DNA of 64,000 bases from Candidatus Nanohaloarchaea archaeon (GCA_047617745.1 JBLGBN010000001.1:32001-96000); one strand, 5' to 3'; counted from the stretch's first letter, positions 1 through 64,000 are shown. Made by a program: numbers and translations. Notes: generated from the letters alone by a model not told the origin.

Positions 1-2
1 TG

Positions 3-574
<572 letters not shown>

Positions 575-655
575 ACACAAGTTTGCATCTGTTTGTTTAA
601 AACGATAATATATTCAAAGGTCAGTCAGGAACACTGAATATAGGGTGAACAAAAA

Positions 656-1471
656 ATGGAATATCTAGAGCTTCAGGATGAGAAAATACCTGCACTTGGG
701 TTCGGTACATGGCAGTTAAAAGAAGAGGATTGTGTTAAAGGTGTTAAAACTGCGCTGGAGAAAGGTTACAGACATATCGATACCGCCCAGGCGTACGGCA
801 ACGAGGAACAGGTAGGTCAGGGATTAAAGGAATCAGATGTTGAAAGAGAGGATATCTGGCTAACGACTAAGCTGTGGCGGGACAACCTTAACCGGGAAGA
901 CCTGAAAGAGTCAGTCCATAAAAGTCTGGAAAAACTCGGCATAGAATACGTTGACCTACTTCTGATTCACTGGCCGTTCAAAGAGATGGATCTAAAAGCT
1001 GTACTGGAGGAGATGAATGATCTTGTGGAAGAAGGTAAAGTCAGGAATATAGGCGTCAGCAACTTCACACCGGAGCAGATGGAAAAAGCCCGGGAATACT
1101 CTGATGTTCCTCTACTGACTAACCAGGTTGAGTACCATCCCTTCTTGAGCCAAGATGAAGTTCTGGAGAAATGCAGGGATAAAGACATGATGCTCACAGC
1201 TTACTCTCCGCTGGCTAGAGGGGACGTGATAGGAAATAAAAAACTCCGGAGAATCGGCGAAAAATATGGAAAGTCTGAAGTCCAAGTCTCTTTACGGTGG
1301 CTGATCCAGCAGGAGAACGTTGCAGCGATACCCAAGGCCACATCAGAAGAACACATCTCCCAGAATCTGGATATCTTCGATTTCAAACTAACTGAGAAGG
1401 AGATGGAAACAATCTCAGGGCTTGCGAGAAATGACAGGAAAGTCGATCCGGATTTCGGCCCCTGGGACTAG
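656..1471 (+). CDS. Aldo/keto reductase (DkgA/B-like)
   Basis: GFGTW, GYRHIDTAQAYGNE, DLLLIHWP, IGVSNF, NQVEYHP, AYSPL, IPK motifs. Confidence 0.96.
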   Translation: MEYLELQDEKIPALGFGTWQLKEEDCVKGVKTALEKGYRHIDTAQAYGNEEQVGQGLKESDVEREDIWLTTKLWRDNLNREDLKESVHKSLEKLGIEYVDLLLIHWPFKEMDLKAVLEEMNDLVEEGKVRNIGVSNFTPEQMEKAREYSDVPLLTNQVEYHPFLSQDEVLEKCRDKDMMLTAYSPLARGDVIGNKKLRRIGEKYGKSEVQVSLRWLIQQENVAAIPKATSEEHISQNLDIFDFKLTEKEMETISGLARNDRKVDPDFGPWD

Positions 1472-1659
1472 GAAAAGCTGGAAATGAAGTAAGAGATTAA
1501 CAGTATACCAAAAGTTGTCAGAACCACTCCTAAACCTAAAATATAACGGAATCTCTTACGCCCTCTGTAGTAATAACCAGAAAACAGCAGTAGAATCCCT
1601 AAAATTATCATCAAGTATGCTGTAGATAAAACAGGTATAGACTCCAGCACCATGTGCAT
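1468..1659 (-). CDS. Small two-TM membrane protein
   Basis: Two hydrophobic segments separated by basic loop RGRKRFR. Confidence 0.6.
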   Translation of the reverse strand: MHMVLESIPVLSTAYLMIILGILLLFSGYYYRGRKRFRYILGLGVVLTTFGILLISYFISSFS

Positions 1660-1692
1660 TTTTGTGGTTTCGTTGCTGAAATAATTTTTTCC

Positions 1693-2316
1693 TCAGCTCA
1701 CGTTTCTATTATCGAGCTGTTTGAAAAGTTTCTCCGAAAGCTCGGACAGATAGGCCTGTCCGAGAAACGCTGCTATAACGGCGCCTGCTAGATTAAAGCT
1801 CATATCCTTCATAGTATCTGAGAGACCGTGTTGCGCTAGAGGCATAGATATTTCTGTAGCGGTAGCGACCAGATCCAGTCCGAACTCGAAAAGCTCCCAA
1901 ACTACTCCAAAAGCAACCACCGTCATCAATATGAATACAAACATGAACCGATCAGGCAGGCGGATATCCGGCTTGTGGAGGTCAATAGATCTTATAACCG
2001 TATAACCGGTTCCAGCTACGAGCGATGCGGAAAGCGAGTGAGTGAAGTGATCCCACCACGAAACAGCTCCGTAAAGTCCAAAGCTTCCAAGAGCGTGGAA
2101 GAAAACCGCGGATGTTATCCAGAGAGATAGGAAGGGCGAAATCGAAAAACTGTAATCTCTTTCAAATATGGCCGGGAGAAAGCTAACCCCCAGCCCTAAC
2201 GCGCTGTTAATCACGATCTTTGAAGATCTGGTATATAATCCTGCTGCCAGCATCCCGAGAAGCATTATCTGCATCAAACGTGTTGTCCGATTTTTCCATT
2301 TCTCTGGAAACCTCAT
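1693..2316 (-). CDS. Integral membrane protein, DUF2238/VanZ-like putative metal-dependent hydrolase
   Basis: FH...WWDHFTH...WELFEF...DTMKD pattern in a multi-TM protein. Confidence 0.7.
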   Translation of the reverse strand: MRFPEKWKNRTTRLMQIMLLGMLAAGLYTRSSKIVINSALGLGVSFLPAIFERDYSFSISPFLSLWITSAVFFHALGSFGLYGAVSWWDHFTHSLSASLVAGTGYTVIRSIDLHKPDIRLPDRFMFVFILMTVVAFGVVWELFEFGLDLVATATEISMPLAQHGLSDTMKDMSFNLAGAVIAAFLGQAYLSELSEKLFKQLDNRNVS

Positions 2317-2903
2317 CTGGAAACCACCTTCAGAATATTCCTTCTGAGTATTTTATCCCGTCTCTGGAAGTAAAAGTCGAAAAGCAGGCCAGCAAACAGT
2401 CCGGCGACCATTACCTCTCCCCATTCAAACATTAAAGCCTCGTTTGTGGTTAGGAACGAAGTCCCGAGGAACACATCAAGATAGAATCTAGCCAGAGACC
2501 ATACACCTTCTATAGCCAGTGTAGATACCACTACAAACAGTACTGCAAAACCGTGACTGAACTTGACGGATGTGAAAACATGGAGTTCAACAGCAATAAT
2601 AAGTGCTAGCGCTGCCAGCGAAACAAAAGTCGCAATCCTTCCAGACAGAACAGAAAGGTTCAAAGCCCGGACAATAACCGGTACCGCCGTTACCAGAAGA
2701 AGTTCCCATGGCAGAACCGCATATCTACTCCTGTAAGCGATGGGCGGTAAAACAATAACACCGAGCAAAAAACCTGTGAAAACCATCCACAGAAGATCAA
2801 AACCAGATGCACTCTCAACAAATACAGCAGCGATGACCCCTGTGATAAACCAGGCTATGACCATGTTCAGCCAGGTATCCCGGAAAAAATCATCGAACTC
2901 CAT
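2313..2903 (-). CDS. Integral membrane protein, probable degenerate paralogue of 1693..2316
   Basis: Multi-TM; 4-nt overlap with the downstream gene; similar C-terminal layout (GVWSLARF vs VVWELFEF) without the His/Glu/Asp residues. Confidence 0.65.
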   Translation of the reverse strand: MEFDDFFRDTWLNMVIAWFITGVIAAVFVESASGFDLLWMVFTGFLLGVIVLPPIAYRSRYAVLPWELLLVTAVPVIVRALNLSVLSGRIATFVSLAALALIIAVELHVFTSVKFSHGFAVLFVVVSTLAIEGVWSLARFYLDVFLGTSFLTTNEALMFEWGEVMVAGLFAGLLFDFYFQRRDKILRRNILKVVSR

Positions 2904-2990
2904 AAACCGTATTTATGAGTCCGGCTATTTTATCGGTTCGGTAAATCAAAACGTTCAAACTATTAAAACTCCGGAATAAAGCCCTTTGAG

Positions 2991-3344
2991 ATGGAAGACG
3001 TAGACATAGTTAAAGAGGTCATTGAAGGCTATACCGAACTCAAGGAAATAGATAACGGAGATTTATACATCGATATGCAGCTAGGCTTCGACCACGAAGA
3101 AGAAAATTATGTGATCGAGTACGGCCTAAAGGATCTCTCGATCCCGGATGAAGAGGGGATAGTGCCAGAACTCAAATACGACAGTCTGGAGGCTGCGTGG
3201 AACGAATACCTGGAACAGTTCCCGGAAATACACCAGTCATTTCCCGAGGCGAGAAAACTGTTAATGCATCCAAGGGAATACAATTCAGCGCCTCTAGGAG
3301 GAAACCCTGCAGAGAGGATACTCGACTCAAGAAATAATACTTAG
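2991..3344 (+). CDS. Hypothetical acidic protein
   Basis: 117-aa ORF with host-like composition and upstream TATA-like TATTAAAA. Confidence 0.6.
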   Translation: MEDVDIVKEVIEGYTELKEIDNGDLYIDMQLGFDHEEENYVIEYGLKDLSIPDEEGIVPELKYDSLEAAWNEYLEQFPEIHQSFPEARKLLMHPREYNSAPLGGNPAERILDSRNNT

Positions 3345-3349
3345 TAAAA

Positions 3350-3476
3350 CGCCCAGACCAGGATTCGAACCTGGGACCACCACGTCGCTGTCTACTCGGC
3401 CGAGTTGACGGCTTTGAGCAACTCCAAAGGAGTTGCGGTTAACAGCGTGGCGCTCTACCTACTGAGCTACCTGGGC
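3350..3476 (-). tRNA. tRNA-Asn(GTT) with 54-nt intron at 37/38 (intron 3386..3439)
   Basis: Cloverleaf on reverse strand: acceptor GCCCAGG/TCTGGGC, anticodon stem CCACG/CGTGG, T loop TTCGAAT; CTGT pairs with intron ACAG, flanked by 3-nt bulges; spliced length 73 nt. Confidence 0.95.
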
Positions 3477-3579
3477 TCGGTATGTGAAGGAGTTCAATAA
3501 AGAATTTTATAAACTGTTTGAGTCTGGAACCTGTGTATTAATCAAAAACTATTTAAGTGTTACTCTAGAGTAACAACAT

Positions 3580-4161
3580 ATGAGTGTTTCCGAATACCTT
3601 GAAAGAGTTGATGGCGGCGAAGACATAACCATTTCACAGATGCTGACAGAAGGCGCTGAAGAAGAAATAATTGAGATAATAGACGAAGGGGACATAAACG
3701 GCGCAAATATAGAGCTTTCAAAGTCCTACGCAAACGAAAAAATGTACGACAGAAATGTTCTAGACTATCTTGACTCAGCTGCAGAAATAGCTGCGACAGG
3801 ATTAGCTTCACTACCTGGATTAGAAAATCTTTACGACGACGGATTTGAGAGGGCAGACGGAAAGATGGAGGAAATAGACAACAAGTACAGCGGAGGAAGT
3901 AAGAGAAAAATACTCAAGAAGAAAGCAGGAAACGCAGAACTAAAAATGAAGGCAAGTGAAGGACTTCTAGCCGGCGGAGCGGGAGGATTCCTGGCAGGAA
4001 ACCAGATAGGCTCCCAGAAACTTATGGCGCTGTCAGCAGCGTCAGGAGGATTAGGCGCATATGGAACTGCGAAAATGAAAGGAGAAAAAGATAGAAGTAT
4101 TGAGGAGGCTGCCCGAGGCCTCGAACAGGCCTACGGCGGATACCAACTCGACATCAACTAG
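3580..4161 (+). CDS. Hypothetical protein with C-terminal Gly/Ala-rich hydrophobic hairpin
   Basis: GLLAGGAGGFLAG and LMALSAASGGLGAYG segments; BRE/TATA-like AAAAACTATTTAAG upstream. Confidence 0.7.
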   Translation: MSVSEYLERVDGGEDITISQMLTEGAEEEIIEIIDEGDINGANIELSKSYANEKMYDRNVLDYLDSAAEIAATGLASLPGLENLYDDGFERADGKMEEIDNKYSGGSKRKILKKKAGNAELKMKASEGLLAGGAGGFLAGNQIGSQKLMALSAASGGLGAYGTAKMKGEKDRSIEEAARGLEQAYGGYQLDIN

Positions 4162-4165
4162 AACT

Positions 4166-5296
4166 CTAGTCCAGTACTTCCTCGTTTTCTATTTTCTCGG
4201 GCAGGTACTCATTTGCCACAAACTCGAGTGAGTTGGCTGCGAGGGCCTGCTGCTCAACTCTGACTCCTTTGTCAAGCATCTTCTGGAACTGTTTCTGCCA
4301 TTCCTCTTTCTGCATCCAGTCGTACTCCATAACATCGTGGATCCTTTTGTAGTCCTTAGTTGGACCCCCAGAGTCCTCAGGCTTACCTTTGAGGTCTTCT
4401 GTAACGTGTTCGAGGCCGTATTCCTCGATATCCTCCATGGTCATACCGATGAGTTTGGCTTCCGGTGTCGCAAGACGATCCGACTGGAACGCAAGCGACA
4501 TTGATCCAGACTTCAGGACTGAGTAGATGTAGTATCCCCATGGGTCGCCGTCAGTGAAGACGTAGACCGGTAGGTCGAGGCGGTTGTGCATGATGTTGAT
4601 CAGCCTCCTTGCTCCTCTGGCTGGCTGGCCTCCTGTACCTATCAGAATAGCGTTGTGCTCTTCGTGGAAATCTTCTTCCACTAGTCGGTTGACCATAGCG
4701 CTGGTCTCAACTACCATGATGAGGTCAGCATCATGTTCTTCAAACTCGTAATGGTCGACAATAGATGGGATGGCGAGGCCGGAAGTACCCATAGACATAC
4801 AGTCAATGCTATCACCCGAGTCGTTGATTGTTATAGGGCCGAAAAGTCTTCCTTTCGGTTCTGCGAACAGATGTAGATCCTCTCTGATCGCGCCTGTAGA
4901 TGTCTCGATATCAACAACTACGTTGTTAGATTCATCCTGATCCTCAAACGTGTTCTCATCCAGACCTGGAACTGAGTGCTTGAGCTGGTAGTAAACCTCT
5001 CTGATTGAGGCTGTTCTTCCCTGCTCTACAAGCTCTTTTGCCTTGTTTGCAACCAGTGTAGTCTGCATGAATTTCCGTGCATGTGAGATGTTGAGGAACT
5101 TCCTCGTGGAGTATGAGTCTCCGAGGGAAAGTCTTCCCTCCTCTTCATCATAATGCACATTTGACTTGGAACGTACCTTTGTGTCAATTGTAAGGTTTTC
5201 CTCATTCTCATCGTTCAACTGGTTGACCAGTTTCTTTCCTAGATGTGTCAGTTTGTCTAACGTCTTCTCGTCATTTGCTAAATCTTTCTTTGGCAT
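4166..5296 (-). CDS. top6A: DNA topoisomerase VI subunit A
   Basis: SIREVYY catalytic Tyr, FEDQDES, TOPRIM VVE and FTDGDPWG, EQQAL. Confidence 0.97.
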   Translation of the reverse strand: MPKKDLANDEKTLDKLTHLGKKLVNQLNDENEENLTIDTKVRSKSNVHYDEEEGRLSLGDSYSTRKFLNISHARKFMQTTLVANKAKELVEQGRTASIREVYYQLKHSVPGLDENTFEDQDESNNVVVDIETSTGAIREDLHLFAEPKGRLFGPITINDSGDSIDCMSMGTSGLAIPSIVDHYEFEEHDADLIMVVETSAMVNRLVEEDFHEEHNAILIGTGGQPARGARRLINIMHNRLDLPVYVFTDGDPWGYYIYSVLKSGSMSLAFQSDRLATPEAKLIGMTMEDIEEYGLEHVTEDLKGKPEDSGGPTKDYKRIHDVMEYDWMQKEEWQKQFQKMLDKGVRVEQQALAANSLEFVANEYLPEKIENEEVLD

Positions 5297-5308
5297 TCTA
5301 AATCACCT

Positions 5309-6904
5309 CTAAAGCTGCTCAGGGTTGTAGTCTTCCTGAACCATTTTCTGTATCTGATTTTCAATCTCCTCAGGGTCGCCTTCACCGGCCAGTTCTGCAA
5401 TCGCCGGACCCATTTCCTTGGCGTAGGATGTAAGCTGTCTTCTCTTCTTCTCCTGGATCTCTTTTCTCTCCTTTCTGCCGATGTACCGTCCAAGCTTTCT
5501 TCCTGCTTCCTGAAGCGCAAGCTTCATCTCCTTTCTGATAGGGTCGTAGTTTGCGATAGCTTCCTTACCTTCAGATGTGAAAGGCACCCAGACAGATGCA
5601 ATATGTACAAGGATGTAAAGCTCTCCCTGAGGCCGGTTTCCAGTCTGTGAGATGTTGTAACGGTTCCAGGAAACTTCCTCAATCGCCTTCGTGGTTACAC
5701 ACGCAGACTTCTTGTACAGAAGCGGCACCTTGTTGGCGTACCTTAATTCCTCATAGCTTCCTTCCTCTTCAATGTCGCCTCCCCATGCAAGTCCTACCTC
5801 AACCTGGAACGGATTTCCTTTGTAAACTGTCGGTTTTCTGGTAATCGCAGTTGAGAACTCTGGATTGAGCTCTTTCTTCAACCCTTTCAGAACCAGATCC
5901 TCTCCAATAGGGGAAAGACAGTCAGTTGGAGGGCTCTGAAGCTTTACCCTCTGTGCTGCGTTAAGCAATTGTTCTATCTCATCCTTCTCCAGAGTGTTCG
6001 GTCTTCTACCATCATCTAGATCTGCCTCATCACAGATTTCCTCTGCAGATGTTCTTCCTACTCTTGTAAACTCATTCTGTAGGAAGCTGGAGATCGTTCT
6101 TGAATCTGTGTTATCGATCATCCTCATCATCACACCGAGTTCCACTCCGTGTGGGTGAGGCTTGATCTCCTTAGGCTTTGGAGGCAGCTCCTTCGAAACT
6201 CTTGGGTATTCGATTTTGTTGCCGTCAGGCTCTCTGAGAACAACCCGGGCATACGGGTTCATGATAGCTGTGTGTTTCAAATAGTTCCTTACAGAGTGAT
6301 GGCCTTTCGTGTATTTAGCTTCGATATTCATTTCGATGGTTGTTCCATGATCGAAGTAGTAATCCTTGTCTCCAGGGAACTCGTCTGAATCTGCGGAGAT
6401 TACCTCATCTTCTATGATTTCTGGTTCGTTCTCCTCTGTATCGATCCGGACAACAAATTTGTGACATGGCTCTCCTTCCTGTTTTGAGTATACTGTTACA
6501 GGTTCCCCTGCTGTCAGTTGAGCGTACATAGCGGCTGCAGAAATTCCGATTCCCTGCTGCCCTCTGCTCTGCTGTAGCTTGTGGAACTTGGATCCGTACA
6601 GGAGTTTACCGAACACTTTCGGGATTGTCTCCCGGTCTAGCCCTATAGCGTTGTCTCTTATCTCTACACGGCACTTTTCGTCTCCTATTTCATCCACAAG
6701 TACGTGGATTTCCGGTAGAATTCCGTCTGCTTCACATGCATCCAGCGAGTTATCGACTGCTTCCTTTACTACTGTTATAATTGATTTCTGAGGGTTTTCA
6801 AAGCCTAGCAGGTGTTTGTTCTTCTCGAAGAACTCTGCCACCGAAATTTCCCGGTGGTCCTCACCTGTTTCTTCCATTGGTTGTTCATCCATTCCGTTTG
6901 CCAT
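5309..6904 (-). CDS. top6B: DNA topoisomerase VI subunit B
   Basis: EISVAEFFEKN, KEAVDNSLDA GHKL motif, SRGQQGIGIS, KPHPHG, RYANKVPL, VPFTSEGKE. Confidence 0.98.
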   Translation of the reverse strand: MANGMDEQPMEETGEDHREISVAEFFEKNKHLLGFENPQKSIITVVKEAVDNSLDACEADGILPEIHVLVDEIGDEKCRVEIRDNAIGLDRETIPKVFGKLLYGSKFHKLQQSRGQQGIGISAAAMYAQLTAGEPVTVYSKQEGEPCHKFVVRIDTEENEPEIIEDEVISADSDEFPGDKDYYFDHGTTIEMNIEAKYTKGHHSVRNYLKHTAIMNPYARVVLREPDGNKIEYPRVSKELPPKPKEIKPHPHGVELGVMMRMIDNTDSRTISSFLQNEFTRVGRTSAEEICDEADLDDGRRPNTLEKDEIEQLLNAAQRVKLQSPPTDCLSPIGEDLVLKGLKKELNPEFSTAITRKPTVYKGNPFQVEVGLAWGGDIEEEGSYEELRYANKVPLLYKKSACVTTKAIEEVSWNRYNISQTGNRPQGELYILVHIASVWVPFTSEGKEAIANYDPIRKEMKLALQEAGRKLGRYIGRKERKEIQEKKRRQLTSYAKEMGPAIAELAGEGDPEEIENQIQKMVQEDYNPEQL

Positions 6905-6947
6905 CTATTACACCATTAAATACGTTTGATACTTAATATAGTTTAAA

Positions 6948-7451
6948 TTATCTCTGTATTTTGTCCTGATTCTTCTCCAGATAGTTATACGCCGATGAGT
7001 GGGATCTACCGTTCAGGAGCTGTTTTATGACCTCTGCAACTACTTCGATATTCTGGGCGAGTCCTATTATCCCGATCGTTTTCCCGTATATAGATATATC
7101 CACATTTCCTTCTTTTTCAAGATGTCTTCTAGTCTCTCCATCCCGCCCTATTACACGGCCTTTAAGGCGGTCACGAGAGTTTTCTGTGGAGGCAAAATTA
7201 TTTATGTCAATTATATGGAGCATCTTGTCTATCTCGGCTATTTTCATAGCTTTTTCAGGGTTGAAACCTCTTCCAACAGCTTTAACTATATTTGCGCCAT
7301 CCATTTCATCTATAGGATCTCCTTCTACAGATACAAGGTTGTCTTGAACTTCCAGATCGCAATCTATGAGCTCCTCGACCCTTTCCTTGGTTTCTCCGCC
7401 TTCTCCAATAAGTACAGCTACTCTGTCTTCAGGTATTCTTACTTCTCTCAT
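6948..7451 (-). CDS. KH-domain pre-rRNA processing protein Dim2/Pno1
   Basis: IPEDRVAVLIGEGG, AVGRGF, KGRVIGRDG; follows RIO1; start placed at MREVRIP. Confidence 0.93.
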   Translation of the reverse strand: MREVRIPEDRVAVLIGEGGETKERVEELIDCDLEVQDNLVSVEGDPIDEMDGANIVKAVGRGFNPEKAMKIAEIDKMLHIIDINNFASTENSRDRLKGRVIGRDGETRRHLEKEGNVDISIYGKTIGIIGLAQNIEVVAEVIKQLLNGRSHSSAYNYLEKNQDKIQR

Positions 7452-7519
7452 TCTTCTAGTGGATAATATAACTTCAACTGCCAACCTTTTTATACCTTAA
7501 AACTAGATTTCAGGGCTTC

Positions 7520-8281
7520 TCAGCCCGAAATAATGGCTTTAAACTGTTTCTCCGGATGAGTGTCAGCACCATGGCTCTCGAAGAAATTTGCAATATTTTT
7601 CACATCCCGCTTTAACAGCTCTGCAGCTTCTGGATGATCTCTGTGGACTCCCTGGGAGAAATCTATCCACACCTTTCTGCCTTCACCGTCGACAACTATA
7701 TTGTATTCCGACAGATCGCCGTGTACTAGATTACCTTCGTTCCAGAGCCTTTCTATTGCGTTCAAAGTATCCTCATAGGCTTCCTGCGGGTTTTCAGGCT
7801 CTACTTCCTTTAACTTTCTGTAAGGCGAGAAATCCTCCCCTATAAACTCCATAACAAGTATATTTTCATGCACATCGATCGGTTCAGGGCATTTAACGTA
7901 CTCTTCCGCTATTTTGAGGTTCCGGAACTCCTTTTTGCACCACTGCTGGATGATCGATCTCCGATCATCCTTAACGTTTCTGAACCTTTTGTCGCCTCTA
8001 AGGTAGTTCTTCATTTCCCTGAAGCTTCCTGCCCTGTTCATGTAAATCTTCAGGATGACTCTCTCGCCTTCAGGTGTGTCAGCCAGAAAGATTACAGATT
8101 CTTTTCCTGCCTCTATAACGCCGTAAATCTTTTCGACTACTTTTCTCTCATTCAGCTTCATCAGCGCCCGGGACGTTTCATGGTCGAAAACGTTCTGGAA
8201 GGCCTTCCTCGCTTCTGAACTGTCAAACATCCGGCGGGATTCTTCCTTCCATCTCTCCCGCCAGTCACGGTTTTCTTTCAT
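7520..8281 (-). CDS. rio1: RIO1 family Ser/Thr kinase
   Basis: GKES, KIY, KEFRNL, LVMEFIG, LVHGDLSEYNI, IDFSQ. Confidence 0.95.
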   Translation of the reverse strand: MKENRDWRERWKEESRRMFDSSEARKAFQNVFDHETSRALMKLNERKVVEKIYGVIEAGKESVIFLADTPEGERVILKIYMNRAGSFREMKNYLRGDKRFRNVKDDRRSIIQQWCKKEFRNLKIAEEYVKCPEPIDVHENILVMEFIGEDFSPYRKLKEVEPENPQEAYEDTLNAIERLWNEGNLVHGDLSEYNIVVDGEGRKVWIDFSQGVHRDHPEAAELLKRDVKNIANFFESHGADTHPEKQFKAIISG

Positions 8282-8627
8282 TCCAATTCTGCACCCCTTT
8301 ACTGTGAAACTCCTCTTCAAGAACTCTATAGTAAAGGAAAGGTATAGTCACCAGAAATGCAGCCGCCACAGGTATTAGATGGAATTTCAGGGTTAATGGA
8401 GGCTCCAGTGTGTAAACCCATGCATCCAGTATAGATTCACATGATTTTTCGTAATAATCTGCGTTTCTGGGCAGGTTTTCAGTTGAGAAGTTTTGGGAGG
8501 AAATATTATCACATATATCTGTCTGGAAATGTATTGAATACTGTCCTGGTAGAAACATCAGAAGATTAACTAGCAGAAAAACCCCGAAAAAAAGCGTTAA
8601 CTGTTCAGCTGCGATTTTAAGGTTCAT
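8265..8627 (-). CDS. Two-TM membrane protein with a Cys-pair loop
   Basis: N- and C-terminal hydrophobic segments; lies between aIF-1A and RIO1. Confidence 0.6.
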   Translation of the reverse strand: MNLKIAAEQLTLFFGVFLLVNLLMFLPGQYSIHFQTDICDNISSQNFSTENLPRNADYYEKSCESILDAWVYTLEPPLTLKFHLIPVAAAFLVTIPFLYYRVLEEEFHSKGVQNWNERKP

Positions 8628-8633
8628 CTTCCT

Positions 8634-8945
8634 CTAGAGGAACTCTGATATCTCACCGAGATATCCATGGTCTTCAAGCCACTCGGTTTCAGCCTGAGAG
8701 TAGCTCTGGACAATATCTCCTTTCTCGTCTCCCTGAATATCCCAGGGACTTACGAGGACTACTGAGTCTCTCTTTACCCATATACCTCTTTTCTTAGAGC
8801 CAGGTATTCGGCAGATTCTCTCCCTATCATCTGTACAGTAAACCCTGTATTTTCCTCCACCTTCTTTTCTGAGTACGATTCCCAGTACTTCATCTCCTTC
8901 AGGTTCACGTACACGTCCTACTCCTTGATCTTCTTCGTCGCTCAT
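8634..8945 (-). CDS. eif1a: Translation initiation factor aIF-1A
   Basis: EVLGIV, CTDDRERICRIPG, WVKRDSVVLVSPWDIQ, KGDIV; start placed at MSDEE. Confidence 0.95.
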   Translation of the reverse strand: MSDEEDQGVGRVREPEGDEVLGIVLRKEGGGKYRVYCTDDRERICRIPGSKKRGIWVKRDSVVLVSPWDIQGDEKGDIVQSYSQAETEWLEDHGYLGEISEFL

Positions 8946-9064
8946 AATTAATATTTCACAGCCCAGTTTTTTAAAGAGAAAACAGCGCTTGCCTTTTAAC
9001 ACGAATTTTTCCCGAGAGGAAACACATTATTCAATCTTCATACCATAAGAAACAGCTAGAGATA

Positions 9065-10240
9065 CTAACAGGCCTGCCCCCAGTTAGGCTGCATGGCAGA
9101 ATCTCCTTCGAAACCAGAATCTGCGTCAAAGCCTTCCGGCTTACTACCGATCTGCTCTACACACCACATACTAATATCTTGATCAAAACTAGAAGCGTCC
9201 TGGAACATGTAACCCATACTGGTGACCTCCGAAGTATCCCAACTACCAACATCCCGTTTAAAACTGGAAGCGCCAGCGAACATTTCGTACATAAAAGTGA
9301 CGCTACTAGTATCCCAAGAACCAATATCCTGATTAAAACTAGAAGCGCCAGCGAACATGCTACTCATATCAGTGACGTTACCGGTATCCCAACTACCAAT
9401 ATCCCGGTTAAAATCACCAGCCTCATGGAACATGAAGCTCATATCGGTGACGCTACTCGTATCCCACGATCCAATACTTCTATTGAAACTAGAAGCACCA
9501 CCATTGAACATGGAACTCATATCGGTGACGTTGGACGTATCCCAAGAACCGATACTAGAGATGTTACCGTAACTTGAATTAACAAAAGGATCTTGATAGG
9601 CGCCGGTCATGTCGGTGACGTGGGTAGTACATATTCTGTCACCGTTACTGATCAAGGAATCAACATTTGAATCATCAGCCGCAGTATATGTTTTCCCATC
9701 AACCGTACCAGTCTCACCCGGAGAAGCATCACCGCATTCCACCGTACCGCCATCAGTCTGGTAGAAAGCTCCGGTAACAGTATTACCGCCATCACCATCA
9801 TCGTTGTTATTTGAGTCACCGGTGATACTATCAGTCTCCGCCGAAACCGGTAAACTCCGTGAAGAAACCTCGATACGATTCGGCTCCGATGAAGTATTCA
9901 ACTCAACAGTCGCAATCTCCGCCTCCGAAAGCCTCTCATCAACCTGCCGCTGAACCGGATTATCACCATAAACAGTAACAGTAAAATTAGACAACTCCTC
10001 ACCACCAGAATTCCGGAAAGTAACACTTAGATTACCCGACCCAGAATCATAACTAGCCCGAGAAACCTCCAATTCTGCCCGAGAAGCATCTAAAACACTC
10101 TCAGAGCTATCGGTAACACCCTCCTGTGTTGACTGCATCAAGCTGGGAACCCATTGGCTGAACATGCCTGCAACAGCCATAGTGAACGCAATCAAGAGAA
10201 CCGCGGCAATTAGAGGTGAAATACCTTTATGATACTCCAC
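9065..10240 (-). CDS. Archaeal type IV pilin fused to BspA/DUF285-type repeats (putative adhesin pilin)
   Basis: Class III signal [16 protein letters not shown]; five 25-aa repeats [16 protein letters not shown]; ends ISMWCV...PNWG. Confidence 0.88.
9160..9560. repeat. Intragenic ~75-bp tandem repeats encoding DUF285 units
   Basis: Recurring GTATCCCA at 9234, 9309, 9384, 9459 and 9537. Confidence 0.85.
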
Positions 10241-10288
10241 ACCACAAAGTAAAGCCAGCTTATTGAAAAAAGTAGGGAAAAACCTCTC

Positions 10289-10966
10289 CTAGAGCCGGAC
10301 CGAGATCACATTCCTGTAGACCTTCTGACCATCTTCTTCAGTTATCAGCTCGTAGGAACGCTTCACGTCAGGATCGTGCTGTGCTTTCAGCATTGAAAGT
10401 ATTTCTCCTGCGATTTTCTCTGTCGACAGATAGAAATCAAACCCATGACTGTTTTTCTCGATATTGGAGAGGAAGCTTCCACGATCCTCATTTGTGACTT
10501 CTGCAGCTTTATCAGCCATCTTGTTCGATACTCTTTCCAGGTCCTCGTCACCTCTTAACTGCATTTTAACTTTGTAGAATCCTCCGTGGAACTGGGAACA
10601 GGTACCGCATTGGTGTTTCTTGATCCTCAGCTCTGTATCGTATTCGTCTTTTATCTCCCCCTTGAAGGCGTGGACTCTTACAAACATCTGATCATCCTCT
10701 TCCCAGTACTGGAGCTCCATTTCCACATCTTCCTCCGAGAAATCCTGGAAGCGGGCGCCTAACTGCTCTTCAAGAGTGTATTCTTCAATCCATTCTCCGC
10801 TTTTTCTCATCCTTCCGCAGGTTGAGCAGATATCGATCTCGACTACATCTGGTATATTGAGTAGCTGGTTCTTGTCCGGGTAGCAGTTAGCACAGAGTTT
10901 CTTCTCCTCGCCGTAAAGCTCATCTGTTTCTTCGCCACATCGTGGGCAGAATTTTGAAAGTTCCAT
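10289..10966 (-). CDS. nmd3: NMD3 family ribosome biogenesis protein (short form)
   Basis: FCPRCG, LCANCY, CSTCG, CGTCSQFHGGFYKVKMQLRG, GFDFYL, DGQKVYR. Confidence 0.9.
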   Translation of the reverse strand: MELSKFCPRCGEETDELYGEEKKLCANCYPDKNQLLNIPDVVEIDICSTCGRMRKSGEWIEEYTLEEQLGARFQDFSEEDVEMELQYWEEDDQMFVRVHAFKGEIKDEYDTELRIKKHQCGTCSQFHGGFYKVKMQLRGDEDLERVSNKMADKAAEVTNEDRGSFLSNIEKNSHGFDFYLSTEKIAGEILSMLKAQHDPDVKRSYELITEEDGQKVYRNVISVRL

Positions 10967-10989
10967 ACCTTTATTTCATGTGGAAAAAC

Positions 10990-11355
10990 TTATATTGTAA
11001 ACTCAAGTTTATCGCCTTCTTCAACATCCAGTTTTTCGAAACTCTCCAGTAAATAAGAGTACTTGCAGTCGGGAGAGTAGAGTTTCCAGGTTTTAGGGTT
11101 CCAGCTCCATGGCGCTGCTTTCTGGATATCTACAACCTTTTTCTCCGAATTCATGAAATACAGATGAAGAGGATCTGAGAGAAACATCATATCTATTTTC
11201 GCTCCAGTAGGTCGTGGAAAAGCAAAGAGCATTTTGCCAGATGTGCGAAAACTGAGACCTCTAGCTCTCGAAAGAAAACTGTCCGCCAGTTCCGCCTGAA
11301 CCAGCGTCTTCCCTGCCTTAATATCGATTTCTTCCACATCTAAACTTGGAAACAC
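10990..11355 (-). CDS. DUF192 family protein
   Basis: ELADSFLSRARGLSFR, MLF, IDMMF, YLLE, EGD. Confidence 0.85.
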   Translation of the reverse strand: MFPSLDVEEIDIKAGKTLVQAELADSFLSRARGLSFRTSGKMLFAFPRPTGAKIDMMFLSDPLHLYFMNSEKKVVDIQKAAPWSWNPKTWKLYSPDCKYSYLLESFEKLDVEEGDKLEFTI

Positions 11356-11406
11356 AGCTAAATAAATCCCGTTAACCGCAGAAATTAAAACAGAGCAGAC
11401 ACATTT

Positions 11407-12399
11407 ATGTTCATGGAAGTTGCCTGGTTCAACGCAGAGGAACGTGAAAGAGAATATATAGACGGCAGAGAAACCAGGCTGAAAATAGATTTCTTCAAAG
11501 AACCTCTTAAAGCGGAAAATGTGGATAAAGCAAACAATTACGACGCAGTTTCTATATTCCTATCCTCAGAAATTAATGAGGAGGTACTGAAAAAACTGGA
11601 TGTAAACCAGATTGCATGCCGTTCTACCGGGGTCGATCATGTAGACACCGAGAAAGCCGCTGAAGAGGGCATAATTGTCTCAAATGTTCCAGAATACGGA
11701 GGTACAACCGTGGCGGAACACACCTTCGGACTGATTCTTTCACTCACCAGAAAAATCTACAGATCTATAGAAAAAGTTGAGGAAGGAGAGTTCGATCATT
11801 CAGGGCTGAGAGGGAACGACCTGAAAGGCAAGAAGCTGGGTGTTATAGGTACGGGCACCATTGGAAAAAATGTTATCCGGATCGCTAACGGTTTCGATAT
11901 GCACGTTGTCGCCTACGATCCCAGCCCTGACCGAGAGGCCGAATACGAGATGGGTTACATGTATGTCGAGCTAGAGGATCTTCTAGAACAGGCGGATATA
12001 GTCACGCTTCACTGCCCGCTGGTCGAGCAGACAAGACACCTTCTTTCAAGAGACGAGTTTGAACTGATGGAGGAGACTGTCCTGATTAACACTGCCAGAG
12101 GTGAACTAATCGATACCGAAGCGCTCATACCGGCCCTGGAAAACGGTTCGGTCAAATCAGCGGGTCTGGATGTGCTCGAAGAGGAATGCTACATAGAAGA
12201 CGATATCGAGATGCTTGAAGATCTGGAAGAAGAGTGCGATCCCCAGATCATACTTGAAGATCATATTCTCATGAACCGAGACGATGTTATAGTAACCCCG
12301 CATAATGCGTTTAACTCTGAGGAAGCTCTGGACCGGATTATTGAAACTACAGTTGACAATCTTGAGAAGAAGTCGAACGTCGTTAACAAGCCCTGGTAG
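11407..12399 (+). CDS. D-2-hydroxyacid dehydrogenase (D-lactate dehydrogenase-like)
   Basis: RSTGVDHVD, NVPEY, VAEH, GTGTIG, LHCPL, INTARG, LDVLEEE, TPHNAF. Confidence 0.93.
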   Translation: MFMEVAWFNAEEREREYIDGRETRLKIDFFKEPLKAENVDKANNYDAVSIFLSSEINEEVLKKLDVNQIACRSTGVDHVDTEKAAEEGIIVSNVPEYGGTTVAEHTFGLILSLTRKIYRSIEKVEEGEFDHSGLRGNDLKGKKLGVIGTGTIGKNVIRIANGFDMHVVAYDPSPDREAEYEMGYMYVELEDLLEQADIVTLHCPLVEQTRHLLSRDEFELMEETVLINTARGELIDTEALIPALENGSVKSAGLDVLEEECYIEDDIEMLEDLEEECDPQIILEDHILMNRDDVIVTPHNAFNSEEALDRIIETTVDNLEKKSNVVNKPW

Positions 12400-12401
12400 A
12401 T

Positions 12402-12881
12402 TTACTCTTCATCCGGGTGCTTGAAAAACTCCGCTGCCTTCGCTAATCGTGGCGTTCTAGCCATCCCTCTGGTTAAAGATGTTATCCTGGCCGATCTGCT
12501 CAATTCAGTTCCGCCACTCAATGCGACAAGTCTTTCAGACCTGGTAAAGAGGTGTAGCACTTCCTGTCCCAGTTCCCCGGTTCTCAGGAAGGCGAGGAAC
12601 TCGAAAACCCGGACAACCATGAAGACCGGGAATATAGCTATGATCTCAAGCCAGTAATCCTTCAGAAAGCCTTCCCAGGTAGTTGCGCGTCTGAACTTGA
12701 ACGAAAGATCAAATACAAAGACCAGTATAGCCGCATAATCCGCTACTAAAATGTATTTATGGTAGTGATGAGCGAAATCCGGGAAGAAAAGTTCAAGCAC
12801 AACTACCGCCACTATGACGACAAGAGCCGGGCCCACCAGCCTGTCACTCCATCTCTCAACCCCTTCAAGAAAACGGTTCAT
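12402..12881 (-). CDS. Membrane protein resembling a stand-alone ion-channel voltage-sensor domain
   Basis: IFV.D-like S2 (ILVFVFDL), FLKDYWLEIIAIFP S3 motif, Arg-rich C-terminal helix; start MNRFLE because the ORF-track start overlaps the tRNA. Confidence 0.65.
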   Translation of the reverse strand: MNRFLEGVERWSDRLVGPALVVIVAVVVLELFFPDFAHHYHKYILVADYAAILVFVFDLSFKFRRATTWEGFLKDYWLEIIAIFPVFMVVRVFEFLAFLRTGELGQEVLHLFTRSERLVALSGGTELSRSARITSLTRGMARTPRLAKAAEFFKHPDEE

Positions 12882-12917
12882 ACCAAAACAGTTCCCATCT
12901 CTAGTTTTTATTATATA

Positions 12918-13015
12918 CGCCCTCTCAGGGATTTGAACCCTGGATCTGCACCTATCTGCTGAACCTGTTGACTGGTTCTCCGCAAGGTGCCGTCTTTCCA
13001 CTAGACCAAGAGGGC
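12918..13015 (-). tRNA. tRNA-Arg(GCG) with 26-nt intron at 37/38 (intron 12954..12979)
   Basis: Acceptor GCCCTCT/AGAGGGC, anticodon stem GCACC/GGTGC, T loop TTCAAAT; TTGC pairs with intron GCAG; spliced length 72 nt. Confidence 0.92.
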
Positions 13016-13095
13016 CTACTAATGAGTACTTTCAGAGTTTTAAATATCGGCAGTCTGTGCATACCTTTTATTTATTGGGCTTCCAGTTTAGTCTT

Positions 13096-13260
13096 ATGGA
13101 AGTAGAGAAATGCACTAGCTGTGGAAAGAATCTGGCAGCTGCAGAGAGTTTTGTAGAGTTTGAATGTCCTGAATGTGATGAAGATCTCGCAAGATGTGAG
13201 AGATGTAAAAAGCTTTCAAACGAATACAGCTGCCCTAACTGTGGCTTTTCAGGGCCTTAA
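13096..13260 (+). CDS. Small double Zn-ribbon protein (DUF1610/HVO_2753-like)
   Basis: CTSCG, FECPEC, RCERCKKLSNEYSCPNCGFSGP; typical position upstream of EF-1beta. Confidence 0.9.
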   Translation: MEVEKCTSCGKNLAAAESFVEFECPECDEDLARCERCKKLSNEYSCPNCGFSGP

Positions 13261-13275
13261 GGAGGTGAAAAATTA

Positions 13276-13326
13276 ATGCCAGAATTCCTAGAAAAGATCA
13301 AGAGAAAGCTTAAGAACCTGTTTTAG
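13276..13326 (+). CDS. 16-aa amphipathic micropeptide MPEFLEKIKRKLKNLF
   Basis: Perfect SD GGAGGTGA 7 nt upstream, directly after the Zn-ribbon stop; followed by a T-rich tract. Confidence 0.6.
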   Translation: MPEFLEKIKRKLKNLF

Positions 13327-13449
13327 ACATAAACTTTTTCTAACACAATTTTTCTCTCTTATTTTTCTCCATCAAAAATTTCTATCAGTTAGACCGCTTC
13401 TGCTTTTAAATATTGGTCTACCGTAGTTTGGATAAGAGGTTAGAACAAA

Positions 13450-13704
13450 ATGGGAAAGATTTCATGTGTATACAAGATCATGCCGGAAGACGACGAAACC
13501 GATCTAGAAGAGGTCAAGGAACAGCTTAGAGAGAAGATTGATGTAGAGGATATCGGTGAAGAGGAAGTTGCTTTCGGTCTTAAAGCAGTCAAAGTCTCAA
13601 CTATCACAACCGACGAAGAAGGAGGTACTGACGCTGTTGAAGAGAAGCTTGAAGGTCTTGAAGGCGTTCAGAGCATCGAGCTGGAGCACTTCGACAAGCT
13701 TTAA
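13450..13704 (+). CDS. ef1b: Translation elongation factor EF-1 beta
   Basis: KIMPED, EEVAFGLKA, DEEGGTDAVEE, GVQSIE. Confidence 0.95.
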   Translation: MGKISCVYKIMPEDDETDLEEVKEQLREKIDVEDIGEEEVAFGLKAVKVSTITTDEEGGTDAVEEKLEGLEGVQSIELEHFDKL

Positions 13705-13943
13705 ACCTTAATTTTTCTTATTTTTCCAACTATCCATTCCGTTATTCTGTACTCATCGCTGTCAACTATAAGCTCCGAAAACGCGGCGAACGGGATTGTT
13801 ACAAGTACAACCAGTCCAAGCATACGTAGCGTGAAGCTTTCGCCGGTTACAAGCATAACAGCTATCATGTCCTCTGTTACCCCGAGAATTATACCGAAAA
13901 TAAGGAACTCTGTAAATCTCTCCAGTTTGTCTCTTCGCCGCAT
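13701..13943 (-). CDS. Small membrane protein
   Basis: Two TM segments, GVTED and FSELIVD motifs. Confidence 0.7.
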   Translation of the reverse strand: MRRRDKLERFTEFLIFGIILGVTEDMIAVMLVTGESFTLRMLGLVVLVTIPFAAFSELIVDSDEYRITEWIVGKIRKIKV

Positions 13944-13978
13944 ACGGAATAGTTTTCAAACGGGGAGTTAAAAATCAG

Positions 13979-14116
13979 TTACTCGAACTTCATGACTCCG
14001 CCGCCACAGACTGCACATCCATGGTCCTTCTTGTGCTCGGCGCATACCTGGCTACCGCAGACTTCACAGGTCTCAGCCGCCCTCTTCTCACCGCAGTAAT
14101 CACAAGCCGTCTCCAT
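13979..14116 (-). CDS. 45-aa Cys/His zinc-finger microprotein
   Basis: Manual translation METACDYCGEKRAAETCEVCGSQVCAEHKKDHGCAVCGGGVMKFE; below the ORF-track cutoff. Confidence 0.85.
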   Translation of the reverse strand: METACDYCGEKRAAETCEVCGSQVCAEHKKDHGCAVCGGGVMKFE

Positions 14117-14153
14117 ACCTTTGTTTAAAGCTCACGAGGTAAAATGTTTACTC

Positions 14154-15185
14154 ATGGGAGTTGATCTGGGCGATCTTGTTGAGAGCGAGGAAATCGATTT
14201 TGCAGATCTCAACGACAAAGAGATAGCTATAGACGCGATGAACACCCTTTACCAGTTCCTCTCAATCATAAGACAGAGAGACGGCACACCGCTGAAAGAT
14301 TCCTCAGGCAATATTACATCCCACCTTTCAGGGCTTTTCTACCGGAATATTAATTTGCTTGAGGAGAACATCAGGCCTGTATTTGTTTTTGACGGCGAAA
14401 TGCCAGATCTTAAAGAGAAGGAAAGCTCGAAGAGGAGGAAAAAACGGGAGGAAGCCAGAGAAGAATGGAAAAAACTGAAGGAAGAGGGGAAAGTCGAAGA
14501 GGCATACACCAAAGCAACACAGAGCTCCAAACTAACAGGTGATATGATTGAAGAATCGAAGAAACTACTTGAAGCAATGGGTATACCGTATATCCAGGCG
14601 CCTAGTGAGGGCGAGGCTCAGGCAGCCTTCATGACAACCGAGAAATCTCCTGGAGATATCTACGCAGTTGGCTCCCAAGACTGGGACTGTTTATTATTCG
14701 GAGCTGAAAAGATGGTCAAAAACCTGACCACACGGAAGACCCGGAAAACATCGGGTGGCGGTAGGAAAGAAATCTCAACAGAAAAGATAGAGCTGGAGGA
14801 TGCCCTCGACCAGCTAGACGTCACCCGAGAAGAACTGGTCTGGATGGGTCTGCTGATGGGTACAGACTTCAACCCTGACGGTATAAAAGGTATAGGACCT
14901 AAGACCGCTCTCAAGCTCGTTAGAGAACACGATACCCTTGAGGAAATTCTTGAAGACGAAAAAGTTGACTGGGAGTCGGAGAAAGATCCTTACCGTATAG
15001 TTGATTTCTTCATGAATCCTCCTGTAGTTGAGAAAGATTACAGCTTCGAGAGCCCGGACGAGGAAAGGATAAAGGAGATACTTGTAGACGAGCACGATTT
15101 CTCCGAGGATCGTGTTGAATCAGGGCTGGAAAAGCTGGAGAAAGCGCTGGAATCCAGGCAATCCGGGCTGGGAAGCTACATGTAG
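14154..15185 (+). CDS. fen: Flap endonuclease 1
   Basis: MGVDL, IDAMNTLYQFLSIIRQ, TSHLSG, EGEAQAA, SQDWD, GTDFN, GIGPKTA, PIP box QSGLGSY. Confidence 0.98.
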   Translation: MGVDLGDLVESEEIDFADLNDKEIAIDAMNTLYQFLSIIRQRDGTPLKDSSGNITSHLSGLFYRNINLLEENIRPVFVFDGEMPDLKEKESSKRRKKREEAREEWKKLKEEGKVEEAYTKATQSSKLTGDMIEESKKLLEAMGIPYIQAPSEGEAQAAFMTTEKSPGDIYAVGSQDWDCLLFGAEKMVKNLTTRKTRKTSGGGRKEISTEKIELEDALDQLDVTREELVWMGLLMGTDFNPDGIKGIGPKTALKLVREHDTLEEILEDEKVDWESEKDPYRIVDFFMNPPVVEKDYSFESPDEERIKEILVDEHDFSEDRVESGLEKLEKALESRQSGLGSYM

Positions 15186-15287
15186 TCGTTTCCTGAAAAC
15201 TACAGATCCTGCTAAACCTGCGATCAAGTAGTAACGCCCAGTAAAAATCTGGATCCTTAAAAACACGTGCTGGCCGTTTTAATTTTT

Positions 15288-16721
15288 TTACCGGGTTTCT
15301 CTCAACTCTTTTAGAACCAGCTCCATCATCTCACCCAGTTCTTTGTATCCTTCACGGATCTCATCTATCTGATCTTCCTGTTTCTCAACCCTCTTGACAA
15401 GCGGTTTCAGCTGACCCTCATAAGACCGGTTTTCTATTTCAGCTACTTTCTGTTTAAGCTGTTCTATCTCGTCTTCCAGTTCTTCTCCTGTCTGAACATT
15501 TTCAGCGACCATCTCCATGTTAGAGCTCAGTTCTTCTATGGCTTCAACTCGTTCATCCATATCTTCAGGTCTAGAATCATCTCTAGGCTTGGCTTTCTCC
15601 TTCAACTCTTTGTATTCATCCTGCGATAGAAGTTTCAGGTCAGCCAGATCTTCAAAATCGTTAAATATCCATTTGAAGTCGGATACCATACCTTTTAACT
15701 GGTCGACTTCGTCGGAGAGTTTGGAGACATCTTTTTCCTCCTCTTTCTTCTCCAGCTCCTCTAATCCATTCTCGATATTCTGTATATTGACTTCCAGCCT
15801 GTCAATGTCATCGGGGTCGAAGTTTTCAAGTTTATCTTCAAACTCTGACTGGCGGTCTAGGACACCTTTTACATCGTCGCTGAGGCCTGATACCTCTTCG
15901 TTTAGTTCTTCCAGATCTTCTTCAAGTTCCTCTCCGACGCCCTCTACCTCGATATCTTCGAGACTTTCAATCTGTTTCTGGAGTTCCTCCATCCTCTCTT
16001 CGTGTTTGTTTCTGATCTCCTCGATCAGATCGGACTTTTCCGCCAGTCGATCCTTCAGTTCTTCTATCTCTTCTGATCTATCAACATTTTCTATCTCCTG
16101 CTTCAGAGAATCTACATCAACATCTTCCATTTCCTCGAGCTCTTCATGTAGGCTATCCAGCTCGTCTTTTAGGTCATCAATATCTTCTTTCAGATCATTT
16201 ACCTGTTCTTCAGTTACTTCCGGTTCCTTCTCAGAACCTTCAATTTCCTCTATCCTCTGCTTCAGATCTTCAATTTCTTCTTCAAACTCTTCTACTTCAG
16301 ATGCTTCTTCTATTCCCTGAATTTTTTCCTCAAGTGCATCTATCTCGGCTTCAAACTCTGTTTCAGTTATACCAGAATGTTCTCCGTCTTCCGTTGCAGA
16401 GGTTTCTTCCTCATCCTCTTCATCTGCTTCATCTATTTCGTCTTCTTCCGCGGTGTATTCAGGCGCCTCAGGTTCCGAATCCTCTTCAGTTAAATCTTCG
16501 TCTTCATCTGTCCCATCTGTATCTTCTATGATCTCTTCTGATCCTTCATCTTCTCCAGCGTCCGTGTCTTCTTCGCCGGAATCATCCTCTCCGAAAAGCA
16601 CGTCCTGTTTCTCTTCTTTCTCCTCTGGTTCAGAGGTCTCCTCCGTTTCCTCTTCTTCTGATTCAAAAAGTGTTTCCTGGTCTGAGTCGTCGTCTTCTCC
16701 GAATATTACGTCTTCTGGCAT
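15288..16721 (-). CDS. Extremely acidic long coiled-coil protein
   Basis: Disordered D/E-rich N-terminus then heptad repeats; start placed at MPEDV after GAGGAG. Confidence 0.8.
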   Translation of the reverse strand: MPEDVIFGEDDDSDQETLFESEEEETEETSEPEEKEEKQDVLFGEDDSGEEDTDAGEDEGSEEIIEDTDGTDEDEDLTEEDSEPEAPEYTAEEDEIDEADEEDEEETSATEDGEHSGITETEFEAEIDALEEKIQGIEEASEVEEFEEEIEDLKQRIEEIEGSEKEPEVTEEQVNDLKEDIDDLKDELDSLHEELEEMEDVDVDSLKQEIENVDRSEEIEELKDRLAEKSDLIEEIRNKHEERMEELQKQIESLEDIEVEGVGEELEEDLEELNEEVSGLSDDVKGVLDRQSEFEDKLENFDPDDIDRLEVNIQNIENGLEELEKKEEEKDVSKLSDEVDQLKGMVSDFKWIFNDFEDLADLKLLSQDEYKELKEKAKPRDDSRPEDMDERVEAIEELSSNMEMVAENVQTGEELEDEIEQLKQKVAEIENRSYEGQLKPLVKRVEKQEDQIDEIREGYKELGEMMELVLKELRETR

Positions 16722-16823
16722 TTGTATCTCCTCTTTTTTTAACTGAATTTGCATGGACAGTTTAACTCCAAAAAGAAACCGTCCGCTTCTTTAATACCTA
16801 GAAGTGGTCAAAATGTTAAAACT

Positions 16824-17888
16824 CTAGTGGTTGATCTTCTGTATCTCTTCCTTTACAAGTTCTGAAAGCTCAAGTACTATCGAATACAGATCCTGTATCT
16901 CCTCCTCGTTTGCATGAATGCGGGACTCTACATCCATCAGCTCCTCATCCATCTCTTCCCGAAGCTCTTCTACTTCCCCATTTCCGTCTTCTACATCGGA
17001 TCTAAGCTCATCCATCTTAAGTTCCAGAGCCTGCCAGAGCAGTCTGATCTTTCTATCGTTCTTGTTTTCATTTACCTCAATGTCTTCGAGCTCTTCATCA
17101 AACGCCTCCCAGAGATAGTCAACTTTTTTCTCAAGCTGTTCTATCTGGGGCGGCCCTTTATCTTCAACCGCCTCTTCAAGTTCTTCGAGCCGGTCGCTGA
17201 ACTTTTCTACTGTCTGTAGAGAATCAAGCTTCCTTTCAAGTCTGTCTATTCTCTCCACGAGATCGTCCGTGGAGCGGAGCTCCATCTTCTCAACCCTCTG
17301 CTCCAGTTCGTTTATCTTGGCAAGCTCACGGGATTCATCAGCTACAATCTTTTCCTCGAAACTCTGCACCTCCGATTTGAGATCTTGGGGGCTGTTCTCA
17401 GGTCCCGGGAGAGTCGGTTCATGTACGGGAGGGTTTTCAGCCGAAGAAGTCTCTGAAACCTCGCTCTCCCCCGCTTTGTCTTCTTGAGTTTCCTCCTGTT
17501 CAATTTCGTTCAGAGCATCTTCAAGCTTCTCTGCTGCATCGGAAATCTGACCGATCTCGGTCAAAGTCTCATCAAGGCCCTCTTCTGCATCTGGGGATAC
17601 TGGTTCAGGATCGCTCTCCGTTTCCGCTTCTGTTTCGGATTCATTATCTGTTTCCTCTGGCTTCACGTTGCTTTCGTCAAGCAGTTCCTCGTATTTCTTC
17701 TTCGAGAACTCTTCTTCAAGAGCTTCCTCCAGATCATCAACATCTGTTAGACTTTCCTCTATCTTGTTGATCTGTTCGCTCTGCAGTGTGCCGGCGATTT
17801 CCTCCTTGACATCGTCAATTATTTCAGAATTCTGAATTTCCTCTTCACTATCCTCTCCGGCGATTTTCTCCTTTATTGAGGAAAACAT
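16824..17888 (-). CDS. Acidic coiled-coil protein with amphipathic N-terminus
   Basis: MFSSIKEKIAG start; heptads in C-terminal half. Confidence 0.8.
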   Translation of the reverse strand: MFSSIKEKIAGEDSEEEIQNSEIIDDVKEEIAGTLQSEQINKIEESLTDVDDLEEALEEEFSKKKYEELLDESNVKPEETDNESETEAETESDPEPVSPDAEEGLDETLTEIGQISDAAEKLEDALNEIEQEETQEDKAGESEVSETSSAENPPVHEPTLPGPENSPQDLKSEVQSFEEKIVADESRELAKINELEQRVEKMELRSTDDLVERIDRLERKLDSLQTVEKFSDRLEELEEAVEDKGPPQIEQLEKKVDYLWEAFDEELEDIEVNENKNDRKIRLLWQALELKMDELRSDVEDGNGEVEELREEMDEELMDVESRIHANEEEIQDLYSIVLELSELVKEEIQKINH

Positions 17889-17941
17889 AGGGCTAAATTG
17901 TGAATCCTCAGTTATTAAACATCGGGAAACAATTACGGTTT

Positions 17942-19393
17942 ATGAAACCGGTTCTGCTGGTGGTGATGGACGGTGTCGGGCTCAGAGATGAAAAAGAAGG
18001 GAACGCTTTCCTACAGGCAGATACCCCTAACCTGGACAGACTGATGGAGGAAAAAGGTTACCAGAAACTTGAAGCCTCTGAAGAAGCAGTCGGGTTGCCG
18101 GAAGGTTATACCGGGAATAGCGAGGTCGGCCACCTGCATCTAGGCGCCGGTAGAAGGATACCTCAGAGGCTGAAACGGATTAACGAAGCTATAGAGGAAA
18201 ACCGTCTCAGGGGCAAAGAAGCCTTGAGAGACTCGCTTGAACGAGCCGAAGAAAATACTACTGCAGTCCACCTCGCAGGAATAATCAGTGACGGCGGAAT
18301 TCACGGTCACATAGATCACCTGAAAGCTTTGCTGGAAATTACAGAGGATTATGATATAGATCAGGTCTGGATACACTGCTTTACAGACGGAAGGGATGTT
18401 GATCCAAAGAGCGCTAAAAAATACCTGCAGCAGATAGAAGATTTCAAACCAGAGAACGCAGATATTGCAACGGTGATGGGCAGGTATTACTCCATGGACC
18501 GGGATGAGAACTGGGGTAGGACCCACAAGGCATACCAGGCGATGGCAGAGACGGAAGGATTCCAGTTTTCCCATCCAGAAGAAGCTGTGGAAAAGTGCTA
18601 CAACGGTGGAGACTACGACTATTTCATCCAACCTTCTGTTTCAGAGAATTATCGTGGAATGAAGGACGAAGACGAGCTGATATTCTACAACTTCCGTGCG
18701 GACAGGGAGAGACAGATAGAAGAGGAGATGGTAGCAGAAGCTGATCCTGACAAATTCGAGGAACCAGTAAATCCTAATTTCGTGTCTATGTTTCCCTACG
18801 AGCAACAGTTAGATGTACCCTCAATATTTGACAAGAAAATAGTTGAAAACACGCTGGGAGAGAAAATCGAGGAAGCAGGATACTCTCAGTTAAGAGTGGC
18901 AGAATCCCAGAAAAAGCCGCACGTAACTTACTTCTTCAACGGTCAGAGAGAGCTGGAGTTTGAACACGAGGAAAGAAAATTCATCGAGAGCGACAAAATC
19001 AAGGCTTACGACCAGAAACCGGAGATGCACGCAGACGAGATAACCAATATAGTGCTGGAAGCGATGGAGAAAGGAGAACACGAATTTATCCTACTTAATT
19101 ATGCTAACTGCGATCTTGTAGGACACACTGGGGAGATTGAGGCAGTGAAGACAGCTGTGGAGACTGTTGACAGAAACATAGGCAGACTGATCGAGAAACT
19201 GGAAGAAACCGGGTATATCGGGTTGATAACTGCAGATCACGGAAACTGTGAAGACTTAGGGACAGAAGAGAGTCCAAAGACTTCTCACACATTGAACCCT
19301 GTGCCGTTAATCGGGGTTGGAACAGAGCCAGAGATTGAAGAAGGAGAACTATGGAACATAGAGGAAATTGCTGAACAAGAACTTGATGTATAG
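17942..19393 (+). CDS. gpmI: 2,3-bisphosphoglycerate-independent phosphoglycerate mutase (bacterial-type GpmI)
   Basis: MDGVG, GNSEVGH, SDGGIHGH, DGRD, GRYYSMDRD, NFRADR, HVTYFFNG, DLVGHTG, TADHGN. Confidence 0.96.
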   Translation: MKPVLLVVMDGVGLRDEKEGNAFLQADTPNLDRLMEEKGYQKLEASEEAVGLPEGYTGNSEVGHLHLGAGRRIPQRLKRINEAIEENRLRGKEALRDSLERAEENTTAVHLAGIISDGGIHGHIDHLKALLEITEDYDIDQVWIHCFTDGRDVDPKSAKKYLQQIEDFKPENADIATVMGRYYSMDRDENWGRTHKAYQAMAETEGFQFSHPEEAVEKCYNGGDYDYFIQPSVSENYRGMKDEDELIFYNFRADRERQIEEEMVAEADPDKFEEPVNPNFVSMFPYEQQLDVPSIFDKKIVENTLGEKIEEAGYSQLRVAESQKKPHVTYFFNGQRELEFEHEERKFIESDKIKAYDQKPEMHADEITNIVLEAMEKGEHEFILLNYANCDLVGHTGEIEAVKTAVETVDRNIGRLIEKLEETGYIGLITADHGNCEDLGTEESPKTSHTLNPVPLIGVGTEPEIEEGELWNIEEIAEQELDV

Positions 19394-19394
19394 T

Positions 19395-19724
19395 CTATTC
19401 CTGCGGACCCGTTCTGCCGCTATCTGAATCAGATCCTGCTCCGGAACCAGATGTATCTGACTGCCCAGAGCCTTCATCCGGACATTCTCTACCTGTAGCC
19501 TGTATTTCGCATTCCTCAGGAGCTTCCTCTTTTAGAGAATTCACCTCTTCTCCCTTACATGCACGGGATATACGCTCCTCGTAGTAACTGCATTCCGCGC
19601 TCTGCTGCTGACCATCAGCAAACCCGTCGAATCCCTCAGCTTGGCCTGTTGCGAGATAGAGAATTGCCACGCCTGTCACTAGGGCAACCATTGCTACAAC
19701 CACAATTTCGACAGTCTTATCCAT
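19395..19724 (-). CDS. Pilin-like protein without obvious class III leader
   Basis: N-terminal hydrophobic helix MDKTVEIVVVAMVALV, four Cys, Ser/Gly tail. Confidence 0.7.
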   Translation of the reverse strand: MDKTVEIVVVAMVALVTGVAILYLATGQAEGFDGFADGQQQSAECSYYEERISRACKGEEVNSLKEEAPEECEIQATGRECPDEGSGQSDTSGSGAGSDSDSGRTGPQE

Positions 19725-19732
19725 TTAGATCA

Positions 19733-20029
19733 CTACTGAACTTCGCCGCACTGTACCTGTCCGCCCGCGGAGCCAGGCATACCTGTAATAGTTGAGGCAC
19801 CAGGTATCAGATTTCCTTCCTGATCAAGACATGTTGAAGGAACATCTTTAGCCGAGTTTGTACCAGAACATATTGCGTTCACAGTACCTCTACATGAACT
19901 CGTGCTGGTATCGCTGTTTACATCTCCCAGACCGCCCTGAACCATGAAAATTACCGTGAGCGCTGTCATCATAAGAACAGATGCAGCGACAATAAGCGCC
20001 AGTGTCTGGGACATGCCTTTACTGTTCAT
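19733..20029 (-). CDS. Type IV pilin (class III signal peptide), candidate major pilin
   Basis: MNSKG/MSQTLALIVAASVLMM; four Cys; TATA-like TTTTTATA upstream. Confidence 0.85.
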   Translation of the reverse strand: MNSKGMSQTLALIVAASVLMMTALTVIFMVQGGLGDVNSDTSTSSCRGTVNAICSGTNSAKDVPSTCLDQEGNLIPGASTITGMPGSAGGQVQCGEVQ

Positions 20030-20129
20030 GGATTTTGATTCGGTCTGCTGGTATAAAAACGGTGCGGTGTCGCCAAAACAAAAAGAAAAATAGAGTTGAG
20101 AGAAAAGATCTCTCCAAGCCGGGAAAACT

Positions 20130-20417
20130 TTATTCCTGGTCCTGTGTCAGGTTGATCTGGATTGAGGAAACATTAAGTTCGTCTCCTTCATCCGTTTCAA
20201 TCTGATCTGTGTCGATTGAGATCTCATCTACTTCTGCTGTCTCTTCAAATTTACTTCTGACCATCTCTGCAACGTCTACTGCTCTGCTAATTGCTTTTCC
20301 TCTTGCCTTTACGTGTACAGTCTCGTGTCCTTCGTTAAACTGGGTTACTACTGCGAGGACATAGCTCATTGCAGGTTTTGAACCGACGTATACTGTGTTG
20401 TCATCTTCTTCTGCCAT
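20130..20417 (-). CDS. albA: Chromatin protein Alba
   Basis: [39 protein letters not shown]. Confidence 0.97.
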
Positions 20418-20470
20418 ACTGTTTGGTCACCTCTAAACCCTTTATTGTGTAGAACTGATAAAAAACTGAC

Positions 20471-21664
20471 TCAGTTAATCTCGTGGAGATAGTCGAACTT
20501 GAAGCGAATTGTTTGAAGTTGAGCCTTTGAATCCAGAACTTTTCTGTCTCTTCTCAGTTTTTGTTCCGGCACATCAAAACCTTCAATCTGTTCACGGGCT
20601 TCCTCTGTGGTTATCTCGCCGCTTTCCCATCTGTTAAATTCTCTCCGGGTCTCTTCATCATAATCTATATCAAAGTCGTTGTAGTTAATTTCACCCTCTT
20701 CTAGAGCCTTTCTCGGATCTTTTTGAGCATCTATCTTCTTCCGATCGTAGAGTGTGTACTTCAAAGTTGCGTCGGTAACCTCTACCGTGTAATCTACATC
20801 ATAGGTCTGGCCTTCTCTTTCATCATAATTTGTGCATTCTCCCTCCTCATCCCTGGATACACATACCTCATAATCGTAGGTATCAAACTCCGGATCTCTT
20901 TCCAAGATGCCGAACTCAAATTCCGTATCCGTCTCCACCTCTACCCATTCAGGGATCTCAAAATCGCTTACTGCGTCCTCTGCCAAGTTTTCATTCTCAA
21001 TGGAGTCTCTTTCTGCTTCCTCTCTTGCCTGTTCATCTGTCCTGTCCTGCTGACTTGAACTCACCAAATCCCGATCCTGGGTACCGGCGCTTCCTGTCCC
21101 CTCCCCCCAGTCTTCTGGAAGATCGCCTTCAATGTGTTCAGCCAAATTAACTCCCACTTCTGAAAGCTGGACGTAGCTGTTGTTTACATTTGCTGAACTT
21201 ATTTCAGTCTGTGAAAGTTTCAGCCTCGAAGTTGTATTGGTTCCTCTACAAACAATATAAGGCTCTGAGAATTCTATGTCGTAGATATTATTCTCTTCAA
21301 CAGAGACAGTCCTAATGCTTGGTGGGGAGCAGTCAACCAGACTGGACTGGGATTTCACTTCTTCGGTCACGGCTTCAAGGTAGCTATCCAGCATCGACTG
21401 GTGTGAAGGCGCAGATCTCCAGGTTTTATCGCTTTTACCTTGCTGGAGAGCAGCAATATTTGAGGAATAGTTCAGTTCTTTCTCCATTCTGGGGGTATAG
21501 AGTTTCTCTCTTATCTGGGCCTCGGCCATTGTATTGAAGCCGTCAACGCTGTAATCTATCCTGTGTTTGTATTCATCCTGGAAAAGTAGGGCTCCAAATA
21601 TGTTACCAGTTATAATGAATAGAAAGACTACAACAACTAGCAAGCCCGTATTTTGACCTTTCAG
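20471..21664 (-). CDS. Large minor pilin-like protein, probable CTG start giving MKG/QNTG class III leader
   Basis: In-frame CTG AAA GGT CAA overlaps the upstream TGA; SD AGGTGA 6 nt upstream; hydrophobic helix follows. Confidence 0.75.
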   Translation of the reverse strand: MKGQNTGLLVVVVFLFIITGNIFGALLFQDEYKHRIDYSVDGFNTMAEAQIREKLYTPRMEKELNYSSNIAALQQGKSDKTWRSAPSHQSMLDSYLEAVTEEVKSQSSLVDCSPPSIRTVSVEENNIYDIEFSEPYIVCRGTNTTSRLKLSQTEISSANVNNSYVQLSEVGVNLAEHIEGDLPEDWGEGTGSAGTQDRDLVSSSQQDRTDEQAREEAERDSIENENLAEDAVSDFEIPEWVEVETDTEFEFGILERDPEFDTYDYEVCVSRDEEGECTNYDEREGQTYDVDYTVEVTDATLKYTLYDRKKIDAQKDPRKALEEGEINYNDFDIDYDEETRREFNRWESGEITTEEAREQIEGFDVPEQKLRRDRKVLDSKAQLQTIRFKFDYLHEIN

Positions 21665-22113
21665 TTTGGATCACCTGTATAAGCTCCGAGAGCTGATCTT
21701 GCCCGCACCATATCCCTGTCAGGAGAGGCCACATAAGTTGAGAACCGGTAGTCTTGGCCGTAAGTTTCACTTTCGATCTTCACCTCTCCATCAGCGGCTC
21801 TAAAGCCGTAGACCTCGCTGTGTGCTCCCAGAACTCTTTCAGCGTAAAGAGATATGGATTTATTCCACTTCTTTCTGATCTCTTCATCCTGATACTGGAA
21901 GAAACCTATTCTACTTCTAACTGTATCGTTCATCACTATAGAATGGGCAGTACCTGCCTGAAAGCTGTTCTCGTTGAAAGTTACATCCGCATACAAGGAA
22001 GTCTTAACACTTTCTTCAGCTAAGAAGAGCGAAGCAAATATTAGAAGGAGGAGCATCGGCGTCATCGCCACTATCAGGACTGTGATATCAATTGATCCCT
22101 TCACTTGTCTCAC
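21661..22113 (-). CDS. Minor pilin-like protein
   Basis: KG/SIDITVLIVAM class III-like signal. Confidence 0.75.
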   Translation of the reverse strand: MRQVKGSIDITVLIVAMTPMLLLLIFASLFLAEESVKTSLYADVTFNENSFQAGTAHSIVMNDTVRSRIGFFQYQDEEIRKKWNKSISLYAERVLGAHSEVYGFRAADGEVKIESETYGQDYRFSTYVASPDRDMVRARSALGAYTGDPN

Positions 22114-22477
22114 CTACCATTAAATGCGTATTAGTTATGCTTCCATCCGATTCAATTATCTGTAGAGGTACAGGGAGCGGAGTAAAAACCTGGCCGCAGT
22201 CAGACTCATCTATAACTAAGGGCCCGCTTTCGAAACCTGATACCTCCTCCGCGCAATTCTCCTGTAAGCTGTTATACTGCCCACGAGTCAGTACACCCGT
22301 CCTTTCGCCTCTTTCAAGCATGTGTAGTGCGCCAGCAGCCTTGTAACCTAATCTCTCGTTATTCTGCCTTGTTAAATCGTCTAGGCCCTCCATAGTGGAC
22401 GCCTGCATCATCATAGCCAGCCAGATCACCATTATTATGACAAGCCCGGACACTATACCAATGATCGGGCTTTCCAT
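22088..22477 (-). CDS. Minor pilin-like protein without leader
   Basis: N-terminal hydrophobic helix MESPIIGIVSGLVII; Cys pair; operon context. Confidence 0.7.
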   Translation of the reverse strand: MESPIIGIVSGLVIIMVIWLAMMMQASTMEGLDDLTRQNNERLGYKAAGALHMLERGERTGVLTRGQYNSLQENCAEEVSGFESGPLVIDESDCGQVFTPLPVPLQIIESDGSITNTHLMVGETSEGIN

Positions 22478-22888
22478 CTAACATTCACCCGGGCTGACGA
22501 CAATTCTGCCGGATTTTTCGATACATATATAGCTGCTTTTCCCCTCGTCTTCCGTCGTGACTCTGATATCGCCCGGAGGATTTATTTCACGGATCCTGGT
22601 CTCATCCTCGCTTGGTATATAGCTGTCGAACCTATAGGCTATACTCCCTCCATTCTGGTCCGTAATATTATATTTATCTCGCAGCCCTAGCTCAACAGAG
22701 GAGCCATCCGGAGCTGTTTCTAACGTGTATATAGCTATCTCAACCCTTTCAGCTACTAGAGGAACAGTGTTGAGCGATATCCTTTCATCCAGTTCTGCCA
22801 CTCTCTCTATGCCTATTCCCATCACAAGTGCAGCTGCGAAAAAAGTTACAATAGTCATACCCAGTGTAATAGACATGCCTTTACTCAA
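22478..22888 (-). CDS. Minor pilin-like protein
   Basis: MSKG/MSITLGMTIV class III signal; C-terminal Cys pair. Confidence 0.8.
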   Translation of the reverse strand: MSKGMSITLGMTIVTFFAAALVMGIGIERVAELDERISLNTVPLVAERVEIAIYTLETAPDGSSVELGLRDKYNITDQNGGSIAYRFDSYIPSEDETRIREINPPGDIRVTTEDEGKSSYICIEKSGRIVVSPGEC

Positions 22889-23303
22889 CTATATCACCTG
22901 TCTGACTGCCATCGTATTGTTCTGAAATCGTTACCGTCCTCTGGCTATCATCCCTCTCAATCACATAGCTGTTCGAAACTCGGAATTCATTGGTAATCGG
23001 GCACTCCACAGTAGCTGTACCTTCAATATCCTCGCTAGGACTCACCAGCATCACCTGAGTTTCGTCGTTCTGACTTCTATTGATACTGTATTCTTCTATA
23101 TCCAAAATAGCGCGGCTGGTTCCTTGCTCGTTTTCACACACTGAGTTAACGTTGTTCGCAAAGTTTTCAAACTCTCCACTATGCCCTGAAACACTGCTAC
23201 CGACTATCTGCGATTGGGTTAGAATTATCCCCAATGCTGCAGTAGCCGACAGAAGGCCAATAACTACTCTTACAGACATACTGGGAGTGTTATCCGCGGC
23301 CAT
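22881..23303 (-). CDS. Minor pilin-like protein
   Basis: N-terminal TM, amphipathic helix ending NSVC, second Cys; operon context. Confidence 0.7.
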   Translation of the reverse strand: MAADNTPSMSVRVVIGLLSATAALGIILTQSQIVGSSVSGHSGEFENFANNVNSVCENEQGTSRAILDIEEYSINRSQNDETQVMLVSPSEDIEGTATVECPITNEFRVSNSYVIERDDSQRTVTISEQYDGSQTGDIVE

Positions 23304-23532
23304 ACCTGATCCCTGCTAGATTTCCAGAGCTATCCTGAGTTTCAGATTCGTCTCCTGTAGGAAACTCATAACCATTACCTCCTTCTGGAGTAAAAAATCC
23401 CTGACCTTCAGAATTCTCACCGAAAAGTGACTGTCCAACTTGATCAAGGCTTCCGCTGAAAACAAGTGATACCGAGAGTACAATGCTGACAGCTACAACT
23501 ATCGCCACCACTACAGCGGTTTCAGCATTCAT
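23290..23532 (-). CDS. Small pilin-like protein without leader
   Basis: MNAETAVVVAIVVAVSIVL; ATGA overlap with upstream ORF. Confidence 0.7.
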   Translation of the reverse strand: MNAETAVVVAIVVAVSIVLSVSLVFSGSLDQVGQSLFGENSEGQGFFTPEGGNGYEFPTGDESETQDSSGNLAGIRYGRG

Positions 23533-23654
23533 GGAAGCAACCCCTGAAGAAATGTCTCCGCACCACCAGTCTGATTTTGGACCATGAAGATCAGGGCCAT
23601 CACTAAAGCGATTCCAAGCACCATTGATACAACCATCCTGATCGATATGCTCAT
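23529..23654 (-). CDS. 41-aa pilin-like microprotein
   Basis: Manual translation MSISIRMVVSMVLGIALVMALIFMVQNQTGGAETFLQGLLP; ATGA-coupled to next gene; TTTATTTA upstream. Confidence 0.75.
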   Translation of the reverse strand: MSISIRMVVSMVLGIALVMALIFMVQNQTGGAETFLQGLLP

Positions 23655-23693
23655 AAACAGTATGACTGGAAGCTCGGATAAATAAACTTGGAT

Positions 23694-23882
23694 TTAACTA
23701 CCGGAAGATCCGGCAGAACCACCGACCTCGGGGCTGAACTCTGCGACATGATCATTCAACTGGCCTCCAATCCCCTCCATCCAGCCCGTAGTAGCGAGGT
23801 AATACGCCATTACAAACATTATCGCCAGAGTGAGAGATGCAATAAGGAAAATAGGTTTATCCAGTCCTTTCCTCTTCTTCAT
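23694..23882 (-). CDS. Small type IV pilin
   Basis: MKKRKG/LDKPIFLIASL class III signal; GAGGGG SD. Confidence 0.8.
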   Translation of the reverse strand: MKKRKGLDKPIFLIASLTLAIMFVMAYYLATTGWMEGIGGQLNDHVAEFSPEVGGSAGSSGS

Positions 23883-23925
23883 TCTTAACCCCTCAACCGC
23901 TAATTTTAGGTTCCTAGCTAACATG

Positions 23926-25815
23926 CTAACATTTCACCTCAACCTTCTCCACAGAGGATCCCTTCAACTCTGAATCTCCAGTTTTTCCTTCGACTTTTAC
24001 CTTGAAAGAATTAATCTGTCCAATGTCGAATGACCTGTCCCCGCTGCTCGCAAATGAGATTCTCCCATTATCACCATCAGAGTTCGACTCGAAAACGATT
24101 TCTTCCTCCTCGAGGTAGTATATCCATCCAGATTCCTCTTCGTTTCCTAGATTCTCGCCTTCTATGTAAAACCTATATGTGTCATCATCATATGTTGAGC
24201 TGGCAGTATAACTGTTACCTTCGCTTGTTTCTATTTGATAAGTTACATCTGCTTCAGTAGTTCTTAACGGGTGGATTACAACCTTTTCCACCGACCTGTA
24301 ATGGTCTAAAAAGCTGGCCGTAGTAGAACCGCCACTTTCGTAGACGTTAAAATGTAAACCTTCACTATCTCTTGCTACCTCAGAACTCTGGCTGGATTCT
24401 ACTTTGTAAATGTCTGTAATATCATACATAGAATCCGACTCTTCGCAGCTTTGATCTTTATCTCCATACCAAACTGTATTGTAGTAGTTGAAGCCTCCTC
24501 CACCTTTTTGAGAAATTTGATCCTCGACTAGACCACATTTAACATCTATACCATTCCAGTTTCTGCCGCTGAGATCCTCTTTGTGGTAATTCATTACCTC
24601 CTGGAATGAACAACTTTCTCCCCCGTTCCCGAAGTCTAATTCCGGTCCAACCTGATTACCCTCCACGGTTAGATCAGGACTCTGGTCGATACAATCGGTT
24701 GCGCCACGTTCCGCCACCATCCGCGGGAATACAATTTCTGTTCCGAACCCGCTTGCCCAGTCGAAGTTGTCAACATCTGTCTCCCCAGAATTATCAATAG
24801 CCCCTGCGTTGGATTGGATATAACCTGTCGCGTTCTCGCATAAGACATATTTAGCAGGTTTGAGCTCGGGACCATCCGCGCCCAATAGAAACTCCTTTAA
24901 ATCGGAATTTGTTCCCCGACCGCATAAGGTTAAACCGTTCGTATAACCATCGTACCCTTCCTTAATTATAGGGATGTTCTGCATTCTCACCCGAAAAGCG
25001 TATATCATTCTCTGACCCCCGTTGTACTTATTGATATCTTCGTTATTACCGGAATAAATCTCGTATAAAGCAGAAATAGGCTCATGTTCAGGATAGAAAA
25101 CTGCTTGTTTTTTCGCGGCATGGCTGCGTGAGCAATCATTCGAACTTAACCCATCCGGCAACATGAGTGATGTTCTGCTATTTCTCCAGAAATCGGGAAA
25201 GTTACCAAAATCTGTCGGGGCATCCTTATATAGACTTAGTGATCCGATCTGAGGTTCCTCAAAAACGAGTGTATTCTCCATATTAAAGCCGATCTTTCCG
25301 AACCTTCCCTCCATATCATTAGTCTGCTTAGAATTAGGGCCAGGTCTCGCACCATCTAGAGCGGGTTTAACTATCTCCGTTGGCGAGTCAGTTCCTACAC
25401 ATGTTAGCGGAGCCTCACCTTTCCCTTTACTGACTTCAAATGCTTCTCCGACATTACCTGTATCATAGTTGAAGTAGACGACATCTTTATCCGGATTTCC
25501 AGAACCAAGCTGACGCCAATCTGCATCATCTACAAGCGGTAAAAAATCGCACCTCTGAGCCATAATCATATTCACAAGAATTGTCTCCCTCACTTCCTGT
25601 TTTGCCTTATCCTCATCCGGATTTTCTTCACTATCCCCCTCATAGATATCGCCGAAGGTTACACTTCTGTCTATCGAGCCTAGCGCATCCTGGAAGCTGT
25701 TAACATTTGGGTCAAGCGAGTTTACTTTGATAGAATCCAAGGTTCCGAATATAGCTAGTCCTACTAAGATCGGCAGAAATATTTTGAAGACCGTGGATTG
25801 CATTGTGAGCGACAT
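23926..25815 (-). CDS. Large Cys-rich pilus-associated extracellular protein (putative tip adhesin)
   Basis: Single N-terminal TM, about ten Cys, beta-rich C-terminal domain, within the pilin operon. Confidence 0.7.
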   Translation of the reverse strand: MSLTMQSTVFKIFLPILVGLAIFGTLDSIKVNSLDPNVNSFQDALGSIDRSVTFGDIYEGDSEENPDEDKAKQEVRETILVNMIMAQRCDFLPLVDDADWRQLGSGNPDKDVVYFNYDTGNVGEAFEVSKGKGEAPLTCVGTDSPTEIVKPALDGARPGPNSKQTNDMEGRFGKIGFNMENTLVFEEPQIGSLSLYKDAPTDFGNFPDFWRNSRTSLMLPDGLSSNDCSRSHAAKKQAVFYPEHEPISALYEIYSGNNEDINKYNGGQRMIYAFRVRMQNIPIIKEGYDGYTNGLTLCGRGTNSDLKEFLLGADGPELKPAKYVLCENATGYIQSNAGAIDNSGETDVDNFDWASGFGTEIVFPRMVAERGATDCIDQSPDLTVEGNQVGPELDFGNGGESCSFQEVMNYHKEDLSGRNWNGIDVKCGLVEDQISQKGGGGFNYYNTVWYGDKDQSCEESDSMYDITDIYKVESSQSSEVARDSEGLHFNVYESGGSTTASFLDHYRSVEKVVIHPLRTTEADVTYQIETSEGNSYTASSTYDDDTYRFYIEGENLGNEEESGWIYYLEEEEIVFESNSDGDNGRISFASSGDRSFDIGQINSFKVKVEGKTGDSELKGSSVEKVEVKC

Positions 25816-25819
25816 TGTT

Positions 25820-25996
25820 CTAGCAGGGCTGTATCGCCCCTCCTGAAGTGTCAGATATTATGGATGCTATAGGGCTACATCCCTCTGCGGCCCCCTGTGC
25901 ATCAAATATCGATCCCATGATCAGCGATCCGACCACGAGAAACATGAATAAAGCGATTACCAGTCCGACCAGAAAGTTCATTGACGATCCTTTCAT
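25820..25996 (-). CDS. 58-aa type IV pilin-like protein
   Basis: Manual translation MKG/SSMNFLVGLVIALFMFLVVGSLIMGSIFDAQGAAEGCSPIASIISDTSGGAIQPC. Confidence 0.82.
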   Translation of the reverse strand: MKGSSMNFLVGLVIALFMFLVVGSLIMGSIFDAQGAAEGCSPIASIISDTSGGAIQPC

Positions 25997-26103
25997 GGTC
26001 TCAACCCCTGTGACCAGAATATTAGCATTGCTGCAACTATGATCATCGTTAATCCTATCTCGTACAGCATATACGTTGAGAGTTTTCCTTTACGTTGGGA
26101 CAC
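25993..26103 (-). CDS. 36-aa type IV pilin-like microprotein (GTG start)
   Basis: Manual translation MSQRKG/KLSTYMLYEIGLTMIIVAAMLIFWSQGLRP; GGAGGT SD inside the upstream gene; ATGA overlap downstream. Confidence 0.72.
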   Translation of the reverse strand: MSQRKGKLSTYMLYEIGLTMIIVAAMLIFWSQGLRP

Positions 26104-28228
26104 CTTGTACAATACCTCCGAACAAGACCGATACTATGATCAGGCTTAAACTGTAGAATATCATTCCTGAAATAAGTATCTTCCCGATGAACATGTTTCT
26201 GTAGGTTTTGTTCTCCCCCTCCTGGATCTTCATGTAGAATGTTCCAAGGATAAACAGTAGCTGGATAAGGTAAACACCAACAACGAACTGCAGTACTTCT
26301 GGAGGGATTGCCGAGTCAAGATTTCCAAGTATTCCTGTAAAGTCTCCTCCAGCTCCCGCCTGTGTCGATCCTATCTCTCCCTCTATATCAGAGAAAGATC
26401 TGCTGAGCTCGTACATCGCAGTTATAATCGTCTGAGACATCCCTACCGCTATACCTGAAACAATTGGTGCCAGAAGGTAGGCAAGCATCAGAATTGTTGT
26501 CGTAGTATCCTCCATCAGATCGTTGAGCCTTTCCTGCGTCTTATGGATGTTGTCAAGATACTTGGAGATTGTCATCATAGCCATGGAAGCCATATTGGTT
26601 CCTTTATCTGAGGACTTGAGAATCGCCTTCATCACTGTATGGATCATCTGTGACGGGAACTGCCTCAGAGCGCCGTAGCTCTCGTCGAAAATCGCTTTCT
26701 CAAATGTCATTCCCATGTCTTTGATGTTGTGAGAGGATTCTCTGAAAAGCGCAGAGATCTCCAGATCGGAGGTTGATTCCGCTGCTTCCTCCAGCGCTAA
26801 TTCAATAGGCGTACCTCCCGAGATCTTGTTTCCTAGCTGGAACAGTGCTGTTGGGAACTGCTGCTCAATGTTCTTGAGGTTCTCCTCTGCTTTCTTCCTT
26901 TTCTTGTTTCCAAGGATTAATGCTGTTCCAATACCGAGACCAGCTCCAGTAGTCAGACTTAAGCTCCTCATAAGCATCGCGAGCGGTGAGACTCCATCCG
27001 AACCCCCAAGAAGAGCCGGTATTGAGGTTTGCTCCAAGACTTCCGCTCCTACCGGGTAGGTATAAGGGAATATAAGATAGCCGACCATTCCGTATAGCCC
27101 TATAACGAAGAAAATCCCCAAGCCGATAGGCCATGTCGGGATTTCAATATCCAGAGATTCTATAAGATATTTTCCACGAGTTGGTAAGCTTTCCTCGCTG
27201 GTAGGTTTGGAACTGACTGTTGGGGGTCTGGAGCTTAACACCCTCTGCATGAACCAGTAAAGAAATCCAGGGAGCATAACATTGAACAGCAGAAACAAAT
27301 GGGTTATCGTAATACTCGAACCCATGAACACCGAGATAAGCGGTAGCATAATCATGCCGAGAACCGGGAGCATAGCACCCATAGCGTTCAGTATCATGAC
27401 CGGAGTTTTCAAGCCCTGTGCGTAATGTTTCATCTTCTCCTGTGTCCCATCAAGAATTCTATCAATCGAATCCTGAAGAAGCGACTCTCTTCTCTCCTTG
27501 TTGGGCTCATTTACCGCAGCTTTAAGCAGCTGGAGGGACTCCAGGAAGTCATCGTTATAGTCTTTCCAGGCTTTCGTGTACTTCTCCAGCGATTCCTCTA
27601 TACTGTTGTATTTACCAACCTCTACATCCCACAGAATACCTTTCAGATCTTTGGATATAGGCCCTTCAAGGTTTAGAGCTGCAAACCTGATGGCGCCTTC
27701 AAGATTAGGCGAGCTCCGCATGTATATTACCATGTAGAGTATCGATAGTATCATCTCACCGCTGCTCTTGATAACCTTGTTCTTGGCGGCGTAAACAGGC
27801 TTGTAGTAGACATAAGCCCCAGAAGCTGCCGATATAACTCCGGCCACCATCATAATCGAGACCGGGATAAAAGGGCCTAAAACCATGTTAACCATAAAAG
27901 CTAGAGACCACAACATGAAAAGCCCAAAGCTAACCATTACAGAAGCTGAAAGAACCATTCCCGGGGTTATATCCCACTTCAGGAGACGTAATGGCGGACT
28001 CAATTTCTTCTGACTCCTTTTCCCGGCTTTAATGTTCAGTATTTCAGAAGATTTGTTGCAAAGCTTCTCATACCTGCTCATCTGGTTCTCTTCTTTTTCT
28101 TCCTCTTTGTATTCTTTGTACTCACGGGAATAGCCTCTTTTCGAGCCCGTGTTATACGGTGGCATCTTCATACCGGCGTTCAAATCGTTTACTATATCTT
28201 TTAGCCTTTCACGCTCGTCCTGGTCCAT
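26090..28228 (-). CDS. Type IV pilus membrane platform protein (TadB/TadC, two T2SSF-like domains)
   Basis: Two cytoplasmic domains (YMRSSPNLEGAI; QFPTALFQLGNKISGGTPIELAL) each followed by TMs; directly downstream of the ATPase. Confidence 0.88.
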   Translation of the reverse strand: MDQDERERLKDIVNDLNAGMKMPPYNTGSKRGYSREYKEYKEEEKEENQMSRYEKLCNKSSEILNIKAGKRSQKKLSPPLRLLKWDITPGMVLSASVMVSFGLFMLWSLAFMVNMVLGPFIPVSIMMVAGVISAASGAYVYYKPVYAAKNKVIKSSGEMILSILYMVIYMRSSPNLEGAIRFAALNLEGPISKDLKGILWDVEVGKYNSIEESLEKYTKAWKDYNDDFLESLQLLKAAVNEPNKERRESLLQDSIDRILDGTQEKMKHYAQGLKTPVMILNAMGAMLPVLGMIMLPLISVFMGSSITITHLFLLFNVMLPGFLYWFMQRVLSSRPPTVSSKPTSEESLPTRGKYLIESLDIEIPTWPIGLGIFFVIGLYGMVGYLIFPYTYPVGAEVLEQTSIPALLGGSDGVSPLAMLMRSLSLTTGAGLGIGTALILGNKKRKKAEENLKNIEQQFPTALFQLGNKISGGTPIELALEEAAESTSDLEISALFRESSHNIKDMGMTFEKAIFDESYGALRQFPSQMIHTVMKAILKSSDKGTNMASMAMMTISKYLDNIHKTQERLNDLMEDTTTTILMLAYLLAPIVSGIAVGMSQTIITAMYELSRSFSDIEGEIGSTQAGAGGDFTGILGNLDSAIPPEVLQFVVGVYLIQLLFILGTFYMKIQEGENKTYRNMFIGKILISGMIFYSLSLIIVSVLFGGIVQGVPT

Positions 28229-28238
28229 TTTTACCGCC

Positions 28239-30509
28239 TCATACCTGCTGGTTCAGCCACTCCTGCCACCGGGCGAATATCCTTTCAGGATCCTGACTCC
28301 CGTACTCTTCTCCGACCTTTTCCGCCAGTATGTGGTATTTCTGGTTTGCCTTCACCACAAACTCTGCCTCAAGCAGCTCATCGTTGCCTGTTTCCTCTGC
28401 TCTCTCCACCAACTCTCTCTTCATCTTTTCTCTCAGCTTGATATTGTTCCAAACTGCCTCCCAGTCATTCTTCCATTCCCTTATGTTTTCCGCGATCCGG
28501 TTCAGAATCTCCGACTCGCCATTCTTCAGGGTGTCTGTCGGCACTAATTCGTCTTTATTCGAGTCGTAACGCATCAGATCGACAAAAGCACCTTCTTCCT
28601 GCGGATCATCAGTCCAGTCCTTTCTAACCTCTGTGATGCCGGTTACTCTCCTGTATGTTTCCAGGCCGTCCGGGCTCTGGATTTTGTTAACCGAGACAAT
28701 AATATCGGTCGCCTTGAAAGAGGTTCTTGGAACGTTCAGGTCGTTGACAACTCTGTCAAAAACAGAATAAGCTGACTCTCCGTGAATTGTTCCACCAACA
28801 AAGTTGGCTACAGCCCCGACACGCATAGCTTCGTAGAGCGTCTTGGCTTCATCGGATCTAACCTCTCCAATAACCAGAGCCGAGTCTCCTAATCTTAAAG
28901 AAGTTCTAATAGCTTCTTCAGCCGGTAGTTCATTCTCGACCTGCGTAATAACAGATCTAGACTTCATGGACTCGACGTTGAAACCTAGATCCTTCATCTG
29001 GCGGATTGGAAGTTCCATAGTGTCTTCAACAGTTACTATACGCTCTTTTTTCAGCAGTTCAAGCATTGAAGCTGATAATAGCGAGGTTTTACCTGCTCCT
29101 CTTGTACCTGCAAACAGAACTGATCGGTTGCCGTCAACTATAAACGATAGAAGCCCTGCGCCGAGCGGGTTGATGAAGTCCCGGTCTATGAAGAGAGGGA
29201 GTGTCCACGCCCGGGATCTGTGTCTCCTGAACGCGAACGCCAGTCCTTCCGGCGATAAGTTTTCCTGTATAATCGCGACTCTTGCCCGGCCGCCTGGGAC
29301 CTCTGTATCTGTATCGAGTACCGGGTTGGCTTCGTCCAATGGTCTGCCGGACTGTATCCTGAATCTGGTGGCCCAGGACTCGGCTTCCTCCTTTGTAGGT
29401 ATTAGGTTGGTCTCGCATTCCTCATATTCCTGGTGTTTAATGTAGATAGGCGAGTTACCAATAGGAGAGTTAATGAAGACGTCCTGAACCTTTGGATCCG
29501 CCAGCAGTAACTCAAGCACGCCTAGACCGGAAGTGTAACGGTTTAGTATCGATGTTAGCTGCTCTGATTCCTCTCTGGAGAGCTGTATATCCATCTGCTG
29601 GGCGATATCCCGTATCATATCCCGGCCGATGTTCTGGAATACCTGTCTCATTCTGTCGGGTCGTGCGAACTCACCGGACTCAGGTTGGTGAGATGCCAGA
29701 AATCTTCTGGCTGCATCCAGTAATTTGTATTTCTCTTCGGAAAGGTTGAACTCTGGCGGATTAACATGGTAAACGGGCTGAACCTGATCAGGTACATCGT
29801 AGACCGACACCTCTACATCGTTCCTTGATTCGTACCTGTCGATCTCCTCTCCTCTCTCTGGAGGGAGCGACATGAATTTCGTAAGCATGAAGTTTGGTCT
29901 AACCAGCGGATGGAAGAACTCTCTGTAGACCTCTCTGTCCCCTACATGGTGACCTGTTATAAATTCCTCGCTCTTTGCCTGGTCAATCATCTCGCAGTCC
30001 TCCAGCGTCTTCTTGACCGGTCGGATAACATCCTGTATAAAGTATTTCAGACATCTCTTCTTCTGGGGGTATGCTTCATTCATTTCCTGCTTGAGGTGTC
30101 TCTCTTTTCTTTTCAGCTGGACGTAACCCCCAATCGGGTCTTTTCGCAGCTGGTCAATAACTATCCTCTGAACATCAGGAAGGTGATCCTGGTACAGGCT
30201 CTCGCATTTATCTGTCCGGATGTTCTGTGACAGATATCCCTGTGAAGATATATCCCTTATTGCCTCGGAGATCTCCTTCAGCATTCTTACCTGCTCGTCG
30301 CCGTACTCGTAGTCACGGGACTCTGATAGTACTACTGAGGAGGCGTCAGGCACTTCCTGAAGTATATTGATAACTCTAGACATGACCTCAGGGTAATCCT
30401 CAATAGAAGCTCCATAGATTGAACCAAGCATGTTGACTTCTATCGTCCCACTCTCATCGTCGTATTCGTAGTCGAAAACGTCTTTGTCCTGTACGCTCAT
30501 ACCCAGCAT
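28239..30509 (-). CDS. Type IV pilus assembly ATPase (VirB11/TadA/ArlI family) with long N-terminal extension
   Basis: LLADPKVQDVFIN, Walker A GTRGAGKT, VEDTMEL, SLRLGDSALVIGEVR, GTIHG. Confidence 0.95.
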   Translation of the reverse strand: MLGMSVQDKDVFDYEYDDESGTIEVNMLGSIYGASIEDYPEVMSRVINILQEVPDASSVVLSESRDYEYGDEQVRMLKEISEAIRDISSQGYLSQNIRTDKCESLYQDHLPDVQRIVIDQLRKDPIGGYVQLKRKERHLKQEMNEAYPQKKRCLKYFIQDVIRPVKKTLEDCEMIDQAKSEEFITGHHVGDREVYREFFHPLVRPNFMLTKFMSLPPERGEEIDRYESRNDVEVSVYDVPDQVQPVYHVNPPEFNLSEEKYKLLDAARRFLASHQPESGEFARPDRMRQVFQNIGRDMIRDIAQQMDIQLSREESEQLTSILNRYTSGLGVLELLLADPKVQDVFINSPIGNSPIYIKHQEYEECETNLIPTKEEAESWATRFRIQSGRPLDEANPVLDTDTEVPGGRARVAIIQENLSPEGLAFAFRRHRSRAWTLPLFIDRDFINPLGAGLLSFIVDGNRSVLFAGTRGAGKTSLLSASMLELLKKERIVTVEDTMELPIRQMKDLGFNVESMKSRSVITQVENELPAEEAIRTSLRLGDSALVIGEVRSDEAKTLYEAMRVGAVANFVGGTIHGESAYSVFDRVVNDLNVPRTSFKATDIIVSVNKIQSPDGLETYRRVTGITEVRKDWTDDPQEEGAFVDLMRYDSNKDELVPTDTLKNGESEILNRIAENIREWKNDWEAVWNNIKLREKMKRELVERAEETGNDELLEAEFVVKANQKYHILAEKVGEEYGSQDPERIFARWQEWLNQQV

Positions 30510-30539
30510 TATTATTCAAGGTTTGCTACAATAAAAGAT

Positions 30540-31016
30540 GTGCCACAGCAGGATCTGTTAAACAGGATTGTTGACAGGGTCAACGACTTCAACAGAAGGA
30601 TCAGAGACCTTGAAGAAAAGGTCCGCAACCTTACAGCCAGAGTCAATACTCTCGACGACTCTCTTCTGGATAAGACAAATGACCTGCAGAACGATATACA
30701 GGAACTTGAAGATGATTTAGAGGAGATAAGGGACAGAATAGCGAATATGGAAGTCGATATCAAGGAATTAAACCGTGAGAAAAAGAAGTATGTAACCGAA
30801 CAGGAAATCGATGAGATAGAGAACTACATGGATTTGATGAACCCTATCCAGTCCTCCTTCGCAACTAAAAAGGAGGTTAAAGAAATAGTGAACAAGAGCA
30901 ACGGGGTTTCCGAGGAGAAAATCGAGGAAATAGTTGACAGAAAGATAAAAAGCAGAAGAACCAAACCAAATAATAAAAGAAGTTCCAAAACAAGTAGTGA
31001 GGAAGGACAAAAATGA
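30540..31016 (+). CDS. Coiled-coil protein, divergent from the pilus ATPase
   Basis: Continuous heptads then ENYMDLMNPI; GTG start. Confidence 0.75.
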   Translation: MPQQDLLNRIVDRVNDFNRRIRDLEEKVRNLTARVNTLDDSLLDKTNDLQNDIQELEDDLEEIRDRIANMEVDIKELNREKKKYVTEQEIDEIENYMDLMNPIQSSFATKKEVKEIVNKSNGVSEEKIEEIVDRKIKSRRTKPNNKRSSKTSSEEGQK

Positions 31017-31825
31017 AATTCCAGCTCTTCGGACGGCTCCGAGACAACCAGGAGGAAGAAGAAACCACGACTCAGGAAACAGGCTCTGGTTTCAACGACC
31101 AGGATGGAATATCTGATTTCGGAGGCGGCCTGCAGAGAACAGTTGAGAACCTGTTCGAACAGGGTTACTCCGAAGAGGAAGTAAGGCAGGAGCTTCAGGG
31201 ACAGTACTCCCGCGAAGAAGTGCAGGGAGCAATAAACCAGGCAGTTAAAACATCTGCCACAACACAGGAGGACGGACCGGAACCAATGACACCATACCAA
31301 GGAGAAAACGAAGACGTAAGCCCTATGGACGAAGGATTTAATGAAAACCAGCAGGATCAGGAACAGGGAATGAACCCTCAGCCTAACCCTCCTATGAATC
31401 AGCAGATGGGTCAACAGCAACCTCCAAATCAGGGAAATGGAAATGTTGAAGAATTAATTGAAACAATTGTAGCCGAGAACTTTGAAAGAGTTGAAAACGA
31501 ATTCGAAAATGTATACTCCGAAATTGACGAGATGAAGGAGCAGCTCGGAGAAATGGAAGACCGTATCCATGATCTTGAAGTTAGAGACGATGAAGATGAG
31601 ACGCAGGTTATCCAGAAGATGGATGAAATTGAAGATGATATTAACGAGTACCAGTCAAGGATCGGCGGTCTGGAGAAAGCCTTCCAGCAGGTTCTTCCAT
31701 CACTTGTTGACAATGTAAGAGATCTAACGCAGCTTGTACAGGAGATAAAACAGGAAAGAGGTATTGAAACAAGCTCAAACGTAGATCAAGATGATATTGA
31801 TGACATAGACATGGAAGAATGGTAA
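31013..31825 (+). CDS. Acidic protein: small helical domain, Q/P/N-rich linker, coiled coil
   Basis: GYSEEEVRQELQGQYSREEVQGA domain; ATGA overlap with upstream gene. Confidence 0.8.
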   Translation: MKFQLFGRLRDNQEEEETTTQETGSGFNDQDGISDFGGGLQRTVENLFEQGYSEEEVRQELQGQYSREEVQGAINQAVKTSATTQEDGPEPMTPYQGENEDVSPMDEGFNENQQDQEQGMNPQPNPPMNQQMGQQQPPNQGNGNVEELIETIVAENFERVENEFENVYSEIDEMKEQLGEMEDRIHDLEVRDDEDETQVIQKMDEIEDDINEYQSRIGGLEKAFQQVLPSLVDNVRDLTQLVQEIKQERGIETSSNVDQDDIDDIDMEEW

Positions 31826-31826
31826 A

Positions 31827-32351
31827 TTAGTCTTCTTCTCCTGATTCTCCTTTTGTTATCGCGACTATAACTCCCAGAAGGAATACCAGTGTGAGGATAG
31901 GCATTACAACCTGGTCAAAAGATTCTCCCTCAAATAGCTGAATTAGCGATTCGATCGGGAAGTCAAGCTGGAACTGTATTATTAGAACACCAATAAACGC
32001 TACTGCTCCGACACCCATTACTGTCTTGGCTATCGGGCTGTCCTTATCGAGTTCGTTCAGATCAACCCCTGCAATCGCGAGGAGAACCATCAAGCCTATT
32101 ATACCGAAGGCCGTGAAAGCCACTGCGGCAGCAAAGTGAGGGAATAAACCAGCAGGAACAAACAGGTACAGACCCCCAATAGATATGAATGCGACCGCAA
32201 CTGCAACCGTTGCGTTGATAGTATCTTCTTCAAACCAGTCGTATTTATCTAGAGCTCCATAGGTTACTGCTAAGACTAGTAGCCATGGAAAGAACAGCTG
32301 GAATACATCCATCTGCATCATCGTTTCAACAATCGTCTCGAAAGCTCCCAT
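31827..32351 (-). CDS. Multi-TM membrane protein, LPF..Y..L family paralogue
   Basis: MDVFQLFFPWLLVLAVTYGALDK...INATVAVAVAF; about 5 TMs. Confidence 0.8.
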   Translation of the reverse strand: MGAFETIVETMMQMDVFQLFFPWLLVLAVTYGALDKYDWFEEDTINATVAVAVAFISIGGLYLFVPAGLFPHFAAAVAFTAFGIIGLMVLLAIAGVDLNELDKDSPIAKTVMGVGAVAFIGVLIIQFQLDFPIESLIQLFEGESFDQVVMPILTLVFLLGVIVAITKGESGEED

Positions 32352-32361
32352 AATTTTTCAC

Positions 32362-32961
32362 CTATTCATCGCTGTCGTCCATCATTTGAGTCCACCACTC
32401 ATTGGAGAAGAATGGTCTGATCGTATCCTGAGTGCTGCCACTGCCGTCACTTGACACCCACCAAAGCGCTGCTCCTACAAGCAGTATCCATATCATGCCA
32501 GATTCAAGCGTCCAGCCGAGCATCGACTGTAACTGCATGCTCTGGAACGCAGGAAGGCTGACTCCTAGACCTCCTGATGTCGCGAAAGCAGATCCTGCAA
32601 CAGCCACCATCACCATCACTACCAGCGGCGTATTTAGACCTCCGTTCTCTCCAAGGTTGTAACCCGTGAATGCAAGCAGGATTAGCAGCCCTATGAAGCC
32701 CATAAGGCCAACGGTTAATTTACCGAAGAACTGTACGAAAAAGCCTTGGTAGGCCGGGTTGACAACTACAAATCTTGCCAGGAAAAATGCTCCAATTATA
32801 GCTATAAGCGCGGGAAAATTCTTGTCAGTATCGCTTATTACCGGTACCTCTCTCAAGCCAGCGTATAGAACCACATAGGTTAGAACAAATGGCAGGACCC
32901 CTGTGAAGAAGTCCATCTGGGCCATTGTCTGTAAAAGCTGGTTAAAGCCGGCTACAGCCAC
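32362..32961 (-). CDS. Multi-TM membrane protein, LPF..Y..L family paralogue
   Basis: MDFFTGVLPFVLTYVVLYAGLRE...ALIAIIGAF; about 5 TMs; GTG start with AGGTGA SD. Confidence 0.8.
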   Translation of the reverse strand: MAVAGFNQLLQTMAQMDFFTGVLPFVLTYVVLYAGLREVPVISDTDKNFPALIAIIGAFFLARFVVVNPAYQGFFVQFFGKLTVGLMGFIGLLILLAFTGYNLGENGGLNTPLVVMVMVAVAGSAFATSGGLGVSLPAFQSMQLQSMLGWTLESGMIWILLVGAALWWVSSDGSGSTQDTIRPFFSNEWWTQMMDDSDE

Positions 32962-32965
32962 TTAA

Positions 32966-33220
32966 CTATTCACCTTGCTCCATATACTCTCTGACATTTC
33001 TGTTTAGAAGCCATAGCTCTCTCCCAATAATCATTAGTGCAACCATTGTCACCCATGGAAATATAGCATCTCCAAGTGTGATGAAAGAGTAGTTCTGGCT
33101 CTGGAATAGAAGCAGGTCTAGCAGTACGACTATAAATCCAAATGACAGGAAGGCTATAACAAATTCGTCGACCCAGTTTTCGATCTCGTAAACGTATTCG
33201 TGGAATTTTTTATCAGTCAT
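32966..33220 (-). CDS. Small two-TM membrane protein
   Basis: Two TMs; AGGTGA SD. Confidence 0.75.
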   Translation of the reverse strand: MTDKKFHEYVYEIENWVDEFVIAFLSFGFIVVLLDLLLFQSQNYSFITLGDAIFPWVTMVALMIIGRELWLLNRNVREYMEQGE

Positions 33221-33231
33221 TGAGAAATCAC

Positions 33232-33330
33232 CTACATCATACCCATTCCGCCACGTCTTCTGCGGCTCATAGCTTTTCCAATTGCAAAACCGACAGCCAC
33301 TCCTATAACGAGGACAGTCGGGTTATTCAT
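33232..33330 (-). CDS. 32-aa single-TM micropeptide
   Basis: Manual translation MNNPTVLVIGVAVGFAIGKAMSRRRRGGMGMM; its stop overlaps the SD of the next gene. Confidence 0.7.
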   Translation of the reverse strand: MNNPTVLVIGVAVGFAIGKAMSRRRRGGMGMM

Positions 33331-33491
33331 AACACAGCTTAGTATTGGTCCTTCACATGCCACTTTTGCTCACTCTAGTACTAAATTCCGAATCGCCTTT
33401 TATATTACTTTTCTGCTGTCCTGTCCTAGCCGCGAATACAATAACTCTATTAGCACTTTACCTCCTTAGAGAGTCTTGTAGTTACGGCAAG

Positions 33492-34619
33492 TTAATCTCT
33501 ACTCTCCAAAACTGTAGAGATATAATCTACCTCAACTTTCCCGAGGTCGACATCCAGAGCATCTGAAATTCCATGTCCTGGATTTCCGTTATCCTCTAAA
33601 AGAACTGTTCTGCCGTCACCGGTTTCGATATAGTCTATGGCATGTATCCCTCCCATCCGGATTCCTGCCTGGTAAATCCTCTTTTCTCCGTTACTCATCT
33701 CCGAGGGTTTCACCTCCTGGACATAATCCCCGCCTTGGTGAGAGTTCTGGGGTCTCCATCCTGCCTCAATTTCCGGATGCTCTCGTCCGGCAACAAAGAC
33801 CTCGGAACCTGCAAAGTACATTCTCTTCTCTGCGGTTTCCGGGTCTGTTATGTCAATATATTCCTCGAACTCAACGTTTCTCTCAATCTCTTCTAGGGAA
33901 TAATTTTCTCCTAATACGTCTTCCAGATAATCATTTATTGCTTCTCCTTTCCCGTCAGGCTCGACTAGGCTCACGCCTTCTCCCTGATTTCTGTCCTGTG
34001 GTTTTGCTATTATTTTCTCACCGTTCCTCGCCTTTCTGTAGGCTTCCTCCACGCTGTAGGAGCCCGGTGTTTCAACGCCAAGAGAATCATAAAACCTCTT
34101 TGTAGCTCTCTTGTTCTCCATTACTCTCTTCGGACCGGTGCGGCCTATGAACTCCAGACCATGATCTTTCTCTAAGCTCTGGATGCTGTTCCAAATGTGG
34201 TTCTCGAAAAGTTCAAGCTCCCCAAAACCGTATGCGTTAGAAATTTCGCCGATAAAATCCCTATAATCCTCGTTCATTTTCTGGTAGTCCTCCTCTATGT
34301 TTGAGAAAAACGAGGAAGGTCTGATCCTCAGCAGAGAATCTTCAAGTTCTCCAGGGGATAAACCTCCTATCTTGATCTCCCCTTCTTCACCTAGCTCCAG
34401 ATCCGAAATCTGTACATTTTCGACATCATAACTGTTTTCCAGTCGGTCAACAGTTTCACTCCAACCTCCTCTATTTCTTCCAAATGAGACTATATCCGGA
34501 GATCCAGAGTTGGATGACCTGTCCTCAAAACCCTGAGCTGTAGCTGGCTCGGCAGTTTCAAATGTTGGGAAAACTAGTTTCCTCTGGGTTACCTTGCTCT
34601 TCTTAACCGAGGAAGACAT
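33492..34619 (-). CDS. ATP-grasp ligase, RimK-like
   Basis: MENKRAT, GVETPGS, IIAKP..NQGEGVSLV, FEEYI, NSHQGG, AIDYI, LLEDNGNPG (ExN motif). Confidence 0.85.
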   Translation of the reverse strand: MSSSVKKSKVTQRKLVFPTFETAEPATAQGFEDRSSNSGSPDIVSFGRNRGGWSETVDRLENSYDVENVQISDLELGEEGEIKIGGLSPGELEDSLLRIRPSSFFSNIEEDYQKMNEDYRDFIGEISNAYGFGELELFENHIWNSIQSLEKDHGLEFIGRTGPKRVMENKRATKRFYDSLGVETPGSYSVEEAYRKARNGEKIIAKPQDRNQGEGVSLVEPDGKGEAINDYLEDVLGENYSLEEIERNVEFEEYIDITDPETAEKRMYFAGSEVFVAGREHPEIEAGWRPQNSHQGGDYVQEVKPSEMSNGEKRIYQAGIRMGGIHAIDYIETGDGRTVLLEDNGNPGHGISDALDVDLGKVEVDYISTVLESRD

Positions 34620-34673
34620 AGTTACTATTCGAGAGTAAAAACTTAAATCCGCTAGGGTTCTGAAATATCCCGA

Positions 34674-35150
34674 TCAATCACTGTCTGCACCAGGACCTGA
34701 GGACATCATATGGTAGAACAGGAACAGCACCACGAGGAACAATCCTGCAATCGATACCAGCGCGAGACCCTGAAGTGCGTTTCTGATCATACCCCAGAAA
34801 GGCGAAGGTATCAGCATCGCTGTTACAACCAGCGACAGTAACATTGACTGTTTCCTAGCTCTTTTTCTCTCCCCTCCGCGGTTAGGGAAAGGTCCATCAT
34901 TCACTGCTAGCGTAAATCCAAGTATCTTGTAGAAAGCGAACTGCAGAATTACAGCGATAGCTATGAAAGGAGCAACAAGTTCCGTAGCTAACTCTCCCTG
35001 AGAATCATACTCAGGAATAGAATAGCCTTGGGCTACATCCTCCTGGTGACTTCCATAATAATGTGAACCGGACGCAGCACCAAGCATCCCTATACAGAAA
35101 AGAAGTACAACTGAGATTCTAGCCCAGGTCAAAGTCATCGTCTCCACCAC
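34674..35150 (-). CDS. Signal peptide plus three-TM protein, LPF..Y..L family paralogue
   Basis: ELVAPFIAIAVILQFAFYKIL...SMLLSLVVTAMLIP. Confidence 0.75.
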   Translation of the reverse strand: MVETMTLTWARISVVLLFCIGMLGAASGSHYYGSHQEDVAQGYSIPEYDSQGELATELVAPFIAIAVILQFAFYKILGFTLAVNDGPFPNRGGERKRARKQSMLLSLVVTAMLIPSPFWGMIRNALQGLALVSIAGLFLVVLFLFYHMMSSGPGADSD

Positions 35151-35379
35151 CTAGATCCATATCACCTGCTCCGCCGCCTCTAGTATGCTGCAGATAGGTT
35201 GGAATAACCTCATCAACCATGAAACCTGCAACTAGACCGGTAACAGAAATAACTATTATACGAGTCGCGAACTCAGATAGACCTATCATGGACTGAACCT
35301 GCCCGGTTATACCAAGCGAAACAATATAACCTGCAGCGCTTGCTACGGGAAAGGCGATGTATTTCCATGGATCGTTCAT
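35119..35379 (-). CDS. Small two-TM membrane protein with Gly/Asp tail
   Basis: Two TMs, tail GGGAGDMDLGGGDDDFDLG. Confidence 0.75.
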   Translation of the reverse strand: MNDPWKYIAFPVASAAGYIVSLGITGQVQSMIGLSEFATRIIVISVTGLVAGFMVDEVIPTYLQHTRGGGAGDMDLGGGDDDFDLG

Positions 35380-35431
35380 ATTAAATCAAATCGACGTTAT
35401 TGAATAAAAAATGAAGGATTGATGGGTGAAA

Positions 35432-35923
35432 TTAACCTTCTGGGGCACCAGCCCATCTTTGATACATTGTAGCTCCTTTCTCTATCTCGTTGATCAATCC
35501 GCTAATTTCTTCTAGATCCTTCTCTCCCTCTTTCTCGTCCTGTAAGTCCTTCTTCGACTTATTGTAGGCGTCTCTTACCTCTTGCAGAGCCTCTTCAATC
35601 CCTCTTAGAATCCTTTCAACCTTCTGTACTTCTGTTTCAAGCTGATTGGCGCTTCCTATACCCGCAGTCCTGTCTATAACCTTCTCTACCTGCTGGTGTA
35701 CCTGTGCGTGGGTTGAATTATCTACGTCGATCTCTCGGAAGTAAATAATCGCTCTCAGGACTTCATTTTCCTCTTCTAAGGCCTGCAAAGCACTTGCCAG
35801 TCTTTGCTCTGCATCTTTTTGCTCCTGTATTATCTGTTCCTCCATCTGCTCTTCTCTATCTAGATGGTTTATGAGATCTTTCATATCTTGAACGAAAGTT
35901 TGCATATCAACGTTTTCGACCAT
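35432..35923 (-). CDS. All-helical hairpin protein, paralogous to the C-terminal domain of 35984..38848
   Basis: RAIIYFREIDV...HAQVHQQVEKV...GIGSA shared with the upstream protein; AGGAGA SD. Confidence 0.85.
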   Translation of the reverse strand: MVENVDMQTFVQDMKDLINHLDREEQMEEQIIQEQKDAEQRLASALQALEEENEVLRAIIYFREIDVDNSTHAQVHQQVEKVIDRTAGIGSANQLETEVQKVERILRGIEEALQEVRDAYNKSKKDLQDEKEGEKDLEEISGLINEIEKGATMYQRWAGAPEG

Positions 35924-35983
35924 GTTTATCTCCTAAGAACCTATTAACGGTTTTTCTTTTTATTACCTTTGAATCTACACGGT

Positions 35984-38848
35984 TTAAGGCGAGTTATGCC
36001 AGCCTTTCTCTACACATTTCTGGTAGTTATCTGATCCTTTGATTATCTCATTTACAATGCGTTCCGCTTCATCCAAACTCTCAAGCGCTGCTTCCTTGTC
36101 TTTGAGGTGGTCTTCAGACTCCTTAAATGCTTCCTGGACCTCAGCAAGGGCTTTCTCAATCTCCATCAACACATCTTCTACTTCCTCCACCTTTGTCTCA
36201 AGAGTTGAAGCAGAACCAACCCCGTTAATATTCCTAACTATTTTTTCTACCTTCTGATGTACTTGTGCATGAGATTCCTTCTCGACATCTACTTCCCTAA
36301 AGTAGATTATAGCCCTAAATACCGATTCCATCTCTAAAAGCTCTTTTAAGGCCTCTTTTAGTCTTTTCGCAGCCTCTCTATGTTTTTCCAGTATATCCTG
36401 ATCTATTTTGTCTCCTTCTCTCAGTTGTTCAATCAACTCTCTAATATCCTCTTCAAGTGAGCCGGGATCAAGCGTTGGTTCGAAGTCAGGCCCTGCAGAG
36501 CCACCCACCTGTATCCTCGCAACTCTATCCTCCTGCTGGCCATTTTGGGTAGTTACTGTAACATTTAAGGAATACTGTTCACCTCGTTCCAGTCTAAACT
36601 CTCCCTGTGCATCAGCCAATGTAATCCCTTCACCATTATAGCCGTAGCTTGATCCGTTAACACCTATCCTTTTCTGCCTGTTCTGATCGAGTTTTCCTCC
36701 TGAAAGCCCCACCATTATCTCCTGGAGATCCATTCCATTACAGGAAACTCGTGGATTAACCTCTATCTGATCCGATCTTATACCGGCGGGAGCTTCGTAA
36801 ACAAACCCTCCATTATCAAGCTGGTTTTCAGGTAGTGGATCTCCTGTCTGGAGATTAAACAAGTATATATTCTCTACATTAATCTGGGTGTTTTCGCCCC
36901 CACCCTCTATATCTCCTTTTTCTATCTCTTTTATCAGGAATATTATTTCTCTAATTACTTTTTCGCTTATCGCTGTTTCCTCTCCGTTTACTATGATATT
37001 GTTCACTATCTGGGCAACCAGTGTTTGCATTATGTTCTCTGGAACCTGATTTATCAACTTGGCAAACCGTATTAGTGTGTTATAGTGGATCTTGAGATCT
37101 CCAAAGTCCTGAATATTGATAGTTACTTCATCTCCTTCTACTCTGAAATCTCCGTTATGCACTGCTACAAGGAACTCCGTTATCTGTAATGCGAACTGCT
37201 CGTAACTTTCCTGCTGTAGGTTATTCTCTACATAGTTTACAAATACCTGCTCTAGTTCTTCCACATGTCTATGGTTGATCTCCTGCTCAAGAGTCTGCTC
37301 TATGGTTAGATCGCCCTGGCTCTCCTCTATATCTATATCAATTATTTGCTGGATCAGCTGCTGGTTTAACCCCCGATCTCCCTCAATTATGAGCAGGGAT
37401 ATAATTGACAGGAGTTTTTCCTGATCTGGCTCTGTTTGGCCCAGTATCTTTATCAGCTGCCTTATGACATCTATGTCGATATCTACATCGTTTCCGTTCT
37501 GACCTGGAATCATGACGTTATTGTTGCCTATCTGGACGTTCCCTTCCAGCAGATGTGCGAACTGCATCATGGCAGGGGTCATCATCTGCTGCTGCATCTG
37601 CATCTGGTTCATCATATTGTGCCACATCATCATCTGCTGCTGCATCTGCTGATTGTTTATATTGATATCCGGAGAATCTCCTCCCTGTCCTCCAAACAGA
37701 GCTGCAAAGAGCTGCTGTTGGTTGCCTCCCGGACCTCCGCCAGAACCTGAGCTGCCATTTCCTACAGTGAAGGTGGCGGTTTCTTGATTAACTTCTCCAT
37801 TATTGTCTGCTAAATCAGCAATAACATCATAAGTTCCATCAGATATACTTGGATTAGATCCTCCTAATATATCCGAATTCAAGTTATATACCTCAGAGTG
37901 ACTATCTGCTCCACCGAGATTAAACGTTTGGCTGCCAAATGCCGGCACTTTTATCTCAAGTATGTCTAAACCAGAACTAGAGTTATCACTACAGCTAACG
38001 TGAATATCTATATCATTCGCGGAAGCACCGCTTCCGGCATCCGATGCTCTAAGAGTGGTAATTGAGGGAGGTGTGCTCCCGCCTCCTCCACCATTAACAT
38101 CTAAATGACCTGAATCTCCATTTGTGTTACCATCGTTATCTTCCGCTACAACCCTGTAAGAGTAAGAACCTGCCGGTATAGGGCTTGAACCTCCTCTGAT
38201 ATTAGTTATAGGGATAGAAGCACTATCAGATGGACCGTTCAAACTATGATCCATTGAGTATGAGTCAAATTCTATCCGAGCCTTATCCAGACCGCTGCCA
38301 GAATTATCACTGACAGATATCTGCATCTCGATGTCATCAGAAGACATTCCAGGAGAGGGATTCGAAGGATTAAAACCTACACTTATAGATGGCGGATTGC
38401 TAGAATTCCCGCCTCCACCACCTCCTCCCAAGTTAAATCCTGACCACCAGCGGTATATAGCGTAAGCCAGTCCGGCGAGGCCTGCCATTGCCAGTAGGAA
38501 CGCGAATATTCCTAGAGGGTAGAATCTCAGGATCAGGAAGGAAAGGACAGCGGAAAGCATAATTGCGGATTTCTTTGGAACTGTGCTGGCTCCTGAAGGC
38601 ATGTTGCCTGCCGCCCAGTTAAACGCTCCCAGAAGTACGAAGTATAGTATGGCTAAAATACCTATAAACGGTAGAAAAACATTGTAGAAGAAACTGCCGG
38701 AATCGTTAACATCGGAGTAAGGGAAGAGTTCGTCAAGCCATTCGTAACCTGCAGAACCTGCTCCGCCGGCCCCCTGGGCGCCTGCAACCTGAAAGAAAAT
38801 TAGCGTCAGAAGAACGATGGCTATAATCCGGTTTTTCCAGGAACCCAT
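35984..38848 (-). CDS. 954-aa membrane-anchored multidomain protein (signal peptide, 3 TM, Ig-like repeats, Q/M-rich tract, C-terminal helical domain)
   Basis: VFLPFIGILAILYFVL TM; duplicated PPSI...SDNS.SGLD...G.Y...DN.G..N units; QQMQQQMMM tract. Confidence 0.85.
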   Translation of the reverse strand: MGSWKNRIIAIVLLTLIFFQVAGAQGAGGAGSAGYEWLDELFPYSDVNDSGSFFYNVFLPFIGILAILYFVLLGAFNWAAGNMPSGASTVPKKSAIMLSAVLSFLILRFYPLGIFAFLLAMAGLAGLAYAIYRWWSGFNLGGGGGGGNSSNPPSISVGFNPSNPSPGMSSDDIEMQISVSDNSGSGLDKARIEFDSYSMDHSLNGPSDSASIPITNIRGGSSPIPAGSYSYRVVAEDNDGNTNGDSGHLDVNGGGGGSTPPSITTLRASDAGSGASANDIDIHVSCSDNSSSGLDILEIKVPAFGSQTFNLGGADSHSEVYNLNSDILGGSNPSISDGTYDVIADLADNNGEVNQETATFTVGNGSSGSGGGPGGNQQQLFAALFGGQGGDSPDININNQQMQQQMMMWHNMMNQMQMQQQMMTPAMMQFAHLLEGNVQIGNNNVMIPGQNGNDVDIDIDVIRQLIKILGQTEPDQEKLLSIISLLIIEGDRGLNQQLIQQIIDIDIEESQGDLTIEQTLEQEINHRHVEELEQVFVNYVENNLQQESYEQFALQITEFLVAVHNGDFRVEGDEVTINIQDFGDLKIHYNTLIRFAKLINQVPENIMQTLVAQIVNNIIVNGEETAISEKVIREIIFLIKEIEKGDIEGGGENTQINVENIYLFNLQTGDPLPENQLDNGGFVYEAPAGIRSDQIEVNPRVSCNGMDLQEIMVGLSGGKLDQNRQKRIGVNGSSYGYNGEGITLADAQGEFRLERGEQYSLNVTVTTQNGQQEDRVARIQVGGSAGPDFEPTLDPGSLEEDIRELIEQLREGDKIDQDILEKHREAAKRLKEALKELLEMESVFRAIIYFREVDVEKESHAQVHQKVEKIVRNINGVGSASTLETKVEEVEDVLMEIEKALAEVQEAFKESEDHLKDKEAALESLDEAERIVNEIIKGSDNYQKCVEKGWHNSP
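37580..37649. repeat. 22-bp direct repeat within a Gln/Met low-complexity tract
   Basis: CATCATCTGCTGCTGCATCTGC at 37580-37601 and 37628-37649. Confidence 0.85.
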
Positions 38849-38873
38849 ATAGTGACTTTGATGTAGCTAATTT

Positions 38874-39116
38874 TTAATTTGTTCCCTCGTTAAAGTACCC
38901 TAGCCGCTCCAGAGTCTCGATTATTCCCCAGGCGTAGATAACGGATTCCCATGCCCGGATATAATCTTCTTCCTCAAGAAAATGTTTGGTATCATCCCGG
39001 TAAGCGAGAACGTTCTCCATCTGTTCAACTGATTCATCCCTTTCATCTATCCGGTTATTTAGCTTTTCCAGCCATTTCTCTGTCTCTTCTTTCAGCTTTT
39101 GCTGTGTTTCGTTCAT
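38874..39116 (-). CDS. DUF357 family protein
   Basis: AYRDDTKHFLEEEDYIRAWESVIYAWG; coupled to dph5. Confidence 0.88.
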   Translation of the reverse strand: MNETQQKLKEETEKWLEKLNNRIDERDESVEQMENVLAYRDDTKHFLEEEDYIRAWESVIYAWGIIETLERLGYFNEGTN

Positions 39117-39820
39117 TCCTGGTGCGCCTCGAGAAATTCTTCTTCCTTGTGAGATTTATCTCCGGTTAAAATAATTGAATGTGGAGGTTCGCCGAATTCG
39201 TGGTCGGCGGCTTCTCTCAAATTCATGACGGTTATCTCCTGATCGTCATGGTTGGCTCTCTCCAGAATTACCGCCTCTCTTTCCGCCAGGCCCTCATCTA
39301 TTTTGATTAATTTATCCGCTGCCTTGTCCGCAGGGTAGTCTATATCAAGGAGTATCAAACTGTGGAGGCCTATCGAGCTGTTCTTATCGATGTACTGTGT
39401 AACTGATTCCGGCGCTGAATCTCTCGGCAGGGTAACTGTTCTTCCGAACTTGTATACATTAAGCCCGGTTTCAGCTATCGAGACAAAGATGGACGGTGCG
39501 TGAATAACCTTCGTCTCTATCCCCTTCTTTTCTGCTCTATGCTTGATATCGTAATGTGTAGTCGCGGTCAGTGAATCTCCTGAAACCAGAAAAGCGGTCT
39601 CCTCCTTCTCCGCAGCTTCCAGAACCCTATCTTCCTGTTCAACATCCTCTCTGTCAAGCTTCTGGATTTCAGTGCCGGTCTGATCTTCAAGTCCCGCTAG
39701 GTCAATATTCTCTGTGTTGGTGTAGAACTCGGCGAACGCCCTATCTACTTTCTTCAGAGCCTCTAACCCTTTCTGTGTGATCTCTCCATCATCCAGCCCT
39801 AGACCGATTAAGTATAGCAT
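39113..39820 (-). CDS. dph5: Diphthine synthase
   Basis: MLYLIGLGL, EFYTN, GDSLTATTH, GLNVYKFGRTVTL, GLHSLILLD, PPHSII. Confidence 0.96.
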   Translation of the reverse strand: MLYLIGLGLDDGEITQKGLEALKKVDRAFAEFYTNTENIDLAGLEDQTGTEIQKLDREDVEQEDRVLEAAEKEETAFLVSGDSLTATTHYDIKHRAEKKGIETKVIHAPSIFVSIAETGLNVYKFGRTVTLPRDSAPESVTQYIDKNSSIGLHSLILLDIDYPADKAADKLIKIDEGLAEREAVILERANHDDQEITVMNLREAADHEFGEPPHSIILTGDKSHKEEEFLEAHQE

Positions 39821-39855
39821 ACAGTTAAAATGTCTAGAGCAAACTTTAACTAATC

Positions 39856-40881
39856 ATGGAGCAGGAAAAACTGGAGCAAAAAGTCAGGGAGCTATTTGAG
39901 AGACAGGGATTTGATCTTGAGGAAACTAGAAGAGGCTTTACAGCAGAAAAAGATAACCACAAACTTGACTTGAAAATCTTCTCCTCAGAAGAATACAGTC
40001 TTGCCGATCTGGAAAAATACGTATCAGAGGATGACAGTGTTTTTGTGGATGAAACGCTCTCCGCAGCGAAGGACACTTTGGACGAAGAAGTCTCTGTACT
40101 GACGGAAGAAGAGGAAGATCCAGAGTTCGAAACACCTTCATATGAAGTCATCGGCGATATAGCCGTGATAAGCGAGCTCGCAGGAATTGACCGTGAGGAA
40201 GCAGTAGACGGAATACTGCACCATCAGAACGTGAAAACAATACTGCTGAAGAAAGGTGGATTGGAAGGAGAGTTTAGAGTTGGGAACTACGAGAAACTGT
40301 ATGGTGAGGAAACGGAGACAGTCCACAAAGAGTTTGGACGCGAGTTCCGTGTCGATCCAACAAAGGTCTATTTTTCTGAAAGATTCTCGACTGAGAGAAA
40401 GAGAGTAGTGGGTCAGATAGAGGATGGAGAGAAAGTTCTAGTAATGTTTGCCGGGATCGGCCCATTCGCTATACTTTCTGCCAAGCTGGCAAATCCCGAA
40501 AAAGTTGTAGCGGTAGAGAAAAACCCGGAAGCTGCGGAATACCTGGAAGAGAACATTTTGATCAACGATGTAGAAGACACAGTTGAGGCGGTAGAGGGCG
40601 ATGTAAGGGATGTTTTGGCAGAAATGGAGGAAAAGTTCGACCGAGTTGTAATGCCTCTGCCGGAGTCGGCGGACGAATTTCTGGAACTTGCCGCCGAACA
40701 CACAGAGTATAACGGCGTTATACATTATTATCGGTTCCTAGAAGAAGACAACTGGCAAGATCTAGAACAGGAAGTTGACCAGCACATAAAGAATTACAAG
40801 ATTCTTAACCGGGTTGAATGCGGCGAGAGAGGCCCTTCGGTCAAGAGAGTTTGTCTGGATATCAAAGTTCTGAACGAGTAG
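39856..40881 (+). CDS. trm5: tRNA m1G37 methyltransferase, Trm5/Met-10+ family
   Basis: SYEVIGDIA, GEFRV, TVHKE, KVYFSER, MFAGIGPF, EKNPEA, DRVVMPLP. Confidence 0.9.
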   Translation: MEQEKLEQKVRELFERQGFDLEETRRGFTAEKDNHKLDLKIFSSEEYSLADLEKYVSEDDSVFVDETLSAAKDTLDEEVSVLTEEEEDPEFETPSYEVIGDIAVISELAGIDREEAVDGILHHQNVKTILLKKGGLEGEFRVGNYEKLYGEETETVHKEFGREFRVDPTKVYFSERFSTERKRVVGQIEDGEKVLVMFAGIGPFAILSAKLANPEKVVAVEKNPEAAEYLEENILINDVEDTVEAVEGDVRDVLAEMEEKFDRVVMPLPESADEFLELAAEHTEYNGVIHYYRFLEEDNWQDLEQEVDQHIKNYKILNRVECGERGPSVKRVCLDIKVLNE

Positions 40882-40946
40882 AGAATCAACTGATTTTTAA
40901 CACTTACTGCTTAATGTGTTACTGCTCGATTACAAAAGTGGTTATT

Positions 40947-41615
40947 ATGGACGAAAAAGACGACAAAAGCACACTGGGCGCAATAGCAGGCTACCAGATC
41001 GGAAATATGTTAAGCGTAGCTCCAGGACCCCTAACCGGCGTAAAAATATTAGTCGACCATCTTGCGAAAGATAGATCAACAGATTACACAGGTACAGACA
41101 TTCCTGTCGATGAAAATGATACTACTTCATTTCAAAATCAAAAAAACACATCAGCAAAAGGAGGTGACAATGAAATGACCGAAGTAGGACCAGACCGAGG
41201 AGATATCCGAGAGCTTTCAGGCAAGGCTAGACACGACTATGCCACAAAACAGCTCCTTGAACAGGATCTCGCAGAGACCGAAGCAGAAGCAGAAGAGTAC
41301 GCGGAAGTCCTGGTTGAATTAGCAGACGCAACATCCTCTTATGAGGAAGATCTAGAACAGATGGGCGAAGATTTCCAGCAGGTAGTTGACGATATGGTAA
41401 CTTACCTAGACGGAAACCAGGATCAGCTCGAGAACATGAGAGACAAGGTAGAAGGAATAGAGAGAACTCTAGAAGGAGCTGTAAGGACCGCATACGAAGT
41501 AGAAGGAGTAGACGTAGACACAGAGGATTTCGAGTATGATCTCGGACCAATAGGAAGACAGCACCTTAACAGCCTTCACAACTTTGTAGAGAGTGTTTAC
41601 GGAGAGGACAATTAA
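40947..41615 (+). CDS. Hypothetical helical protein; strong internal start at 41175
   Basis: ATG at 40947 is in frame with GGAGGTGA-N7-ATG at 41175. Confidence 0.7.
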   Translation: MDEKDDKSTLGAIAGYQIGNMLSVAPGPLTGVKILVDHLAKDRSTDYTGTDIPVDENDTTSFQNQKNTSAKGGDNEMTEVGPDRGDIRELSGKARHDYATKQLLEQDLAETEAEAEEYAEVLVELADATSSYEEDLEQMGEDFQQVVDDMVTYLDGNQDQLENMRDKVEGIERTLEGAVRTAYEVEGVDVDTEDFEYDLGPIGRQHLNSLHNFVESVYGEDN

Positions 41616-41665
41616 CTCTCTACAAAACAATTTCTTTTTTAATTGTTATTCTTCAATAACAACAC

Positions 41666-42334
41666 ATGGTTGATGATGAAGATGCCCGCGAACTAGAGCG
41701 GGAAACCAAAAAACACTACAGGACGACCCAGGAACTCGGCACTGAGATAGAAGAGCTTGAGGAGAGGTCCGACGACATTCACACTATGGTTGTTGAGAGA
41801 AATTCATACATCAACCAGATTTCTAACGCAATATCCGACACAATAACATACCTCAAAGGCAACAGAAAGGAGTTAGAGAGCGACAAAGAGGCGGTAGAGA
41901 ACTCTAACGAAAAACTGGAAGAGGTTCAGGAAGAGTTATCCCGAAGAAATTTTAGTAAATTAGCAGGATATGGGTTAGCAGCTTTAGGGACAGGAGCAGC
42001 GTTAACTGGAGGCGCATTCGCATATGATGAAGTAACTGGAGACCCGCAGGCGTTAAACCCAGAAGATTATGACACATATATAGATAGTGAGGAAACTCTC
42101 GAAGATCTGGCAATGTCGTACCAGAACTCAGATACAGAAAGCCTAAATTCTATAGGAGACAGGCTGGAACAGGAAATAGACCAGAATTCCGAAATTAATC
42201 TGGGGTTTAAATCCGGTTTTGCCGACGATTTTGTTGATGTTAACGCAGGTAGGGATCTAGTAAAGCGGTATGAACTTGGTCAGGCGGCTTATGAACAGGC
42301 GGTCGACGAAACTCTAGATGTTACGCAGCAGTAA
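41666..42334 (+). CDS. Coiled-coil protein with internal twin-arginine signal/anchor
   Basis: About 90-aa coiled coil, then SRRNFSKLAGYGLAALGTGAALTGGAFA. Confidence 0.75.
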   Translation: MVDDEDARELERETKKHYRTTQELGTEIEELEERSDDIHTMVVERNSYINQISNAISDTITYLKGNRKELESDKEAVENSNEKLEEVQEELSRRNFSKLAGYGLAALGTGAALTGGAFAYDEVTGDPQALNPEDYDTYIDSEETLEDLAMSYQNSDTESLNSIGDRLEQEIDQNSEINLGFKSGFADDFVDVNAGRDLVKRYELGQAAYEQAVDETLDVTQQ

Positions 42335-42386
42335 CAAAAAGTATTTAAATCCCTGACACTATTATCAACTTATTGGTGACTATTCA

Positions 42387-43481
42387 ATGGTAACACGAAG
42401 ACAATTCTTAGGAGGCAGTGGCGCAGTAGCCGCTGCAGCAGCAACAGGAGGCACAGCCTGGTGGGGACTCAGTGGAAAAGAGTTCATCGCAGGAACAGAC
42501 GAAGAAGAGCTAGAAGGACAGGCAGGCGCCTTCAGAGGAAATATTGAAAATCTTGATAAAGAGCTAGATAACGCATTCAAAGACGTCAGCGTTTCAACCA
42601 ACACAGAAGATTACGAAGGTAGAGGAGAAGAACTTATTGAAGGCAAGTTCAACGCGGCAATTCCCGCCGACCCTCAATCATTCAATATCCCAAGAGAAGT
42701 CGATGAAGAGTCAGTAATGTACACATGGCAGGAAGGAACAGGCCCTGTTGGCCTGGATGAAACCTGGGAGTCAATTAAATCCCAGATCGGTCTGGGCAGC
42801 CAGGATGAAGGTATTCTGGAAGATGTGAAGGAAGAATTCGGAAACGTTGTTCTCTACACAGCTACAACCGAAGATCATCAGCCAGATTATACAGACGACG
42901 ATATAGATGATCTCGAAGACCTGCACGAAGATCTTGAGGACGAATTTGATGAAGTAGTAGGATACCTGAACGATCTTGCCAACGAAATAACAAACGTAAG
43001 AGCGCTCAACAATGAGCTTGAAGCGGCAGAATACCAGAAATCGCACAAGCTTCCTCTCGTAGGAGAAGTCTGGGGAGAAAGTTACAACGGCGATCAGATA
43101 ACCAAGGACGAGGTAGAAGCACTTCAGAAAGGTGAAGATCAGTATGATGGAATCGGCCTTGAGGAAAGTCTCGACATGGCTCAGGAAGAGTACAGGGATG
43201 CAGCTAAACAGGCAGCAAGAGTAGGAATTGTCAAGGAACTGGTAGGTCAGACTGTAGCCGATGCCAAAGATCAGCTAGAGACCTACGGAGAACCGGACGA
43301 TCCAGAAAAACCTTCGGAACCTTCCTGCACCTACGATGATTTCTCGGAGTCGGACAGAGACGCACTGGCAGATGAAGGTTATACCCAGGAAGATGTAGAG
43401 GACGTAATAGAGAAAGATAACGGGTATGTCAAAGCCGTCTTTGAAGACGGCCGAGAATACATAGCTGAGACTTCCTGCTAG
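42387..43481 (+). CDS. Helical protein with N-terminal twin-arginine signal
   Basis: MVTRRQFLGGSGAVAAAAATGGTAWWG; TATTTAAA box upstream. Confidence 0.8.
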   Translation: MVTRRQFLGGSGAVAAAAATGGTAWWGLSGKEFIAGTDEEELEGQAGAFRGNIENLDKELDNAFKDVSVSTNTEDYEGRGEELIEGKFNAAIPADPQSFNIPREVDEESVMYTWQEGTGPVGLDETWESIKSQIGLGSQDEGILEDVKEEFGNVVLYTATTEDHQPDYTDDDIDDLEDLHEDLEDEFDEVVGYLNDLANEITNVRALNNELEAAEYQKSHKLPLVGEVWGESYNGDQITKDEVEALQKGEDQYDGIGLEESLDMAQEEYRDAAKQAARVGIVKELVGQTVADAKDQLETYGEPDDPEKPSEPSCTYDDFSESDRDALADEGYTQEDVEDVIEKDNGYVKAVFEDGREYIAETSC

Positions 43482-43559
43482 GGAGTCCAGCTCTTCTCTT
43501 TCATTTAATCTTCAGCCCGAACCAAAACTAATATAAATATACTACGATAAGGTAACAAC

Positions 43560-46334
43560 ATGAGAACAAAACTGTTTTTGACCATGGTACTTGTGGCAGC
43601 AATTTCAGGTACAGCCGCAGCAGAACCAACTGTAACACTCGAAGGACCATCAGAATCAACGGTCGGCGATGAGATAAACTTGAATGCTGAAACAGATGAT
43701 AATGTTCAACAGATCTCGATTAACAGAGAGTTAGGGTCAGGCTATTTCTCAGTAGGAACACCGAAAGACTGTGGAGGCTCTTCATGTAGTATTGAAAGAT
43801 CCTATAAGCAGGATGAACAAGGAGAAATCACTTTCAGGGCAAAGATTGAAACATTCGAAGGTAACTACTTCAGCGATACTTTAACGACAACTTTTGAAGA
43901 GAAGAAAGATAACGGAGGTAACGATGGAGACGGCAACGGTGATAAACCTGACGAAGAAGATATCATCGAAAAAGTATACTTCACGAATTCGCCTCCTTCA
44001 AAAGCAGAAGTCGGGGATAAATTTGAAATGTCCGCAACTGTGAAAGGAGACAGCATTCGTAAAGCCTCTATTTCCAAAAAAGTCGGTTCCGGATTCCTCT
44101 CAGTCGATGATCCAGAAAACTGTGGAGGAAGCTCAACCTGTAAGGTATCAGTTACATACAAGGTAAAAGATCACGATTCTGGAGAAACTCTGGAATTTAG
44201 AGCAATAGGCGAAACAGTTGATGAAACCAAAAAATCTTCACCAGAGTACGTGGAAGTTGAAAAGAAGGACGAACCTAATAATGGAGGAGACAACGGGGAT
44301 AAAGGCCCTGATGCTTTCTTCACAGTCTCTGATAGCAGTCCTAGAGTCGGAGAATCTGTAAAGTTCGATGCGTCAGAAAGTACTGGAAAACTCAAGGAGT
44401 ACCGATGGACTTTCCCTGAAGGATCAACAAAGTATGGTAAAACAGTTTACAGATCTTTCAGCTCTACTGGTGAGAAAAAGGTCCGACTGAAGGTCACAGA
44501 TTACGATGGAGATAGAGATACGTACAGCAGAACATTGAATGTTCAGGACCAGGATCAGTGCGGAGTCCACGTCGGATCTCTTAGACTTGATGATTACGAG
44601 GTAGAGGAAGGAGATACAACAGAAGCATCTATCAAAGTCAGCAACACCGGTGACTCCCAAGACTTCAATATCAAGATATTCAGAGAAAGCGAGAAAGTCC
44701 TGGAAAGAAGTACGTCAGTATCACGTAATGGAGAGGAAAGGTTCAATATAGATATAACAGCGAATTCAGATACAGATGTAAGAGCAGAGATAAGAACATC
44801 GGGCGAGCCCTGTGGAAGCCAACTGTTCGAGAGATCGAAAAAACTGGAAGTAGTGGATGATGACGATGACAGAGACGACGGCGAAAGACCAACCGCAAGA
44901 CTGGATATCGATCCGAACAGTGCCGATACAGGGGAAGAAATAGAGTTCGACGCCCGGGGAAGTACTGATCCGGATGGAGACATCGAGGATTACGAGTTCG
45001 ATCTCGATGGCGACGGGGACTATGAGCTAAGTAATGATGATGGAGAAGTTGAGAGAAGCTTCTTTGAAGAGATAGACAGAAGAGCAAAGGTCAGAGTTAT
45101 TGACGAAGACGGTTATACAGACACAGACTCAGAAAGATACAGAGTTAGAGCAGGAAGCAGAGTATCCTTCAGCGACATTGAAATTCCGGACGATGTATGT
45201 GCGGGAGAGAACTTTGAGGTAACATTCACCGCCAGAAACATCGGAGATGATGAGAGGCTCCTGATAGTTGAGGGAGAAGGATTCGGCGACAGAAATAGTT
45301 ACAGCACTCATCTTGAGGAGGACGAAGAAGATGAAGTAACAGTTACATTCACAACTGACGATCCTGGAACAGAGGAGTTCACAATCCGGGCGCTAGGTGG
45401 AAACAGCGATATGATCGAGAACAGTATCGAGGTCCTTGACTGCGGAACAACCGGAGGCCAGGTTTCCGGAATCTCAATGAAAGTCGTACCTGACAGGGTA
45501 AGAGCAGGAGATGCAGTAAAGCTCTCAGGATATGTTGACAACGCCCGGGGTAGAGAGAACGTAAGGATAGAGATGAACAGCCGCAGAATGAAGGAAGTAT
45601 CAACAGAACCTGACGGCTACTACTCGACATACATCTACCCTGAGAGAACCGGCGACCTCCAGCTGACAGCGAAGACGGATAGATACAGAGCTACGAGAGA
45701 CCTGACAGTTCTGCCGACTGTAACAGTTGGCAATATTGACATACCGGAGACGGTGTTCCAGGGAGACGAGATAGAGGTCTGTTCAGAGGTTAACTCTCAG
45801 AACATTCCTGCAGTACTGCTGGTTGTTGATGGAGAGGTAGTTGAATCAAAGAATGAAAGAGGTGATGTCTGCTTTGAGACAACAGCGAAGAAACAGGGAG
45901 AAGTCAACTATGAGATAGTTGGACTTGCAAGAGGGCAGAGAAGTTCCTCACAGAGAGAAGTACAGGTCCACGAGGCAAAGCCAGAGACCTCAAGCTTCCC
46001 TGAGCAGGTTGCATCCGTCGAATCAGGAAGAGGTATCGTGAAGACCACTATCTACAACAATAACGACAGACGGAAGTCCTACTACGTGAACATCAACGGA
46101 CTTCCAGAGACATGGACATCAACAACAGAGAAAGAGGTAGTTCTCCAGCCAGGAGAGGAAAGAGAAGTGTTCTTCTACCTCACCCCTAGAGAAGAAGGAA
46201 GCTATGATCCGCTTGTAACAGTGACAAGCGATCGGGAAATAGTGTACACAGAGGAAGTCAAGGTCGAGGTTGGAGGAACTTCAAAACCCCGAAATCTATC
46301 ACTATTTGAAAGGCTGAAAAATGCCTTTCTATAG
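43560..46334 (+). CDS. Secreted surface protein with PKD and Ig-like domains
   Basis: Sec signal; VKFDASES...YRWTF and FDARGSTDPDGDIEDYEFDLDGDG PKD motifs; duplicated N-terminal Cys-containing domains. Confidence 0.88.
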   Translation: MRTKLFLTMVLVAAISGTAAAEPTVTLEGPSESTVGDEINLNAETDDNVQQISINRELGSGYFSVGTPKDCGGSSCSIERSYKQDEQGEITFRAKIETFEGNYFSDTLTTTFEEKKDNGGNDGDGNGDKPDEEDIIEKVYFTNSPPSKAEVGDKFEMSATVKGDSIRKASISKKVGSGFLSVDDPENCGGSSTCKVSVTYKVKDHDSGETLEFRAIGETVDETKKSSPEYVEVEKKDEPNNGGDNGDKGPDAFFTVSDSSPRVGESVKFDASESTGKLKEYRWTFPEGSTKYGKTVYRSFSSTGEKKVRLKVTDYDGDRDTYSRTLNVQDQDQCGVHVGSLRLDDYEVEEGDTTEASIKVSNTGDSQDFNIKIFRESEKVLERSTSVSRNGEERFNIDITANSDTDVRAEIRTSGEPCGSQLFERSKKLEVVDDDDDRDDGERPTARLDIDPNSADTGEEIEFDARGSTDPDGDIEDYEFDLDGDGDYELSNDDGEVERSFFEEIDRRAKVRVIDEDGYTDTDSERYRVRAGSRVSFSDIEIPDDVCAGENFEVTFTARNIGDDERLLIVEGEGFGDRNSYSTHLEEDEEDEVTVTFTTDDPGTEEFTIRALGGNSDMIENSIEVLDCGTTGGQVSGISMKVVPDRVRAGDAVKLSGYVDNARGRENVRIEMNSRRMKEVSTEPDGYYSTYIYPERTGDLQLTAKTDRYRATRDLTVLPTVTVGNIDIPETVFQGDEIEVCSEVNSQNIPAVLLVVDGEVVESKNERGDVCFETTAKKQGEVNYEIVGLARGQRSSSQREVQVHEAKPETSSFPEQVASVESGRGIVKTTIYNNNDRRKSYYVNINGLPETWTSTTEKEVVLQPGEEREVFFYLTPREEGSYDPLVTVTSDREIVYTEEVKVEVGGTSKPRNLSLFERLKNAFL

Positions 46335-46407
46335 TGGTAAATCGGTTTAACTACCGACCGATATATAAAAATTAATTGAAGTGTTATTACTAGGTGACAA
46401 TTAAACC

Positions 46408-48117
46408 ATGAAATTTCGCAACAAACTCGGATTTATAATAGCAGCAACAGTTTTGATTTCAGGGCTGGTATCAGCAAGCCCTGCAGCCCTAAACCTGTTC
46501 CCAGACAGCTCAAGCACACGAATTGATTCTTTTACAGCGTACGAGCTTGAAGTAGAGAACACAGGTCCGGCCAAAGACGTTTACACACTGAGTTCTTCCA
46601 CTCCAGCAGAAATAACGATCGCACCACAGCAAGTCGAACTGGATTCAGGAGACTCTGAGACAGTCAATGTATGGTTCAATCCAAGAACCGACAGAGATGA
46701 AGGAACCTATTCTTTCCAGCTAACCGCCGAATCAAGAGCAAGCGGCGATCGATTCTCTGAAACCGGAACGGTAGAGATAATCAAGGACCACCAGGTCGAC
46801 CTATCGGTGGAAAACTCAAAGACTGCATGCCTTGGACAGAACGCAGTATACACAGTAGAGGTTGAAAACACAGGTATTCAGCCTGAAGAGTTCTCAGTCT
46901 CATCCGACTTCGGACAGCTATCAAGGAACACTGTCAACCTTGAAGACGGAGAAACAGCAGAACTGACACTTGAAATGTCCTCACAAACACCTGTGGAGAG
47001 AAACTTCCAGGTAGTAGCAGCATCAACAACAAGCTACGCACAGGACATCGAGAACGTACAGTTCAACGCAGAGAACTGCTTCGACTCAGAAGTATCAGTA
47101 ACACCTCAGAACCAGAGAACTGCAGCAGGAACAGAGGCAGAGTTCGAGGTTACAGTTGACAACCTTGGAACAAGAGCAGACGACTTCACAGTTGAAGCAT
47201 CTCAGGGCGAACTTTCCGCAACAAGCTTCAATGTAGACTCTGGAGCAACAGAGACAGTAACCCTGTCAGTAACACCTGAAGAACTTGGAACAAGAGAGAT
47301 CCAGGTTTCAGCTTCAGGAAACTCACAGAGCTCCGATACAGCAACACTCGAAGCCTACAACGGAATGAACTCCGAAATTAGCTTCGAAAACGAAGCAAGA
47401 ACAGTCTGTGAAGACAAATCAACAACATTCACAGCAGAAGTAGAAAACACAGGTGAAGCAGCAGAAACCTTCACACTACAGACAAGTACAGGAGAACTTC
47501 AAACTTCAGAAGTTGAACTCTCACCTGGAGACTCCGAGGAAGTCGAGGTAGAAGTCCCCGAATCAACAGAAGTTGGAACACATGAAGTCACACTAACATC
47601 AACAGCTTCAACATTCGGCGAACCTTCAGCAACATCAACCTCGACACTTACAGTTGAGAACTGCTGGGATCTAGACATGCAGGTTGTACCTGAAGTCGCA
47701 AGCGCAGGAGAAAACAGAAGCGCAATCTACAAGATCCACCTCAACAACACAGGAACAAGAGAGAACACCTACGAACTCTCAAAGGAAGAAGGACCTGAAT
47801 GGGTTTCAATCAGACCTGAAGAAGTAACAGTAGCAGCAGGACAGACAGAAACAGCCTACATCTACGCAGGAGTCCCATTCCAGAAGAAGGGAGAGGTCAA
47901 GATCACAGCCCAAGCACAGGGAACTGACATCACAAGAAGCAAGACAGTCCAGCTCCTCATCGGACAGGACGTAGAGGAATCAATCGAAAGCGAGAGAAAC
48001 TCACTTACCGGAGGATTCATGGACAGAGTATCAGTACCTGAAGGAGAAGCAGGCAGAGCAGGAATAGCCGTAGTAGCAGGAGCAGCAATCACAGCTGCCG
48101 TCCTCTACTTCTTCTAA
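46408..48117 (+). CDS. Membrane-anchored Ig-like repeat protein (COG1470-like), S-layer candidate
   Basis: Sec signal, five ~95-aa repeats with V.NTG...D/E.F/Y.L, C-terminal TM, strong ACA/GAA/GCA codon bias, own TATA and T-tract. Confidence 0.8.
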   Translation: MKFRNKLGFIIAATVLISGLVSASPAALNLFPDSSSTRIDSFTAYELEVENTGPAKDVYTLSSSTPAEITIAPQQVELDSGDSETVNVWFNPRTDRDEGTYSFQLTAESRASGDRFSETGTVEIIKDHQVDLSVENSKTACLGQNAVYTVEVENTGIQPEEFSVSSDFGQLSRNTVNLEDGETAELTLEMSSQTPVERNFQVVAASTTSYAQDIENVQFNAENCFDSEVSVTPQNQRTAAGTEAEFEVTVDNLGTRADDFTVEASQGELSATSFNVDSGATETVTLSVTPEELGTREIQVSASGNSQSSDTATLEAYNGMNSEISFENEARTVCEDKSTTFTAEVENTGEAAETFTLQTSTGELQTSEVELSPGDSEEVEVEVPESTEVGTHEVTLTSTASTFGEPSATSTSTLTVENCWDLDMQVVPEVASAGENRSAIYKIHLNNTGTRENTYELSKEEGPEWVSIRPEEVTVAAGQTETAYIYAGVPFQKKGEVKITAQAQGTDITRSKTVQLLIGQDVEESIESERNSLTGGFMDRVSVPEGEAGRAGIAVVAGAAITAAVLYFF

Positions 48118-48136
48118 CCCTTCAATTTTTTTCTCT

Positions 48137-49138
48137 TTACTTAATCTCCTCAACAAGCATCTTGGCGTTACCAACATTACTGCATTTACTGATATCAGCC
48201 GAGAACCCGATCTGGATAGGACCGGCCGCTCCCTGCGTAACCTCTATAGTACCATCCTGCTTATAGCTGCCTGAACTTGAAAGATCAGAACTATCTACAT
48301 TTCTACCTTTGAAATCTAGATTACCGCTGGAATCAGTGTACCATACACCAACCATTCCCTCCCAGTTCTCAGCCTGGAAATCGACATCTAGCTCCTTGGC
48401 AGCACCGCTTTCATACTCGCTTTCATAGTAAACCTTTCCACACCCCGAATATTCCAGAACCATCTTACCTTCATCATTTACACCATACCTGTCTGGCTCC
48501 ACACTTCCTTCATACGTCCAGTCGCCATGAGGATCTCCAAGATTCGAGGAGCTCTCCATAATTTCCTTGTCCGAGCTCTCAGATCCATCTGAGTCAGAAT
48601 CAGAACTATCTGATCCTGTATCTCCTTCGTTATCTGCATCACCATTAGAAGTATCTTCTTCTGAATCATCAGAACCGGAGTCAGATCCGGAATCCTCGGT
48701 TACGTGGAGTTCGGCTGGTTCCAGAAGTTTATCAGGATTTAATCCAAAGCTAGATCCTCTTTCCTCAATACAGTCGCCGACAGTTTCAACACCTGAGGAT
48801 TCACAGGAGGTTAGAGAAAGTATCATATTTGTCTCAGCAAATGTTAAGTCTCCATCTTCCCTTTCCCTATCATTGTTCAGAGCTTTCCTGGTCAACGTCA
48901 GTATATTATCAAGTCCCTCGAATCCATCACCGCTCAGCACTACATTATTCCAATCTGAACCCACTTCTACACAGAAACTCTCAAAATTTTCTTCGCTTAT
49001 ATCCTGGGACTGGCAGTAATCTGTAGGGCTGAAATCGCTCCTGACATCATCCGGAGTTGAATCAGACCACATGAACAGAGCAGAAGACGAGGAAAAAAGA
49101 AGTATCAGAGCCGTTGCTGAAACAACCAGTTTCTTCAT
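48137..49138 (-). CDS. Secreted protein with S/D-rich linker
   Basis: Signal peptide; first domain repeats the tail of the upstream lipoprotein. Confidence 0.78.
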   Translation of the reverse strand: MKKLVVSATALILLFSSSSALFMWSDSTPDDVRSDFSPTDYCQSQDISEENFESFCVEVGSDWNNVVLSGDGFEGLDNILTLTRKALNNDREREDGDLTFAETNMILSLTSCESSGVETVGDCIEERGSSFGLNPDKLLEPAELHVTEDSGSDSGSDDSEEDTSNGDADNEGDTGSDSSDSDSDGSESSDKEIMESSSNLGDPHGDWTYEGSVEPDRYGVNDEGKMVLEYSGCGKVYYESEYESGAAKELDVDFQAENWEGMVGVWYTDSSGNLDFKGRNVDSSDLSSSGSYKQDGTIEVTQGAAGPIQIGFSADISKCSNVGNAKMLVEEIK

Positions 49139-50253
49139 TCTACCACACAGAACTCATCGTAGTTTTCGGGGCTCTCCTCTTCTGCCCTCGGACAGTAATC
49201 GTCTGCATTGTAGTCCTCTCTGACAGAGTCAGGTGTCGAGTCGCTGAATTCATAATTAGTTGATCCAGAACTATCGTCTGTACTTTCAGTATCTGTGGAA
49301 CTGGCCTCTCCGAACCTGTCGCTTCCGGTTACCGTTACAGAAGTTGATGTTTCCTTTGAGTAGCCGTAGTCCAGAGTCATGACTATAGGTACCTCTTCCT
49401 GTGGGCCTACACCCTGTGACCATCCATCCACTCGAATATCGAAGCAACCGATACCTCTGTTTCCGAATATATTGACTATTGCGGTATTCGAGTTGTCACC
49501 TGTATCTGAGTTTGTGAAGCTAATTCTTCCCTGGTCCTGAACCCTGAGTCTTACCTTGTTTCTCTGATCTTCACCTATTTCCTCATAGTTTCCTTCCTGT
49601 GCATCTTCACTCCAGAAAGGTGTTCCCTGGCCTTCATTCCTTACTATAACACACATTTCTGATTTCCTGTCATTTCCATCGCCGGGGTAGAAGACGATAG
49701 GTGAACGGGTTCTTACCTCCATCTGAACAGGGCCGCTGGTAGTATCAAGAGTTGGTCTTGTAGGATTGCCCTGCTCTCTGAACCGCTGCTGGTCCATGAG
49801 AGTTATGCTGGTGGTTCCCTGGGTCTCGTAATTATAGAATATCTCCGTCATGAACTGATACGGAATTGTGACTCCGTCCTCAAGGCTTGGAGCTTCAAGG
49901 CTCCAGAACTCGGTTGTTTCTCTGGCCGGGAGATTTGCCTCCGGATCAGCCGGTTCAAGTGTTCCGAAACTGACAGTTCTCCCATCGTTTAGATCCCAGG
50001 AACTATCCCCTGAGAAAGGAACATTAAACAGTCTTGCCTCCACATTTTGAGCGGTTGCTTCACCGTTGTTCTGAAGTGTTAGCTCCAGTCTGACATTCTG
50101 GTTGTTGTAAACATCTGTTGGAAAAGCCGAAAAATTATTTATCGAAACGCTAGAAGATGTAGCCTGGTTTGTACTGGTGCTTGCTGTGTGCGCACACCCT
50201 GAAGCTATTACGACAAGTGATAGTACTGCTAAAATATTCTTATTCTCGATCAT
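49135..50253 (-). CDS. Lipoprotein, beta-sandwich family paralogue
   Basis: Lipobox IASGC; FYNYET, SGPVQMEV, LDYGY. Confidence 0.82.
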   Translation of the reverse strand: MIENKNILAVLSLVVIASGCAHTASTSTNQATSSSVSINNFSAFPTDVYNNQNVRLELTLQNNGEATAQNVEARLFNVPFSGDSSWDLNDGRTVSFGTLEPADPEANLPARETTEFWSLEAPSLEDGVTIPYQFMTEIFYNYETQGTTSITLMDQQRFREQGNPTRPTLDTTSGPVQMEVRTRSPIVFYPGDGNDRKSEMCVIVRNEGQGTPFWSEDAQEGNYEEIGEDQRNKVRLRVQDQGRISFTNSDTGDNSNTAIVNIFGNRGIGCFDIRVDGWSQGVGPQEEVPIVMTLDYGYSKETSTSVTVTGSDRFGEASSTDTESTDDSSGSTNYEFSDSTPDSVREDYNADDYCPRAEEESPENYDEFCVVE

Positions 50254-51065
50254 TAGCGGTTAACAACCTCTACATCAAGTGTTGGCGCTTTGACGTATTT
50301 ATAAGATGTGGAAATCACTAGGTTCCTTGTCTGAGAATTCTCCGCCTGAGGGTCTATACTGCAGGAAAATTCGGCTTCCTGTTCCACTAGCGGCTCTTTC
50401 TCTGAAGGGCAGCTGGCGAAAACATCCTCAGGGAAGTATTCGAAAGTATAGTTTGAATCAACTCGCCCGTTACCTGCGCCTCTTACCGTAATTGTCACGG
50501 GAGCTCCCTCAAACTGTACAGGGCTCTCTGTACTTATATCCATCTGCACTTCGCCGTTAGAGAAGCTCTCTTCAACATTATTGGTTTGCTCTATTTCGTC
50601 AAGCGGTTTGAAATGGATTTTTACAGGCTGTTTCGAATTCGAGATATAGGAGTTGTAGGCGAGGTTAAGTTTAACAGGTATAGTCTTCGAATCGAAGTTT
50701 TCAAACTCCTCCTCGGGAGCTGTAATCCGCCAGCTGCACTCAACTGTAGGTATATAGTCTTCTCTGGCGCCATCTATCTCTGAGGAAGACGGTGTACAGC
50801 CCTGTTTTTCCACCTCTAGAACTCCAGTGTTGTAGAGCGAGATATCATCTATCTGGATGCTTTGATCCTGATAATTTTCCAGGCTCAGCGTTATTAATCC
50901 TTGCTGGCCCGGGCTAAGAGCCTTATCTGATATATCGAAAGTAGATATCTGCAAACCCTGTCCAGAAGATCCTGGGCCTTGAGCCGGCGGGGTTATCTGT
51001 GAAGATGTATGCATACATCCGGACGCAACCACCACCAGCCCCAGAGCGATAAACTTTTTATCCAC
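50253..51065 (-). CDS. Lipoprotein, beta-sandwich family paralogue (GTG start)
   Basis: MDKKFIALGLVVVASGC lipobox; TSYKY. Confidence 0.8.
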   Translation of the reverse strand: MDKKFIALGLVVVASGCMHTSSQITPPAQGPGSSGQGLQISTFDISDKALSPGQQGLITLSLENYQDQSIQIDDISLYNTGVLEVEKQGCTPSSSEIDGAREDYIPTVECSWRITAPEEEFENFDSKTIPVKLNLAYNSYISNSKQPVKIHFKPLDEIEQTNNVEESFSNGEVQMDISTESPVQFEGAPVTITVRGAGNGRVDSNYTFEYFPEDVFASCPSEKEPLVEQEAEFSCSIDPQAENSQTRNLVISTSYKYVKAPTLDVEVVNR

Positions 51066-52032
51066 GTGTATCCACCTGTACTGTTCTTTCACCTGCATTT
51101 TTGATGTATGTGTAATCAACCCCTGCAGTTATCTCCGAAAGTACGCTTGGCTGATCGAAATCTTCCGGAACAGGGATATTGCACTGTATCGTCACGCTTC
51201 TCCCCTGGTACATTCGGAAATCTGCGTCAGGCATTTCACACCTTGTACCACTGTAACCTTCAGAAGTCCATTCGCCGTTCTCCACTCTTTCATCAAGATT
51301 CAATGGCTCGGAAGCCTGGATGTAAAATGAATCCTCCTGAATCTCTACTAGACCTTTTCGGTACTCCTCCTGTGGTTCCTCATTAACCAGCTGGATCAGC
51401 AACTGGATCCTGTTATCTCCATCTTCCGCCGCGATATAAGTTCCTGGACGGCCAGTAGCTCCAGCGAGGGTGTCAAGAGACATAACCAGTGGTCCGCTCG
51501 AAGACTCTGAGTTCAGCTGGGGTGACCCCTGAGTATTTCTATCCTGCTTTATTTGAACCTGCCTATAGGCCTCAACACTGTAGTTAAACGGGACGGAGAA
51601 CGATAACCTGCATCTCTTGCCTATTAGAGGTACATTACCTTCCTGTTCAAGCAGCCACCTGATGTCTATTTTCTCTCCAGGTTCAAGCGAATATTTGGCT
51701 CCTTTATCCTGACGGGTTTCAGTAGTTGTCGAGGTTGATGCAGAAAACCTCTGATGGTTATTATTGAATATATCCGGACAGTAATCAGTAAGCATTCGGG
51801 TCCCGTTCTCGCCTACAAGGACTTCAGCTGGCAAGTTACCTGAATTATAAGCAGTTAAAGAAGCTCTTACATTCTGTCCCTCGTATATCTCTGTTGGGTT
51901 AACCTCTAGGCTCTGTATGGTGACTGACTCCGGTCCCTCAGTGACCGTTGTCTCCTCCCCAGAAGCGTGAAGACATCCGGATGCGACTACAGCAAGGAAC
52001 AACAGAGTTAAAACCGTGGTATCCCTTTCCAT
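51058..52032 (-). CDS. Lipoprotein, beta-sandwich family paralogue
   Basis: Lipobox VASGC; PFNYSV, SGPLVMSL, VDYTY. Confidence 0.82.
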   Translation of the reverse strand: MERDTTVLTLLFLAVVASGCLHASGEETTVTEGPESVTIQSLEVNPTEIYEGQNVRASLTAYNSGNLPAEVLVGENGTRMLTDYCPDIFNNNHQRFSASTSTTTETRQDKGAKYSLEPGEKIDIRWLLEQEGNVPLIGKRCRLSFSVPFNYSVEAYRQVQIKQDRNTQGSPQLNSESSSGPLVMSLDTLAGATGRPGTYIAAEDGDNRIQLLIQLVNEEPQEEYRKGLVEIQEDSFYIQASEPLNLDERVENGEWTSEGYSGTRCEMPDADFRMYQGRSVTIQCNIPVPEDFDQPSVLSEITAGVDYTYIKNAGERTVQVDTRG

Positions 52033-52038
52033 ACAATA

Positions 52039-52851
52039 ATGAGTTTGTTTAGCGGGGTTAAAAGCTTTTTACTGCAGAAGTTCTGGCTGCCGATAGTCGA
52101 CGAAACAGTTTTCTACAACCCGTTTAACACCGCTGTCTACTCAGCTGTGTTCGCCCTCGCAGCCGCCTACATCGGTTATCCAACAATCAAGAAACTGAAT
52201 ATCGATCTCAACAGAGAGTTCTTCATCGGGGTCGCTCCCTTTGTATTTCTGGGTGGGTCAATCCGGTCTCTAAAAGATATCAACGCTTTGGAAACTATAC
52301 TATTGGAAACGCCGTTTATCTATTTCCTGATGTTTGGGCTGGTAGTTGGATCTATAGTTTTATCCCGGAAAATTTCCAGCAGAACAGAAAAATCTTACCA
52401 CAGAATACTCTCCGGAATAGGAATTTTTCTGCTCCTTGGCTCACTCAGCTTCTACTCTATAAACAATTTCACAGGTTTCACAGCTATAGTAGCAGTGTTA
52501 GGTGTAACAGCTGTAGCCGGTTATAGCCTGCTCAAACTTTTCAAGCCCGAACTTCTGGAGCCGGAGTTCTACATACCGATCTTCTCACATTACTTTGATG
52601 CTGCGATTACAGGTGTAGCACTGATGTTCCCTGGGACAGCGGAAAAACATGTTCTAGCACGTCTTTTCATAGATATTTTTGGGTCGCTGGGAGGGATGTT
52701 TCTGATGAAAACAATAATCATTGTGCCTGCTGTCTATTACATAATTCAGAATGTAGATGGGGACGAGAAAATGTATTATCTATTCCTGATCTCGGTTCTA
52801 GGATTTGCTATAGGGACGAGAAACATTCTTTCGTTCATCACCCTTTCCTAG
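52039..52851 (+). CDS. DUF63 family membrane protein
   Basis: YNPFNTAVY, PFVFLGGSIRSL.D, TPFIYF, H.FDA, EKHVL, LGFAIGTRN. Confidence 0.85.
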   Translation: MSLFSGVKSFLLQKFWLPIVDETVFYNPFNTAVYSAVFALAAAYIGYPTIKKLNIDLNREFFIGVAPFVFLGGSIRSLKDINALETILLETPFIYFLMFGLVVGSIVLSRKISSRTEKSYHRILSGIGIFLLLGSLSFYSINNFTGFTAIVAVLGVTAVAGYSLLKLFKPELLEPEFYIPIFSHYFDAAITGVALMFPGTAEKHVLARLFIDIFGSLGGMFLMKTIIIVPAVYYIIQNVDGDEKMYYLFLISVLGFAIGTRNILSFITLS

Positions 52852-55643
52852 TCGGGCATACATCTCAGGCTTTCAGTGGAGGGGTCGTAAAGTCTGAAAG
52901 TGCTGCACTGTGACTGTTCCTCTTCAAATGTATCTGATATCTTCGAATAAGTCCCTCTAACCGCAATCTCTGTCAAGTAGGCAAACGGTCCGAAGGATAA
53001 TGATGCCGTGCTACTATCGGCTGCGGCCTGTGCGTAATCCGACCCTTCAAGATTTTGATTGCAGTCCAGCGCAACAGGGCTGAAACTGATGAGCTTGTCA
53101 CCAGCAGACATTAAGTTGTTTATGAAGTAATCTCTATAATCTTCTACATTGGCGCGGTTGTTGCATACAATATACTCAAGTTCCTGTATCTCAACGTCAC
53201 GGCTATCTCCTGTTTGGACAGAGACAACTGCAACCCCCTTTGAATCTCCCTCTACAGCACTATTCTGAAGTCTTTTCTTTTCTGACTCGGTTAAACCAAT
53301 AGCTGATTCGCCCTCCGAGTAATCAAACTCTCCGGTGTCTAAATCAATATAGTCAAAAGCCTCGGGATCTACGGCAATCTCTCCCCTAGCCAGCCGGGAG
53401 TCCAACATATCGTCTCCTGTAAGCATGTTTTGCTGTATCCGCGACCAGTCGCCGTCCCCTTTAACAACGCTGCATCCTGCTGTTTCCCCAGATCTGCCTG
53501 CATCAGGTCCGTCACACGTGTATTTCCAGTTATCAGAGTCTTCCTGATTGTTGGCGAAACTCTCTGTAACCAGTAGAGGGCAGTTAATGCCTGCGTTAGC
53601 ACAGCGGGTATTAAGAACTCTGAACCTTTCCAGTGGCTCATTAAGCTTTACAGTATAGTTTGACTCTACGCCCATCGTCAAAGTCTCCCCTTCAGGACTG
53701 ATTTCGGCAGGATTACTGAGCTGCATGGTACATCCAAAGAAGGGCGGGTTGTTAGTTGAGTCAAACCATCTGGCTCCTCCGCCATGATCTTTCAATATAT
53801 TCGAAGATTCACCGCTAGGCTTCAGAATGTTCTCCCTATCGGACTGATTAAGTCGGCAGTTCTGTGCGTTTTCGACCTTTTCGACTGCAGAGGATTTCCG
53901 AACTCTCAGCTCCTTTATCTGATACTCTACGTTGCTCTCTTCAGTGTAAAGACTTGCTCTCATAGAGAACGGCTGCGCTGCTGTATCTTCACTTCCAGTC
54001 TGGAGGGTGTCCTGGTTGTAAACAACCGGCGAGTTAACATTTAGAGCTGATTTAACCGGTGTGTCAGCGGTCTCGGACTCCTTCCAGCTCTTCTCAATAT
54101 CAGGGTTTGATATCAGGGTTTCCTGTGCCATAGCATCAAAGTAAAGCGTGGCCTGGGAGAAATAGTCATACTTCACATCCAGTATAACTGTTCTCGTCTG
54201 TCCAGCGCCCGGCTGAAGCATACCGCAGTCCTCAAGCGTGAAGTCATTAATTGTGAGGAATCCTGTAGTCGCTGCAGTTCCAGGATAGAGATCGTTCCCC
54301 GAGAACTTTCCATCACGACTGCTAATATTATATCCATCTATAGGCTTCCAGTTAGTATCACAGAACGGATCGTTACGGCCTCTATCGAAGTCTATAACCC
54401 TTATTCTGTAGCTGACGTTATATGCATTAATCCCTTTAAGGCCGTTTCTGGAGTTGGATAATCCAAATGATACCGGGATTTCGTAATCCCTGTTTTTGTA
54501 GGCTATATCCAGCCGGTTGCCAGACCCTACCTCCAGTCTGTCAATATCTAATAGATACTGTTCGCCTACAGATTCCGAGCCGGGATTCCTAGTATTGTTA
54601 AGCCTCCAGGCCCTCAAGCAGGCAGGACCCTCCAAAAGACAGTAAACACGCTGCCGAGCCTCTATAACAGGATCCATGTACTGCTCCATGTTTATCTGAA
54701 TACCAGCGACATAGCGGTCAGCTACTTCTCCACCGACATAGTTACCATAGTCAGAACCTAAACCTAGGGCGGCCGTTACAGGTCCAAGAACTACAGGAGC
54801 TAATAATTGTAAATAGAAGATAAAGAAACCGAGTACTAAAATAAGCTGCAGTACAAACACCACCGCCGCTGCAACGACAATTGCTATTGCAGCCCAACCG
54901 GCCGGGTTGGAAGCGACTGCTGCAGCTTCACCAGCGGCTGCGCCAGCTGCTTCTGCGCCTGCAGCATCCATTCCGAAAACCTCAGCTAACTCACCTATTA
55001 CGGCCTCCATGTCAGCTGACAAGAGGCCTTCTTCAGAGGCGGTGGAGGCAGCTCCTTCTGTATTAACTTGTATCTCATTATATACTCCGCGAGCCTTCTC
55101 AGCTGTTTCCTTAGCCGTACCCGCAGCCCCTACAGCGCCTTCGGCCATAGATGTTAGCTCTCCACCGGTATCCGGCATTTCTCGTTGTGCTATGCTTCCG
55201 CCCAATGCAGACTTTATAGCCAAAATTAACAATGTTAGAACTCCTGAACCCAGCACAATCAAACCTAAGCTGAATACAGTTCCAATCCAGAAACTAGGAT
55301 TGAGAGGTTGCATAGAGCTTAAGGGGAAAAGGAAAAAAGCAAAGATGGCGCCGTTCAATAGCTGTACGGAGACTGCCAGCTTTTTATTTCTCTTAAACTT
55401 ATTATAGCCACCACTAAAAAAATGCCCAATCTCAGAGGTTACAACTCCAAGTGTATGTAAGGGTAATTGAATAAATAACCACACTGGTACACGGATTGCC
55501 AAGTATATAACTATCAAATCGACCTTTATACATAATTTAACGTACTTCCAACCAAGGAAAAGGATAGGAACCCATACAAAACCGCCTATGGGAATTGTTA
55601 GAATCATTAAAATTAGGAGGCCTATTAACTTCCCTGTATCCAC
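52848..55643 (-). CDS. 931-aa membrane protein: N-terminal TMs, Ala-rich SNPAGW segment, Cys-rich ectodomain related to the lipoproteins
   Basis: Hydrophobic N-terminal third; VKYDYFSQATL, TPVKSAL, ESNYTV motifs. Confidence 0.82.
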   Translation of the reverse strand: MDTGKLIGLLILMILTIPIGGFVWVPILFLGWKYVKLCIKVDLIVIYLAIRVPVWLFIQLPLHTLGVVTSEIGHFFSGGYNKFKRNKKLAVSVQLLNGAIFAFFLFPLSSMQPLNPSFWIGTVFSLGLIVLGSGVLTLLILAIKSALGGSIAQREMPDTGGELTSMAEGAVGAAGTAKETAEKARGVYNEIQVNTEGAASTASEEGLLSADMEAVIGELAEVFGMDAAGAEAAGAAAGEAAAVASNPAGWAAIAIVVAAAVVFVLQLILVLGFFIFYLQLLAPVVLGPVTAALGLGSDYGNYVGGEVADRYVAGIQINMEQYMDPVIEARQRVYCLLEGPACLRAWRLNNTRNPGSESVGEQYLLDIDRLEVGSGNRLDIAYKNRDYEIPVSFGLSNSRNGLKGINAYNVSYRIRVIDFDRGRNDPFCDTNWKPIDGYNISSRDGKFSGNDLYPGTAATTGFLTINDFTLEDCGMLQPGAGQTRTVILDVKYDYFSQATLYFDAMAQETLISNPDIEKSWKESETADTPVKSALNVNSPVVYNQDTLQTGSEDTAAQPFSMRASLYTEESNVEYQIKELRVRKSSAVEKVENAQNCRLNQSDRENILKPSGESSNILKDHGGGARWFDSTNNPPFFGCTMQLSNPAEISPEGETLTMGVESNYTVKLNEPLERFRVLNTRCANAGINCPLLVTESFANNQEDSDNWKYTCDGPDAGRSGETAGCSVVKGDGDWSRIQQNMLTGDDMLDSRLARGEIAVDPEAFDYIDLDTGEFDYSEGESAIGLTESEKKRLQNSAVEGDSKGVAVVSVQTGDSRDVEIQELEYIVCNNRANVEDYRDYFINNLMSAGDKLISFSPVALDCNQNLEGSDYAQAAADSSTASLSFGPFAYLTEIAVRGTYSKISDTFEEEQSQCSTFRLYDPSTESLRCMPD

Positions 55644-56779
55644 TATTCTTCACCTTCTGTGTAAACCCTCAAATTATCCAGCTGATACGTCCCGTTGCTT
55701 CTGAACGAGAACGTGTTTTCCCCCTGTATAACATCTTCTTCCAGTTCAATAGTGTTTTCCCCGTTCTCAGGATTCATTGTCTCACTGTAATCGTTAAGAC
55801 GGATATTCACTGGCCTAGGGGACGGAAGAAGATTCTGGTATTCGAAACTGATGTACTCCGAAGTGTCCTCCTGATTCGCCAGATCCAACTGGTCATCGTT
55901 CAGCTCGAAATCAAACTCTATGTTCTGTCTCTCAACATTTCCTATGTACCTCATTGTCATCTGGGCGTTCTCTATGTTGTATTCCGAAGGCCGATCTGTC
56001 GAGAAAGTGATCTGGTTTGAGCCAGGATCAAGATTTGCGTTACGCGGAGTGATCTCCACTTCCTCCTGTGATCGGACCTGATCTTTCGAGTAAACCGTCT
56101 GGTCATTAATGGTTATTTCAAGAGGCGATGTCTTGATCGAATCGGTTATAGTAAACGTTAGCGGACTCTCGACATAGTCTTCAAGCTCGTAACTGTAGAT
56201 CTGGAAGTTATCTTCGTAGTCGTGGAACTTTCTATCATTAACTCTAGCTTCAACCTCCTCTAGAGCATAATTTGTAGAACCGAAGAACGATTCTCTCTCA
56301 ACTCCTATCTCGAACCGGTTTATACCTGTTTTCAGAGCGCTTCTCGGTACTTCAACCCGCGGCGATCCCGTAGCGATAAGCGGTTCGGAGAAAAGCCTCT
56401 GACCATTAACTTCCACGTAAACACTTCCCTGACCTTCTCTACCGAGCACCTCAAAAGTAACATTACCTGTTCTTGGCTGCGTGGCGTTGTAACGGAATAC
56501 TATATTTTCTCCGCCGAAGAGGCTGTCACTTATAGACGCCTCCTCGTTTCTGTAAGCCCTGATATTGCCTCTAGCTTCTCCAACTGTAAAATCACCGAAC
56601 TCGATTACTCTGTCGTCCGGGTTGGATTCACCCAGTTTTCCGTAACTCTTGTCAACAAATACACTTTCAGTATCCTGAGATTCACCGGTTAGAAAACCTC
56701 CATCAGCGCTGTTAGCTACGAATACAAGTCCGAAAACTGCGATACCTATCGCCACTACTACGCCGAACTTCTCCTCCAT
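55643..56779 (-). CDS. N-terminally anchored extracellular beta-sandwich repeat protein
   Basis: Start MEEKFGVVVAIG; three repeats with V/I.V/IN...G.N.F/I. Confidence 0.78.
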   Translation of the reverse strand: MEEKFGVVVAIGIAVFGLVFVANSADGGFLTGESQDTESVFVDKSYGKLGESNPDDRVIEFGDFTVGEARGNIRAYRNEEASISDSLFGGENIVFRYNATQPRTGNVTFEVLGREGQGSVYVEVNGQRLFSEPLIATGSPRVEVPRSALKTGINRFEIGVERESFFGSTNYALEEVEARVNDRKFHDYEDNFQIYSYELEDYVESPLTFTITDSIKTSPLEITINDQTVYSKDQVRSQEEVEITPRNANLDPGSNQITFSTDRPSEYNIENAQMTMRYIGNVERQNIEFDFELNDDQLDLANQEDTSEYISFEYQNLLPSPRPVNIRLNDYSETMNPENGENTIELEEDVIQGENTFSFRSNGTYQLDNLRVYTEGEE

Positions 56780-56831
56780 GCATTTACCTGAGTTTTCTAG
56801 GTTTTTATTTGTAGGTCGACCTTTCTGCTCT

Positions 56832-57821
56832 ATGAAACTGTTAAACACGGATAGAACTGAAGGATATGCCAAGATAAGAATAGAGAATGAAGACGATCTC
56901 TGGCATCTGAAAGATTTCATCAAGCCAGGCGACAAACTCAGAGCGCTAACTCAGAGGACGAAACTGGAAGGCAGAGAGAAGAAAACTTTGAAGTTGACGC
57001 TTGAGGCCGAGAAAATCGAGTACCAGGAAAACCGATTAAGAGTTACCGGTGAGATAACTGAAGGTCATGAGGATATCGAACTGGGTTACCACACCTTCAA
57101 TCTCGAGCCGGAGATGGAGTTCGATATCTGGCGAGATTTCACCGAAGAGGATTTCAACAAACTTGAAGAGTTCGAGGAAAAACGGTCTTACCAGGTTCTG
57201 TTCTGTCTGATAGAGAAAGGGAAGGCGGATTTCTACATGGTAGAAGAATCAGGTATAAAGGATATGTCAGGCGTTGAGCAGAATATACCTGGTAAAATGT
57301 ATGCAGATCAGAAAGAGGGCGAGGATTTCTACAAGAAAGTTAAGAGTGCAATTGAAAGATCCGCAGAAGATATAGATAACATAGTTCTAGCCGGTCCTGG
57401 GATGGAGAAGAACAAGGTGAAGAACCTTCTATCAGATGAAGTCCAGTCGAAAGTTTTCATGCAGGACACTTCAGTTACTGGTGAAACAGGGCTAAGAGAA
57501 GCTATCAAGAGAGGAGGGTTAAAGAAGGTTGTAGAAGACTCCAGAATCTCAGAGGAAACACAGATGGTTGAAGAGTTACTGGAGGAGATCAGGGAAGACG
57601 GAAAAGCGAGTTATGGAGAACCTGTAAAAGATCTCGCCGAGCAGGGAGCGGTGGAAAAACTACTTATCACACCTGAGAAAAACCGTGAGAACCCGGAACT
57701 TTCAAAGACAGTTGAGAGAAACGGGGGCGAGACGGTTATCATTCATACCGATCATGAGGCCGGGCAGCGTTTAGAGAAGCTTGGCGGAATAGCCGCGCTT
57801 CTGAGGTACAGTCCTAATTAA
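56832..57821 (+). CDS. pelA: mRNA surveillance protein pelota
   Basis: ENEDDLWHL, LRVTGEI, GYHTFNL, LAGPG, ASYG, GAVEKLLI, LGGIAALLRY. Confidence 0.95.
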   Translation: MKLLNTDRTEGYAKIRIENEDDLWHLKDFIKPGDKLRALTQRTKLEGREKKTLKLTLEAEKIEYQENRLRVTGEITEGHEDIELGYHTFNLEPEMEFDIWRDFTEEDFNKLEEFEEKRSYQVLFCLIEKGKADFYMVEESGIKDMSGVEQNIPGKMYADQKEGEDFYKKVKSAIERSAEDIDNIVLAGPGMEKNKVKNLLSDEVQSKVFMQDTSVTGETGLREAIKRGGLKKVVEDSRISEETQMVEELLEEIREDGKASYGEPVKDLAEQGAVEKLLITPEKNRENPELSKTVERNGGETVIIHTDHEAGQRLEKLGGIAALLRYSPN

Positions 57822-58939
57822 CGGTCGGATCTCGCGCCTAATGTGACCGGTATGCTCATTTTCTCCTCGTTCCGTATGACTGTTACGTTTACTTCCTGTC
57901 CTACCTCGGTTTCTCGGGAAAGGTAGAGTAAAATATCGTTTATACCTCTAACATTATCGCCGTTTATCCCGATAATAACATCTCCTCCGAGATTGATCGG
58001 GTTGCCGTTGATATTTTCGGTCTCATTTCCTGCCTGGATACCTGCTTGATCAGCCGGGCTATCCTCTACTACATCAACCACCAGGAAACCTGTGGTGTTT
58101 TCAAGCTCCATTCTGTCCGCAATCTCCGGATTCACATCGACACCTGATACGCCAAGCCATGGATGCTGATGGTTCTGATCATCGATAAGAGACGGTACAA
58201 CATTCTTTACAGTGTTTGAAGGTATGGCAAAACCTACACCGGAAAAAGTGCCAGTACTTGATTCAATCGCGGTGTTAACGCCGATAACCTCGCCCTGAAC
58301 GTTTAGGAGAGGTCCTCCAGAGTTACCAGGGTTTATGGCGGCATCCGTCTGTAGTACATTGGGCGTTGAAAATCCGCCCTGAGTTCTAAGGCTTCTGCCT
58401 TTCTGGGAGATTATTCCTGAGGTCATAGAGCTTCTTAGACCGAATGGATTTCCGATTGCAACCGCTCTCTGCCCCACTTGAACCTCGGAGGAGTCTCCTA
58501 ATTCCAGGGGTTCAAGACCTCTCTTGTTGACTTTCAGGACGGCCAGATCGGTGTAGGGATCAGTCCCTACAATCGTGGCTCTTCTGGTTGATCCGTCTAT
58601 GAAACCGACTTCTACTCTTTCGGCTCCTTCAACAACATGTGCATTCGTAACAATATAACCGTCGCCGCTGTAGACAAAACCGGATCCCTGTGACCCTTCA
58701 GCGCCGTAGGCACGGATATAGACTGCAGACTGGTCAACCGAGTTGAAAAGCTCAGAAAGCCCGGAATTGTCAGTATAGTTGAGCTGAACGATGTTTGCGC
58801 TCCTCTCTAGATCGTCGACCCTATCATTTAATCTGTCAAGCTCTGAGTTCATGTAGTCAAAAGTTACAGCTCCGCCAGCTACTGCGCCTACGACAAGAAA
58901 TACCGCTGACACCGCCACTATACTGGAATCCGGTTTCAC
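57818..58939 (-). CDS. htrA: HtrA/DegP serine protease with PDZ domain
   Basis: GSGF, TNAHVV, DLAVLK, QTDAAINPGNSGGPL, PDZ domain; N-terminal TM; start uncertain. Confidence 0.95.
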   Translation of the reverse strand: MKPDSSIVAVSAVFLVVGAVAGGAVTFDYMNSELDRLNDRVDDLERSANIVQLNYTDNSGLSELFNSVDQSAVYIRAYGAEGSQGSGFVYSGDGYIVTNAHVVEGAERVEVGFIDGSTRRATIVGTDPYTDLAVLKVNKRGLEPLELGDSSEVQVGQRAVAIGNPFGLRSSMTSGIISQKGRSLRTQGGFSTPNVLQTDAAINPGNSGGPLLNVQGEVIGVNTAIESSTGTFSGVGFAIPSNTVKNVVPSLIDDQNHQHPWLGVSGVDVNPEIADRMELENTTGFLVVDVVEDSPADQAGIQAGNETENINGNPINLGGDVIIGINGDNVRGINDILLYLSRETEVGQEVNVTVIRNEEKMSIPVTLGARSDR

Positions 58940-58992
58940 AGGGGTAAACTCCTTACTGAAAGTTTTATACCAACCGGCCACAAACCCTTCAA

Positions 58993-59358
58993 ATGCTGAT
59001 GGAGCTTAGAAAACATTTTTTCGAACTTACGCCTCTTGGGAAAGCCGACAAGGACGTTAGGGAATACCTTAGAGAGAACCTTGATGAGCAACAGTTCGCA
59101 CGGTACCACAGAGCTCTCTCCCATTACCGCCATATGAAGGTTATACAGAGCTCTCTGAAACTGCTTTTCTACGCCAGTATAATTACCTCAATAGCGGCTA
59201 CCCTTGGTTTCAACCAGGCACAGATCATACAGCGGATCGCATCCTATCTTGGAACATCGCTGATATTCATTCTTTACGCAGCCACAAGCTACATTACGAT
59301 GATCAGAAGAGAAACCTACCATGTGCAGAGAGAAATACTGATATCAAAAGCGTCTTGA
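58993..59358 (+). CDS. Two-TM membrane protein
   Basis: Two hydrophobic helices, basic composition. Confidence 0.7.
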   Translation: MLMELRKHFFELTPLGKADKDVREYLRENLDEQQFARYHRALSHYRHMKVIQSSLKLLFYASIITSIAATLGFNQAQIIQRIASYLGTSLIFILYAATSYITMIRRETYHVQREILISKAS

Positions 59359-59538
59359 CAAATACAAGTAGCGTCAGGGGTGGACGTACTAACTCACGTG
59401 CAACGTCCTCAGTAGGAACGGTGTTTTCAACTATAGATTATAGAGTAAATTATTAATAGGAAACGGAATGTAGAACTCCTTGCTGACTGAGGCCTTCTTG
59501 TAGAAAGTATAAAGAGTTCTATTAATCTGCTCGGAGAT

Positions 59539-59679
59539 ATGAAACTGCAGGAGCAGAAGAACGGACAGAAAATGATCACAATCCCGGCCCAGATTGCGAG
59601 AGCCAAGGGCTGGAAAAAAGGAGATAAACTGAAGTGGAGAGTTGGTGAAGATGGCAAACTTATCTTGGAAAAAGATTAG
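59539..59679 (+). CDS. AbrB/SpoVT/MazE family DNA-binding protein (46 aa)
   Basis: Manual translation MKLQEQKNGQKMITIPAQIARAKGWKKGDKLKWRVGEDGKLILEKD. Confidence 0.88.
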   Translation: MKLQEQKNGQKMITIPAQIARAKGWKKGDKLKWRVGEDGKLILEKD

Positions 59680-59750
59680 GAACAATTTCAGGCTTCGCTC
59701 ATTATTTTCGACCTCTTAACTAAAGATTTCAAATTCTATAGGGATTCTCA

Positions 59751-59784
59751 TAATTAACAAGTTAATTAACAAGTTAACTAATTA
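59751..59784. repeat. Tandem 12-bp AT-rich repeats (operator/iteron candidate)
   Basis: TAATTAACAAGT x2 plus partial TAACTAATTA. Confidence 0.7.
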
Positions 59785-59884
59785 CTCTTTATTTCCACTA
59801 TAGATGTTTTTTAGCGCTTCAAATCTATATAGCTGCCTCAAGAAAGGGTTATTTAAACTTTAATAGTCTTATTAATCCTGAACA

Positions 59885-59992
59885 ATGAATGTGGATGAAA
59901 AACTACGAGAATACTTCCGTGAAAATCTGAGAGAAAGGGCCGCAGAGAACGGCCCAGAGAAAGATGTTCGAAATGTACAGGCTTCAGCGTGA
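59885..59992 (+). CDS. 35-aa hypothetical peptide
   Basis: MNVDEKLREYFRENLRERAAENGPEKDVRNVQASA downstream of TATTTAAA; overlaps the next ORF start. Confidence 0.4.
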   Translation: MNVDEKLREYFRENLRERAAENGPEKDVRNVQASA

Positions 59993-60287
59993 CTCAAAAA
60001 ATTTTCTGAAAGAGAAGGAGGAACGAGAAAAAGTAAATCGGACTTTCTATCTCTTCCAAGACCAGCTTGAAGCATTACAGGACACCGGCGCTCCCTCCCG
60101 GAAACTGCGAGAAGCACTCGATCACTACCTTCAACCGGGAAACGGAGATATACCCCTTAGTGTGGTAAAGGAAGTGCTTGAACACCTACACTACCACGCT
60201 GAGAGCCAAGAGATCAAAGATGCAATCCACACAGTAGAGGAATCTCTATACAGCTCAAGCCCAAAGGTGAAACCGAATGACGGCTGA
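59964..60287 (+). CDS. Ribbon-helix-helix (CopG-like) regulator
   Basis: KVNRTFYLFQDQLEAL...SRKLREALDHYL beta-alpha-alpha pattern. Confidence 0.7.
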   Translation: MFEMYRLQRDSKNFLKEKEEREKVNRTFYLFQDQLEALQDTGAPSRKLREALDHYLQPGNGDIPLSVVKEVLEHLHYHAESQEIKDAIHTVEESLYSSSPKVKPNDG

Positions 60288-62508
60288 GGTTGAACTCGAA
60301 CCTGTGGAAATAGATATCGATGGAATGCCTCATGAGGAACCTTTCTATAAATTCAAAATAGGTAACACAGAGAAGATGGTGGTTATCGATAAGTATCAGA
60401 ATAACTACGAGGTCAAGGTAGAAGATATAGACGGTAAAACCGTTTTTCCTGCGATAGAAATGAAAGGTGAGTTCTGGAAGAATCAACAGAAAACCAGTAA
60501 GCTTGTGAACCAGTTTAATGACGCCGAAATCGGCGTAGAGTTTAATAAAAACAATTTCCGGATTCAAATAGCTCAGGAGCTCACCCAACAGCTGGAGCTA
60601 CACACAGACCTTATTATCGATAACCAAGAATATGACGAAAAAGAAACAATAGAGGAAAGATACGGTACAGATACTATAGAAAAGGCCGAGGATCTTTTGG
60701 AGAATCGTAATATCCTGAAAAAAGTGAAAACCGTTCTGGATCATCGTATTGCCGGAGAAGATCTCAACAAGCTCGGGATATTTCTGCAGCTTCTATCGAA
60801 AGACACAGAAAAACCGTTAATGATATTCGGAGTTCAGAAACAGGGAGAGGGCAAGAGTTACATAGCGAAAAATGTGTTAAACCTGTTCCCGGATCACGCA
60901 GTCAAAGATGTAACCGATATGACTAAAGCTGCGCTTTACCGGCATGCAGATGAAGAACCCGATTACTTCGACGGAAAGATAGTGTTCTTCGGCGAGATAC
61001 CTGAGAAAGAAGAGGACCGCGAGATCTTTCAGATATTTCGCCAGTTGGTTAGTGAAGGCGAGGTCAGCAAGGAGTTAGTAATTGAGAGGAATGGTGAACT
61101 AAAGCCTGTAGAGCTACGTCTGGAAGGATCGCCTGTGGTACTTTCTACTACGGTGAATCCAGGAGTGATCGATGAACAGGATATGAGCCGGGGGATGGCT
61201 TACAGTCCAGAGATGACAAAAAAGCAGAATGAGAAGGTTCGCAGTTTCCAGAACAGGAAAAGAGAATTTCCAGAAGAAGTGGTGAACCCTGGAAAAATTA
61301 AGGAGTTGGAAGAGATAATCCAGTGTGCGATGGATATACTTTCTAGAGATGAGGTCGATTTACAGAACCCGTTTGTACGTGATATGAGCAGGGAAGTTCC
61401 AAATAATACTGATAACGTTAAACGAGATTATCCGAAGACTTTGCAGATAGCTACGGAGATGCCGGCCTATCTCTATCACAGACAGCGTCCGAAAATGGAA
61501 GTATACAGCGGCGAGAAGACATTCGTTGTATGGAAGGATCTGGTTCGAGGAGTAGTAATCAACAGAAAGTTCATCAATAATATGATCCGAGGTAGGACCG
61601 AATCGGCAATGGATGCGTTCAGAGAGATAAAAGGACAGGTTGAACGAATTGAAAAGAAGTACAACGATATCTCAGACTATAAAGACAGAGTAGAACTCTC
61701 TGACGATCTTAGTTTCACTAGTGACGACTTGTCGAAGTGGATGGGTATATCCACTCAAACTGCTAGAGAGTACCTTAGGAAGCTTGACCGTATGGAATTG
61801 ATCTACAAGGACTCAGATGTGAAGCCTCACAACCATTATCTAATAAAGAAAGAATTAATGGAAACCGAAGGAATAACGCTGCAAGGTCTCTATAATATTT
61901 TAGCATCCGTCTTTAACCGTAAAGAGATCGGAGAATGGGCGAAACAGTATATCAGTAATACTGACTTAGATGTAAGTCAAAATAACCTCTTGGATAAAAT
62001 AGGGTTTTCTCAAGATGATCTTCCTGTATGTGTAGATATCGGTATCGAAATAGATCCTACACTTCCTACCCCTCTCTATATGGAGAATACAGAATCTAAA
62101 ATCGAAGAACCTACATACGTTAAAATAGAAATAGAAGGCTCTGAAATAGCCTGCACGTTTGGCAGCGTAGATAAAAAGCTTTCAGAGGATAAGAATCCAA
62201 AAATTAAATCCGAGAATGAATCTATTCAGAAGCCGGAAAGTCCTTTAGGTGAACGTGTCTGGGGTTCTACTTCTTATGGAAACCCGATAGCAGTGCCTTT
62301 TGTGGTTTCTGATCCGGTTAACGATCCTAATTTTGACTTCACTGAGGAAGAAGTTTTAGACTACATACAGAAGGCGAGTTGGTTGGAGTATAATCCTGAA
62401 AACGATACAGTGACAAGAACAGCTGGTCAAGAAGAAAACCTGATCCACAGTTCAAAAGTTGATGGCGAAAAAGAAGCCATAGTCGGAAAGGTGAATACAT
62501 CTAAATGA
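60277..62508 (+). CDS. AAA+ (MCM/Cch-like) putative replicative helicase with winged HTH
   Basis: IAGED, Walker A variant GVQKQGEGKS, MTKAALY, VFFGE, STT sensor, DEQDMSR finger, wHTH FTSDDLSKWMGISTQTAREYLRKL. Confidence 0.7.
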   Translation: MTAEVELEPVEIDIDGMPHEEPFYKFKIGNTEKMVVIDKYQNNYEVKVEDIDGKTVFPAIEMKGEFWKNQQKTSKLVNQFNDAEIGVEFNKNNFRIQIAQELTQQLELHTDLIIDNQEYDEKETIEERYGTDTIEKAEDLLENRNILKKVKTVLDHRIAGEDLNKLGIFLQLLSKDTEKPLMIFGVQKQGEGKSYIAKNVLNLFPDHAVKDVTDMTKAALYRHADEEPDYFDGKIVFFGEIPEKEEDREIFQIFRQLVSEGEVSKELVIERNGELKPVELRLEGSPVVLSTTVNPGVIDEQDMSRGMAYSPEMTKKQNEKVRSFQNRKREFPEEVVNPGKIKELEEIIQCAMDILSRDEVDLQNPFVRDMSREVPNNTDNVKRDYPKTLQIATEMPAYLYHRQRPKMEVYSGEKTFVVWKDLVRGVVINRKFINNMIRGRTESAMDAFREIKGQVERIEKKYNDISDYKDRVELSDDLSFTSDDLSKWMGISTQTAREYLRKLDRMELIYKDSDVKPHNHYLIKKELMETEGITLQGLYNILASVFNRKEIGEWAKQYISNTDLDVSQNNLLDKIGFSQDDLPVCVDIGIEIDPTLPTPLYMENTESKIEEPTYVKIEIEGSEIACTFGSVDKKLSEDKNPKIKSENESIQKPESPLGERVWGSTSYGNPIAVPFVVSDPVNDPNFDFTEEEVLDYIQKASWLEYNPENDTVTRTAGQEENLIHSSKVDGEKEAIVGKVNTSK

Positions 62509-62581
62509 CTATCTATTTCCGGCAACTTACAGGTTTTTACTGGACTTCGAAACCTACCATATATTATATTGCGCGTGGAAG

Positions 62582-63379
62582 GTGAGGTCTATCTTTTCAG
62601 ATTATATAATAAAGCAGAACCTCAACAGTATGAAAGAGCACATCAAGGAGAACAACAAGGATTTCCTATTTGTAGTGGCGGGAGAAGAAGGAACCGGGAA
62701 ATCAGCGCTCTCCCTAATGATGGCAAAACACCTAGACCCCAACTTTGATGTAGAAAAACAGGTAGCATTCTCCAGCCAAGAATTCCGACGAAAAGCATCA
62801 CAACTAGAACCCTTCAAACCCATCATATTCGACGAAGCCATCGAAGGACTATACAGCAGGAATGCAGTAACCAAAGAAAACAAGAAAACAATACAGTTCC
62901 TGCGAAAATGCCGGGAAATGAACCTGATAATCTTCCTAAACCTACCACAACTCTCAGAACTCGACAAACCTATACGGAAACACCGAGCAAAATCAGTGAT
63001 CCGATGCGTAAAACAAGGCTGGGCATGGGTCTACGGCACCACCAAAACCAAAAGAATCCAAAAAAGAAAATACGGAAAGCTGAAATATCCTAAATATCCT
63101 ACCTATAAAATCGGATGGAGAGACCCAGAAAACGCAATACCTGAAACCTGGAAAAAATACCAAAAACAGAAAATGAAGGATATACAGGATCTGAAAGACC
63201 AAGAGGAACCCAATACCTCCGATAAATGGATGAGTGTCGGGAAATTCGCGGAATCAGTAGGAGTAACAAACAAAACAGTCAGAAACTGGTGCAATGAGGG
63301 AGAGATAGACTTCAAGAGGCTGCCAAACGAAGACCGCAGAATACCCAAAAGCCAAGTAGATGTAGTTCTGAACGATTAA
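62582..63379 (+). CDS. P-loop ATPase (Zot/FtsK-HerA-like) fused to MerR/excisionase-type HTH
   Basis: Walker A GEEGTGKS, Walker B IIFDEA, ELDKPIR; C-terminal WMSVGKFAESVGVTNKTVRNWCNEGEI. Confidence 0.8.
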   Translation: MRSIFSDYIIKQNLNSMKEHIKENNKDFLFVVAGEEGTGKSALSLMMAKHLDPNFDVEKQVAFSSQEFRRKASQLEPFKPIIFDEAIEGLYSRNAVTKENKKTIQFLRKCREMNLIIFLNLPQLSELDKPIRKHRAKSVIRCVKQGWAWVYGTTKTKRIQKRKYGKLKYPKYPTYKIGWRDPENAIPETWKKYQKQKMKDIQDLKDQEEPNTSDKWMSVGKFAESVGVTNKTVRNWCNEGEIDFKRLPNEDRRIPKSQVDVVLND

Positions 63380-63453
63380 ACACGCTAAACTTCAGGATAT
63401 CTGGCTTTAATGATATTAATAGCTTCTATAGTGTGTCTTAGCTACTAATTAGT

Positions 63454-63993
63454 TTAAGCAGCTCCTAAAGAGCTTTCCTGGGCCTCAACCATATCACCAA
63501 TATCTTTGTTCATCATATTCTCGATGAATTTCGTAGCCATACTAGCATAGCTTTTAATTTGTGGGCTTTCAGTTCTAGGGATATCCATTAGGTCTATTTG
63601 GGGGACCTCCTCTATTATTATCTGAAAAATAGGGCCTATGCGTAGAGGCGACTCCCGAGAAGCAAAATTAATGAGTCTTGTCATCTGTTTAAGGTTTTCC
63701 AAGCCTTCCTCTCTTACTCTTACATTCTGGCCTTCTTTAAAATCTAAATCTTCTACTACGATCCTTGCTCCTGCCAAAGACATATAGAGAATTTTTACGT
63801 ACATTGAAAGTTGTTTTTCAGCATCAGAAACTTTTTCACCTAGAACCTTCTGTAACCTTTCGTTCTCAAACAGTCTCAAAACTTCAGAACGGCCAAAAAT
63901 ATTTTCTATAGTTTCTTCATCTTCTGCTTCTACTCTTAGAGCTTCTTGATTCTTATCTTCGTATTTAAAAAGGTGTGTAATTACTTCAAGCAA
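63454..63993 (-). CDS. Hypothetical protein of the mobile element (may start beyond window)
   Basis: Long AT-rich ORF open to the window edge. Confidence 0.6.
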   Translation of the reverse strand: MLEVITHLFKYEDKNQEALRVEAEDEETIENIFGRSEVLRLFENERLQKVLGEKVSDAEKQLSMYVKILYMSLAGARIVVEDLDFKEGQNVRVREEGLENLKQMTRLINFASRESPLRIGPIFQIIIEEVPQIDLMDIPRTESPQIKSYASMATKFIENMMNKDIGDMVEAQESSLGAA

Positions 63994-64000
63994 TTTATCT

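What the first reader, a model, noticed from the sequence alone, without database searches (positions are those of the whole stretch)
31827..38848. Candidate undescribed membrane apparatus next to the pilus locus: four paralogous membrane subunits, a helical subunit with its anchored copy, and an ATP-grasp ligase
Seen: nine co-oriented genes. Four share a first-TM motif (FFPWLLVLAVTYGAL / VLPFVLTYVVLYAGL / VAPFIAIAVILQFAF / FLPFIGILAILYFVL) followed by a similar second TM. The block also has three tiny TM proteins, a RimK-like ligase and a duplicated helical domain. None matches a transporter, Sec or Tat component I recognise. Inference: a hetero-oligomeric membrane complex with a polymerising or scaffolding component, possibly a host-contact or translocation structure of a DPANN symbiont, working with the adjacent Tad-like ATPase.
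Basis: partly seen in the sequence, partly recalled or inferred. Interest (0 to 1): 0.85.

Follow-up and report, generated by a model that had tools for sequence, protein, structure and literature searches.

The report
Unnamed membrane module of DPANN pilus machine
A nine-gene block in a tiny salt-loving symbiotic archaeon encodes unnamed membrane proteins that stay next to a pilus-type motor in several related lineages, so it is probably an undescribed part of that surface-filament machine.

Summary
g8 and g9 are clear paralogs (hhalign E 4e-23). g4 and the N-terminus of g1 are clear paralogs (5e-11). The link between the two pairs is weaker (3e-5). g2 duplicates the g1 C-terminus (E 3e-36). 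g5 is a RimK-like ATP-grasp ligase (profile E 7e-15).

The block is not a separate apparatus beside the pilus locus. Its core, the 5-TM g8/g9 family, has no Pfam or NCBIfam model. The family has 2,294 cluster representatives, and every hit named by organism is from a DPANN lineage. In Nanohaloarchaeota, Aenigmatarchaeota and Woesearchaeota-like contigs it sits as 2-5 tandem copies beside two coiled-coil proteins and a T2SSE ATPase, often with a TadC platform.

g3 and g7 (and, as far as tested, g6) are confined to the window's own family. g1, g2 and g5 vary between strains. Pilin-like genes lie downstream of TadC.

Best reading (0.6): these are membrane and cytoplasmic-face accessory subunits of the DPANN type IV filament machine. 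Physical association is untested; the complex prediction gave no verdict. Hamm et al. 2024 described the locus by ATPase, TadC and coiled-coil proteins. I found no description of the membrane family.

The parts
35984..38848 (-). g1, 954 aa. Signal peptide plus three TM helices homologous to g4, then a long variable region, then a C-terminal helical domain paralogous to g2.
   Evidence: g4-g1N E 5e-11; a protein with the same N-terminal build and a different C-terminus sits in nearly every related locus. Ig-like Pfam hits are all below cut-off.
35432..35923 (-). g2, 163 aa. Soluble helical-bundle protein without signal peptide or TM; free copy of the g1 C-terminal domain.
   Evidence: E 3e-36; no TM. 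AF2 gives five helices, pLDDT 72. No PDB match at E<=0.001. Family found in 4 of 21 loci; weaker relatives in 3 more.
35119..35379 (-). g3, 86 aa. Small membrane protein with conserved DPWKY and GF(L/M)VDE motifs and a Gly/Asp-rich tail, usually ending in a ...DFDF-type motif.
   Evidence: Found in 41 of 70 genomes of the phylum: the window's own genome plus 40 of 49 others of family f1; 0 of 20 in other families.
34674..35150 (-). g4, 158 aa. Signal peptide plus three TM helices; short paralog of the g1 N-terminus, more distantly related to g8/g9.
33492..34619 (-). g5, 375 aa. RimK-like ATP-grasp ligase (C-terminal ~200 aa); accessory.
   Evidence: 5zct RimK, E 6.8e-15. (Pfam RimK in 3 of 7 orthologs). 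Present in 7 of 21 loci.
33232..33363 (-). g6, 43 aa. Single-TM protein with a basic stretch and a Gly/Met-rich tail.
   Evidence: (18 of 21 loci).
32966..33220 (-). g7, 84 aa. N-terminal amphipathic helix plus two TM helices. The C-terminal residue is Glu in 17 of 18 orthologs.
   Evidence: Found in 45 of 70 genomes: the window's own genome plus 44 of 49 others of family f1; 0 of 20 elsewhere. Always just upstream of g8 where listed.
32362..32961 (-). g8, 199 aa. 5-TM protein of a DPANN-wide unnamed family, predicted N-out/C-in.
31827..32351 (-). g9, 174 aa. Tandem paralog of g8.
31013..31825 (+). cc270. Acidic coiled-coil protein, convergent with g9. Conserved C-terminal ...D(I/M)DME(E/D)W motif.
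   Evidence: FlaC_arch E 4e-5 and ArlX E 0.008, both below cut-off..
30540..31016 (+). cc158. Coiled-coil protein, divergent from the ATPase gene.
28239..30509 (-). T2SSE-family secretion ATPase, 756 aa, with a ~300-aa N-terminal extension.
   Evidence: T2SSE 56.4 bits, cut-off 24.9. (TadA-type and FlaI models at E ~1e-37, both far below their cut-offs).
26090..28228 (-). TadC/FlaJ-like platform protein, 712 aa.
   Evidence: T2SSF 33.4 bits, cut-off 25.2, two stretches.
19395..25815 (-). p629 (23926-25815) and seven small ORFs. Several have pilin-like N-termini ([KR]G followed by a hydrophobic helix). These are the probable filament subunits.
   Evidence: Read by eye; no pilin predictor was run. 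p629 relatives follow TadC in 18 of 21 loci.

Best explanation
The block is the accessory arm of a DPANN-specific type IV filament (pilus-like) machine.

Conserved core across phyla:
- tandem paralogs of an unnamed 5-TM membrane protein (here g8 and g9, with the signal-peptide-bearing derivatives g4 and the g1 N-terminus);
- two cytoplasmic coiled-coil proteins (cc158, cc270);
- a T2SSE ATPase, often with a TadC-like platform.

Proposed working (inferred):
- The 5-TM paralogs form a hetero-oligomeric collar in the membrane around the TadC platform.
- Their basic cytoplasmic loops and acidic C-terminal tails, together with the small proteins g3, g6 and g7, offer docking sites on the inner face.
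- The coiled-coil proteins, g2 and the g1 C-terminal domain build a cytoplasmic scaffold that holds or regulates the ATPase hexamer.
- The filament itself is made from the pilin-like proteins encoded downstream of TadC, after cleavage by the prepilin peptidase encoded on another contig.
- g5, where present, adds amino acids to a cytoplasmic C-terminal Glu. g7 is the best candidate.

Shown here: the homologies, the predicted topology and the conserved gene linkage. Inferred: every physical contact and every role.
For: (1) Co-occurrence. In 70 genomes of the phylum the g8/g9 profile matched 60 and the ATPase 61. Both were present in 59, neither in 8, one alone in 3. In 50 of the 59 they share a contig, at most 4,363 bp apart.

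(2) Synteny in 21 loci. The order is DUF357-[variable]-g3-g4-[variable, g5]-g6-g7-g8-g9, then cc270 and cc158 on the other strand, then ATPase-TadC-p629.

(3) Aenigmatarchaeota. In 6 of 9 loci, 3-5 tandem g8-type genes follow cc158-cc270, which are divergent from the ATPase. In two of these (L043, L044) the array begins 34-38 nt after cc270, on the same strand. The other 3 loci lack flank. The family was found in 100 of 101 genomes of that phylum. In 5 of 5 genomes examined, all significant copies lie in one locus, bar a 130-aa fragment on a second contig and one stop-ridden weak match.

(4) Woesearchaeota-like metagenome loci of >=9 kb. cc270 lies beside the tandem array in 21 of 26, cc158 as well in 20, and the ATPase in 19. 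The housekeeping neighbours dph5 and DUF357 were found in none of the 26, so the module is kept where the wider synteny is not.

(5) Topology. 239 of 270 homologs have 5 predicted TM helices. K+R per segment runs 0.51 / 2.83 / 0.38 / 1.75 / 0.63 / 2.83, which means N-out/C-in. Relatives with a longer N-terminus carry a signal peptide. This puts the region after TM3 of g1, and the soluble g2, on the cytoplasmic side with the ATP-dependent g5 and the ATPase.

(6) cc270 gives sub-threshold hits to the archaellum accessory families FlaC_arch and ArlX.

(7) Makarova et al. 2016 (passages) report a T4P subclade with a cytoplasmic coiled-coil protein, whose ATPase also occurs in nanoarchaea with no cognate pilins identified.
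Against: There is no direct evidence of contact.

In Nanohaloarchaeota and Aenigmatarchaeota the housekeeping genes dph5 and Trm5 also stay next to the block. Conserved order alone therefore does not prove shared function there.

Exceptions: 9 of 59 genomes have the two parts on different contigs, all in fragmented assemblies. One metagenome locus (L081) has no coiled-coil or ATPase gene within 7.7 kb. L110 has cc270 only. In 5 loci with >=3 kb beyond the ATPase no TadC was found.

No known type IV filament machine has such polytopic accessory subunits. g8 shows no similarity to TadC (E >= 0.05, no better than reversed controls).

The g5-g7 link is only a C-terminal-residue argument. g5 is in 7 of 21 loci, while the g7 Glu is nearly universal.
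Confidence: 0.6

Rival explanations
1. The g8/g9 family is an independent membrane function, for example a channel, transporter, lipid-handling or membrane-homeostasis protein that DPANN cells need. It is only a frozen neighbour of the pilus genes.
For: It is polytopic and near-universal (100 of 101 and 60 of 70 genomes), as a housekeeping membrane protein would be. Housekeeping dph5 and Trm5 are also conserved neighbours in two phyla. L081 carries the array with no coiled-coil or ATPase gene within 7.7 kb. Sub-threshold hits to the N-terminal part of DUF2070 appear in 4 of 29 and 5 of 22 homologs.
Against: The array-coiled-coil-ATPase order survives where the housekeeping neighbours do not (0 of 26 loci with dph5 or DUF357). 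It also survives an in-place inversion of the array between phyla. In two Aenigmatarchaeota loci (L043, L044) the array follows cc270 by 34-38 nt on the same strand. No transporter family matches.
Confidence: 0.2
2. The membrane paralogs are themselves the building blocks of a lipid-associated tube or pilus, in the manner of VirB2/TraA or CedA1 conjugative pilins. The ATPase/TadC pair would extract them from the membrane to form the DPANN-host bridge.
For: Tandem paralogs, and signal-peptide-bearing forms made of helical hairpins. Single weak hits to T4SS_pilin (1 of 29, E 0.0067) and TrbC/VirB2 (1 of 22, E 0.0072). The proteins of the DPANN nanotubes and attachment organelles are unknown (passages).
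Against: Extracting five TM helices from the membrane would be costly. The weak hits are isolated and below cut-off. Ordinary pilin-like genes lie downstream of TadC. There is no VirB4-type ATPase in the locus.
Confidence: 0.07
3. The four TM proteins are unconventional type IV pilins or pseudopilins.
For: They sit in a pilus locus and have a conserved N-terminal hydrophobic motif.
Against: g8 and g9 have no [KR]G class III signal at the N-terminus. They have 5 TM helices instead of one. g1 and g4 carry Sec-type signal peptides followed by three TM helices.
Confidence: 0.03
4. The block is a mobile, viral or defence island inserted beside the pilus genes.
For: g1, g2 and g5 vary between strains. 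g2 gives three weak PADLOC coiled-coil hits at E 3e-4 to 9e-4.
Against: No PHROGs hit for any of the nine proteins. GC content is even across the window. The core genes are vertically conserved, in fixed order, in 44-47 of 49 genomes of the family.
Confidence: 0.02

Closest known systems
Type-IV-pilus-like loci with coiled-coil proteins in cluster 2 DPANN (Hamm et al. 2024, Nat Commun 15:6449; section 8 read in full)
   Same: [quoted passage not shown] The paper says proteomics detected several locus proteins.
   Different: The text I read names only the ATPase, TadC, coiled-coil proteins and (locus 1) FlaF/PilA. It does not mention the 5-TM paralogs, g3/g6/g7, the anchored helical proteins or the ATP-grasp ligase. 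Its Supplementary Dataset 13 lists 10 neighbours on each side, but only the dataset's description is held, not the table, so these genes may be listed there unnamed. I could not tell whether this window is their locus 1 or locus 2.
Archaellum and archaeal type IV pilus assembly machines (ArlI/ArlJ with ArlX or ArlC/D/E; Tad/Epd, Aap, Ups pili)
   Same: A T2SSE ATPase plus a T2SSF platform, with cytoplasmic coiled-coil accessory proteins. cc270 gives sub-threshold FlaC_arch and ArlX hits. Pilin-like genes are nearby, and the prepilin peptidase is encoded elsewhere.
   Different: To my knowledge (recalled, not tested here) none of these has tandem 5-TM accessory proteins. The ATPase reaches neither the FlaI nor the TadA NCBIfam cut-off.
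Paralogous platform proteins TadB/TadC (T2SSF family)
   Same: Several polytopic paralogs beside one secretion ATPase.
   Different: g8, g9, g4 and g1N show no similarity to the locus's own TadC (hhalign E 0.22-0.51, same as reversed controls) and no T2SSF hit.
Type IV secretion / archaeal Ced DNA-import systems (VirB6/CedA polytopic protein with small VirB2/VirB3-like membrane proteins; recalled, not fetched)
   Same: A polytopic protein plus several very small TM proteins beside a secretion-superfamily ATPase. The ATPase here also hits VirB11/TrbB models at about 1e-15.
   Different: No VirB4/HerA-type ATPase. The platform is TadC-like. VirB2/T4SS-pilin hits are isolated and below cut-off.
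RimK / LysX ATP-grasp ligases (for g5 only)
   Same: The ortholog profile matches RimK (5zct E 6.8e-15, 4iwx 8.5e-15), alpha-L-glutamate ligase (7qyr 9e-14) and LysX (1uc8 1.9e-7) over about 200 residues.
   Different: g5 has an extra ~165-aa N-terminal region with no match. The substrate is unknown. The window protein alone is below Pfam cut-offs. g5 is present in only 7 of 21 loci.

Membership tests
Type IV filament machinery locus (T4P/Tad/archaellum kind) | T2SSE-family hexameric secretion ATPase | tested here: met
   Pfam T2SSE 56.4 bits vs cut-off 24.9.
Type IV filament machinery locus (T4P/Tad/archaellum kind) | T2SSF-family polytopic platform protein | tested here: met
   Pfam T2SSF 33.4 bits vs cut-off 25.2, two stretches.
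Type IV filament machinery locus (T4P/Tad/archaellum kind) | Pilins with a class III signal peptide | tested here: inconclusive
   Small ORFs downstream of TadC begin with [KR]G followed by a hydrophobic helix. This was read by eye in the window and in 7 other loci. No pilin predictor was run and cleavage is not shown.
Type IV filament machinery locus (T4P/Tad/archaellum kind) | Prepilin peptidase (A24) in the genome | tested here: met
   PF01478 27.5 bits vs cut-off 26.5, on contig C7 beside another T2SSE ATPase and not in this locus.
T2SSF platform paralogs (TadB/TadC), for g8/g9/g4/g1N | Sequence or profile similarity to T2SSF | tested here: not met
   hhalign against the locus's TadC alignment gives E 0.22-0.51, the same as reversed controls. 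No Pfam hit.
Type IV pilin, for g8/g9/g4/g1N | N-terminal class III signal followed by a single hydrophobic helix | tested here: not met
   239 of 270 family members have 5 predicted TM helices. g1 and g4 have Sec-type signal peptides plus 3 TM helices.
RimK-type ATP-grasp ligase, for g5 | ATP-grasp domain with RimK-family sequence similarity | tested here: met
   Profile of 7 orthologs vs PDB: RimK 5zct E 6.8e-15 over 200 residues. Pfam RimK in 3 of 7 orthologs, best 9.4e-11. The window protein alone is below cut-off.
RimK-type ATP-grasp ligase, for g5 | Ligation of amino acids to a C-terminal Glu of a protein substrate | not testable with these tools
   The only lead is that g7 ends in Glu in 17 of 18 orthologs.
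DUF2070 (PF09843) | Score at or above Pfam's gathering cut-off (30 bits) | tested here: not met
   Best hits 20.6 and 20.5 bits (E 1.6e-4 and 1.7e-4), seen in 4 of 29 and 5 of 22 distant homologs, always to the N-terminal ~150 profile positions. No hit for the window's g8 or g9. This is only a lead to remote homology.
DPANN CCP/T4P locus of Hamm et al. 2024 | CpaF-like ATPase, TadC and coiled-coil proteins together in a cluster 2 DPANN genome | tested here: met
   Named relatives are Nanohaloarchaea.
DPANN CCP/T4P locus of Hamm et al. 2024 | Orthology to their NAR1 locus 1 or locus 2 proteins | not tested
   The NAR1 sequences were not at hand, and Dataset 13 is not held as text.
VirB2/TrbC-type conjugative pilin | Pfam T4SS_pilin or TrbC match | tested here: not met
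   One of 29 (E 0.0067) and one of 22 (E 0.0072) homologs, both below cut-off. None for the window proteins.

The most novel reading that the evidence does not exclude
The conserved module is the 5-TM paralog array, two coiled-coil proteins, the T2SSE ATPase (often with TadC) and the downstream pilins. In this reading it is the genetic basis of the DPANN-host attachment and bridging organelle seen by cryo-ET (cone, portal and intercellular filament or nanotube). The protein composition of that organelle is stated to be unknown. The 5-TM paralogs would form the membrane portal through which the filament, and possibly host material, passes.
Probability: 0.15. Interest if true: 0.9.

Novelty: new variant of a known kind. 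Interest (0 to 1): 0.62.

Why it matters
DPANN archaea depend on physical contact with a host. The proteins that build their contact structures are largely unknown: Johnson et al. 2024 (passages) state this for the attachment organelle.

A membrane protein family with no Pfam or NCBIfam model is present in 60 of 70 and 100 of 101 genomes of two phyla. It is almost always fixed beside a pilus-type motor and two coiled-coil proteins. That makes it a concrete, testable candidate for the membrane part of such a machine.

It would also be the first type IV filament system known with polytopic accessory subunits other than the platform.

The nanohaloarchaeal version adds lineage-specific small proteins, membrane-anchored variable cytoplasmic domains and a RimK-like ligase. 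This points to tunable regulation, or post-translational tailing, at the base of the machine. Cultivated nanohaloarchaeon-haloarchaeon co-cultures exist in which this could be tested.

Tried and rejected
- Complex prediction of g8 with g9, each as an alignment: no verdict, score 0.00, controls not run. This counts neither for nor against binding.
- Fold search of the g8 AF2 model (pLDDT 77). Foldseek against PDB gave no match at E<=0.001. VIA-align wide gave a best Z of 7.4, on helical hairpins of GPCRs only, which is within the chance range for helical models.
- Fold search of the g2 model (pLDDT 72). Best hit was a MIC60 helical bundle at E 0.11. ESM Atlas for g2 scored 0.78, which is uninformative.
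- ESM Atlas for g8. Top clusters were Woesearchaeota/Nanobdellota hypothetical proteins at 0.91. I used this only as a lead and later checked it by sequence.
- PHROGs: nothing for the nine proteins. PADLOC: only three weak coiled-coil hits for g2.
- hhalign of g8, g9, g4, g1N, g3, g6 and g7 against TadC: nothing above controls. g3-g6 gave E 9.7e-5 but over only 12 columns (a GxxxG-like TM stretch), so I did not take it as homology.
- g2 against cc158 and cc270: no similarity (E 0.13, 0.053).
- phmmer of g5 alone against PDB found nothing; only the ortholog profile did.
- RNA evidence: no RNA holder was listed among 17 runs.
One call failed on a wrong handle type.
- The supplements of Hamm et al. 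2024 hold only dataset descriptions.
- Literature searches for a description of the membrane family were made, with passages. None mentions it.

Full report
**What is there.** The window comes from a nanohaloarchaeal genome; close homologs of g8 are named 'Nanohaloarchaea archaeon' in NCBI. Nine ORFs lie on the minus strand at exactly the coordinates given: g1 (954 aa), g2 (163), g3 (86), g4 (158), g5 (375), g6 (43), g7 (84), g8 (199) and g9 (174). Gaps between them are short. The same strand continues upstream into a DUF357 gene and diphthine synthase.

Downstream, g9 ends 1 nt from the end of a convergent coiled-coil gene (cc270). A second coiled-coil gene (cc158) precedes cc270 on the same strand. 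cc158 is divergent from a T2SSE-family ATPase (756 aa), which is followed by a T2SSF/TadC-like platform (712 aa). After TadC come a 629-aa protein and seven small ORFs. Several of these begin with [KR]G followed by a hydrophobic helix, as archaeal pilins do. I read this by eye and ran no predictor.

**Check of the observation.** The four quoted motifs are in the sequence.

| Comparison | Result |
|---|---|
| g8 vs g9 | BLASTP E 1e-8; hhalign prob 99.5, E 4e-23 |
| g4 vs g1 N-terminus | hhalign prob 97.1, E 5.2e-11 |
| g8 vs g1N | E 3.3e-5 |
| g8 vs g4 | E 2.6e-4 |
| g9 vs g4 | E 0.0072 |
| g9 vs g1N | E 0.52 |
| best of 42 reversed controls | E 0.014 |
| g2 vs g1 residues 793-954 | 40% identity, E 3e-36 |

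So there are two firm pairs and a weaker link between them. The weak matches fall in the expected register. An iterated search from g4 reaches the g8 type. An Aenigmatarchaeota relative with a signal peptide in front of an otherwise g8-like protein bridges the two builds.

g5 alone is below Pfam's ATP-grasp cut-off. A profile of seven orthologs hits RimK structures at E 6.8e-15, and 3 of 7 orthologs hit Pfam RimK. g3, g6 and g7 are conserved genes (18 of 21 loci each). Apart from one NCBIfam hit at E 0.073 for g3, none of g3, g4, g6, g7, g8 or g9 has a Pfam or NCBIfam match at E<=0.1.

**The g8/g9 family.**
- A profile of 42 nanohaloarchaeal members found 2,294 cluster representatives at E<=0.001 among 1.84 billion. 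Of these, 820 were at <=1e-10. The 150 best hits listed are mostly 140-226 aa and, with few exceptions, matched over nearly the whole profile.
- Hits that carry an organism name are Nanohaloarchaea (1), Aenigmatarchaeota (2), Pacearchaeota (3), Woesearchaeota (3) and Nanoarchaeota/Nanoarchaeia (3).
- None of the 120 hits listed has a precomputed Pfam domain.
- Of 270 homologs, 239 have five predicted TM helices. K+R per segment alternates 0.51 / 2.83 / 0.38 / 1.75 / 0.63 / 2.83, which means N-out, C-in.
- The AF2 model of g8 (pLDDT 77) is all-helical and found no meaningful PDB relative.
- A proline in TM1, the 'LPF' of the motif, is nearly invariant.
- Sub-threshold hits to the N-terminal part of DUF2070 recur in distant members (4 of 29 and 5 of 22). 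This is only a lead.

**Linkage to the pilus motor.**

In the 70 genomes held for the phylum, the family matched 60 and the ATPase 61.

| Genomes | Count |
|---|---|
| both present | 59 |
| neither present (all 73-91% complete) | 8 |
| one alone | 3 |
| of the 59: same contig, at most 4,363 bp start to start | 50 |
| of the 59: different contigs (fragmented assemblies) | 9 |

Twenty fetched loci plus the window show one gene order: Trm5 - dph5 - DUF357 - [variable] - g3 - g4 - [variable, sometimes g5] - g6 - g7 - g8 - g9, then cc270 and cc158 on the other strand, then ATPase - TadC - p629.

In Aenigmatarchaeota, 6 of 9 loci show TadC/ATPase divergent from cc158-cc270, followed by 3-5 tandem g8-type genes on the same strand as the coiled-coil genes. 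The array follows directly in two of them and after a 3-5 kb insertion in the other four. The other 3 loci are too short or lack upstream flank. The family is in 100 of 101 genomes sampled from that phylum. In five genomes checked, all significant copies sit in one locus, bar a 130-aa fragment on a second contig and one stop-ridden weak match.

For Woesearchaeota-like relatives I examined 26 metagenome loci of at least 9 kb, out of 80 returned.

| Feature beside the tandem paralogs | Loci of 26 |
|---|---|
| cc270 | 21 |
| cc158 as well | 20 |
| ATPase | 19 |
| TadC-like gene | 8 |
| array runs to the end of the contig | 4 |
| nothing within 7.7 kb (L081) | 1 |
| cc270 only (L110) | 1 |
| >=3 kb beyond the ATPase, no TadC match | 5 |

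In these loci dph5 and DUF357 were found 0 of 26 times. The module therefore persists where the housekeeping neighbours do not. This matters because in the other two phyla those housekeeping genes are also conserved neighbours.

**Layers of the block.**
- g7 is in 45 of 70 genomes and g3 in 41 of 70 (counts include the window's own genome). All of these belong to the window's own family f1: 44 of 49 and 40 of 49 of the other f1 genomes. Neither was found in the 20 genomes of other families. They were also not detected in the Aenigmatarchaeota or metagenome loci. They are family-level additions.
- g5 is in 7 of 21 loci, always between the g4 region and g6.
- The g2-type helical domain is in 4 of 21 loci, with weaker relatives in three more.
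- Nearly every locus has, after g4, a 250-680-aa protein with the g1-type N-terminus (signal peptide ending in ...AQ, then TM helices) and an unrelated C-terminal region. It is often followed by a soluble helical protein.
- By homology to g4 and g8 and by the positive-inside pattern, the region after TM3 is cytoplasmic. Relatives of the g1 middle region that are anchored by a two-TM hairpin followed by a basic stretch point the same way. g2 has no signal peptide or TM. I therefore place the 'anchored copy' on the inner face of the membrane. This is an inference. The Ig-like Pfam hits in g1 are all below cut-off and do not decide it.

**C-terminal motifs.** g7 ends in Glu in 17 of 18 orthologs, and in Gly-Glu in 15. 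g3 ends in an acidic-aromatic ...DFDF-type tail. cc270 usually ends in ...DME(E/D)W. All these ends are cytoplasmic by the predicted topology. RimK-family enzymes extend or use a C-terminal Glu of a protein (established for RimK/S6 and LysX/LysW; recalled). That makes g7 the best guess for a g5 substrate, but nothing here tests it.

**Mechanism proposed.** The ATPase and TadC form a type IV filament motor. Pilin-like proteins downstream supply the filament, and the A24 peptidase on contig C7 processes them. The 5-TM paralogs form a hetero-oligomeric membrane collar. The coiled-coil proteins and the g2/g1 helical domains form a cytoplasmic scaffold, comparable in role to ArlX or ArlC/D/E of the archaellum (cc270 gives sub-threshold FlaC_arch and ArlX hits).

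Only the homologies, topology and linkage are shown; the contacts are inferred. I give this 0.6. The main rival (0.2) is an unrelated membrane function kept as a frozen neighbour. The idea that the paralogs are themselves tube or pilus subunits gets 0.07. Unconventional pilins and a mobile island are unlikely.

**Comparison with what is known.**
- Hamm et al. 2024 (section 8 read) described two conserved type-IV-pilus-like loci with CpaF, TadC and coiled-coil proteins across cluster 2 DPANN. This window is one of them or a close relative.
- Makarova et al. 2016 (passages) noted a T4P subclade with a cytoplasmic coiled-coil protein, whose ATPase occurs in nanoarchaea without identifiable pilins.
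- Makarova et al. 2019 (passages) noted that DPANN T4P loci hold unrecognisable components.
- None of the passages I read names the 5-TM family or the small membrane proteins (searches; passages 20-22, 47, 69-72). Dataset 13 of Hamm et al. may list them as neighbours, but it is not held.
- The family is not T2SSF-like and not pilin-like.
- Four earlier notes of this scan on Woesearchaeota-type genomes reached the same reading. They are AI notes, not independent evidence. I re-derived their core claim.

**Verdict.** This is a new variant of a known kind: a type IV filament machine with a conserved, undescribed set of polytopic and small membrane subunits. In this lineage it also has strain-variable cytoplasmic add-ons and a RimK-like ligase.

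Noticed in passing
Orthologs of window 28239-30509, e.g. L039:12612-16601; also G004, G009, G024, G028, G039, G048, G053, G054, G057, G062: In about 11 of 61 genomes the ATPase gene is one open frame of 1,125-2,013 aa. Residues ~1-498 and ~493-756 are separated by an insert. In L039 the insert is an intein (Intein_splicing E 1.5e-24, LAGLIDADG_3 E 4.9e-15) placed inside the T2SSE domain. The window's own ATPase has none.
   Followed up: partly
window 19395-25815 (minus strand): p629 and seven small ORFs lie downstream of TadC. Several have [KR]G plus hydrophobic-helix N-termini like archaeal pilins. Similar genes follow TadC in other nanohaloarchaeal and Aenigmatarchaeota loci.
   Followed up: partly
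window 32966-33220 (g7), 35119-35379 (g3), 31013-31825 (cc270): Conserved C-terminal end motifs. g7 ends in Glu in 17 of 18 orthologs (Gly-Glu in 15). g3 usually ends in an acidic-aromatic ...DFDF-type tail. cc270 usually ends in ...DME(E/D)W. These may be docking or modification sites.
   Followed up: partly
G000 contigs C7:15082-17426, C1:19781-20449, C11:11660-12511: The genome has four T2SSE ATPases in all. The window's is the most divergent (57 bits against 115-128). The only A24 prepilin peptidase match lies beside another of them on contig C7.
   Followed up: no
window 40818-46334 (plus strand): Just beyond the Trm5 gene there are two acidic helical proteins with no family (40818-41615, 41666-42334), a Tat-signal protein (42387-43481), and a 924-aa protein with PKD and CARDB domains (43560-46334), probably a surface protein.
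   Followed up: no
L081 and L110 (metagenome loci): Two exceptions to the module. L081 has three tandem 5-TM paralogs with no coiled-coil or ATPase gene within 7.7 kb. L110 has cc270 but no cc158 or ATPase within 7 kb.
   Followed up: no
Distant homologs of g8 (e.g. P0120, P0124, P0131, P0135): Repeated sub-threshold hits (E 1.6e-4 to 0.01) to the N-terminal ~150 positions of DUF2070. That archaeal membrane family is present in Haloferax volcanii and Sulfolobus acidocaldarius but was not found in this genome.
   Followed up: partly
L040, L042, L046, L048 (Aenigmatarchaeota loci): In four of the six linked loci a 3-5 kb insertion of unrelated genes separates cc270 from the paralog array. In L040, the one I read, the insert includes a minus-strand, signal-peptide-bearing g8-like protein with a coiled-coil tail (L040:6523-7248).
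   Followed up: no
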